In this document: piece by piece, positions 1 to 24,047 of the stretch | Layout of the letters: each line of letters starts with the position of its first letter | Position numbering within the stretch: the stretch's first letter is position 1 | Assembly (NCBI GenBank): GCA_000004985.1 | Contig: GG738951.1 | Origin: Naegleria gruberi | Taxonomy: Eukaryota | DNA: 24,047 nucleotides | Direction: 5' to 3' (one strand) | Program-made: the position numbers and the translations under genes | The notes under the pieces: generated by a model | The model's input: only the letters and a program-made list of their open reading frames with translations | Databases searched by the model: none | What the model was told of the DNA's origin: nothing

Positions 1-2
1 AT

Positions 3-906
3 TTAACAGGTGATTTAAAATATTATGAAATTGCTAAAAAAGCAACATTAAGTATTTTTAAATATAGAGATTTAAAAACTAATTTAATTGGTAATCATAT
101 AAATATAATGAATGGAGAATGGATACATCGTGAATCAGGTATAGGAGCATCAATTGATTCATATTTTGAATATCTATATAAGGGATTTATTTTATTTAAA
201 GATGAAGAATTATTAAATTTATTTAAAATTCATTATCAATCAATTTTAAAATATGTTTATAAAAATCCATGGTATTCAGATGTTGATATGAAATTTCCAA
301 AAATAACATTTGGATTATATAATTCATTAGCTTCATTTTGGCCAGGTGTACAAGCTTTATATGGTAATTATGAAATTGCTAAAAAGTCAATTATTGCTAT
401 ACATGGTATTTGGAGAAAATATGGAAGTATACCTGAAGGTTTTAATATTTTAATTTCAAAAGCACAAAAAGGTCAATTACCATATCCATTAAGACCTGAA
501 TTAATTGAAAGTATTTATCATTTATTTAAATTTGATGGTTCACGTGATTCTAATTATCTATATATGGCAAGAGATTTTTATACTAGTTTGGAAATTAATA
601 CAAAAACTAAATGTGGATATGCTGTTATTGATAATGTTGAAACTTTAAAATTAAATGATAGAATGGAATCTTTCTTTTTATCTGAAACTTTAAAATATTT
701 ATATTTAATTTTTGATTTTAATAATTTTGTACATTATAATAATCAAACAAATTCAGAAGAATTATTATTCACTTTTAATACTGAAGCACATTTAATTCCT
801 TTAAATTTAAATGCCTATTTAAAAAATATGATCCTTATTTTAATGAAAATAGATTTTTACATGATTTTTCAAAAAAATCAGCAATTTTTAAATAAAATAT
901 TTATTT
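3..906 (+). CDS. Glycoside hydrolase family 47, EDEM-like (ER degradation-enhancing alpha-mannosidase-like) protein; internal fragment, with the 5' end off-window and the 3' end running into the gap
   Basis: The frame is open from nt 3 (LTGDLKYYEIAKKA...) to nt 906. The translation carries GH47/EDEM signature blocks: GIGASIDSYFEYLYKGFILF, YPLRPELIESIYHLF, KCGYAVIDNV..DRMESFFLSETLKYLYLIFD, FNTEAHLIP. There is no GT dinucleotide in about the last 110 nt before the gap, so no obvious intron donor there. Confidence 0.85.
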
Positions 907-2220
907 NNNNNNNNNNNNNNNNNNNNNNNNNNNNNNNNNNNNNNNNNNNNNNNNNNNNNNNNNNNNNNNNNNNNNNNNNNNNNNNNNNNNNNNNNNNNNN
1001 NNNNNNNNNNNNNNNNNNNNNNNNNNNNNNNNNNNNNNNNNNNNNNNNNNNNNNNNNNNNNNNNNNNNNNNNNNNNNNNNNNNNNNNNNNNNNNNNNNNN
1101 NNNNNNNNNNNNNNNNNNNNNNNNNNNNNNNNNNNNNNNNNNNNNNNNNNNNNNNNNNNNNNNNNNNNNNNNNNNNNNNNNNNNNNNNNNNNNNNNNNNN
1201 NNNNNNNNNNNNNNNNNNNNNNNNNNNNNNNNNNNNNNNNNNNNNNNNNNNNNNNNNNNNNNNNNNNNNNNNNNNNNNNNNNNNNNNNNNNNNNNNNNNN
1301 NNNNNNNNNNNNNNNNNNNNNNNNNNNNNNNNNNNNNNNNNNNNNNNNNNNNNNNNNNNNNNNNNNNNNNNNNNNNNNNNNNNNNNNNNNNNNNNNNNNN
1401 NNNNNNNNNNNNNNNNNNNNNNNNNNNNNNNNNNNNNNNNNNNNNNNNNNNNNNNNNNNNNNNNNNNNNNNNNNNNNNNNNNNNNNNNNNNNNNNNNNNN
1501 NNNNNNNNNNNNNNNNNNNNNNNNNNNNNNNNNNNNNNNNNNNNNNNNNNNNNNNNNNNNNNNNNNNNNNNNNNNNNNNNNNNNNNNNNNNNNNNNNNNN
1601 NNNNNNNNNNNNNNNNNNNNNNNNNNNNNNNNNNNNNNNNNNNNNNNNNNNNNNNNNNNNNNNNNNNNNNNNNNNNNNNNNNNNNNNNNNNNNNNNNNNN
1701 NNNNNNNNNNNNNNNNNNNNNNNNNNNNNNNNNNNNNNNNNNNNNNNNNNNNNNNNNNNNNNNNNNNNNNNNNNNNNNNNNNNNNNNNNNNNNNNNNNNN
1801 NNNNNNNNNNNNNNNNNNNNNNNNNNNNNNNNNNNNNNNNNNNNNNNNNNNNNNNNNNNNNNNNNNNNNNNNNNNNNNNNNNNNNNNNNNNNNNNNNNNN
1901 NNNNNNNNNNNNNNNNNNNNNNNNNNNNNNNNNNNNNNNNNNNNNNNNNNNNNNNNNNNNNNNNNNNNNNNNNNNNNNNNNNNNNNNNNNNNNNNNNNNN
2001 NNNNNNNNNNNNNNNNNNNNNNNNNNNNNNNNNNNNNNNNNNNNNNNNNNNNNNNNNNNNNNNNNNNNNNNNNNNNNNNNNNNNNNNNNNNNNNNNNNNN
2101 NNNNNNNNNNNNNNNNNNNNNNNNNNNNNNNNNNNNNNNNNNNNNNNNNNNNNNNNNNNNNNNNNNNNNNNNNNNNNNNNNNNNNNNNNNNNNNNNNNNN
2201 NNNNNNNNNNNNNNNNNNNN
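907..2220. other. Assembly gap (run of N)
   Basis: Uninterrupted n characters from 907 to 2220. The X-runs in the ORF track across this span are artefacts. Confidence 1.
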
Positions 2221-4054
2221 TGAAGTAGATCTATTACTTGTAGTAGTAGAAATACCTCTTGGTGATTTTTGATTCATTGAATCTAATAAATTAGCAGATT
2301 GACCACGTGGTGATTTAGGGTTATATAAACCACCACCAATCATACTATCCATTTTAAGAGAAGGTAATGCTGTAGATGTATTTAATTGATCTAATTGATC
2401 ATTATTATCAATTAAATTCCATTGAAATATAGTCAAATCACCACCACCACATGATAATAATTTTGTAATTCTTTCATTTTCAATATTATAATGTATAAAT
2501 TTAACATTTGTAACATGACTACAATGACCAATATAAGAATAACCAAATGGTTTAATAATTGGACATGGATAATGATATAAAGATAACATTGTTGTATCTT
2601 CACCTACTATAATTAATTCATTTTCATAATCAACATGACATGTATTAACATCTGTTCCATTAAAATCTTGTTTCCAAATACCTCTAACTGTCCATCCTAA
2701 TGGACATGTCATTGAATTCCATTCTATATTTTCTATATTTGAACAATTACTTAATTTTTTACTATTTAAATCCCATAATAATATTTCATAATCACCTGAA
2801 TTACTTTTTAAATAATTACCACATTTGGAAATATCTAAATGTGTAATAAATGATGAATGTCCTATTAATTTACCAATATATTTATAATCTCCACTACCAC
2901 TCTTTAAACAATTATATAAATAAATATAATTATCATGACTACCAACTGCTAATAAAGTACCATCATGATTATAAGATAGAGTTGTAATTTCTTCATTTGA
3001 ATCTTTACGTGTATATAATGGTTCTTCTGTAAATGTATAATTTTCTAAATTAAAACCATATATAAATAAATGACCTTCTTTAGAAGTGAATGCAACATGT
3101 TCATTTGAAGGTGAAACACATACACCTCTCAATTCTAATGATGAATTTAATTTTAATAATGAGGCGTGTTTTCTATTTTCACAATTCCATACAATAACTC
3201 TACCATCATCTGAACATGTTACAAATAAAGGTAATTCTTTAAATGTATCTAATCCCCATAATTGTTTTAACATGGTTCCAAAATGTGAAATTAATAACAA
3301 TTCAATTTCACCATTTTCTTTAATTAAATATAAATCACCATTTGCTTTACTAGCATATACATTATTATCATATTTAGAATGTGTTATATTTTTAACAAAT
3401 CCATTTATAGTAATACTTTTATAACATTCAATAAATGAATTATTAAATTTCCAATATTTAACTTGACCATCTTTACCACCACTAATAAAACCATAATTAA
3501 ATTTACTATTTTTATCATATAATGGATATAAAGTAAAAACATTACCATGATGTCCATTTATAGTATTAATTAATTTACCATCTCTAAATAAATAAATAGA
3601 ACCATCTTCACATCCAACATAGGCATCTTGATTTTTCATATTAAAACATAGAGAATGTAAATTTTGTAAAGTACCTTTACTTCCAAATATACCTGATTTA
3701 AATGTTAAATCTTTAGTATTATAAATTTTTAATACTTTTTTACCACAAATATAAATTTGTGAATCATCAGGTGAAAATTGTAAATCAAATATTTCACTTG
3801 ATAAACATTTTGTACTTGCAATTAATTCATTCTTTTTCCAATTATATAATAATATAATAGATGATGTATCATTACCACCTACTGTTACTAATAATTCTCC
3901 TGAATTGGAAAAACTAGTTGCTAATACTCCTCCATTTTTAAAATGTAAATGTGTATCTAATTTAGTAATTGGTTCTTTTATATCATGACTATCCCATATA
4001 TATATCATATCATCTTTACCTATTTGTCCACTTGCAAATATATATTCATTTGGA
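2221..4054 (-). CDS. EMAP-like (EML family) WD40 beta-propeller protein, exon 2; the 3' end is lost in the gap
   Basis: About 611 codons are open on the minus strand from the gap edge to 4054. WD40-like repeats run throughout (e.g. GHHGNVFTLYPL, FISGGKDGQVKYW, VTCSDDGRVIVWN, LAVGSHDNYIYLY, LSCGGGDLTIFQW). An AG acceptor at 4056-4055 (minus) joins exon 1 in phase, giving ...TIAK-H-PNEYIFASGQIGKDDMIYIWD. This parallels the EML 'HPD...IATGQ' segment that follows the HELP motif. Confidence 0.85.
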
Positions 4055-4130
4055 CTATATTTTTAATATAAATTCAATTAATATTAAATTATTATTATTA
4101 TTAAATTAAATTATTAAATATAAAACATAC

Positions 4131-4417
4131 TGTTTAGCAATGGTAACAACATCATCATCATGTTTTCTAAAAACAGATTGTGTATTATTTATAGGATCAT
4201 AAACAATACCACATGCAGCACTTGGATATACTAATTTATTTTCATCATTAATATGAAAATAACAACCTTTACATCCTTTTTTAGAAGCACCATGAATAAA
4301 TTCTAATTCTAATTTCTTTGATGGTAATTTATCGACCATCATTTCTTCATAATTAGTTGGTGGAAAATGTGCTGCTTTTAAAAAACGTGGATAAATAACT
4401 GAATTTGATGATGTCAT
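4131..4417 (-). CDS. EMAP-like protein, exon 1 (HELP-motif region)
   Basis: The ATG is at 4417-4415. The translation PSKKLELEFIHGASKKGCKGCYFHINDENKLVYPSAACGIVYDPINNTQSVFRKHDDDVVTIAK resembles the EML 'KLKLEWVYGYRG...' HELP region. A GTATGT donor sits at 4130, and the 76-nt AT-rich intron (4055-4130) ends in ATATAG. No N-terminal coiled-coil region is visible upstream, so an additional 5' exon cannot be excluded. Confidence 0.75.
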
Positions 4418-4651
4418 TATAATAGATTTAATATTACAGTGAGTATATTATTATAAAAGATATATATTATAGAAGTGTTTAGCCTTTTTTTTTTGTATTT
4501 TTAAGAGACACTAAGATTTACAGTATATAAATGAAAGACAACACATCAGAGAGAGTGAAGATGTTGATGATAATGATGAACTTTTTGACCCTTAATGAAG
4601 TTGAGAGGTAAAATCTCTATCTCTCTCTATTGATGTCTACAATATGATTGA

Positions 4652-4800
4652 GAGAGATGGAACCATACATGAAATATTACATCTCTTGTTTTTCAGAATG
4701 TTGACCATGTAAATAATACAAGACTTGAATTATTGTATAATATCTAAATATTCATTGACACAATTCAAAAAGGCATGGAACATGGAACAATTTTGTAAAG
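4652..4800 (+). repeat. Direct repeat, copy 1 (modules A and B split by a 52-54 nt insertion)
   Basis: Module A, TACATGAAATATTaCATCTCT..TTTTCA..AAT..TTGAC (about 4665-4705), matches about 7454-7495. Module B at 4760-4800 (ACAATTCAAAAAGGCATGGAACATGGAACAATTTTGTAAAG) matches 7496-7536 at 37 of 41 positions by hand alignment, and the last 24 nt are identical. The copy-1-specific insert (4706-4759) itself ends in ATTGAC, like module A. Confidence 0.8.
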
Positions 4801-4919
4801 TTATCTCTTAATCATTGTGTAAACTCCTCCTTCCAATCAAAATAGTTCCAGTTCAATGATTGTTGATTCTGACATGCCACTTTAAAAAGTGTGAATATTC
4901 TAAACTCACATTAAAAAAA

Positions 4920-6437
4920 ATGAGAGCATTCACATCCACAATCCGCCACCACACCCTGAAGAAGAATCACACAACAAGCTTTTTATTTTCAAAAAGAATT
5001 GGAAAAGAATCAATTAGAACATTTTCTAAAAATGTAATCCTAAACAATCAAATTCCGCCACCAACAGAAGAACAAGTAAGACACTTATATGACTTGGTAA
5101 TGAATAAAATTGTTTGGGAAAAGGCAAATAGAAATATAGTTCATGAGGATTTGAAAATGGAAAATCAATTTTCGAAACTTGATTTGAAACTTTTGATTAC
5201 TAATACCTCCCTATTTGCTGATCTATTTTCTTTCACACAAGATTTATTGACATTTGATCGATATAATCTTGTTCAGAATAGGGAAGAATTGAAAGAGGTG
5301 AATATTTCAAGTTTGATTCAATATTCTCAATTTTTTGCACATTTACTGAAAGGTATTGTTCAAGGATGGTATTCATTTAAAGATTTGAAACCATACTTTC
5401 CAAATCCACTTACAGGAGTTCAAATTGATGGTAAAGATTTGGTTGAAAATGATCCAGTGACCTATTTATATTGTTTATGGGAATTGAATTCAAAGGATTT
5501 TGTAAATGAACAAGTTCCATTTACAAGAGAGAAATTGATTTGTTTAATTCCAATCATTTTCTCTGCACTAGACCAAAATGATCCTGTAACTGCTTTACAA
5601 TACATGAAATTATTTGTAAAGCATTATCCTAAAGTTAAACAATTATACATAACATCAGCTCAAGGTAGTGATGAATTTTCATTGGAATCAAGTTGGACAA
5701 AAGTTTTAGGTAAAGTTTACACTGAGAATGAATTTGATTCGTGTTTAGATTGGGAAACTGAACTACCTGTAAACCTAAATGGAATGTACAATATTTTTAA
5801 AACACATGCAGACCACCAAACAATTGAAGATCAATGGAAAGTACTCTCAGTTATTGAAGAGGAAGAAAAAAAAACACCATCCAATCCTTATATTTTAGTA
5901 TTTAAGGGATATTTTGGAGATAGTGCTAAAGATTTTATTTATGGATCCAAATGTTTAGAACTATTAGCCAAATCACCTGCCAAAGTTGAAATATTGAAAA
6001 GAACTGAGAAATTTAATGTATTCAAGAATGAACAACCATCCAACCTTGAAATAATCAAAGATTTCAAATTCTTTCCTCTATTATTTTGGAAATGTGTAGT
6101 CTTATCAAAACAGGAAGATCCACGAATGGCAGTAGAATTATTCAAACAAGTGGAATATTATTCAAAAAAACAAACTCATTTTCCATTATTACTCTTGAAA
6201 ATGACTTTAGAATTCAGATTTGCCAATGATGAAGAGGTATTACGTATTTTCCAATTGATGGAACCATTCGAATCACAAACTAATCTTGTCCTTCTAGTCA
6301 GTGCAACAAACTATGCTTGCATGTCAATGAAAAATCTAGGATTAGAACAGGAAATTGTTCCAATGTTGGAAAAATTTATTGAGAAATATGGCAAGGAAAG
6401 TAATTTTACAACTATTCTCAATTACTATAAAAAGTAA
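4920..6437 (+). CDS. Hypothetical protein, 505 aa; unassigned, possibly organelle-targeted
   Basis: This is the first in-frame ATG (4920), preceded by an A8 run; the track start at 4860 is TTG. It is an uninterrupted 505-codon ORF with no Asn/Gln homopolymers. The N-terminus MRAFTSTIRHHTLKKNHTTSFLFSKRIGK is basic and hydroxylated with no acidic residue for about 29 aa, which resembles a mitochondrial presequence (inference only). I could not recognise a family. Confidence 0.55.
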   Translation: MRAFTSTIRHHTLKKNHTTSFLFSKRIGKESIRTFSKNVILNNQIPPPTEEQVRHLYDLVMNKIVWEKANRNIVHEDLKMENQFSKLDLKLLITNTSLFADLFSFTQDLLTFDRYNLVQNREELKEVNISSLIQYSQFFAHLLKGIVQGWYSFKDLKPYFPNPLTGVQIDGKDLVENDPVTYLYCLWELNSKDFVNEQVPFTREKLICLIPIIFSALDQNDPVTALQYMKLFVKHYPKVKQLYITSAQGSDEFSLESSWTKVLGKVYTENEFDSCLDWETELPVNLNGMYNIFKTHADHQTIEDQWKVLSVIEEEEKKTPSNPYILVFKGYFGDSAKDFIYGSKCLELLAKSPAKVEILKRTEKFNVFKNEQPSNLEIIKDFKFFPLLFWKCVVLSKQEDPRMAVELFKQVEYYSKKQTHFPLLLLKMTLEFRFANDEEVLRIFQLMEPFESQTNLVLLVSATNYACMSMKNLGLEQEIVPMLEKFIEKYGKESNFTTILNYYKK

Positions 6438-7340
6438 AATAGTTCTATTTTCATTAAAAGTTACTACTAGCTCTCAACATTGCACATATTGTTTTTCAAA
6501 ATTGCAACAGTTCAGCCCAAGAGGTACTTTCCTGTATGCTGAAAATTCAGCTTCAATTGCCAGTTGTGTTGATGAGGAACAACTAACTATTGTAACTTGG
6601 TTATTAAGGATAAAGAAGGAAATGAAATTTTGAGAGAACGTGCAACTTTGGATGAATTGAGTGAAGAAACATTCTCTGTTTCATTCTTAATTAAGAGTGA
6701 GCTATATACTGATTATAATATATCAGTAGAATTGGAGGAGAATTCATACTCTTTAGATAATAGTGAACATGTTGATCCATCTCCAATTCAAAAACTTAAC
6801 TTACAAATCAGATGCATTGAAAAGTTCCAAATAGATGCAGCAAGTACAATCTCAAAGAGTTCAAATGAAGAATCTCCATGTTAATGGTAAAATTGTTGAA
6901 GAGAAATTGGAATTCATTGCAAATGAAGTAAAAAAGATTCGTGATAGAACTATTTGAAAAATCATTTCAGGTACCTCACGTGAAAATATCAATGCAGTTC
7001 TTCCATTGTACATTGGTGAGGAACATTGGAGGGTTGCTCGTAAAAAGATGAAGCCAGTTTTAGGATTTGTCGCTACTTTGGATGTAATGGGTTATGCTTT
7101 CGAGCAATTCAAAACCATTCCATTCTTTGTTCTCTTCAAGCTTCTCCAAGAATGCTCTGAACAAGAATCAATGACTGAATTCCAATCTTTGAGATTAAAT
7201 TTGGTTCTAGCCAATTTTTAGAAACTGATGATGTGTATTGTGCAGCTGGTATGTTATTTGGACAAAAGAGAGGTAATGGTGAGTTTATTTATTTCACTCG
7301 TGCTCTATGTACCCCTGGTGTCAAGTTCTTTAAAAGTTGA
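6438..7340 (+). pseudogene. Coding-like sequence broken across three frames; either a decayed gene or unresolved exons
   Basis: Successive open stretches lie in different frames and none starts with ATG; the track starts at 6355, 6597 and 7006 are all TTG. The pieces are ..HCTYCFSKLQQFSPRGTFLYAENSASIASCVDEEQLTIV.. / ..DKEGNEILRERATLDELSEETFSVSF...IRCIEKFQIDAAS.. / ..NGKIVEEKLEFIANEVKKIRDRTI*KIISGTSRENINAVLPLYIGEEHWRVARKKMKPVLGFVATLDVMGYAFEQFKTIPF.. / ETDDVYCAAGMLFGQKRGNGEFIYFTRALCTPGVKFFKS* (7221-7340). Amino-acid composition looks protein-like rather than random. Confidence 0.3.
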
Positions 7341-7440
7341 AAATGTTATTGAGAGGTGAATTCCTTATAGAGTTGTTGAGTTGTTGGATTCTGCGCTTGG
7401 AGAATTGAATTCAATCCGGTGATGTTGTGGAAATTACTAA

Positions 7441-7536
7441 GAGAGCCTATCTGTACATGAAATATTGCATCTCTCTGGCTTTTCAATATATTGACAAAGT
7501 TCAAAAAGTCAAGGAACATGGAACAATTTTGTAAAG
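7441..7536 (+). repeat. Direct repeat, copy 2 (modules A and B contiguous)
   Basis: See copy 1. This copy ends 48 nt upstream of the ankyrin gene ATG (7585). Sequence becomes strongly AT-rich immediately after 7536. Confidence 0.8.
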
Positions 7537-7584
7537 AATATAATCACTAAAATATTAATAAAATAATAATAATCAATTTAAAAA

Positions 7585-8955
7585 ATGTCACATGATTCAC
7601 AATCTGATCAATTAAATGATCAACAACAACAAGAAGAAGAATATAATGAAGAGGAAGAAGAAGAAGAAGAATTTAATGAAGAAGAAGAAGAAATTAAAAA
7701 AACACTTGATGATGAATTATTAGATAGTGCTATTAATAGAGATTTTAATAGATTAAAATTATTATTAATAGAAAAAGGAGCCAATGCATTCTATAATAAA
7801 AGAATAGAAGGAGTATGGGGAGCCTATGAAGAATATGGAGTAATACATAAAGTATTACTTGGATGGGATGATATGAAAGAACAAATGCAAGCTATAGAAT
7901 TATTATTAAGTAAAGGTGCTAATGTAAATGCTATATATGGTAGTAGTAATTGGAAAGGAAGTGGATCAAGTGGTACAGCCTTTGAAATTGTATTAAGTAA
8001 GAATAATATTGAATTAATCAAATTATTTTTAAAATATGGAGCAGATTCAAATACATGTCAAAAAAGACAAGCACACACTATGAGATATGATGGTTCATCA
8101 TCTTTTCCTTTTTTATATCAAAGTGTTAAATATGGTAATTTAGATTTATTTAAATGTTTATTAGAACATAATGCTAATACTAATTTATTTGCTTTTAATA
8201 GAGGTTCATCTGAATATGGTCCTATTGATGATTTAAAAGAATTACCTTTACATTTAGCATGTAAATTATTTAAATCAATTAATAATATTAATATTAATAA
8301 TAATAATAATATTAATGAATCTTATGATAGTGATGATGAATATAATAATAATAATAATGAATCTAAATCTAAAAATAATTATGAAAAATATAAAGAAATG
8401 ATATTATTATTAATTAAATATAATAGTGATATTAACATGTATGGTAAAACAGTATATCAAATACCAAATGAAAATTATCCTAAAAATATAAATGAAGAAG
8501 AATATAATGAAATATCAGATCCAAGAGGTGATAATTTTATACCACAAACTATAAATATTAAAATACAATATACACCACTACATTTATCAATTATTACAAA
8601 TCAAAATGAAGAATTATTTAATTTATTATTATTTAATGGTGCAAATTCAAATATTAATTTTATTAAAAATAATATTGAAATTTCTACTTTAGATTTATTA
8701 AAAGAATATAATTTAAATTGGAATTTAAATTTTCAATGGTCAATTAAATATCATAAATATTTACCTAATCATTTAAAATTAATTATTAATACTTTACAAT
8801 ATATTTCATATCATTTAAATTGGCCTTTAAATTTAGATACTTTATCTATTATTTATAATTTTTTATGTTTGGATTATTTTTATGAAAATGATTTAAAATT
8901 TATTAAAAATAGACAAGAAGAATATGAAAAATTTAAAAAAACTAATTATTATTAA
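7585..8955 (+). CDS. Ankyrin-repeat protein with an acidic N-terminus and Asn-rich insert, 456 aa
   Basis: The ATG follows an A-run. The Glu-rich N-terminus is (QQQQEEEYNEEEEEEEEFNEEEEE). Repeated ankyrin signatures are present: ELLLSKGANVNA, IKLFLKYGADSNT, FKCLLEHNANTN, LPLHLACK, YTPLHLSIITNQNEELFNLLLFNGANSN. AATAAA lies at 8961-8966, just after the stop. Confidence 0.85.
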   Translation: MSHDSQSDQLNDQQQQEEEYNEEEEEEEEFNEEEEEIKKTLDDELLDSAINRDFNRLKLLLIEKGANAFYNKRIEGVWGAYEEYGVIHKVLLGWDDMKEQMQAIELLLSKGANVNAIYGSSNWKGSGSSGTAFEIVLSKNNIELIKLFLKYGADSNTCQKRQAHTMRYDGSSSFPFLYQSVKYGNLDLFKCLLEHNANTNLFAFNRGSSEYGPIDDLKELPLHLACKLFKSINNININNNNNINESYDSDDEYNNNNNESKSKNNYEKYKEMILLLIKYNSDINMYGKTVYQIPNENYPKNINEEEYNEISDPRGDNFIPQTINIKIQYTPLHLSIITNQNEELFNLLLFNGANSNINFIKNNIEISTLDLLKEYNLNWNLNFQWSIKYHKYLPNHLKLIINTLQYISYHLNWPLNLDTLSIIYNFLCLDYFYENDLKFIKNRQEEYEKFKKTNYY

Positions 8956-9065
8956 TATTTAATAAAAATGTAGAGTGTTTGTTTATATTTTTAATAAAAT
9001 TAACATATCTTTTTATTCTGAATAATTTCCCTTTATTTTTATTCCATCTTTTTGAAAATATATAT

Positions 9066-9428
9066 TTATAATAAATGATATGGACTTTGAAATGATATTA
9101 ATTGTTCATTATAATATCCATATTCTAAATTAATAATTAATTGTTCCAATTCTTTTACATTTCCAATAAATTTAATTTTATTATTAAAAGTATTTAAATT
9201 TAAAGTTAAATATTTAATATTATTTAATTTAAATAATTTAAATGCTGTATCAATAAATATATTACATTCTAATTCTTTTAAATTTTTAAAATTACTATTA
9301 TTAGTAATTAATTCAATAATAGAATCATTATCATAATTATTAATAAATTTAATAGATTTTACATTTAAAGATGTTTTACAAATTGATTTTAAATTTAAAT
9401 AAATTGATAATAAATTAATTTCTAAATC
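9066..9428 (-). pseudogene. LRR-like open frame (120 codons, no ATG) in frame with, and 51 nt downstream of, the last sense codon of the 9477-10682 ORF
   Basis: The minus-strand translation is DLEINLLSIYLNLKSICKTSLNVKSIKFINNYDNDSIIELITNNSNFKNLKELECNIFIDTAFKLFKLNNIKYLTLNLNTFNNKIKFIGNVKELEQLIINLEYGYYNEQLISFQSPYHLL*. It has the same L/N/I-rich repeat style as the upstream gene. It is absent from the ORF track because it lacks any start codon. Confidence 0.35.
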
Positions 9429-9476
9429 TCATCATTTATATTATTTTTATAAAAATTTAACTTTAAATTAAAATTA

Positions 9477-10682
9477 TCACTTCTTGATTTTAATTTTAGT
9501 TTCTAAATTTGAACAATTAATGAAAGATGTATTTTTAATAACATTATTTAAATCAACATTAAATTTAATTGATAAATAATTTAATTTTTTTAAATATTTT
9601 AAAAAGGAAATTGTTGTAACATTTTCAATTTTTAAATATTTTATATTTTCTAAAATAATATTATTATCATTTATATTAAAATTATTAATATAAATACTTT
9701 CTAAATTAAATATTACTGAATTTATATTATTTAATTGTAAATTACCCATATAAAAATGTTTTAAATTTTTTAAAGTTCCATTTAATAAATATTCCCAAAT
9801 TAATTCATTTTCTAATTTATATACAGCTATATTTATTTTTAATTTTAAAATATTTTGTAAATAAATTGATTCAAATAAATATTTTAATATATTTGGATTT
9901 TTAATAGAAATTTCTAAACTTTGTAAATTTTTAAATTTTTCTAACATTTCACATAATTGTTCATCAATTATTTTAGTATATTTAAAATGTTTTAAATTAT
10001 TTGGAATTAAACTTGTTATTATATTACAATCTATTAATTCTAAATCTTCTAAATATGGAAAATTAATATTTGTAAATATTGAATTATAACTTTCAATTGA
10101 TAAATTTTTTAATTTTAATTTTCTTAAATTACAAGTTATTAAATTATTAGGAATTTCAAATTTTAAATTTTTACTTGAATCAAATATTAATAAATTATTT
10201 AATTTGTTAAAATCTATAATTATATTATTATTTATATTGTCATTATTTTTAAATTTTAAAATTTCAAGTTGATTCCAATTTGTATTTAAAATTAAAGATT
10301 CAACATTTTCAAAATAATTTGAAATTTCGATAATTTTAATTAATTTTAAACATGATGGTTGATTTATAATTAAATTAATTAAATAATTAGATATTTTAAT
10401 ATTTTTAGATAAAATTAAATGAATTGAAGAAAATAAATTAGATTTCATTATATTAATAAATTCATCACTTAATTTAGTTCCATATTCGGATAATGATATT
10501 TGTTCATCATTTAATTTTGAATGTTTAAATATTTGATAATCATTACATTTTAATATAAATTTATATTCTTCAAATTTAAATCTAATTATTTTACATGTGT
10601 TACATAAATTAATCCATTCTTTTATTCCGTTAGTAAAGGGTATTATTTGATGGTAGAATATTTCTGATGGCAAGTTTTGCAT
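9477..10682 (-). CDS. F-box-like / leucine-rich-repeat protein, 401 aa
   Basis: The ATG at 10682 is preceded by an A-run on the minus strand. The N-terminus LPSEIFYHQIIPFTNGIKEWINLCNTCKII fits the loose F-box pattern (LPxEI..I....L..L..VCK.). The rest is LxxLxL-type repeats (FPYLEDLELIDCNII, FKNLQSLEISI, LKNLKHFYMGNLQL, IKYLKIENV, LKKLNYLSIKF). Confidence 0.8.
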   Translation of the reverse strand: MQNLPSEIFYHQIIPFTNGIKEWINLCNTCKIIRFKFEEYKFILKCNDYQIFKHSKLNDEQISLSEYGTKLSDEFINIMKSNLFSSIHLILSKNIKISNYLINLIINQPSCLKLIKIIEISNYFENVESLILNTNWNQLEILKFKNNDNINNNIIIDFNKLNNLLIFDSSKNLKFEIPNNLITCNLRKLKLKNLSIESYNSIFTNINFPYLEDLELIDCNIITSLIPNNLKHFKYTKIIDEQLCEMLEKFKNLQSLEISIKNPNILKYLFESIYLQNILKLKINIAVYKLENELIWEYLLNGTLKNLKHFYMGNLQLNNINSVIFNLESIYINNFNINDNNIILENIKYLKIENVTTISFLKYLKKLNYLSIKFNVDLNNVIKNTSFINCSNLETKIKIKK

Positions 10683-10716
10683 TTTTTTTAAAGTTGATCA
10701 AAATTCAATCACATAA

Positions 10717-10788
10717 AACTTCTCTCGAAATTGAGTGATAATCAGAATTGAATAGCTGAATTGAATAGCTTCCCTTTAGAGAGAAGTT
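10717..10788. repeat. 10-bp perfect inverted repeat enclosing a perfect 13-bp tandem duplication
   Basis: AACTTCTCTC (10717-10726) is the exact reverse complement of GAGAGAAGTT (10779-10788). Between them, GAATTGAATAGCT occurs twice back to back (10745-10757 and 10758-10770). The structure lies 35-106 nt upstream of the minus-strand ATG at 10682. Confidence 0.8.
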
Positions 10789-11862
10789 ACATCATAAACA
10801 AAAATCGTCCAAAATTAATGCCAGTTATTGTGTGAAATAAAGGTAAGTGATTGGATGGGCAGTAGTATTAACTTATTATCAAGTTTAACATGGACGTCCT
10901 TTTCCTTCATTGAACTCAAGATCTTTCCAATCCTCGAAATCTGCCAAAGTTAATTGATCTTCTCCAGAAGTCTGTAAATGCAGTGACAGTCTAACACAGT
11001 GTTCTCTCTCGTTTGTTGTTAAAGTATACTCATGAAAACATGGTTGTGTAAGTGTATATCTATTGAATTCCGAAATGCGAACAGTGAGGGATATATTAGT
11101 GAATGTATGCAAACATCAACAGTGAACGATTATCCTTGTTCTATTATTCCAATTTAATAATGCTGTTTGAGATCCACTCTTGTTTGTATTCTAAGACTAT
11201 AGTAAATGTGTGATCATCACTATACCTGCCGCTTAACTCCTATGTTCCGTTTTCTAGATGTTAAAGAGTATTCCTATGCTCAAAGTTGACTATCTCCGAA
11301 AAAATAACTTAACTGTAAGCACATTACAATATTTAGGGGATTGTAAAGTCACTACCACTCAGCAGACTGTTTGCGATAGAACTAGCAAACTGCTTCCTAA
11401 GTTATTGTTTGTGTGTTTATACCAACTTGGCAATTGGAGGAGATCAGTTACAATAGAGAAGGAATGGAGATTGAATTTGGAGAATTGGCAGTTACTTCAT
11501 GAATAATTCTGAGTAAATTTACTTAGAAAAAATGTAAGTTGCCTTCCTAGATCTCAATCACTAGCAACATACAATGAATCCAACAAAAAAGCAAATTTAG
11601 AATAAAATGTGTATTTTGAGTAGTCGAACAAAGTTCCAGACCGAAATGTCAGCTGCTTCTAAGATACATGATCTTTCAATGAGAATAACCTAAGAGTGGA
11701 GTACTTGGGTAATAGACAGTGTAATAGTTGGTTTTTAGTTGGCTTTGTTCCCTCTAAACCCCATCCACAACCCTAATTTAATTTTCCCCAACTTCGAACG
11801 ATTTGGTTGGTTCGTTGGTTGGTAGTAGGTTGATTGTTGGGTAAAGGAATGAAATTGGTGGG

Positions 11863-11950
11863 TAACTATTCAATAAATATTCAGTAACCATTCAGTTATT
11901 ATATGGTAAACATTCAGTGACTATTCGGTGAACATTTAGTTTCTATGCGG
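11863..11950. repeat. Degenerate 11-bp tandem repeat, 8 units
   Basis: Read in 11-nt steps from 11863 the units are: TAACTATTCAA / TAAATATTCAG / TAACCATTCAG / TTATTATATGG / TAAACATTCAG / TGACTATTCGG / TGAACATTTAG / TTTCTATGCGG. The consensus is roughly T-R-A-M-Y-A-T-T-C-R-G. Confidence 0.85.
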
Positions 11951-12031
11951 CTTTTAGTGTGTTGGTTCATTTGACTGAAAGTTTCCCTTAATTTACAATT
12001 TTCATAATTTGAGTAAAACTGATTAATTTAT

Positions 12032-12501
12032 TTACAATTGTTGTGCTTCTTCTGAGTCTGATTGACCATTATCTGAATAAAGATCTGCACCATCTGATTC
12101 CATATCAAGCAAATTAATTGCGTCTGCTGAAGGTTGTGTTGCTCTTGTCAGGTTTTTTGATCCAATCTTTAACAAGTGTTAAAAAAACAACTTGTTCATC
12201 TTCTGCAACATAGCTCTGCAATGAAGAGAATTGACCATTGTTGGCTCTGACATGTTCTCTTGTTGGTGAAGAGGTAGAAGGTTGAATTTCTGTTGTTGAA
12301 TTGAGGATTGAACTCCTTCTATATATTAGAAACTTCGACATTGGAATTCTTCTTTCTTTTTGGCTTCTCTTTTTTCTTTAATTCTATTAGACTCTTTCTT
12401 TTAAAAGAACTCCACAGATTGCTGAATATCTTACTGACATTAACAATAGCTCTAATTAATTGTTGGAAAATAATTAATAAATAATTAAGGATAAACTTCA
12501 C
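12032..12501 (-). pseudogene. Three overlapping minus-strand open frames in different phases (basic K-rich, S/T-rich, acidic tail); a frameshifted or unresolved gene
   Basis: 12319-12501 gives ..LKKKEKPKRKKNSNVEV.. . 12114-12341 gives ..STTEIQPSTSSPTREHVRANNGQFSSLQSYVAEDEQVVFLTLVKDWIKKPDK.. . 12032-12178 gives HLLKIGSKNLTRATQPSADAINLLDMESDGADLYSDNGQSDSEEAQQL*. The frame changes coincide with T7 and A6 homopolymer runs (about 12150-12190). Confidence 0.25.
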
Positions 12502-12517
12502 TTAGAATACTTTGCAC

Positions 12518-12891
12518 TTATTTATATGTATCCGTTGACAATCCATTAACATGTTTTCTGCGCAATGTTTCACCAAAAGTTAATTGCAGACAATCTTTAC
12601 ATGAACTCATGGCAGTATCATTTTGGGGAATCCCTTTTCGCTTACAGTAAATTCGAATACATTGCATAACTTCTCTTTTTAATCTATATAAAATCAAATA
12701 ACTAACTAACAACTTGCTTACTTACGCTCGTTGAGTATCCTTCCATCCCACTGCAGCCTTGGGATAACAGTCAGCCAACTTTTCATATGTGGCTTCTGGT
12801 AAACATGTTATGGTTAATTTAGTCTTCTTCTTTGTTATTAGAATAATTTATGTTGAATAAATGGTGTTAAACTACTTACTTTTACGCACAT
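12518..12891 (-). CDS. Candidate small 3-exon gene (about 93 aa), unassigned; the 5' end is uncertain
   Basis: The hand-built model is exon a 12880-12891 (ATG TGC GTA AAA|GTAAGT), exon b 12726-12829, and exon c 12518-12683. The introns are 50 nt (GTAAGT..AAAG) and 42 nt (GTAAGT..TATAG), and both are in phase. The product is MCVK-KKTKLTITCLPEATYEKLADCYPKAAVGWKDTQR-A-LKREVMQCIRIYCKRKGIPQNDTAMSSCKDCLQLTFGETLRRKHVNGLSTDTYK*. A very canonical ATGCCAG|GTAAGT lies further upstream at 12975-12963, but I could not join it in frame. Confidence 0.3.
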
Positions 12892-13031
12892 GATGGTGAT
12901 GATGCTGAAATGAAGTAAAATTGGCAGTTGATGGAAAAGTTACAAGGTTGATGTAGAATTACTTACCTGGCATTTATTGTGTTTTTTTGATTCGAATTTT
13001 CAGTCGAAAGCCAGTTTTTAGACGAAAAAAA

Positions 13032-13565
13032 ATGTCTTTACAAAATAACAAGGAACAAGGTATCTATTTTGAAAGACGCTGTGATTCTTGCAAGAAATCT
13101 TTACACACAGTATTTTACCAACCAATTTCAAGTGCAAAATTCAAGATTCAAATTAAATGTAACTGTGAAAACTCTGAGTGTAAAAATTTTACTAAGGAAA
13201 AACTTGGATGTTGTTTATGTGATTATAGTTGTGTCAAATCTGAAACGTTGTTGAAACATATTACAAAAGAACATTCCATCAAGTTTCCAAAAGTGTGTTG
13301 TGATAAACATTACACCACAATGGAGGAATACGTCGATCATATCAATTTTAAACATCAAACCAACACAAAGAGTGCAATAGAACATCAACCGTTAAAGAGA
13401 TTATGTTTATCTAAACCAGAAAAACCAGTAAAGCTCAGCTCCTCTGCAAATACATCTTTACAGCATGTCATTACTCCTCAAAATGATACATTGGAGTGCA
13501 AGAATGTCTTTCATTTGATCAAATTCAAACCAGATGTAAATATTTCAAAACTCAACAACCAATAA
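13032..13565 (+). CDS. C2H2 zinc-finger protein, 177 aa
   Basis: The ATG at 13032 follows an A8-9 run; the track start at 12987 is TTG. There is a classical C-X2-C-X12-H-X4-H finger at 13209-13274 (CCLCDYSCVKSETLLKHITKEH), followed by a degenerate second finger (CCDKHYTTMEEYVDHINFKH). Additional Cys pairs lie N-terminally (CDSCKK, CNCENSECK). An adjacent open frame (13496-13753, GTG start in the track) may be a frameshifted or spliced continuation. Confidence 0.55.
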   Translation: MSLQNNKEQGIYFERRCDSCKKSLHTVFYQPISSAKFKIQIKCNCENSECKNFTKEKLGCCLCDYSCVKSETLLKHITKEHSIKFPKVCCDKHYTTMEEYVDHINFKHQTNTKSAIEHQPLKRLCLSKPEKPVKLSSSANTSLQHVITPQNDTLECKNVFHLIKFKPDVNISKLNNQ

Positions 13566-13879
13566 TTGATGAAAATGATACTGAACAGGACCAATATGTA
13601 TACTATGGTGTTGTAAATTCAAACATTCATGCAACAACTGGCTATGTTGCACTAAATCAAATAATTGGTAAATGTTTGATTCATAGTATTGCAGGCAAAG
13701 AAATGTTCAACCAATACTCGTTTTTCATGAATTTCCATAAAGTTAAATTTTAAAAATAGAACATTTATTAATTTTTGGCTTTGGAGGTGTATTCAACAGC
13801 GTCCAGCTACCACTACCACCAACTACATCCACTCTTAGGATCAAAGAACAGAACTGAATCGTTTAATTCAATAATTTAT

Positions 13880-16861
13880 TTAAAGTTTTGATTGTTGTTT
13901 GTTGGAATCATTGTTAATAATTTCATGAGCAGCAATTCTTCCATAAACAACACATTCCAATAAACTATTACCAGCCAATCTATTTAAACCATGTAATCCA
14001 CCTGATGCTTCACCTGCAGTATATAAACCTTGAATTGGTTCAACAGTATTATCATTTGCAATTCTTCTTAAAACTCTTGCCTTTTCATCAAATAATAAAC
14101 CACCATGTGTATAGTGAATGGAAGGTGTAATTCTTGAAATATAAATGGTATCATTTAAATTAAATAGAGTTGGGAATAAATTCTTTCCAAAATCATCTAC
14201 AATTGAATTATTTAATTGATATTGATTATAAAAATGATTATAATTTTCAATAGTATTAATTAATTGTTGTAAATTTAAATGTTGTAATGATTCTTGATGA
14301 GCATGTTGTAAATTATTAAATTTCTTAATAAAACCTTTACCAATATAAAAAGATAATAAAGATTCACTAAAAGATTTAGCAACATGATCATTCATAATCA
14401 TATAAGCAGTAGTATGTCCATTTTCAATTTCAGATTTACAATTTTTAAATATCATATCAGAAACATAATCTCTTCTACCTAATTCATTACAAAATCTATT
14501 ACCATTCTCATTAACTATAATACCACCATAAGCACGTAATGCTTCAGCTGCTAAAAATACTGTCATACTTTTAGGATTTAATGGATCAATAAATCCAGTT
14601 GGATGTACTTGAATAGATTCCATATGTATTAATGAGGCTCCTAATTCTTTAACTGCCATTCTAATACCTTCTCCATTAGCAAATTTACCATTAGTAGTTG
14701 GTAATTTTGATAATTGTGGTGCATATTCTTTTAAATATCCTTCTCTATCTGCTGCATATCCACCTGTTGTTAATACAACTGATGATACTTTTAATTCTTT
14801 AACTTGTTGTTCTTTTAATTCTTTTAATTGTTCTGATTGTGATTCTTTTGATTGTTCTTTTGATTCTTGTTCAAGAGTAATATATTTAATACCTGTTACA
14901 ATTGTATTATTATTTTCATCAATTAAAGTTAAAAAACCAATCATTTTAGTACTTGTCATTACAGTAACTCTATCATTTAAATTATTCTTAATATAATTTA
15001 ATAATTTAAAAGTAATTTCAGCACCAACATTCATTGCACGTCCAACTTTAGGTGGAGCAGAACGATGTGTACGTGCCATTGAATGACCACCACATTGTGT
15101 TACTAATTCCATTCCAATACCATGATTTTCTAAAAATTCAATTGCACTTGTTGATTCTTTAACAAGTGTTGAAATTAATTTAGGATTACCTGCTTGTTTA
15201 CCTGATTTAGTAGTATCAGATATAAATAAATCAACTGTATCAGGAATTGATAATCTTTCCTGTGCTTTAGTTAATACTCCATTAATACCTGATGTTGCTT
15301 TAGCACTATTACCACCTGTACGTTCTTCTTTTTCAATTAAATAAACATAACCTCCTAATTCTGCAATTTCAATAGCTGCTGATAATCCTGCAAGTCCACC
15401 TCCAATCACTGCTACTTTTATTGGTGATGATGATGATTGATTAGTTGTAGATGTAGATTCAGTAGTGGTGGTGGATTGTGTAGTAGATTGTTCAACAGTT
15501 GGAGTGTCCATACTTGGTTGATTGGTAGTAGTGGTATCGGATTGTTTTTGATCACTTGTTGGAGTAGTAGTGATAGGTGTAGTAACCTCTTCTTGTTGTT
15601 GTTTAGTAGTAGTAGTAGGAGTGGTGCTAGTAGGAGTAGTTGTTGTTGGTTCTTCTTGTTGTTGTTGTTCAACTTTAGCCTTTGATTCTACTTGTTTGGT
15701 TTCAGCAGTAACTGTAGGGGTTGTTGTTGGAGTACTTGGAGTAGCAGCAGTAGTAGTAGTAGTTTCAGCTTGAGGTGTTGTTGTTGTAGTTGATGTGCTT
15801 GGTTGAGTGGTGGAAGTAGTGGTGGTTGTTGGGTTCAAATTTGGAATTTGTTTTTTATGAATCTTATTTTGGATAAATTCTAAAGCTTGTTCAAATTCAC
15901 TATTTAAATTTGTATAAATTTTAATCCTATCACTATTATTTAATAAAATATTATTTAAATTATTATTATTACTATCAATAATATTATCATCATAATTATA
16001 AAAATAATTAAATTCTTCAAATAATGTAATTGTATTTTGATTAATAGAATTATGAATACTATTATTATCATTTTCATTTAAATTATTTAAATTACAATGT
16101 TTTAATAATGGTAATAAAATAGATCTAGTAGGTAATATATTTGTAATTAATTTATATAATTTTTTAAATAAAATAGATGATGTCTTTTTACCTAATATTT
16201 TATTATAAATAATTGAAATTAATTTATGAATAGATTTATAATCTTTAATTAATTCAATTATTTTATCAATTGTAATCTTTTCATTAATAATTGAATTATT
16301 AATTGGTAATATTGGTGAAAATAAAACTATATTTTCAATATTTTCAATATTATTATTTAATTGTTGTAATTGTTTATAATATAATAAAGTATAAAAAGCA
16401 CCTAATTGATGACCAATTAAACTATATGAATTTAATTTTAATTCATTAACAATAGATTGAATAGAATTCATAATTAAATAATATTGTTCTTTAGAACATG
16501 AACAAGTATTTAAAGTATTATTGTTAGTATTTAAAAAAGATTGACCAATACCAGGTCTATCAAATTTAATTAATCTAATAGAATGTTTTTTAGCTAATTC
16601 ATCTTCATTTAAATGTCCATATGAAAGTGATCCAGGTGTAGGATGTAATTGAATAACTGCATGTCCATTCAAATCACCCAATTCAATATAGGCTATTTTA
16701 GATCCATCCTTTTCAATATATTTTAATTTATTACTAATATTACTATTTAATAATGATTCTGTATGTTTAGGATTTTTATATAAATTAACATTACTTGAAT
16801 ACAATAATGATAAGACTATTGCAATCAAGGCTGTTGTGAGAATAAGTAATTTACTCAACAT
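13880..16861 (-). CDS. Fusion protein, 993 aa: N-terminal signal-anchor, alpha/beta-hydrolase-like module, Thr/Pro/Gln-rich linker, and soluble FAD-dependent fumarate reductase (FRD1/OSM1 / flavocytochrome c flavin-domain type)
   Basis: This is a single uninterrupted ORF whose ATG is preceded by A9. The hydrophobic N-terminus is MLSKLLILTTALIAIVLSLLYSS. The hydrolase-fold blocks are VIQLHPTPGS, FDRPGIGQS and SLIGHQLGAF. The linker spans about 15425-15840. The reductase blocks are VAVIGGGLAGLSAAIE (dinucleotide fold), TGGNSAKATSGINGV, DTTKSG, CGGHSMARTHR, IQVHPTGFIDP, AAEALRAYGGIIVNENGNRFCNELGRRDYV, and GLYTAGEASGGLHGLNRLAGNSLLECVVYGR. Confidence 0.9.
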   Translation of the reverse strand: MLSKLLILTTALIAIVLSLLYSSNVNLYKNPKHTESLLNSNISNKLKYIEKDGSKIAYIELGDLNGHAVIQLHPTPGSLSYGHLNEDELAKKHSIRLIKFDRPGIGQSFLNTNNNTLNTCSCSKEQYYLIMNSIQSIVNELKLNSYSLIGHQLGAFYTLLYYKQLQQLNNNIENIENIVLFSPILPINNSIINEKITIDKIIELIKDYKSIHKLISIIYNKILGKKTSSILFKKLYKLITNILPTRSILLPLLKHCNLNNLNENDNNSIHNSINQNTITLFEEFNYFYNYDDNIIDSNNNNLNNILLNNSDRIKIYTNLNSEFEQALEFIQNKIHKKQIPNLNPTTTTTSTTQPSTSTTTTTPQAETTTTTAATPSTPTTTPTVTAETKQVESKAKVEQQQQEEPTTTTPTSTTPTTTTKQQQEEVTTPITTTPTSDQKQSDTTTTNQPSMDTPTVEQSTTQSTTTTESTSTTNQSSSSPIKVAVIGGGLAGLSAAIEIAELGGYVYLIEKEERTGGNSAKATSGINGVLTKAQERLSIPDTVDLFISDTTKSGKQAGNPKLISTLVKESTSAIEFLENHGIGMELVTQCGGHSMARTHRSAPPKVGRAMNVGAEITFKLLNYIKNNLNDRVTVMTSTKMIGFLTLIDENNNTIVTGIKYITLEQESKEQSKESQSEQLKELKEQQVKELKVSSVVLTTGGYAADREGYLKEYAPQLSKLPTTNGKFANGEGIRMAVKELGASLIHMESIQVHPTGFIDPLNPKSMTVFLAAEALRAYGGIIVNENGNRFCNELGRRDYVSDMIFKNCKSEIENGHTTAYMIMNDHVAKSFSESLLSFYIGKGFIKKFNNLQHAHQESLQHLNLQQLINTIENYNHFYNQYQLNNSIVDDFGKNLFPTLFNLNDTIYISRITPSIHYTHGGLLFDEKARVLRRIANDNTVEPIQGLYTAGEASGGLHGLNRLAGNSLLECVVYGRIAAHEIINNDSNKQQSKL

Positions 16862-17152
16862 TTTTTTTTCACTTTTTATTGTTGATCAAATCCCTTTGTT
16901 GCTGCTTGTTGTATAAGTGATAGTAAGTGAAAGGGTACTATTTGAGACATTTGAACATTTTCGTAAGGTTTAAAAATAGTCAATAGATCGATGTTTGTTG
17001 TTGTTGTATTCAATCTTCATAATATAATTGTACTCAATTTTACTTTATTTTTCTCTCTTTTAAACTTCTCAAATAATCAATGTCATATAAAAATCAATAT
17101 AATAAAAATCAATATAATTCTTAAATAATATATATATTATATAAAAAAAAAT

Positions 17153-18016
17153 CTATTGTCTTGGTAAAATAGAATCTTTTAAATCTTGATTTTGTAACAT
17201 TGACCATTCTTGATCTGAAAAGATGAATAAATGAGAAGGTAAAGGTTTACCATTTGGTAATTTAACATTGGGTATTCTTAATTCATCAAAGAAAGGATGA
17301 GCTAAAGCATCCATTGGAGTAATTCTACGTTTTGGATCATATTGTAATAATTTTGTAATTAAATCAACACTATTATTCATTTCAATGAAAGGATCAATTT
17401 GTGAACCAGAATTTGAACCATTATTAGCTTGATAATTACGTTGTAAAAATTGAAATCTATCTGCAAAAACTTGATCCCATGGATTTGGTTTAACTTGTGG
17501 AAATTTAAATTCAGTATAATTCTTATTCATTGCTAAAATATCTTGTTTAGAAGGAGCACCTAATACTTTAATAATTTCAACTAATTGATCAACTGAACTT
17601 TCACCTTGAAATAAAGGAGTACCTAACATTAATTCACCCATAACACATCCACATGACCATACATCAACTGAACAAGTATATTTTGTTGATTGAAATATTA
17701 ATTCAGGTGCTCTATAATATCTTGAACAAATATATGATACGTTAGGTTCTCCTTCTTTTAATTGTTTTGCATTTCCAAAATCACATAATTTTAAAATTCC
17801 ACTCACTGGATCTATTAATAAATTTTGTGGTTTTATATCACGATGACAAATACCAAGTGAATGTATATATATCACTGAACGTAATAATTGAAATACAAAT
17901 AATTTAACATAAATACTTGGTACATAGGAATTATGTTTAGCATAATTCATACAAAATCTATAAACTGTATCAGGTACATATTCTAATACTAAATTTAAAT
18001 ATACTTCTTCTGGATC
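17153..18016 (-). CDS. GSK-3 family (CMGC) protein kinase, exon 2
   Basis: An AG acceptor lies at 18018-18017. The translation is [21 protein letters not shown]...[94 protein letters not shown]. It is near-collinear with animal GSK3 through subdomains V-XI. Confidence 0.9.
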
Positions 18017-18094
18017 CTATTATTTTAAATTGTTTTAAATTGTTTTTTAAATATTATTATAGATATAAATATTATTATTATAAATATTATTATT

Positions 18095-18148
18095 ATTAAA
18101 AATATTAAAATTATTAAAAATATTAAAATTATTAAAAATATTATAAAT
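18095..18148. repeat. 18-bp AT-only tandem repeat (about 3 units) inside the GSK-3 intron
   Basis: ATTAAAAATATTAAAATT occurs at 18095-18112 and 18113-18130, with a diverged third unit at 18131-18148. It lies within the 144-nt intron 18017-18160. Confidence 0.75.
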
Positions 18149-18160
18149 ATAAAAACTTAC

Positions 18161-18787
18161 TCTATCACCTCTTGAATAAAAATAATTTTTCAATTCAACA
18201 ACATTTGGATGTGATAATGTTTTCATTACTTGTAATTCTCTATTTTTAAATCTCTTATCTTGAAGTACTTTCTTAATAGCTACTATATCTCCTGTTTCTT
18301 GTACTTTAGCTAGAAATACAACACCAAAACTACCATTACCAATCACTTTAACAGCACTATAAGAAACTACTTTGCCTTGTCGTGTTGGTGGTGATGTTGT
18401 TGAGGTTGCTGCTGCTGTAGTAGTAGTAGTAGTAGTAGATGAATTATTATTTGGTTGTTGTTGTTGTTGAATAGATGAATTGACTAGGCTAGTGGAAGGT
18501 TGTTGTTTTGAATTGATGGATTTGGTTTTTCTAGTTGGTGATTCATTTCCAGGTTGATTAGTTATATTATTTGTATTATTAGTGGTTGTAGTAGTACTTG
18601 TTGTTGTAGATTTTGATGAAGATTGATAATTATTATAGGATCTATTGGTTTTATCATTATTTCCAATTTGAAGATAATTAAAATTATTAATTAAATTATC
18701 CATATTATTATTGTTAGTAGTATTTGTATTGGAATTTGAATTGTTATTATTATTATTATTATTAATGAAGGAATTATTATTGTACAT
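18161..18787 (-). CDS. GSK-3 family protein kinase, exon 1 (low-complexity N-terminus plus kinase subdomains I-IV)
   Basis: The ATG is at 18787. About 150 aa of Asn/Thr/Gln/Ser-rich low complexity come first. Then follows [70 protein letters not shown], with a GTAAGT donor at 18160 in phase 0. The exon is 627 nt, or 209 codons. Confidence 0.85.
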
Positions 18788-19546
18788 TGTTGATATAATA
18801 CAATAATAATATTGCTGAACACAGCGCTGTTAGAATGTTTTGATTCACAATGAATGACACACCTAGAAAGAGAGAGTGTGTGTGCTGTTTCTAATATATA
18901 TATATTGATTATATATTCAATGAAAGAGAGAGAGGTTATTGTTGTTGAGATGTTTTTTCGCAGTTATTATTAATTGAAGAATCGTAATTTTTTTCTTCTA
19001 ATTAAAAAAATAATGAAAACGTCATCACCCACATGCACAATGAATGAAATATTGAAAATAATATGAAATTTATTATCTCTTTTATGATTGACTTGCCAAT
19101 TGAAATAATATGTCTCTAATGACTCAATCTCTATTATACCTCTTTACAATATATGTAATTATTATACATTGAAAAGTAAATAGTATAACGTATTATTATA
19201 TGTGTACTATTAAAGTGAGGACAAATTGAAATTATCATCATGAATGAGGGAGGGTTGTAAATTTGTAACTACATTCTCAACCAATAAACACCTGTAGTGA
19301 TTCTTTTATAAACAACTATTTAGGAGCATAATACACATTCCTTTTATGTACATTAAATGATCAATTATATTACAAGTTCATTAAGAACTGTTTGGCGCCA
19401 AATATTTTACAGTAATAATTTCCATTTTACTCACTATTGTCAATTTGATTTCAACAATATTAGCCAACATAATCAATGTACTACTATAATATTCAACAAT
19501 ATATTCAATATATATAATTATTATAATTATTATTATTATTAATAAA

Positions 19547-21289
19547 TTATTCCAATTCTTTAAATTTTAATTTAAAATGATATGGCATATATTTAAATGG
19601 AGGTAAATCTTGACAATCTTTTTGATAACTATTCATTCCTATTATATTTTTACAATATAAATAAAAACTAAAATTATCAGAGTGAGCAGCTAAAAAATGT
19701 AATGGATTTCTTAATTGATTATTTGATATTTTACCAAGTTGAGGAGATTTCATTAATATTTTATCAAATAAAACATGACATGGTTGATTTTGTCTATATA
19801 TAGTTAATATAGTATCACCATTTTCATTTTGATATAATAAATCTTTTTCATTAGCATATTCTAATATAATAGATGAAATTGGTAATAATTTAGGAAGGTT
19901 AATAAATGATAAAAATGGTATTGTAATAATAGGTTGATTAAATGTTAATGGAGTTATACATTTAATTGGTTCAAATATTTCTGAATATTTAATTTCTTCA
20001 TTTTCAAAACAATTTCTTAAATAATTTACAATTTCTAATATTGAACCATTTAATTCTACTACTGTTGTACTCATCATTACATGTGATATTATACAATTTG
20101 TTAATAATTTAAAGAATTTTTTATCATTATTATTATTAATATTATATTCAGTATTATTATTATTATTATTATTATCATTATATTCAGTATTATTAATATT
20201 AATATTAATAATATTATTATATTTAAATCTCAATAATGGAATTATTAATTTAGAACAATTTGAACTTGAATAGGGTAATATTTCATCATACATTTCATTT
20301 ATATTCCATCCATATTTAATAGCTAAATCAATTTTATAAAAATCTAATGTTGAATATTCAATTCTTCCATTTTGATATTCATTTACTATATATATACAAT
20401 ATAAAAGTATTGATGTATCTCTAAAATATAAATCACATGGAGTTGCTTCAATTGGAAATTTTTCATTAATAAAAAGTAGATCCATAATTATTTTACGATC
20501 AAATAATTCTTCATGTGTAAATATAAATTTAAAATATACTTTAATATTAATTTTTTGCATTTTAATTATTGATTTAACAATTAATTCATTTGTTAAATAT
20601 GGAGGACTATTAATTGATATTTTTATCATTTCATTTGATAACATGTTATTATTATTATTATTATTTAAAATATTATTATTATTTAAAGTATTATTATTAT
20701 TGTTATTATTAATATTATTTAAAGTATTATTATTTAAAGTATTATTATTAATATAATTATTAATATAATCATTAATATTATTATTAATATTATTAGAAGG
20801 TATTAAATTTATTATATTATTTCCATTATAAAATAATGATAATGGTTTTAATAATAAATCATAATCAATTTCTTCAATAATTTCATTAATTGTTTCTTCT
20901 TCTTGTTCTAAACAAGATATATTTAATTCTTTTAAATTTGGAAATACATTTGAAATATCTTGAATTAAATCTATACCAAATTCATCAAATTGTTTTGGTA
21001 AAATAATTTCAAATATTTCTAATTTTTCATGTTTCATAATATTATTACATTCATATAGAATATTATCATCCAATCCATAATATTGTAATTTATTTAATTC
21101 AACACAACATTCTAATATAAAAGGTAATAATTCATCATTATTATAATATAATATTGAAATTGATTTTAAAAATGTATTCTTTCCAATTGAATCAAATGAT
21201 TTGGCCAATGTTGTAGCATGTTTTTCATTATCATGAGTAAATAATGATGATAATTGTAATGGTATAATACTATTATAAATATCAAACAT
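19547..21289 (-). CDS. Hypothetical 580-aa ORF with an LRR-like middle and ankyrin-like C-terminus; probably the 3' part of the same gene as 21301-22083
   Basis: It is a long ORF with Asn-rich inserts. It contains FPNLKELNISC-type LRR-like segments and C-terminal ankyrin-like signatures (NENGDTILTIY..., LRNPLHFLAAHSDN). Its ATG lies only 11 nt after the stop of the upstream same-strand ORF, which leaves no room for a promoter. Confidence 0.7.
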   Translation of the reverse strand: MFDIYNSIIPLQLSSLFTHDNEKHATTLAKSFDSIGKNTFLKSISILYYNNDELLPFILECCVELNKLQYYGLDDNILYECNNIMKHEKLEIFEIILPKQFDEFGIDLIQDISNVFPNLKELNISCLEQEEETINEIIEEIDYDLLLKPLSLFYNGNNIINLIPSNNINNNINDYINNYINNNTLNNNTLNNINNNNNNNTLNNNNILNNNNNNNMLSNEMIKISINSPPYLTNELIVKSIIKMQKINIKVYFKFIFTHEELFDRKIIMDLLFINEKFPIEATPCDLYFRDTSILLYCIYIVNEYQNGRIEYSTLDFYKIDLAIKYGWNINEMYDEILPYSSSNCSKLIIPLLRFKYNNIINININNTEYNDNNNNNNNTEYNINNNNDKKFFKLLTNCIISHVMMSTTVVELNGSILEIVNYLRNCFENEEIKYSEIFEPIKCITPLTFNQPIITIPFLSFINLPKLLPISSIILEYANEKDLLYQNENGDTILTIYRQNQPCHVLFDKILMKSPQLGKISNNQLRNPLHFLAAHSDNFSFYLYCKNIIGMNSYQKDCQDLPPFKYMPYHFKLKFKELE

Positions 21290-21300
21290 GTCATGTAAAT

Positions 21301-22083
21301 TTAAATTTGAATTTGATCACTTGTTCTTTCCATTTTGTTGTTGTTGTTGGTTATTTGATTTAAATAAATGGATGTTATAATTTCATTTTTATGGAAATAC
21401 ATTAAAATATTAGAAATTTCATTTCCATCATGAAAATATTGTTGATCTTTTATAAATGATAAAAATGAAATAAAAGGTGAAGTGATATCAAAATTATATT
21501 GATGAATATAAATTAATATTGATGTTAAATCTAAATGTTCAATATTAAATATTTTAAATTTCATTCTCAATGCATATTCTCTATTAATTAATCTCATTTT
21601 GTGAAATGTTACAATATTATTATCAATTATCATTCTACAATCAAATGTTCTTCTTTGTTGTAATATATATGGATTTAATGAATCTGGTAATTCTTTAATA
21701 ATTTCTTCAACATTTTTATCAGCAATTCGTGCATTTCTCTTTAATATTTCATAATTTGTAATAAAACATGTTCTTTCCGAATAGGTTGGAATAAAATCAA
21801 TAATTTCATATATTAATTCTATTGGTAAATTATTCTTTAATAATTCTATTAAATTAGAATCTAAATATAATGATGATGATGATAATGATAATATTTCAAT
21901 AGAACGTCTTTCTTGATCTTGTTTTATCCAATCTTTTATTTCATCATCATCATTCAATGGCAAAGTGGGATTATTAAAGGCTCTTTTAAAATCTTCCATC
22001 TTTTGTATTTTCTTCATTTCCCATTTTGAAATGGTATCAATATTTGCATCATTATGAATATATTCCTTTCTCTTTAGAGTCAT
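21301..22083 (-). CDS. F-box-like protein ORF, 260 aa (probable 5' part of a larger gene)
   Basis: The ATG at 22083 is preceded by AATAATAAAA. An F-box-like segment, NLPIELIYEIIDFIPTYSERTCFITNYEIL, is present. The 5' flank is cut off by the gap 59 nt upstream. Confidence 0.7.
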   Translation of the reverse strand: MTLKRKEYIHNDANIDTISKWEMKKIQKMEDFKRAFNNPTLPLNDDDEIKDWIKQDQERRSIEILSLSSSSLYLDSNLIELLKNNLPIELIYEIIDFIPTYSERTCFITNYEILKRNARIADKNVEEIIKELPDSLNPYILQQRRTFDCRMIIDNNIVTFHKMRLINREYALRMKFKIFNIEHLDLTSILIYIHQYNFDITSPFISFLSFIKDQQYFHDGNEISNILMYFHKNEIITSIYLNQITNNNNKMERTSDQIQI

Positions 22084-22142
22084 TTTTATTATTGTGAAAA
22101 TTGTTAAATGTCATTAATTATTATCATGTAATTAGTACTTCG

Positions 22143-22591
22143 NNNNNNNNNNNNNNNNNNNNNNNNNNNNNNNNNNNNNNNNNNNNNNNNNNNNNNNNNN
22201 NNNNNNNNNNNNNNNNNNNNNNNNNNNNNNNNNNNNNNNNNNNNNNNNNNNNNNNNNNNNNNNNNNNNNNNNNNNNNNNNNNNNNNNNNNNNNNNNNNNN
22301 NNNNNNNNNNNNNNNNNNNNNNNNNNNNNNNNNNNNNNNNNNNNNNNNNNNNNNNNNNNNNNNNNNNNNNNNNNNNNNNNNNNNNNNNNNNNNNNNNNNN
22401 NNNNNNNNNNNNNNNNNNNNNNNNNNNNNNNNNNNNNNNNNNNNNNNNNNNNNNNNNNNNNNNNNNNNNNNNNNNNNNNNNNNNNNNNNNNNNNNNNNNN
22501 NNNNNNNNNNNNNNNNNNNNNNNNNNNNNNNNNNNNNNNNNNNNNNNNNNNNNNNNNNNNNNNNNNNNNNNNNNNNNNNNNNNNNNNNNNN
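22143..22591. other. Assembly gap (run of N)
   Basis: Uninterrupted n characters from 22143 to 22591. Confidence 1.
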
Positions 22592-22593
22592 AT

Positions 22594-23892
22594 GTAGATT
22601 TGACTAATCCATATATTCTTCCTCCTCCTATTTATTCTCAAATGGCATTTCCTGTTAACAAATCTGAAACTAGCCTATTTCAACAACCTATGAACAATTC
22701 TCAACAACAACTATTTGATACCACCAACATTACTACTGCTACTCCTAATGCACCTAATACTCCTACTATTACCAATGTTCATGAATCATCAAGTAAGAAG
22801 AGGAAGGCTAAATCCAAAGCCTATGAAATTGTCGATTCTACTACCATCACTGCTACTACTCCCAAATCAAAAAAGAGAAAGACAAAAGCTTCAAATGATT
22901 CAATTCCAAACACTTCATCATCTTCTCCAAACGATTCAGCAAGCCTTGGAAATAGTTCAACTATCACTACTACTACTGCTACTCAATCACCTAAAAGGAG
23001 TAGAAAATTAAATTTAGGACTTCAAAGTAATGATTTTAAAACATTAATAGAATTCAATAGATTTCTTTCAGAATTGAATGAACAAGAAGATATGAAACAA
23101 TCAATTGAAGCAATACTTCCAAGATTTAAATTTGATTTTTTAAAGGCTTTAATTGTTTCATGTAGGAAAATTACACCTAAATATTTAACTAATTATAGAT
23201 CTCATCAAACAAAGTATCAAACATTACTTCAAATTATTTCTGTAAAATCTGAAACTTTAAATTTAATTAAATTAATAACAAATGAAAATGATAATAACAT
23301 TTGTAATAATAATAATAATACTATTAAATCAGTTGTAAATAATTTTGAAATGGATAATTATAATGATATTGTTAACAATACAAAACAAACTACTAATGAT
23401 GTTCCAACAATTAGTCAATCAAATGAAGGAATAGTATTAGATTGGCATTCTTATTGTGATATTACATTAGATTTAATTCAATCAACATATCTTCCATTTT
23501 CCACTACTACAACTAATAATATCCTTAATAATACTAATGAATTTAATACTGTTAATAATAATAATATTGAAATTAATAATACTAATACTAATAATAATAA
23601 TAATAATAATACTAATACAGTTAATAATAATGTAATTGATGATTCATTTAGTTTTTCAGATTTTCTTGATTGTTCTTCTGAAATTGTTCCATCCAATGAA
23701 AGAAACAATGAAGAATTAATTAATGATTTAATGAAACAATTAAATGAAAAGAATCAACAAATTGAACAATTAAATAGAATGTTTCAATTACAAGAAACTT
23801 ATAATCAAAATCTTTTAAATTTAATTCAAACATTTAAAAATAATTTATATGAATTTGATCAAATTAATAATAATAATAATAATTTTATTTAA
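22594..23892 (+). CDS. Hypothetical Ser/Thr/Asn-rich protein with basic clusters and a coiled-coil-like C-terminus; the 5' end is uncertain
   Basis: The frame is open from the gap edge (VDLTNPYILPPP...). The track start at 22600 is TTG, and the first ATG in frame is 22642. Three basic clusters are present (SSKKRKAKSK, KSKKRKTKAS, SPKRSRKL). The C-terminal heptad-like segment is ELINDLMKQLNEKNQQIEQLNRMFQLQETYNQNLLNLIQTF. No family was recognised. Confidence 0.7.
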   Translation, partial: VDLTNPYILPPPIYSQMAFPVNKSETSLFQQPMNNSQQQLFDTTNITTATPNAPNTPTITNVHESSSKKRKAKSKAYEIVDSTTITATTPKSKKRKTKASNDSIPNTSSSSPNDSASLGNSSTITTTTATQSPKRSRKLNLGLQSNDFKTLIEFNRFLSELNEQEDMKQSIEAILPRFKFDFLKALIVSCRKITPKYLTNYRSHQTKYQTLLQIISVKSETLNLIKLITNENDNNICNNNNNTIKSVVNNFEMDNYNDIVNNTKQTTNDVPTISQSNEGIVLDWHSYCDITLDLIQSTYLPFSTTTTNNILNNTNEFNTVNNNNIEINNTNTNNNNNNNTNTVNNNVIDDSFSFSDFLDCSSEIVPSNERNNEELINDLMKQLNEKNQQIEQLNRMFQLQETYNQNLLNLIQTFKNNLYEFDQINNNNNNFI

Positions 23893-23971
23893 TTATTATT
23901 ATTTTAATTAATTTTAATATATGTTACAATTACAATTACAATTATTATTACAATTAAAAATATTAAAAATA

Positions 23972-24047
23972 TTAAAATCTCTCATCAATTAAATCAATAA
24001 ATTCATCACATTTAATAACATTAATAATATTTTCATTATTTAAATCT
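23972..24047 (-). CDS. Possible 3' end of a minus-strand gene continuing beyond the window
   Basis: The minus frame is open from the window edge for 24 codons (DLNNENIINVIKCDEFIDLIDERF) and ends at TAA (23974-23972). This is a short stretch, so the evidence is weak. Confidence 0.25.
   Translation of the reverse strand, partial: DLNNENIINVIKCDEFIDLIDERF

What the first reader, a model, noticed from the sequence alone, without database searches (positions are those of the whole stretch)
4440..7540. A 3.1-kb segment unlike its neighbours: less AT-rich, no low-complexity tracts, one intact orphan ORF plus decayed coding
Seen directly: between the EML start (4417) and the ankyrin gene (7585), the sequence loses the A/T homopolymers and Asn-codon runs typical of the flanks, including in its non-coding parts. 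Hand count of the 60-nt line 5041-5100 gives 21 G+C, against 9 for the intergenic line 8961-9020 and 7 for line 8281-8340. However, host coding lines can reach 22 (7921-7980), so the contrast is mainly in non-coding sequence and in repeat content.

The segment holds a 505-codon ORF I cannot assign, then about 900 bp of protein-like sequence split over three frames. It is bracketed by a direct repeat (reported as a separate finding).

Inference: it may be a mobile-element or transfer-derived insertion, or a lineage-specific gene pair, one member of which is decaying.
Basis: partly seen in the sequence, partly recalled or inferred. Interest (0 to 1): 0.5.

Follow-up and report, generated by a model that had tools for sequence, protein, structure and literature searches.

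The report
Ordinary Naegleria DNA inside AT-rich island
The 3.1-kb segment is normal-looking Naegleria gruberi DNA, holding one intact Naegleria-only gene and a broken neighbour; the unusual sequence is the extremely AT-rich, Willaertia-like gene cluster around it, which is not from a slime mould as first assumed.

Summary
The window is a complete 24,047-bp scaffold of the Naegleria gruberi NEG-M assembly, not dictyostelid DNA. The composition shift at 4440-7540 is real. GC is 0.31 against 0.24 and 0.16 in the flanks, and third-codon-position GC (GC3) is 0.23 in the 505-aa ORF against 0.04-0.13 in eleven flanking ORFs.

The ORF is XP_002668794.1. It belongs to a small family seen only in N. 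gruberi: a 36% paralogue on a 381-kb scaffold, and a 99.7% twin on a 4.6-kb scaffold that has a different 3' continuation. An environmental near-copy of the paralogue has the same composition as the segment (GC 0.33, GC3 0.31). So the segment is typical Naegleria DNA and the flanks are the outliers.

The flanks are heterolobosean. GH47, kinase and fumarate reductase are adjacent in Willaertia magna too, at 53-89% identity.

The "bracketing" repeat carries a motif that also lies upstream of the paralogue. It looks like a family promoter module, not a transposon end. I found no transposon hallmarks.

A second block of the same kind lies at 10690-13875. All four junctions miss coding sequence (p about 0.0004 if placed at random).

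Most likely this is a recently duplicated block of ordinary Naegleria DNA in an intergenic gap. Misassembly and ordinary mosaicism remain live rivals.

The parts
2221..4417 (-). Left flank: EML-type WD40 gene (XP_002668798.1). Exon 1 is 4131-4417, the intron is 4055-4130 (GTATGT...TATAG), and exon 2 runs from 4054 down into the N gap. It belongs to the very AT-rich class (GC3 0.05-0.06).
   Evidence: The N-terminus and the intron position match an environmental orthologue on L001, so the junction does not truncate the gene.
4418..4540 (.). Left boundary zone. This is an AT-rich spacer upstream of the EML start codon and includes a T10 run at 4486-4495. Composition switches at about 4503-4540.
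   Evidence: k-mer change point at 4503.
4594..4800 (+). Upstream repeat, copy 1. Box 1 is 4666-4686. Box 2 is 4754-4800, with the motif TGGAACAATTTTGTAAAG at 4783-4800. It ends 119 nt before the ATG of the 505-aa ORF.
   Evidence: A 15/18 match to the motif lies 61 nt upstream of the paralogue's ATG on L003.
4920..6437 (+). Intact 505-aa ORF: XP_002668794.1, NAEGRDRAFT_82311. The model is all-alpha. The N-terminus is basic, hydroxyl-rich and free of acidic residues, like a mitochondrial presequence. GC1/2/3 is 0.41/0.27/0.23.
   Evidence: No Pfam or PDB match.
6470..7346 (+). Coding-like remnant with no detectable relatives. The pieces are in frame 1 (to 6633), frame 3 (6597-6884), frame 1 (6883-7221, with an in-frame TGA at 6958-6960) and frame 3 (7221-7346).
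   Evidence: No homologue or domain was found. A spliced 183-aa reading needs the donors GTGTTG and GTTAAT.
7342..7536 (+). Upstream repeat, copy 2. Box 1 is 7454-7474. Box 2 is 7490-7536, with the motif at 7519-7536. It ends 48 nt before the ATG of the ankyrin gene.
7537..7584 (.). Right boundary: a 48-nt AT-rich spacer before the ankyrin start codon.
7585..8955 (+). Right flank: ankyrin-repeat gene of the very AT-rich class (GC 0.20, GC3 0.05, Asn runs).
10690..13875 (.). Second block of the same composition (GC 0.33). It lies between the start codon of an LRR-like ORF (9477-10682, -) and the stop codon of the fumarate reductase gene (13880-16861, -). It holds a Cys/His-rich ORF (13029-13565, +; GC3 0.29), what looks like a small multi-exon gene on the - strand (about 12030-12975, GTAAGT donors) and short ORF remnants.

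Best explanation
**What it is.** The segment is a block of ordinary Naegleria gruberi-type nuclear DNA. It is a piece of a locus of a small Naegleria-specific gene family. In order it holds:
- an upstream (promoter-type) module;
- an intact gene for a 505-aa all-helical protein with a mitochondrial-presequence-like N-terminus;
- a decayed neighbouring gene;
- a second copy of the upstream module.

**Where it sits.** It is physically real and lies in the divergent intergenic gap between two genes of an unusually AT-rich heterolobosean gene cluster. That cluster is syntenic with Willaertia magna.

**How it got there.** It most likely arrived by a recent DNA-level duplication or insertion of about 3 kb copied from elsewhere in the same genome. 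A second block at 10690-13875 has the same character.

**Shown:** the composition classes, the family membership, the twin copy, the Willaertia synteny of the flanks, the junction positions and the shared upstream motif.

**Inferred:** that the join is real, that the block arrived recently, that the repeat acts as a promoter module, and that the protein goes to mitochondria.
For: **Identity of the scaffold.** The ORF is 100% identical to an N. gruberi protein carried on a contig of exactly the window's length.

**The ORF family.**
- A 36% paralogue (E = 1e-65, 91% coverage) lies on a 381-kb scaffold.
- A twin differs at 1 of 360 aligned residues. It lies on a 4,616-bp scaffold, and its 3' continuation is not encoded in the window.

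**Composition.**
- An environmental copy of the paralogue (98.7% identical, L003) has contig GC 0.326, GC3 0.31 and upstream GC 0.32. That equals the segment and differs from the flanks.
- The N. gruberi genome is 33% GC (PMC6892926; PMC8296547).
- Flank genes have GC3 of 0.04-0.13.
- The flank fumarate reductase is more AT-shifted than its W. magna orthologue in the same 795 aligned columns: GC1 0.36 against 0.45, GC3 0.065 against 0.18.

**Origin of the flanks.** GH47, kinase and fumarate reductase are adjacent in W. magna.

**Junctions.** All four fall outside coding sequence although the AT-rich class is 86% coding. That gives p about 0.0004 for random joins. All four lie inside one gap-free 19.9-kb contig.

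**The repeat.** Its core recurs upstream of the paralogue, where 0.01 matches are expected by chance.
Against: - I could not inspect reads, mate pairs or any independent N. gruberi assembly, so the four junctions are unverified.
- The twin copy sits on a small scaffold that starts inside the ORF and diverges downstream. This is what an assembler produces when it struggles with a repeat.
- The three consecutive blocks are each 3.0-3.2 kb, close to the small-insert size I recall for Sanger-era JGI libraries. That recollection is not a tool result.
- No insertion signature such as a target-site duplication was found.
- W. magna shows kb-scale variation of its own: GC3 of 0.085-0.29 and intergenic GC mostly 0.22-0.34 within 22 kb. 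Composition alone therefore does not prove a recent arrival.
- Why the flanks are so AT-rich in a 33% GC genome is unexplained.
Confidence: 0.45

Rival explanations
1. Assembly artefact. Reads from two sources were joined in silico: typical N. gruberi DNA and an extremely AT-rich heterolobosean, or an atypical part of the genome. On this reading the 3.1-kb segment and its sister block do not lie between these genes in any cell.
For: - There are two sharply different composition classes.
- A 99.7% twin of the ORF sits on a 4.6-kb scaffold that starts inside the ORF and continues differently.
- The scaffold is small and has two gaps.
- Block lengths are 3.0-3.2 kb.
- The EML gene has no close relative in any named Naegleria or Willaertia proteome among the best 120 hits.
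Against: - Four joins would all have to fall in the 14% of non-coding sequence, each within about 120 bp of a coding-sequence end (p about 0.0004).
- All four lie in one gap-free 19.9-kb contig.
- All AT-rich ORFs are intact, which argues for decent coverage. By Lander-Waterman reasoning (my inference), a low-level contaminant would not assemble that well.
- The short T-runs at the joins are too short to mislead an overlap assembler.
Confidence: 0.2
2. Ordinary mosaicism. The segment is a long-resident, native stretch holding a weakly expressed lineage-specific gene and a pseudogene. Its composition is simply the neutral level for the genome. Its neighbours are driven AT-rich by gene-specific bias. 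No insertion occurred.
For: - W. magna, assembled with long reads, shows GC3 from 0.085 to 0.29 and GC from 0.17 to 0.36 within 22 kb. There GC3 lies below intergenic GC.
- Amino-acid composition is about the same for ORF505, its bona fide paralogue and the EML gene: FYMINK 0.34-0.35 and GARP 0.12-0.14.
- The dinucleotide signature does not clearly separate the two classes from chunk-to-chunk noise.
Against: - GC3 is uniformly low in all eleven AT-rich ORFs whatever their function. That points to mutation bias rather than selection.
- ORF505 is about 3 times the local mean, whereas the highest value in the W. magna sample is about 1.7 times its mean.
- Introns and one intergenic region of the flanks are far more AT-rich (0.05-0.20 and 0.12) than non-coding DNA of the segment (0.30-0.34).
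- The near-identical twin points to a recent event.
Confidence: 0.2
3. Transfer between species. Either N. gruberi acquired a multi-gene AT-rich island from another heterolobosean and its own DNA has since moved into it, or an AT-rich heterolobosean captured Naegleria DNA.
For: - The flanks carry long-term AT bias down to the amino-acid level. It is stronger than in W. magna (25% GC), although the labelled genome is 33% GC.
- N. gruberi has a separate fumarate reductase with the same architecture on a 573-kb scaffold. It is 38% identical to the window's copy, while the window's copy and W. magna's are 53% identical over the same columns.
- The EML gene is absent from the other named heterolobosean proteomes in the hit list.
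Against: - Transfer of contiguous eukaryotic DNA of this size is very rare.
- No donor is known.
- The two fumarate reductases may simply be old paralogues.
- Absence from hit lists may reflect gaps in the database.
Confidence: 0.1
4. The segment is a transposable element, or its remnant, bounded by long terminal direct repeats.
For: - A direct repeat lies near both ends.
- There are two near-identical copies of the ORF in different contexts.
- Its composition differs from the neighbouring genes.
Against: - No transposase, reverse transcriptase, integrase or capsid domain was found in any ORF or fragment.
- The repeats are only about 70-90% alike, with a 52-nt indel, while the ORF copies are 99.7% alike.
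- The left repeat lies inside the segment, not at its end.
- No terminal inverted repeat or target-site duplication was recognised.
- The ORF has a stable 36% paralogue of the same length, with the same kind of N-terminus and the same upstream motif.
- No tRNA gene lies nearby.
Confidence: 0.04

Closest known systems
N. gruberi predicted-protein family NAEGRDRAFT_70147 / NAEGRDRAFT_82311 (XP_002674812.1, XP_002668794.1, XP_002668260.1)
   Same: - The ORF is one of the three known members.
- It aligns end to end with the 530-aa paralogue at 36-37% identity and shares blocks such as IKDFKFFP, QVEYYS and GMYNIF.
- Both have a basic, acid-free N-terminus.
- Both have the TGGAACAWTWTTGTAAA motif upstream.
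   Different: The family has no described function, no Pfam or PDB relative and no confident structure model. Membership therefore says nothing yet about what the protein does.
Recent segmental (DNA-level) duplication with one copy landing in an intergenic region
   Same: - A near-identical second copy exists with a different flank.
- The block carries its own upstream region and a neighbouring pseudogene.
- Introns are retained in the sister block, so it is not a retrocopy.
   Different: No junction microhomology or duplication signature was identified. The donor locus could not be read.
Compositional compartments such as AT-rich isochores of Leptosphaeria maculans or the AT-rich subtelomeres of Plasmodium vivax (from general knowledge, not tested here)
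   Same: There are sharp kb-scale switches between two GC regimes that affect both coding and non-coding sites.
   Different: Here the AT-rich compartment is the gene-dense one. It holds intact, conserved, syntenic housekeeping-type genes, while the GC-richer blocks hold the orphan and decayed genes. The blocks are only 3 kb long.
Integrated foreign elements recognised by a GC shift, for example giant-virus insertions in Acanthamoeba (PMC11702301)
   Same: There is a local GC shift with sharp edges.
   Different: No viral or mobile-element genes and no terminal inverted repeats were found. The shifted block matches the host genome's own composition.

Membership tests
   - The window equals an N. 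gruberi NEG-M scaffold.
- There is no dictyostelid among the best 120 EML hits.
- The closest fumarate reductase is Willaertia magna's, and GH47, kinase and fumarate reductase are adjacent there.
N. gruberi NAEGRDRAFT_70147/82311 protein family | Significant full-length similarity to the other members | tested here: met
   E = 1e-65, 36% identity and 91% coverage to P0003. The twin P0002 is 99.7% identical.
Transposable element (LTR or TIR class) | Encodes a transposase, reverse transcriptase or integrase | tested here: not met
   Pfam scans of the ORF, the fragments and the ORFs of the sister block found none.
Transposable element (LTR or TIR class) | Terminal repeats at the exact ends, plus a target-site duplication | tested here: not met
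   - The left repeat starts 50-90 bp inside the boundary and ends 119 nt before the ORF.
- The two copies are only about 70-90% alike, with a 52-nt indel.
- The repeat scans listed no terminal inverted repeats or flanking duplication that I could recognise.
Horizontally acquired DNA (compositional criterion) | Composition departs from that of the recipient genome | tested here: not met
   The segment (GC 0.31, GC3 0.23) matches N. gruberi-type DNA on L003 (GC 0.326, GC3 0.31) and the published 33% genome GC. It departs only from its immediate neighbours.
Pseudogene | Recognisable homology to a functional parent gene, with disabling mutations | tested here: inconclusive
   - Codon periodicity and frame switches are present.
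- No parent or relative was found.
- A 183-aa spliced reading with weak donors cannot be excluded.
Assembly chimera | Junctions not spanned by reads or clones from one genome | not testable with these tools
   No reads and no second N. gruberi assembly could be reached. N. gruberi proteins are not on record in the contig look-up. The indirect evidence, junction placement with p about 0.0004, argues against a chimera.
Mitochondrial presequence-bearing protein | N-terminal basic, hydroxylated, acid-free targeting peptide | tested here: inconclusive
   Read directly from the sequences. ORF505 residues 1-47 hold 9 K/R and 1 acidic residue. In the paralogue the first acidic residue is at position 45. 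No targeting predictor was available.

The most novel reading that the evidence does not exclude
The scaffold is a true piece of the NEG-M genome, and its AT-rich part is either a multi-gene island acquired from another, far more AT-rich heterolobosean or a long-isolated compartment such as an accessory chromosome. That island is now being colonised by blocks of ordinary Naegleria DNA that land exactly between genes.
Probability: 0.15. Interest if true: 0.75.

Novelty: new member of a known kind. Interest (0 to 1): 0.42.

Why it matters
**The segment itself is modest.** It holds a lineage-specific gene of unknown function, a broken neighbour, and a duplicated upstream module that offers a testable Naegleria cis-regulatory motif (TGGAACAWTWTTGTAAA).

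**The wider point concerns the reference genome.** This RefSeq scaffold mixes two compositional regimes at gene-boundary resolution.
- If the joins are false, several RefSeq proteins (XP_002668794 to XP_002668799) sit on a chimeric or foreign scaffold. Any that are not Naegleria genes could mislead comparative and gene-transfer studies that use them.
- If the joins are real, N. gruberi carries an extremely AT-rich, Willaertia-syntenic gene island whose origin is unexplained.

Tried and rejected
**Function of the ORF and the fragments: nothing found**
- Pfam on the ORF, the fragments, the tail of the twin and the sister-block ORFs gave no domains.
- PDB sequence and profile searches gave nothing.
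- AlphaFold2 with the 3-sequence alignment gave pLDDT 43. The model is helical but too poor for fold search, so none was run.
- A homology search with the concatenated fragments gave no hit.

**Other copies or independent context: nothing found**
- N. gruberi proteins are not indexed in the contig look-up, so neither the 4.6-kb scaffold nor the 381-kb scaffold could be read.
- Six exact look-ups of window ORFs found nothing. Four of them used minus-strand coordinates that were off by three. Three of these were repeated correctly and were still absent. The fourth, the fumarate reductase, was identified through the representative search.
- A scan of JGI metagenomes for relatives of the ORF family found none.
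- A scan for the 24-nt repeat core found none.

**RNA genes and repeats**
- No tRNA or Rfam family is present in the window.
- The scan of the second block showed no terminal repeats.

**Composition signature**
- The dinucleotide signature gave delta* 0.148 between the two classes. Chunk-to-chunk noise within the AT-rich class is 0.132, so this is not decisive.

**Literature**
- Searches for reported contamination or misassembly of the N. gruberi assembly found only bacterial contaminants (ContScout) and nothing on this scaffold or its accessions.

**Ideas dropped**
- *D. purpureum cross-contamination at JGI.* I first suspected this. I dropped it because no dictyostelid hit appeared and the flanks share gene order with Willaertia.
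- *Giant-virus origin of the flanks.* I dropped this because of a spliceosomal intron at a position conserved with a cellular orthologue and because the gene order matches a nuclear locus of W. magna.
Full report
**What the window is.** The 505-aa ORF at 4920-6437 is 100% identical to "predicted protein [Naegleria gruberi]" (XP_002668794.1, NAEGRDRAFT_82311). That protein is carried on a contig of 24,047 bp, exactly the window's length. The EML-type gene on the left is XP_002668798.1, and the fumarate reductase at 13880-16861 is XP_002668799.1, on the same contig. So the window is a whole scaffold of the N. gruberi NEG-M assembly. It has two N gaps, at 907-2220 and 22143-22591. No dictyostelid appears among the best 120 relatives of the EML gene.

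**Check of the observation.** The composition shift is real.
- GC is 0.310 in 4440-7540, against 0.239 and 0.159 in the two flanks and 0.216 for all AT-rich parts together.
GC3 is 0.23 in the ORF and 0.21-0.30 in the downstream fragments. It is 0.04-0.13 in eleven flanking ORFs or exons.
- Non-coding DNA inside the segment is 0.30-0.34 GC. AT-rich intergenic regions and the kinase intron are 0.12-0.25.
- Asn-type trinucleotide runs are depleted, but A/T homopolymers of 6 or more are not.
- A codon model trained on the ORF shows coding-like signal on the + strand from about 6470 to 7345. It alternates between frames 1 and 3, and there is an in-frame TGA at 6958-6960.
- The direct repeat is real. 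BLAST finds 54 nt at 89% (E = 2.5e-13) plus 42 nt at 81%. There is a 24-nt exact core, with none expected by chance. The two copies differ by a 52-nt indel and are otherwise about 70% alike.

**A second block.** A second block of the same composition lies at 10690-13875 (GC 0.33). It starts 8 nt upstream of the start codon of an LRR-like ORF and ends about 5 nt after the stop codon of the fumarate reductase gene. It holds a Cys/His-rich ORF with GC3 0.29 and what looks like a small multi-exon gene with GTAAGT donors. It shares no sequence with the first block and has no terminal repeats.

**What the ORF is.** It is not a strict orphan. Two relatives exist, both in N. gruberi.
- A 530-aa paralogue, XP_002674812.1, lies on a 381-kb scaffold (36% identity, 91% coverage, E = 1e-65).
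- A partial twin, XP_002668260.1, lies on a 4,616-bp scaffold. It differs at 1 of 360 aligned residues and then continues into 96 residues that are not encoded anywhere in the window.

The ORF and the paralogue align end to end. Both begin with a basic, Ser/Thr-rich stretch free of acidic residues, like a mitochondrial presequence. That is my reading of the sequences, not a prediction tool. Pfam and PDB searches gave nothing. The AlphaFold2 model is all-helical but unreliable (pLDDT 43). The downstream fragments have no relatives or domains. They can be spliced into a 183-aa ORF only with the donors GTGTTG and GTTAAT, unlike the GTAAGT and GTATGT donors seen elsewhere in the window. Decay is therefore likely but not proven.

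**Which side is unusual.** The paralogue has a 98.7%-identical copy on an environmental contig (L003, ENA ERZ929261). This supplies bona fide N. gruberi-type DNA: contig GC 0.326, gene GC1/2/3 of 0.41/0.29/0.31, and upstream GC 0.32. That matches the segment (0.41/0.27/0.23, non-coding 0.30-0.34) and the published genome GC of 33% (PMC6892926; PMC8296547). The segment is therefore typical for the labelled genome, and the flanks are the outliers.

**What the flanks are.**
- The closest relative of the fumarate reductase is Willaertia magna KAL9643942.1. It is 61% identical in the search and has the same hydrolase-plus-reductase architecture. N. gruberi's own second copy, on a 573-kb scaffold, is 45% identical in that search. 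Over 795 shared ungapped columns the figures are 53% and 38%.
- In the W. magna genome, GH47 mannosidase, the kinase and the fumarate reductase are adjacent. The window holds all three at 53-89% identity, with the kinase-reductase pair inverted relative to GH47 and separated from it by about 11 kb.
- The EML gene's N-terminus and first intron position match an environmental orthologue.

So the flanks are vertically inherited heterolobosean nuclear genes. They are nevertheless more AT-shifted than their W. magna orthologues in the same aligned columns (GC1 0.36 against 0.45, GC3 0.065 against 0.18, and more FYMINK residues). This is so although W. magna's genome (25% GC) is more AT-rich than N. 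gruberi's. I cannot explain this.

**The repeat.** The core of the repeat, TGGAACAATTTTGTAAAG, ends 119 nt upstream of the ORF's ATG and 48 nt upstream of the ankyrin gene's ATG. A 15/18 match (TGGAACATTATTGTAAAC) lies 61 nt upstream of the paralogue's ATG on L003, on the same strand. There 0.01 matches are expected by chance, and 2 of 200 shuffles had one. The differences between the two copies in the window are not concentrated at third codon positions, so the repeat is not coding; this is my reading of the alignment. I read it as an upstream regulatory module of this gene family that has been duplicated, not as a transposon end or an insertion scar. Its second copy, at the very edge of the block, suggests the block was cut from a locus where another family member followed. 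That member may be the twin copy.

**Real or chimeric.**

*Against a chimera:*
- The AT-rich class is 86% coding, yet all four junctions fall in non-coding sequence within about 120 bp of a coding-sequence end (p about 0.0004 for random joins).
- All four junctions lie inside one gap-free 19.9-kb contig.
- Every AT-rich ORF is intact.

*For a chimera:*
- There are two compositional regimes.
- The twin copy sits on a tiny scaffold that begins inside the ORF.
- The block lengths of 3.0-3.2 kb resemble a small-insert library size (my recollection).
- The EML gene is absent from other named heterolobosean proteomes in the hit list.

*A third reading:* W. magna's own locus shows GC3 from 0.085 to 0.29 and GC from 0.17 to 0.36 within 22 kb. 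Some mosaicism is therefore normal in this group, and ordinary mosaicism stays open. The dinucleotide signature did not decide the matter.

**Verdict.** Most likely (0.45) the segment is a physically real, recently duplicated block of ordinary Naegleria DNA lying in an intergenic gap of an atypically AT-rich, Willaertia-syntenic gene cluster. It carries a family-specific gene with its promoter module and a decayed neighbour. The rivals are:
- an assembly chimera (0.2);
- long-resident native mosaicism (0.2);
- transfer between heteroloboseans (0.1);
- a transposable element (0.04).

The decisive test is to map long reads, or the published Nanopore re-assembly of N. gruberi (PMC12695648), across the four junctions, and to compute the genome-wide GC3 distribution. 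As a finding about the segment this is a new member of a known kind. The unexplained AT-rich island around it is the more interesting lead.

Noticed in passing
window 10690-13875: A second block of about 3.2 kb with GC 0.33 and the same composition as the segment. It sits exactly between the start codon of an LRR-like ORF and the stop codon of the fumarate reductase gene. It holds a Cys/His-rich 178-aa ORF (13029-13565, +) and what looks like a small multi-exon gene on the - strand with GTAAGT donors. No Pfam domains were found.
   Followed up: partly
window 1-906, 13880-18787; L002 6564-12592: GH47 mannosidase, a GSK3-like kinase and a hydrolase-fumarate reductase fusion are adjacent in Willaertia magna and all occur in the window. 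In the window the kinase-reductase pair is inverted relative to GH47 and separated from it by about 11 kb (EML, block 1, ankyrin, LRR, block 2).
   Followed up: yes
window 4783-4800 and 7519-7536; L003 469-486: The motif TGGAACAWTWTTGTAAA lies 119, 48 and 61 nt upstream of the start codons of the 505-aa ORF, the ankyrin gene and the paralogue's environmental copy. It is a candidate Naegleria cis-regulatory box.
   Followed up: partly
window 13880-16861 (-), about residues 340-470 of the product: The fumarate reductase carries a Thr/Pro/Ser/Gln-rich linker of about 130 residues and several Asn runs between its hydrolase and reductase domains. The W. magna orthologue lacks both.
   Followed up: partly
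window 2221-4417 (-); L001 523-3046: The EML-type gene has no close relative in any named Naegleria, Willaertia or dictyostelid proteome in the hit list. It does have a 49%-identical orthologue with the same first-intron position on an environmental contig of 40% GC. That contig's dinucleotide signature is very close to that of the GC-richer blocks (delta* 0.038).
   Followed up: partly
window 19547-21289 and 21301-22083 (-): Two Asn-rich ORFs of 580 and 260 aa with no domains lie on the same strand only 11 nt apart. They may be one gene interrupted by a stop codon or a very short intron.
   Followed up: no
window 7537, 10690, 13875 and about 4520: The three consecutive blocks between the four composition junctions measure about 3.0, 3.15 and 3.19 kb. 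This regular spacing may be coincidence (the genes are about that long) or a clue to how the mosaic arose.
   Followed up: no
window 8956-9476: The spacer between the convergent ankyrin and LRR-like genes is only 11.7% GC. It is by far the most AT-rich non-coding stretch in the window.
   Followed up: no

What the first reader, a model, noticed from the sequence alone, without database searches (positions are those of the whole stretch)
10690..13870. Second less-AT-rich 3.2-kb segment with a divergent gene pair, short GTAAGT introns and frame-broken ORFs
Seen directly: hand counts give 23 G+C for the 60-nt line 11701-11760 and 31 for 12721-12780, well above adjacent AT-rich flanks. There are no Asn/Gln tracts.

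Contents:
- a 76-codon open frame ending at 10885 (..CFHEYTLTTNEREHCVRLSLHLQTSGEDQLTLADFEDWKDLEFNEGKGRPC*)
- a repeat-rich non-coding core
- three phase-shifted minus ORFs (12032-12501)
- a candidate 3-exon small gene with 42- and 50-nt GTAAGT introns (12518-12891)
- a strongly canonical ATGCCAG|GTAAGT at 12975-12963 that diverges from a C2H2 zinc-finger ORF starting at 13032

The segment is about the same size as the 4440-7540 segment, but I see no convincing sequence similarity between the two beyond an 11-mer (TTGGAGAATTG at about 7397 and about 11483). A match that short is expected by chance.

Inference: this is a foreign, mobile or fast-evolving lineage-specific insertion between the F-box/LRR gene and the fumarate-reductase gene.
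Basis: partly seen in the sequence, partly recalled or inferred. Interest (0 to 1): 0.5.

Follow-up and report, generated by a model that had tools for sequence, protein, structure and literature searches.

The report
Gutted Naegleria transposon-like remnant between genes
The right-hand part of this 3.2-kb less-AT-rich block is a wrecked copy of a repeated, probably mobile gene of the amoeba Naegleria gruberi that has lost about three quarters of its coding sequence, and the rest is broken small genes; that is ordinary, except that the block sits among extremely AT-rich genes that do not look like typical Naegleria DNA.

Summary
Positions 10683-13879 are 32.7% G+C, against 13-27% in flanking coding DNA and about 12% in the AT-rich spacer 8956-9476. 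The listed ORFs, GTAAGT sites and frame breaks are there.

The window is a whole 24,047-bp scaffold filed under Naegleria gruberi NEG-M. The "C2H2 ORF" (13032-13565) is annotated as EFC36052.1. With the next ORF (to 13753) it is a doubly deleted copy of a gene for a protein of about 880 aa. Codons 1-156, 259-298 and 837-880 remain.

Copies at least 90% identical lie on five other N. gruberi scaffolds, three of them 340-530 kb. Distant, non-syntenic homologues occur in Willaertia magna and N. lovaniensis.

The full-length protein has conserved zinc-finger Cys/His positions and a D...D...CxxC...HxxxH...E pattern like EnSpm/Transib-type transposases. That pattern is only suggestive: no Pfam or PDB match, and the structure models were unusable. 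The whole putative catalytic core is missing here.

An independent metagenome contig (98.5% identical) reproduces both deletions and the junction with the fumarate-reductase gene, so that junction is real.

"Mobile" is supported for the right third. "Foreign" is ambiguous, because the block matches the N. gruberi genome mean (35%) and the flanks are the outliers.

The parts
10683..13879 (.). The whole less-AT-rich block. It fills the space between the start codon of the F-box/LRR-like gene (10682, minus strand) and the stop codon of the fumarate-reductase gene (13880, minus strand).
   Evidence: 32.7% G+C against 13-27% in flanking CDS. Boundaries seen in 40-nt windows. No terminal inverted repeat between its ends: best local score 19, null 19.9 +/- 2.5.
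13032..13565 (+). 177-aa ORF (EFC36052.1). It consists of codons 1-156 of the repeated ~880-aa zinc-finger/transposase-like protein plus a 21-aa out-of-frame tail.
   Evidence: 100% identical to an N. gruberi 'predicted protein'. tblastn of the reconstructed full-length protein places aa 1-156 at 13032-13499 with 99.4% identity. Cys/His positions conserved with the W. magna homologue: C17, C20, C45, C50, C60, C63, H76, H81, C89, C90, H103, H108.
13499..13618 (+). Second retained piece, aa 259-298 of the full-length protein, read in another frame. Deletion junction 1 lies at about 13499/13500. It removes aa 157-258 plus 1 nt and so shifts the frame.
   Evidence: tblastn 97.5% identity; alignment A1; the sequence of P0003 carries the missing ~100 aa.
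13619..13753 (+). Third retained piece: the C-terminal 44 codons (aa 837-880) plus the stop codon. Deletion junction 2 lies at 13618|13619. It removes aa 299-836, which is the whole putative catalytic core.
   Evidence: tblastn and alignment to P0009/P0015, whose C-terminus is ...SNIHVTTGYVALNQIIGKCLIHNIAGKEMFNQYSFFMNFHKVKF.
12518..12891 (-). Candidate 3-exon, 93-aa gene (exons 12891-12880, 12829-12726, 12683-12518). It is divergent from the zinc-finger ORF.
   Evidence: The reading frame closes with 50-nt and 42-nt GTAAGT..AG introns. No Pfam or PDB match. The sequence is not in the protein collection. In the related strain L001 a 245-bp deletion (12673-12917) removes exons 1-2.
12961..12973 (-). 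Orphan ATGCCAG|GTAAGT start-plus-donor, 58 nt from the ATG of the plus-strand ORF.
   Evidence: Joining it to the acceptor 62 nt downstream gives a stop after 9 codons.
12032..12501 (-). Three overlapping ORFs in three frames (60, 75 and 47 aa). They look like one frame-broken coding region with an acidic C-terminus.
   Evidence: No Pfam match to a frame-corrected translation.
11862..11950 (.). Degenerate 11/22-nt tandem array in the non-coding core.
   Evidence: Tandem Repeats Finder, 62-77% matches, 3-6 copies.
10885..11112 (-). 75-codon ORF ending ...FNEGKGRPC*. Possibly the last exon of a dead gene.
   Evidence: No Pfam match above threshold. Not in the protein collection.
10717..10788 (.). 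14-nt inverted repeat enclosing a 13-nt x2 direct repeat, next to the left boundary.
   Evidence: (I25). Function unknown.

Best explanation
The block is degenerate repeat-derived DNA of Naegleria type.

Shown:
- Its right third (13032-13753) is a dead, non-autonomous copy of a multicopy element whose intact gene encodes a protein of about 880 aa.
- Two internal deletions, of about 307 nt and about 1614 nt, removed 73% of that gene.
- What is left is a 177-aa ORF (EFC36052.1) that retains only the N-terminal Cys/His-rich part.
- The copy, with both deletions, was already at this locus before two strains that differ by about 1.5% diverged.

Inferred:
- The intact protein has an N-terminal zinc-finger DNA-binding region followed by a DDE-type cut-and-paste transposase core of the EnSpm/CACTA-Mirage-Chapaev-Transib kind.
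- The window copy therefore cannot move by itself.
- The left 2.3 kb (a frame-broken ORF, a 93-aa three-exon model, a 75-codon terminal ORF and short tandem repeats) is further decayed cargo or neighbouring sequence that arrived with the element or accumulated beside it.
For: Identity of the window:
- It is a whole scaffold filed under N. gruberi NEG-M, and the ORF is EFC36052.1.

Copy number and full-length form:
- The 90% cluster of this ORF includes EFC35823.1 on a 10.2-kb scaffold. That protein carries about 100 aa missing from the window copy.
- An exhaustive phmmer search found EFC46396.1 (645 aa, on a 530-kb scaffold). It continues that protein at 100% identity and ends with the same C-terminus as window ORF 13496-13753.
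- The 90% cluster of EFC46396.1 has four members, on scaffolds of 530, 362, 342 and 7.7 kb.
- tblastn maps aa 1-156, 259-298 and 832-880 of the 880-aa reconstruction onto 13032-13750 at 88-99% identity (alignment).

Distribution:
- Distant homologues exist only in Willaertia magna (40% identity) and N. lovaniensis (32%).
- The W. magna locus shares nothing else with the window and is itself interrupted.

Transposase-like features of the full-length protein:
- D359 (conserved in both distant homologues), D447, C462-x2-C465, H710-x3-H714 and E735.
- This order is the one PMC12730594 gives for EnSpm/Mirage/Chapaev/Transib/Plavaka/RAG1.
- CMC-EnSpm is the largest classified DNA-transposon class in N. 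lovaniensis.

Independent confirmation:
- Metagenome contig L001 is 98.5% identical over window 12918-14306. It has both deletions and the same junction with the fumarate-reductase gene.

Composition:
- 32.7% G+C for the block against an N. gruberi mean of 35%.
Against: Against the transposase class:
- No Pfam family matches the full-length protein even at E <= 10.
- No PDB sequence match.
- AlphaFold2 models were unusable, with pLDDT 31 and 36.
- The motif pattern arises in 10% of shuffles of the whole Cys/His-rich protein, and in 1.7% of shuffles of aa 300-880.
- So the transposase class rests on weak evidence.

Against an intact or single element:
- No terminal inverted repeats or target-site duplication were found at the block's ends.

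Alternative reading of the copy number:
- A recently expanded host gene family could also give several near-identical copies.
Confidence: 0.72

Rival explanations
1. The scaffold is not N. gruberi chromosomal DNA. It belongs to a co-sequenced, unsequenced and extremely AT-rich amoeba, and the block reached that genome by horizontal transfer of a Naegleria transposon. On this reading the first reader's "foreign insertion" is literally right.
For: - Flank genes have third-position G+C (GC3) of 6.4%; spacers between AT-rich genes range from about 12% to 25% G+C. ORFs of the two less-AT-rich segments have GC3 of 24%, and the N. gruberi genome is 35% G+C.
- Most AT-rich ORFs of the scaffold are absent from the protein collection, so they were apparently not annotated as such ORFs.
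- The kinase gene's only close relatives are two metagenome sequences, at 100% and 84% identity.
- The 90% cluster of the full-length protein contains no sequence from the metagenome that carries this locus.
Against: - It needs a very recent cross-species transfer: the copy is 97-100% identical in protein to N. gruberi copies.
- It also needs a second, unrelated Naegleria-like block (4418-7584) on the same scaffold.
- Extreme AT-richness does occur in the Naegleria family: the W. magna contig is 6-30% G+C.
- Flanks and blocks share strong CpG depletion, with observed/expected ratios of 0.20-0.46.
- ContScout flagged mainly bacterial proteins in this assembly (37 of the 60 it removed). It has only a single 'other eukaryote' class, so it says nothing about another amoeba.
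Confidence: 0.2
2. The block is an assembly chimera: Naegleria repeat reads wrongly joined to AT-rich contaminant reads.
For: - The scaffold is small and carries two runs of N.
- Repeats often cause misjoins.
Against: - An independent Illumina metagenome contig (L001) from another strain spans 12278-14306. That includes the block/fumarate-reductase junction and both internal deletions, at 98.5-99% identity.
- No N run touches the block.
Confidence: 0.04
3. The block is a functional lineage-specific locus: a divergent pair of a small 93-aa protein and a 177-aa zinc-finger protein. The latter would be a domesticated or repressor-type truncated transposase, comparable to the KP repressor of P elements.
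For: - The 177-aa ORF is intact in two strains and keeps the conserved Cys/His positions.
- The 93-aa model has clean GT..AG introns.
- The two start codons lie within about 140 nt of each other.
Against: - Between strains the 177-aa ORF has 2 non-synonymous and 2 synonymous differences, so there is no sign of constraint.
- The tail of the ORF is an out-of-frame accident of a deletion.
- The other strain lacks exons 1-2 of the 93-aa model.
- Neither product has homologues beyond copies of the repeat.
Confidence: 0.1
4. The block is a fragment of an integrated virus (giant virus, virophage or Polinton-like element).
For: It carries short orphan ORFs on both strands, and its composition differs from the flanks.
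Against: - No relative of the full-length protein in 2.9 million viral contigs.
- The block contains spliceosomal-type GTAAGT introns.
- No viral hallmark domains in Pfam.
Confidence: 0.02

Closest known systems
CMCT clade of DDE cut-and-paste transposons (EnSpm/CACTA, Mirage, Chapaev, Transib/RAG1, Plavaka, ESTA, Lanisha), as defined in PMC12730594
   Same: [quoted passage not shown]
- From memory, this resembles RAG1 D600/D708/C727,C730/H937,H942/E962.
- It has an N-terminal zinc-finger region, many truncated copies, and internal-deletion derivatives.
   Different: - No detectable sequence similarity to Pfam Transposase_21 or any other family.
- No CA..TG termini, TIRs or 2-5-bp target-site duplication could be identified.
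- The window copy lacks the whole core.
Internally deleted non-autonomous derivatives of DNA transposons, such as P-element KP or maize dSpm/Ds (from general knowledge)
   Same: - Two internal deletions relative to full-length copies.
- The N-terminal DNA-binding part is retained as a short ORF.
- The copy persists at one locus in two strains.
   Different: - Such derivatives normally keep both termini, which could not be shown here.
- No evidence of repressor activity.
Intron-containing DNA transposons of AT-rich amoebae, such as Dictyostelium Tdd-4 (from memory; not tested)
   Same: A G+C-richer mobile element with short GT-AG introns embedded in very AT-rich intergenic DNA.
   Different: - Tdd-4 encodes an integrase-like HHCC/DDE protein and has 145-bp TIRs. 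Neither is seen here.
- The repeat family here is found only in Naegleria and Willaertia.

Membership tests
CMCT-clade DDE transposase (EnSpm/Mirage/Chapaev/Transib-like) | [quoted passage not shown] | tested here: inconclusive
   - The pattern is present in the reconstructed 880-aa protein: D359, D447, C462/C465, H710/H714, E735.
- D359 is conserved in the W. magna and N. lovaniensis homologues. The other positions lie outside the stretch where those partial homologues align, so their conservation cannot be checked.
- The same loose pattern occurs in 10% of shuffles of the whole protein and 1.7% of shuffles of aa 300-880.
- None of these residues is present in the window copy.
CMCT-clade DDE transposase (EnSpm/Mirage/Chapaev/Transib-like) | Detectable sequence or profile similarity to known members | tested here: not met
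   - hmmscan of P0009 and P0015 against Pfam-A at E <= 10: no family.
- phmmer against all PDB sequences at E <= 10: none.
CMCT-clade DDE transposase (EnSpm/Mirage/Chapaev/Transib-like) | RNase-H-like catalytic fold | tested here: inconclusive
   The AlphaFold2 model of P0015 from a 9-sequence alignment had mean pLDDT 31.5, too low for a fold search.
CMCT-clade DDE transposase (EnSpm/Mirage/Chapaev/Transib-like) | 5'-CA..TG-3' termini, terminal inverted repeats and 2-5-bp target-site duplications | tested here: not met
   - No inverted repeat between the ends of the block above the shuffled null.
- The ends of full-length copies could not be read, because N. gruberi DNA beyond this scaffold was not retrievable.
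Mobile/repetitive element (general) | Several near-identical copies at unlinked loci, with truncated and deleted variants | tested here: met
   Six annotated proteins at 90% identity or more lie on scaffolds of 530, 362, 342, 24, 10.2 and 7.7 kb. Their lengths are 645, 741, 385, 177, 296 and 245 aa.
Mobile/repetitive element (general) | No conserved synteny with homologues in related species | tested here: met
   The W. magna locus L002 shares only the repeat gene with the window. Its neighbours are Kelch, RCC1, myosin and PFK genes.
C2H2 zinc-finger protein | C-x2-4-C-x12-H-x3-5-H spacing, with conserved ligands | tested here: met
   - C60-x2-C63-x12-H76-x4-H81 is invariant between the N. gruberi and W. 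magna proteins, which are 33% identical.
- A second set, C89/C90...H103-x4-H108, has non-canonical Cys spacing.
C2H2 zinc-finger protein | A Pfam zf-C2H2-type model above the gathering score | tested here: not met
   - Best hits for the window ORF: zf_ZIC at 12.9 bits and zf-C2H2_jaz at 12.9 bits, both below cut-off.
- W. magna homologue: zf-C2H2_4 at 17 bits against a cut-off of 27.
- The AF2 model had pLDDT 36.5.

The most novel reading that the evidence does not exclude
The Naegleria-type repeat remnant marks something unusual about its host DNA. There are two versions:
(a) N. gruberi has an extremely AT-rich gene-bearing compartment (GC3 about 6%) that was almost lost from the Sanger assembly and annotation.
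(b) A Naegleria transposon was very recently transferred into an unsequenced, extremely AT-rich amoeba that was co-sequenced with NEG-M and also occurs in an environmental metagenome.

Either way, the repeated protein would represent a Vahlkampfiid-specific, Pfam-invisible lineage of EnSpm/Transib-like transposases.
Probability: 0.3. Interest if true: 0.65.

Novelty: new member of a known kind. Interest (0 to 1): 0.38.

Why it matters
- **Annotation.** EFC36052.1 ("predicted protein") is a truncated repeat-gene fragment, not a normal host gene.
- **Origin of the scaffold.** The repeat ties this odd, very AT-rich scaffold to Naegleria. The scaffold carries the protein annotated as the N. gruberi "fumarate reductase". 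Its origin therefore deserves a check before those genes are used in metabolic or phylogenomic work.
- **Transposon families.** If the motif reading is right, the full-length copies on the large scaffolds define a transposase lineage that current domain libraries miss.
- **The remnant itself.** It is ordinary genomic debris.

Tried and rejected
**Searches on the block's own products**
- Pfam scans of all block ORFs, of frame-corrected translations and of the spliced 93-aa product found nothing above threshold.
- No tRNA genes. Rfam gave only a sub-threshold snoRNA hit.
- A PDB sequence search with the 93-aa product found nothing meaningful.

**Internal structure**
- Self-comparison for terminal inverted or direct repeats found none above chance.
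- Comparison with the first segment (4418-7584) by blastn and tblastx found nothing.

**Structure prediction**
- Models of the full-length protein and of the 177-aa ORF were both too poor to use, with pLDDT 31 and 36. I therefore ran no fold searches.

**Wider sequence collections**
- JGI metagenome scans with the repeat protein and with the fumarate-reductase C-terminus, the latter to look for a syntenic empty site, found no relatives.
- Viral-contig scans with the repeat protein and with an AT-rich flank ORF found none. One alignment-based scan failed for lack of conserved columns.
- Attempts to fetch other N. gruberi copies as DNA failed: the assembly is not in the contig index.

**Origin of the flanks**
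- The homology search with the fumarate-reductase protein was swamped by low-complexity words and was uninformative.
- The kinase search gave no taxonomic signal beyond two metagenome relatives.
- My first assumption, that the flanks were Dictyostelium contamination, has no direct support. No close Dictyostelium protein turned up, and the W. magna contig shows the same extreme AT-richness within the Naegleria family.
- My early reading that ContScout had flagged 37 "other eukaryote" proteins in this assembly was wrong. Those 37 are bacterial.
- RIP-like deamination as the cause of the flanks' AT-richness is rejected: differences from the 41%-G+C orthologue are 79 transitions and 103 transversions.


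Full report
**1. The observation**

The block is real and sharply bounded.
- In 500-nt windows G+C rises from 11-13% at 9000-10500 to 31-35% across 10750-13750, then falls again.
- The span between the two neighbouring genes, 10683-13879, is 32.7% G+C.
- Flanking coding DNA is lower: 13.4% for the F-box/LRR-like CDS, 26.1% for the fumarate-reductase CDS, 20.1% for the ankyrin CDS.
- Other spacers in the window range from 11.7% (8956-9476) to 24.6% (18788-19546).
- Fine-scale windows show the change within about 10-20 nt of the start codon at 10682 and of the stop codon at 13880.
- There are no Asn/Gln runs longer than 3.

All listed contents exist:
- the 75-codon minus ORF ending at 10885;
- three overlapping minus ORFs in three frames at 12032-12501;
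- three minus-strand GTAAGT sites;
- a 177-aa plus ORF from 13032.

ATGCCAG|GTAAGT lies at 12973-12961, and splicing it onward hits a stop. The "repeat-rich core" amounts to a degenerate 11/22-nt array (11862-11950), a 13-nt doublet and one 14-nt hairpin. The block shares nothing with the first segment.

**2. Where the window comes from**
- The 177-aa ORF is 100% identical to EFC36052.1, a "predicted protein" of Naegleria gruberi NEG-M, on a contig of exactly 24,047 bp.
- The 993-aa neighbour is EFC36055.1, "fumarate reductase".
- The window is therefore a whole small scaffold of the N. gruberi assembly.
- The published N. gruberi genome mean is 35% G+C (PMC6125883).

**3. What the right third is**

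Evidence from other copies:
- The 90% cluster of the ORF contains EFC35823.1 (296 aa, partial, on a 10.2-kb scaffold). It is identical over the first about 156 residues except for one, then continues with about 100 residues that the window lacks. It rejoins the sequence encoded by the window's next ORF in another frame.
- An exhaustive phmmer search with that protein found EFC46396.1 (645 aa, on a 530-kb scaffold). It overlaps at 100% identity and ends with the same C-terminal 44 residues as window ORF 13496-13753.
- The 90% cluster of EFC46396.1 has four members, on scaffolds of 530, 362, 342 and 7.7 kb.

Reconstruction:
- Joining the overlapping proteins gives an 880-aa product.
- tblastn places its aa 1-156 at 13032-13499 (99%), aa 259-298 at 13499-13618 (97.5%, shifted frame) and aa 832-880 at 13604-13750 (alignment).
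- The window copy has therefore lost aa 157-258 (plus one base, hence the frameshift and the 21-aa nonsense tail) and aa 299-836.
- Only 240 of 880 codons remain.

**4. Distribution and behaviour of the family**
- Beyond the N. gruberi copies, only two relatives appeared among 1.84 billion representative proteins. One is in Willaertia magna (40% identity) and one in N. lovaniensis (32%). The remaining weak hits are generic zinc-finger matches.
- The W. magna locus lies on a 417-kb contig among Kelch, RCC1, myosin and PFK genes. It shares nothing else with the window.
- The W. magna copy is itself interrupted: an N-terminal 386-aa ORF and a C-terminal remnant lie about 1.3 kb apart, with unrelated ORFs between them.
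- Several near-identical copies, variable truncations and lack of synteny are the behaviour of a mobile element.

**5. What the intact protein probably is**

N-terminal region:
- Cys/His positions are invariant between the N. gruberi and W. magna proteins. They include a canonical C-x2-C-x12-H-x4-H finger.
- Pfam zinc-finger models stay below threshold.

Putative catalytic region:
- Downstream lie D359 (conserved in both distant homologues), D447, C462-x2-C465, H710-x3-H714 and E735.
- CMC-EnSpm is the largest classified DNA-transposon class in N. lovaniensis.

This is a lead, not proof:
- Pfam and PDB sequence searches found nothing.
- The AlphaFold2 models were unusable.
- The loose motif pattern appears in 10% of shuffles of the whole protein, and in 1.7% of shuffles of aa 300-880.
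- No terminal inverted repeats or target duplications were found at the block's ends.

**6. The junction is real and the locus is decaying**
- An ENA metagenome contig (L001, ERZ929261) matches window 12918-14306 at 98.5% and 12278-12672 at 99%.
- It carries both internal deletions and the same junction with the fumarate-reductase gene. This rules out an assembly chimera on the right side.
- The insertion and the deletions therefore predate the split of the two strains.
- L001 lacks 12673-12917, which removes exons 1-2 of the 93-aa model.
- Within the 177-aa ORF the strains differ by two non-synonymous and two synonymous changes.
- I see no sign of constraint on either member of the "divergent gene pair".

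**7. The left 2.3 kb**

I found no homologue for any of its products: Pfam, PDB and exact look-ups. I found no RNA family and no second copy. Whether it belongs to the same element is open.

**8. The surroundings are the real oddity**

Composition:
- Flank genes have third-position G+C (GC3) of 6.4%. ORFs of the two less-AT-rich segments have 24%.
- Most AT-rich ORFs are absent from the protein collection.

Gene content:
- The flanks carry cellular-type genes: GH47, a two-propeller EML protein, an ankyrin protein, a GSK3-like kinase with an intron, and a fumarate reductase.

Relatives of the kinase gene:
- One is a 100% identical ENA sequence from the same metagenome.
- The other is an 84% identical gene on a JGI metagenome contig of 41% G+C (L004), with the same kinase-then-reductase-like order.
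- Of the 182 differences between that orthologue and the window, 101 are G/C in L004 and A/T in the window.
- Every other hit is 66% identical or less, and no named hit among the top 120 is Dictyostelium or Naegleria.

Context from related genomes:
- The W. magna contig is 6-30% G+C, so extreme AT-richness exists in the Naegleria family.
- Flanks and blocks share strong CpG depletion.

I cannot decide between two readings: an AT-rich, poorly assembled compartment of N. gruberi, or a co-sequenced amoeba that acquired a Naegleria repeat. I judge the first more likely, on parsimony alone.

**9. Verdict**
The right third is a gutted copy of a Naegleria-lineage repeat, probably a DNA transposon. 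The rest is decayed sequence of unknown origin.
- Measured against the genome it is filed under, the block is not compositionally foreign.
- The remnant itself is ordinary. The mismatch between it and its flanks is the part worth following up.

Noticed in passing
window 1-24047: The window is a complete 24,047-bp scaffold of the N. gruberi NEG-M assembly. Its cellular-type genes have third-position G+C of 6.4%, and the most AT-rich spacer (8956-9476) is about 12% G+C, far below the published 35% genome mean. Most of these AT-rich ORFs (401, 456, 580, 260 and 103 aa) are not in the protein collection.
   Followed up: partly
L004 (JGI metagenome 3300002220, 2813 bp) against window 16385-18732: L004 is a syntenic orthologous stretch: the GSK3-like kinase followed by a gene similar to the N-terminus of the fumarate-reductase protein. 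It comes from a relative with 41% G+C. The kinase is 86% identical in protein and 80% in DNA. Differences are strongly biased, with G/C in L004 and A/T in the window.
   Followed up: partly
window 4418-7584: The first less-AT-rich segment (30.6% G+C) carries a 505-aa ORF (4920-6437) that is annotated as EFC36050.1. It is a singleton at 90% identity, has no Pfam domain, and is not similar to the second block.
   Followed up: partly
L001 1-38 and 262-299; window 12501-12538: The metagenome contig begins with an inverted copy of 38 nt that also occurs in its normal place about 225 nt further on. In L001 this replaces window 12032-12277. It is either a real inversion or duplication in that strain, or an assembly hairpin at the contig end.
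   Followed up: no
window 13880-16861 (-): The protein annotated as N. gruberi fumarate reductase is a 993-aa fusion-like product. It has a long N-terminal part and Thr/Gln-rich linkers before the FAD-binding reductase domains. Its best scored relatives were only 34-36% identical, but that search was limited by low-complexity words.
   Followed up: partly
window 17951-18147: The open frame of the kinase's second coding block, and its similarity to L004, extend upstream to about 18019-18021. This is beyond the ATG at 17950 that the ORF list uses. The intron is therefore probably about 18022-18147 rather than 17951-18046.
   Followed up: no
L002 10001-12550 (Willaertia magna GCA_041937235.1): The W. 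magna homologue of the repeat gene is also broken. A 386-aa N-terminal ORF and a C-terminal remnant (12437-12550) are separated by unrelated ORFs, including an aldo-keto-reductase fragment on the other strand.
   Followed up: partly
window about 1000-2200 and about 22140-22590: Two runs of N (assembly gaps) interrupt the GH47/EML gene region and the spacer before the last gene. Neither touches the block.
   Followed up: no
window flanks, both blocks, L004: Strong CpG depletion (observed/expected 0.20-0.48) with excess TpG and CpA in all of them. This is in line with the CpG depletion reported for Naegleria in PMC12695648. The W. magna contig is less depleted (0.56).
   Followed up: no

What the first reader, a model, noticed from the sequence alone, without database searches (positions are those of the whole stretch)
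13880..16861. One ORF joins a signal-anchored alpha/beta-hydrolase-like module, a mucin-like linker and a soluble fumarate reductase
Seen directly: there are 993 codons with no stop and no plausible intron. A hydrophobic N-terminal segment is followed by about 300 aa with alpha/beta-hydrolase blocks (xxLHPTPGS, FDRPGIGQS, GHQLG elbow). Next comes about 140 aa that is almost pure Thr/Pro/Gln/Ser/Glu. The last part is a complete FRD1/OSM1-type FAD fumarate reductase domain (GGNSAKATSGING, GGHSMARTHR, HPTG, C-terminal AGEASGGLHGLNRLAGNSLLEC).

Established knowledge: yeast soluble fumarate reductases are stand-alone flavoenzymes. Trypanosomatid NADH-FRDs carry ApbE-like and cytochrome-b5-reductase-like extensions. 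I do not know of a hydrolase-fold N-terminal partner.

Inference: a signal anchor plus a Thr/Pro linker (a typical O-glycosylation substrate) suggests a secretory-pathway or membrane-tethered location. That would be unusual for a fumarate reductase, and it recalls the proposed role of yeast Osm1 in re-oxidising flavoproteins of oxidative folding.
Basis: partly seen in the sequence, partly recalled or inferred. Interest (0 to 1): 0.65.

Follow-up and report, generated by a model that had tools for sequence, protein, structure and literature searches.

The report
Membrane-anchored fumarate reductase with dead hydrolase
This Naegleria gruberi gene joins a membrane anchor and a catalytically dead hydrolase-like module to a complete yeast-Osm1-type fumarate reductase; the fusion is found only in Naegleria and related amoebae, has not been described, and carries conflicting signals about where in the cell it works.

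Summary
The organism is Naegleria gruberi, not a dictyostelid: the protein is 100% identical to XP_002668799.1, already named 'fumarate reductase'. The C-terminal half is a complete Osm1/flavocytochrome-c-type fumarate reductase, above the TIGR01813 cutoff with all six catalytic residues. The N-terminal module has an alpha/beta-hydrolase fold (AlphaFold2 plus Foldseek, and HMMER hits to about 95 hydrolases). It is catalytically dead: Gln152 replaces the nucleophile, the catalytic His is missing, and the late strands are cut down.

The fusion is conserved in N. fowleri, Willaertia, N. lovaniensis, Acrasis and one environmental eukaryote. Their reductase domains form one clade (100% bootstrap), so it arose once. 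The mucin-like linker is specific to Naegleria. ER-directed fumarate reductases turn out to be common (signal peptide plus KDEL, HDEL, ERO1 fusions), so an ER location would not be unusual. Location and the role of the dead module remain unresolved. This is a new variant of a known enzyme family, of moderate interest.

The parts
13880..16861 (-). Complete single-exon ORF, 993 aa plus stop; identical to N. gruberi XP_002668799.1 / EFC36055.1 'fumarate reductase'
16787..16861 (-). N-terminal hydrophobic segment (aa 1-25; uncharged core L5-Y21), a signal-anchor or signal-peptide-like element
   Evidence: Kyte-Doolittle 19-residue maximum of 2.36, the only such segment apart from the Rossmann beta1 strand. 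Predicted as a helix at 2-20. An equivalent segment is present in every fused orthologue and in the stand-alone Pyxidicula relative.
15842..16741 (-). Degenerate alpha/beta-hydrolase-fold module (aa 41-340), a pseudo-hydrolase
   Evidence: AlphaFold2 model: pLDDT 71.9, pTM 0.71, core 85-98. Foldseek against PDB: 1132 hits at E<=1e-3, led by epoxide hydrolases, Cif, haloalkane dehalogenases and BphD. Exhaustive HMMER: 100 hits at E<=1e-3, the scanned ones being Abhydrolase_1 proteins. Weak NCBIfam hits. No Pfam hit for this sequence itself.
16400..16414 (-). GHQLG (aa 150-154): former nucleophile elbow with Gln152 in place of Ser/Asp/Cys
   Evidence: Lies between strand 146-151 and helix 153-168 of the model. 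The alignment column reads Q/Q/Q in N. gruberi, N. fowleri and Willaertia; S in N. lovaniensis P0110; G in Acrasis, the environmental protein and Pyxidicula; S, D or C in bacterial relatives.
15422..15841 (-). Low-complexity Thr/Ser/Gln/Pro/Glu linker (aa 341-480); contains Met451
   Evidence: Composition; open-frame statistics and Met positions; not conserved in length or composition among orthologues.
13919..15421 (-). Osm1/flavocytochrome-c-type FAD fumarate reductase domain (aa 481-981), catalytically complete
   Evidence: PF00890 at 1.3e-65. TIGR01813 at 370.5 bits against a cutoff of 285.45. Yeast Osm1 structure 5glg at 2e-83. Catalytic H753, E773, R776, R797, H916 and R961 align to Osm1 H281, E301, R304, R326, H435 and R477 (with PMC6242907).
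13883..13891 (-). C-terminal Ser-Lys-Leu (aa 991-993), a canonical PTS1 tripeptide, followed by the stop codon at 13880-13882
   Evidence: -SKL is also the C-terminus of the Willaertia orthologue although the tails differ in length. It is absent from N. fowleri, whose genomic sequence ends ...DIMKKK*, and from the other fused proteins.

Best explanation
The gene encodes one polypeptide: a membrane-tethered, heme-less, Osm1-type fumarate reductase found, as far as I could search, only in Heterolobosea.

Shown: the C-terminal domain has everything needed to reduce fumarate to succinate on a non-covalently bound FAD.

Inferred: it has no NADH-binding, heme or cytochrome-b5 partner domain, and it keeps most of Osm1's second-flavin pocket. 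So electrons most likely arrive at flavin level, from free reduced FAD/FMN or directly from a partner flavoprotein. The enzyme would then act as an oxygen-independent electron sink that keeps flavoproteins oxidised.

Shown: the N-terminal hydrophobic segment is conserved in all orthologues, and the module after it has an alpha/beta-hydrolase fold whose catalytic triad is destroyed in the N. gruberi / N. fowleri / Willaertia lineage.

Inferred: that module no longer hydrolyses anything. It serves as a folded, membrane-proximal stalk or docking module, and the variable low-complexity linker is a flexible tether that lets the reductase domain reach partners at the membrane surface.

Least certain step: I judge the most likely site to be the ER/endomembrane system with the bulk of the protein lumenal, like the ER isoform of Osm1 working with Ero1. 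The -SKL would then be used only by a minor or alternative form. I put about 0.8 on the architecture, the active reductase and the dead hydrolase, and about 0.4 on the ER-lumenal location.
For: One ORF with an in-frame stop upstream. Reductase domain above the curated TIGR01813 cutoff. All six Osm1/Fcc3 catalytic residues conserved, and six of nine second-flavin-pocket residues conserved or conservatively replaced: K521, T523, F769, L770, F838, Y839 (mapped onto PMC6242907). No Cyt-b5, ApbE, FAD_binding_6 or NAD_binding_1 hits.

Hydrolase fold. Triad loss. The fusion is conserved and monophyletic, with 100% bootstrap on the reductase domains. Kinase-to-FRD synteny holds in N. fowleri and Willaertia. 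The N-module evolves faster (28-42% identity) than the reductase domain (65%) within the same pairs, as expected for a non-catalytic module.

ER plausibility: an N-terminal hydrophobic segment is present in all members. Charge bias favours N-in/C-out for N. fowleri, N. lovaniensis P0110, Acrasis, the environmental protein and Pyxidicula. ER-directed homologues exist elsewhere: Osm1 (PMC5638582), signal peptide plus KDEL in P0135, HDEL in Monosiga P0131, and ERO1-FRD-Cyt-b5 fusions with signal peptides.
Against: The -SKL terminus of N. gruberi and Willaertia is pointless for a co-translationally translocated lumenal protein. Charge-rule orientation is weak or ambiguous precisely for these two proteins. 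There is no H/KDEL, no dedicated signal-peptide or TM predictor was available, and I could reach no localisation or expression data: the stored proteomics supplement of PMC8134430 is truncated.

Gln at the nucleophile position is conserved in all three group-A proteins, which hints at some retained role for the pocket. The N. lovaniensis paralogue keeps Ser-Asp-His, so the ancestral fusion may have been a true bifunctional enzyme. The full-length model was too poor to say whether the two modules dock (pTM 0.43). Two second-flavin-pocket residues differ from Osm1 (W295 to T767, P162 to A595).
Confidence: 0.6

Rival explanations
1. Peroxisomal fumarate reductase. The -SKL is a functional PTS1 and the reductase works in or on peroxisomes, as the PTS1-bearing FRDs of kinetoplastids and diplonemids work in glycosomes. 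There it would re-oxidise flavoproteins such as the PTS1-bearing acyl-CoA dehydrogenase of N. gruberi, which has no acyl-CoA oxidase. The N-terminal segment would be a membrane anchor with the bulk on the cytosolic or matrix side. Alternatively it is bypassed in a shorter isoform, or it makes the protein a dual-affinity organelle tether.
For: Canonical -SKL at the extreme C-terminus of N. gruberi and of Willaertia although the tails differ by an 8-residue insertion. The trypanosomatid NADH-FRD homologues P0119-P0123 in my set (five of the ten) end in -SKL, -AKM or -AKI. 'FRD with a PTS1 is detected in all' kinetoplastids and diplonemids (PMC9512073). N. gruberi has a PTS1 acyl-CoA dehydrogenase but no acyl-CoA oxidase (PMC9512073) and prefers lipids as fuel (PMC6205838). 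Orientation by the charge rule is weak or ambiguous for exactly the two -SKL proteins. Proteins with an N-terminal organelle signal plus a PTS1 are documented (PMC7217942, PMC10906886).
Against: N. fowleri, the closest orthologue, ends in -KKK in genomic DNA. No other fused protein has a PTS1. A conserved N-terminal hydrophobic segment is not a feature of Pex5-imported matrix proteins. No localisation data are available. The only linker Met (M451) is expected by chance.
Confidence: 0.3
2. Bifunctional or ligand-binding enzyme. The N-terminal module is not inert. It either catalyses a non-canonical reaction using Gln152 and neighbouring residues, or it binds a hydrophobic ligand or cofactor in its lid pocket and feeds or regulates the reductase.
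For: Gln is conserved at the nucleophile position in all three group-A proteins. The HPTPGS and FDRPGIGQS blocks are strongly conserved. The sister paralogue in N. lovaniensis retains Ser-Asp-His, so the original fusion probably joined an active hydrolase to the reductase.
Against: No catalytic His and a cut-down beta7-beta8 region in N. gruberi. The lid region is low-complexity and poorly predicted (pLDDT below 50 over 187-261). The module diverges much faster than the reductase domain. Gly at the nucleophile position in Acrasis, the environmental protein and Pyxidicula shows that the nucleophile was lost repeatedly.
Confidence: 0.12
3. Two products from one locus. An internal promoter or start (for example Met451 in the linker) yields a free reductase with -SKL for peroxisomes, while the full-length form goes to the ER. 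This would parallel the two-ATG dual targeting of yeast Osm1.
For: Osm1 uses two in-frame ATGs for ER versus mitochondrial forms (PMC5638582; PMC6242907). It would reconcile the two conflicting signals. Each group-A linker contains a Met.
Against: There is no transcript evidence either way. A Met in a 40-140-residue linker is expected by chance. The fusion has been maintained as one ORF in at least six lineages.
Confidence: 0.1
4. Artefact: a contaminant (dictyostelid) scaffold, or a mis-assembly that joins two genes.
For: The scaffold is very AT-rich and small, with two assembly gaps.
Against: The protein groups with N. fowleri at 98% bootstrap inside a heterolobosean clade. The upstream kinase neighbour is shared with N. 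fowleri and Willaertia. The same fusion is a single ORF in independent assemblies. The gaps lie far from the ORF (907-2220 and 22143-22591).
Confidence: 0.02

Closest known systems
Yeast soluble fumarate reductases Osm1 / Frd1 (PDB 5glg, 5zyn)
   Same: Best solved-structure match (E 2e-83 over the whole domain). Heme-less. The segment that H-bonds the non-covalently bound FAD in Osm1 (N73-S74) is conserved here as N518-S519. All six catalytic residues are conserved and most of the second-flavin pocket is kept. Osm1 also has an N-terminally targeted ER isoform that cooperates with Ero1 (PMC6242907, PMC5638582).
   Different: Osm1 is a stand-alone protein of about 500 aa with a short cleavable or alternative N-terminal signal. 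Here about 480 extra residues precede the reductase (anchor, pseudo-hydrolase, linker) and the protein ends in -SKL. Pocket residues W295 and P162 of Osm1 are Thr and Ala here.
Trypanosomatid NADH-dependent fumarate reductases (glycosomal FRDg and relatives)
   Same: Both are from Discoba; the reductase domain is homologous (about 42% identity to Willaertia); both are multi-domain; the glycosomal forms carry a C-terminal PTS1 (PMC9512073).
   Different: Trypanosomatid enzymes carry an ApbE-like N-terminal domain and a cytochrome-b5-reductase-like C-terminal domain (PF02424, PF00970, PF00175) that supply NADH electrons. None of these is present here. The reductase domains do not group together in the tree.
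Bacterial flavocytochrome c3 fumarate reductases (Shewanella Fcc3; TIGR01813)
   Same: Passes the TIGR01813 cutoff. Same catalytic residues and clamp/flavin domain organisation.
   Different: Fcc3 has an N-terminal tetraheme domain as its electron input and is periplasmic. There is no heme domain here.
Alpha/beta-hydrolase pseudoenzymes and the epoxide-hydrolase / haloalkane-dehalogenase / MCP-hydrolase structural class
   Same: Same fold, with top Foldseek hits at probability 1.0. An HG-type motif (H73-P-T-P) and a DRPGxGxS block are present. The nucleophile is replaced, as in known inactive alpha/beta-hydrolase-fold proteins (own knowledge: neuroligins, ABHD5/CGI-58).
   Different: No specific curated family matches: no Pfam hit for this sequence, and NCBIfam hits are far below cutoffs. 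The late beta7-beta8 region is reduced to one strand in N. gruberi. The module is fused to an oxidoreductase and preceded by a membrane anchor.
Dual-signal proteins such as yeast Ptc5, Cat2 and Pxp2 (N-terminal organelle signal plus C-terminal PTS1)
   Same: An N-terminal hydrophobic or targeting element and a C-terminal PTS1 on one polypeptide (PMC7217942, PMC10906886).
   Different: Those proteins carry mitochondrial presequences. Here there is no positively charged amphipathic presequence before the hydrophobic core. No natural ER-anchored PTS1 protein was found in yeast (PMC10906886).

Membership tests
Soluble flavocytochrome-c / Osm1-type fumarate reductase (TIGR01813, PF00890) | Profile score above the curated cutoff | tested here: met
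   TIGR01813 at 370.5 bits against a cutoff of 285.45; PF00890 at 222.7 bits against 20.4
Soluble flavocytochrome-c / Osm1-type fumarate reductase (TIGR01813, PF00890) | Six catalytic / proton-relay residues (Osm1 H281, E301, R304, R326, H435, R477 = Fcc3 H365, E378, R381, R402, H504, R544) | tested here: met
   H753, E773, R776, R797, H916 and R961 in the HMMER alignment to 5glg and 1d4d, numbered from PMC6242907. Invariant in all fused orthologues.
Soluble flavocytochrome-c / Osm1-type fumarate reductase (TIGR01813, PF00890) | Non-covalent FAD (no flavinylated His as in SdhA/FrdA) | tested here: met
   The sequence reads GGNSAKATSG. N518-S519 align to Osm1 N73-S74, which H-bond the non-covalent FAD, and there is no His at that position. 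That the covalent His of SdhA/FrdA lies in this segment is my own knowledge.
Soluble flavocytochrome-c / Osm1-type fumarate reductase (TIGR01813, PF00890) | Osm1-specific second flavin-binding pocket (K76, S78, P162, W295, F297, L298, N359, F362, Y363) | tested here: inconclusive
   K521, T523 (S to T), F769, L770, F838 and Y839 are kept. W295 becomes T767, P162 becomes A595 and N359 becomes L835.
Soluble flavocytochrome-c / Osm1-type fumarate reductase (TIGR01813, PF00890) | Fumarate reductase activity with reduced flavin as donor | not testable with these tools
   Needs an enzyme assay
Alpha/beta-hydrolase fold (Pfam clan AB_hydrolase; PF00561 Abhydrolase_1) | Three-dimensional fold: central beta-sheet with a strand-turn-helix elbow | tested here: met
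   AlphaFold2 pTM 0.71 with core pLDDT 85-98. Foldseek against PDB gives 1132 hits at E<=1e-3, all of the 50 matches listed being alpha/beta-hydrolases.
Alpha/beta-hydrolase fold (Pfam clan AB_hydrolase; PF00561 Abhydrolase_1) | Pfam gathering threshold | tested here: not met
   No Abhydrolase hit at E<=1 for the N. gruberi module. The Willaertia orthologue passes marginally, at 28.0 bits against 25.8.
Alpha/beta-hydrolase fold (Pfam clan AB_hydrolase; PF00561 Abhydrolase_1) | Catalytic triad: nucleophile (Ser/Cys/Asp), acid, His | tested here: not met
   Gln152 is at the elbow. There is no His in the loop before the last helix. Only one strand (313-316) lies between the lid and the last helix. 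The module is therefore a structural member of the fold, not a catalytic one.
Trypanosomatid NADH-dependent fumarate reductase | ApbE-like N-terminal domain and cytochrome-b5-reductase-like C-terminal domain | tested here: not met
   No PF02424, PF00970 or PF00175 hits, whereas the trypanosomatid homologues have them
PTS1-targeted peroxisomal proteins | C-terminal tripeptide [SAC][KRH][LM] | tested here: met
   -SKL in N. gruberi and Willaertia; not in N. fowleri (-KKK, checked in genomic DNA) or the other fused proteins
PTS1-targeted peroxisomal proteins | Experimental or proteomic peroxisomal localisation; no competing co-translational ER signal | not testable with these tools
   The stored supplement of the N. 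gruberi organelle proteome (PMC8134430) is truncated and does not show the protein. A competing N-terminal hydrophobic segment is present.
ER-lumenal fumarate reductases (Osm1 ER isoform; signal peptide + K/HDEL forms; ERO1 fusions) | N-terminal signal or anchor giving lumenal orientation | tested here: inconclusive
   A hydrophobic segment is present in all orthologues. The charge rule gives N-in/C-out for five of the seven hydrolase-module proteins analysed (six fused proteins plus stand-alone Pyxidicula), but is weak or ambiguous for N. gruberi and Willaertia (with a manual recount). No dedicated predictor was available.
ER-lumenal fumarate reductases (Osm1 ER isoform; signal peptide + K/HDEL forms; ERO1 fusions) | C-terminal K/HDEL retention signal or fusion to an ER enzyme | tested here: not met
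   The protein ends in -SKL and has no ERO1 domain. Retention could instead rely on the anchor.

The most novel reading that the evidence does not exclude
The protein is a natural dual-affinity protein. It is anchored by its N-terminus in the ER or another endomembrane with the bulk facing the cytosol, and its -SKL engages the peroxisomal import machinery. The fumarate reductase is thereby held at, or delivered into, peroxisomes. There it serves as the oxygen-independent, H2O2-free electron sink for the PTS1-bearing acyl-CoA dehydrogenase that replaces acyl-CoA oxidase in Naegleria. This would be a flavin-level counterpart of the NADH-linked glycosomal fumarate reductase of trypanosomes, with the dead hydrolase acting as the docking module.
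Probability: 0.1. Interest if true: 0.8.

Novelty: new variant of a known kind. Interest (0 to 1): 0.45.

Why it matters
Soluble fumarate reductases are emerging as oxygen-independent sinks that keep flavoenzymes oxidised: Ero1 in the ER and Erv1 in the mitochondrial intermembrane space. Which partner domain is fused to them tells us where their electrons come from.

This heterolobosean variant adds a new kind of partner, a membrane-anchored alpha/beta-hydrolase fold that has decayed into a pseudoenzyme in one paralogue but keeps its triad in another. It also combines an N-terminal anchor with a peroxisomal signal.

If localisation were resolved, it would show how an obligately aerobic, lipid-burning amoeba, and its brain-eating relative N. 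fowleri, uses fumarate as an auxiliary oxidant. The fusion was detected only in Heterolobosea and one unassigned environmental eukaryote in the searches run here, and no mammalian soluble fumarate reductase is known (own knowledge), so it could in principle be a selective target.

The comparative set gathered here also shows that ER-directed fumarate reductases are widespread in eukaryotes. That set includes natural ERO1-FRD-cytochrome-b5 fusions, which independently support the Osm1/Ero1 model derived from yeast.

Tried and rejected
1. Word-indexed homologue search with the N-terminal 340 aa returned nothing, not even the protein itself. This was a tool limitation, probably low-complexity words. 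The exhaustive HMMER search solved it.
2. The full-length word-indexed search was swamped by low-complexity words and gave only 4 hits. Repeating it with the low-complexity-free Willaertia plus environmental alignment worked better but still missed known members, so the absence of a 'group B' paralogue in N. gruberi cannot be concluded.
3. Pfam on the N-module gave no hydrolase hit. I did not take this as refuting the fold, because orthologue, profile and structure evidence agree.
4. The afdb50 fold library was unavailable.
tblastn found no additional fused genes.
6. Supplementary tables of PMC9512073 and PMC8134430 were searched for the accession and for 'fumarate reductase'. Nothing was found, but the proteome file is stored truncated, so this is uninformative.
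7. Opperdoes 2011 and Fritz-Laylin 2010 are not held.
8. The full-length AlphaFold2 model of Willaertia was meant to test inter-module docking. At pTM 0.43 from a 7-sequence alignment it is uninformative.
9. An internal Met as evidence for a short isoform was rejected as not significant: one Met in 140 residues is expected by chance.
10. A C-terminal di-lysine ER-retrieval signal in N. fowleri (-MKKK) was rejected, because the lysines are not at positions -3 and -4/-5.
11. Dictyostelid origin or contamination was rejected on the phylogeny and synteny.

Full report
**1. Observation**

The ORF is real. One search lists a single 993-codon ORF at 13880..16861 on the minus strand, starting with ATG. 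An in-frame TAA lies seven codons upstream of that ATG, so the hydrophobic N-terminus is the true start of the reading frame. Residues 341-480 are 82% Thr/Ser/Gln/Pro/Glu. In this AT-rich DNA (26% GC in the ORF) an open frame of 993 codons has P = 6e-41. The 140 linker codons staying open have P = 2e-3 at the linker's own composition and 5e-7 at intergenic composition. The linker is therefore coding sequence, not an intron.

**2. Source**

The protein is 100% identical over its full length to NCBI XP_002668799.1 / EFC36055.1 / UniProt D2W4F0, 'fumarate reductase [Naegleria gruberi strain NEG-M]'. Its contig is 24,047 bp, which is the whole window. The assignment to Naegleria is independently supported in two ways. 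First, the reductase domain groups with N. fowleri at 98% bootstrap inside a heterolobosean clade. Second, a protein kinase gene lies immediately upstream, as in N. fowleri and Willaertia magna.

**3. C-terminal half**

- Residues 482-981 match PF00890 (1.3e-65) and pass the curated cutoff of TIGR01813 'flavocytochrome c' (370.5 against 285.45 bits).
- The best solved structure is yeast Osm1 (5glg, E 2e-83, end to end), followed by the Shewanella Fcc3 enzymes.
- I mapped the HMMER alignment onto the numbering of the Osm1 structure paper (PMC6242907). All six catalytic and proton-relay residues are conserved: H753, E773, R776, R797, H916 and R961.
- The FAD-contacting GGNSAKATSG segment has no His for covalent flavinylation.
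- Six of the nine residues lining Osm1's second flavin pocket are kept or conservatively replaced (K521, T523, F769, L770, F838, Y839). W295, P162 and N359 of Osm1 are Thr, Ala and Leu here.
- There is no heme, cytochrome-b5, ApbE or NADH-binding domain.

The domain should therefore be an active fumarate reductase that receives electrons at flavin level, as Osm1 does. This last step is inference.

**4. N-terminal module**

Pfam finds nothing in residues 1-340. NCBIfam gives only weak matches to proline iminopeptidase and HsaD-type hydrolases over residues 40-166. An exhaustive HMMER search of 1.84 billion representatives found 100 proteins at E<=1e-3. Seven of the ten I scanned were ordinary Abhydrolase_1 proteins, and the Willaertia orthologue's own N-module passes the Abhydrolase_1 cutoff. 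An AlphaFold2 model built on a 19-sequence alignment has pTM 0.71 and pLDDT 85-98 over the core. Foldseek finds 1132 PDB matches at E<=1e-3, led by epoxide hydrolases, Cif, haloalkane dehalogenases and BphD-type C-C hydrolases. The fold assignment is therefore secure.

The enzyme, however, is dead.
- Gln152 sits at the strand-turn-helix elbow (strand 146-151, helix 153-168).
- The loop that should carry the catalytic His contains none.
- Only one strand (313-316) lies between the lid and the last helix, where a canonical fold has beta7, a helix and beta8. Willaertia still has both strands.

The residue at the nucleophile column in each protein:

| Protein(s) | Residue |
|---|---|
| N. gruberi, N. 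fowleri, Willaertia | Gln |
| N. lovaniensis P0110 (Asp and His also retained) | Ser |
| Acrasis, the environmental protein, stand-alone Pyxidicula | Gly |
| Bacterial and oomycete relatives | Ser, Asp or Cys |

**5. Conservation of the fusion**

The same architecture (N-terminal hydrophobic segment, hydrolase-fold module, linker, reductase) occurs in:
- N. fowleri XP_044566353.1 (1124 aa)
- Willaertia magna KAL9643942.1 (863 aa)
- N. lovaniensis C9374_013877 (1038 aa)
- Acrasis kona 'fumarate reductase' (771 aa)
- an unnamed environmental eukaryote (936-953 aa)

In Willaertia the gene is one uninterrupted exon. On the environmental contig it is one continuous ORF. In N. fowleri the gene model contains introns, but both modules lie in the same gene.

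A neighbour-joining tree of reductase domains (464 columns, 100 bootstraps) puts all six fused proteins in one clade at 100%. N. gruberi, N. fowleri and Willaertia form 'group A' at 100%. The triad-intact N. lovaniensis protein is its sister at 87%. So the fusion arose once in Heterolobosea, a duplication preceded the Naegleria/Willaertia split, and the Gln state is derived. Within group A the N-module is 28-42% identical while the reductase domain is 65% identical, which indicates relaxed constraint on the N-module. No paper in the searchable library mentions this architecture.

**6. Where does it act?**

Two signals conflict.

(a) The extreme N-terminus is the only strongly hydrophobic segment in every orthologue (Kyte-Doolittle 2.1-2.5). 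A simple flanking-charge count favours N-in/C-out, meaning a type II anchor or a signal peptide. This holds for N. fowleri, N. lovaniensis P0110, Acrasis, the environmental protein and Pyxidicula. The count is weak or ambiguous for N. gruberi and Willaertia (with my manual recount: delta -1 and 0).

(b) N. gruberi ends in ...NNDSNKQQSKL and Willaertia in ...GQTVSKL. This is the canonical PTS1, retained at the very end of tails that differ by an 8-residue insertion. N. fowleri ends in ...DIMKKK followed by a stop in genomic DNA. The other fused proteins have no PTS1.

Context from the homologues I collected:
- Five of the ten trypanosomatid NADH-FRD homologues (P0119-P0123) end in -SKL, -AKM or -AKI, matching the literature statement that FRD carries a PTS1 in all kinetoplastids and diplonemids (PMC9512073).
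- Other eukaryotic homologues are plainly ER-directed. P0135 has a signal peptide and ends in -KDEL. Monosiga P0131 ends in -HDEL.
- Several environmental eukaryotes encode signal peptide-ERO1-FRD-cytochrome b5 in one ORF (for example L017 6001-8919).
- Yeast Osm1 translated from its first ATG is ER-targeted and cooperates with Ero1 (PMC5638582; PMC6242907).

It also makes the ER model plausible here. The Thr/Pro-rich linker adds little: it is Ser/Thr-rich in N. fowleri, and short and ordinary in Willaertia, Acrasis and the environmental protein.

**7. Most likely mechanism**

I commit to a membrane-tethered, flavin-oxidising fumarate reductase. The reductase domain is the working part. The anchor fixes it to an endomembrane. 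The dead hydrolase fold is a folded stalk or docking module. The low-complexity linker is a flexible tether. I put about 0.8 on this core. I put about 0.4 on ER-lumenal orientation (an Osm1/Ero1-like role) and about 0.3 on a peroxisome-linked role.

The peroxisomal rival gains appeal from two facts. N. gruberi has a PTS1-bearing acyl-CoA dehydrogenase but no acyl-CoA oxidase (PMC9512073), and it prefers lipids as fuel (PMC6205838). A flavin-level electron sink would be useful there. Proteins with an N-terminal organelle signal plus a PTS1 are known to be dually targeted or to tether organelles (PMC7217942, PMC10906886). Neither location could be tested with these tools.

**8. Comparison with known families**

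It is a member of the soluble Osm1/flavocytochrome-c fumarate reductase family: the profile cutoff and the catalytic residues were tested and met. It is not a trypanosomatid-type NADH-FRD, because the ApbE and b5-reductase domains are absent. Its N-module belongs structurally to the alpha/beta-hydrolase fold but fails the catalytic-triad test, so it is a pseudoenzyme. The combination is a new variant of a known kind. The protein itself has been in databases since 2010 under a correct but incomplete name.

**9. Verdict**

- Observation: confirmed.
- Interpretation: partly supported.
- Novelty: new variant of a known kind.
- Interest: 0.45. This is a clean, conserved, undescribed domain fusion with an intriguing targeting conflict, but it is lineage-restricted and its distinctive module appears to be non-catalytic.

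Noticed in passing
L017 6001-8919 (ENA metagenome scaffold); proteins P0002, P0003, P0137, P0141, P0142: Natural triple fusions of signal peptide, ERO1 (PF04137), Osm1-type fumarate reductase and cytochrome b5 in one ORF. They occur in several unnamed environmental eukaryotes; P0137's cluster has 11 members. In L017 the gene is a single uninterrupted ORF on a compact eukaryotic contig with ribophorin II, RPA3 and kinase genes. This is 'Rosetta-stone' support for the Ero1-to-fumarate-reductase electron route proposed from yeast. I found no paper mentioning it.
   Followed up: partly
Proteins P0135 (484 aa), P0131 (Monosiga brevicollis, 938 aa), P0116 (Scytosiphon, 538 aa): Fumarate reductase homologues with ER-retention-type C-termini. 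P0135 has an N-terminal signal peptide and ends in -KDEL. Monosiga P0131 ends in -HDEL, and its N-terminal Med4 domain looks like a gene-model fusion. Scytosiphon P0116 ends in -KSEL. ER-lumenal soluble fumarate reductases seem widespread in eukaryotes.
   Followed up: partly
Protein P0110 (Naegleria lovaniensis C9374_013877, 1038 aa): A paralogue of the fused protein whose hydrolase module keeps a full Ser (AFSQG), Asp (ASDDV) and His (TTHFQ) triad and which lacks a PTS1. It is sister to the Gln-bearing group (87% bootstrap). The ancestral fusion may therefore have been a true hydrolase-reductase. Whether N. gruberi also has this paralogue could not be determined.
   Followed up: partly
Protein P0117 (Porcisia hertigi JKF63_01110, 620 aa): A trypanosomatid fumarate reductase that lacks the ApbE and b5-reductase domains. 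Instead it has a roughly 135-residue N-terminal extension with one transmembrane-like segment (VLVVCIGLFLLFVWVAL). Membrane-anchored short FRDs may be a wider theme in Discoba.
   Followed up: no
Protein P0015 (Pyxidicula operculata transcriptome, 371 aa); P0013 (JGI, 327 aa): Stand-alone relatives of the N-module. P0015 has its own N-terminal hydrophobic segment, while P0013 appears cut at its N-terminus and begins within one. Both carry a conserved juxtamembrane motif (P-x-x-N-T-x-H-L) that is also seen in Acrasis and N. lovaniensis P0110 (the environmental protein has a divergent PEPSTEHY). Pyxidicula also has Gly at the nucleophile position. The anchored hydrolase-fold unit therefore predates the fusion.
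   Followed up: partly
window 907-2220 and 22143-22591: Two runs of N (assembly gaps; 1763 N in total). The mechanical ORFs 108..2228(+), 901..4008(-), 22101..22607(+) and 22132..22641(-) run through them and are artefacts in those parts.
   Followed up: yes
window 17153-17950 and 18047-18787 (minus strand): A protein-kinase gene, GSK3-like by its motifs, split into two exons by an intron of about 96 nt, directly upstream of the fumarate reductase gene. The kinase-to-FRD order is conserved in N. fowleri (L001) and Willaertia (L016). In those two a Glyco_hydro_47 gene lies further upstream, which is not seen in the window.
   Followed up: partly
window 2221-4008 (minus strand) and 7585-8955 (plus strand): An EML-like double beta-propeller (WD40) protein, truncated by the assembly gap, and an ankyrin-repeat protein. 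ORFs 4860-6437(+), 9477-10682(-), 12987-13565(+), 19547-21289(-), 21301-22083(-) and 22600-23892(+) have no Pfam match.
   Followed up: no
window 16938-16958 (minus strand): A 6-codon upstream ORF (ATG TTC AAA TGT CTC AAA TAG) about 80 nt before the main ATG, out of context with the A-rich start site. Whether it lies in the 5' UTR is unknown.
   Followed up: no
window 14795-14881 (minus strand; aa 661-689 of the protein): A lineage-specific Glu/Gln/Lys/Ser-rich insertion (QESKEQSKESQSEQLKELKEQQVKELKVS) inside the flavin domain of the reductase. It is Ser-rich in N. fowleri and absent from Willaertia and Osm1.
   Followed up: no
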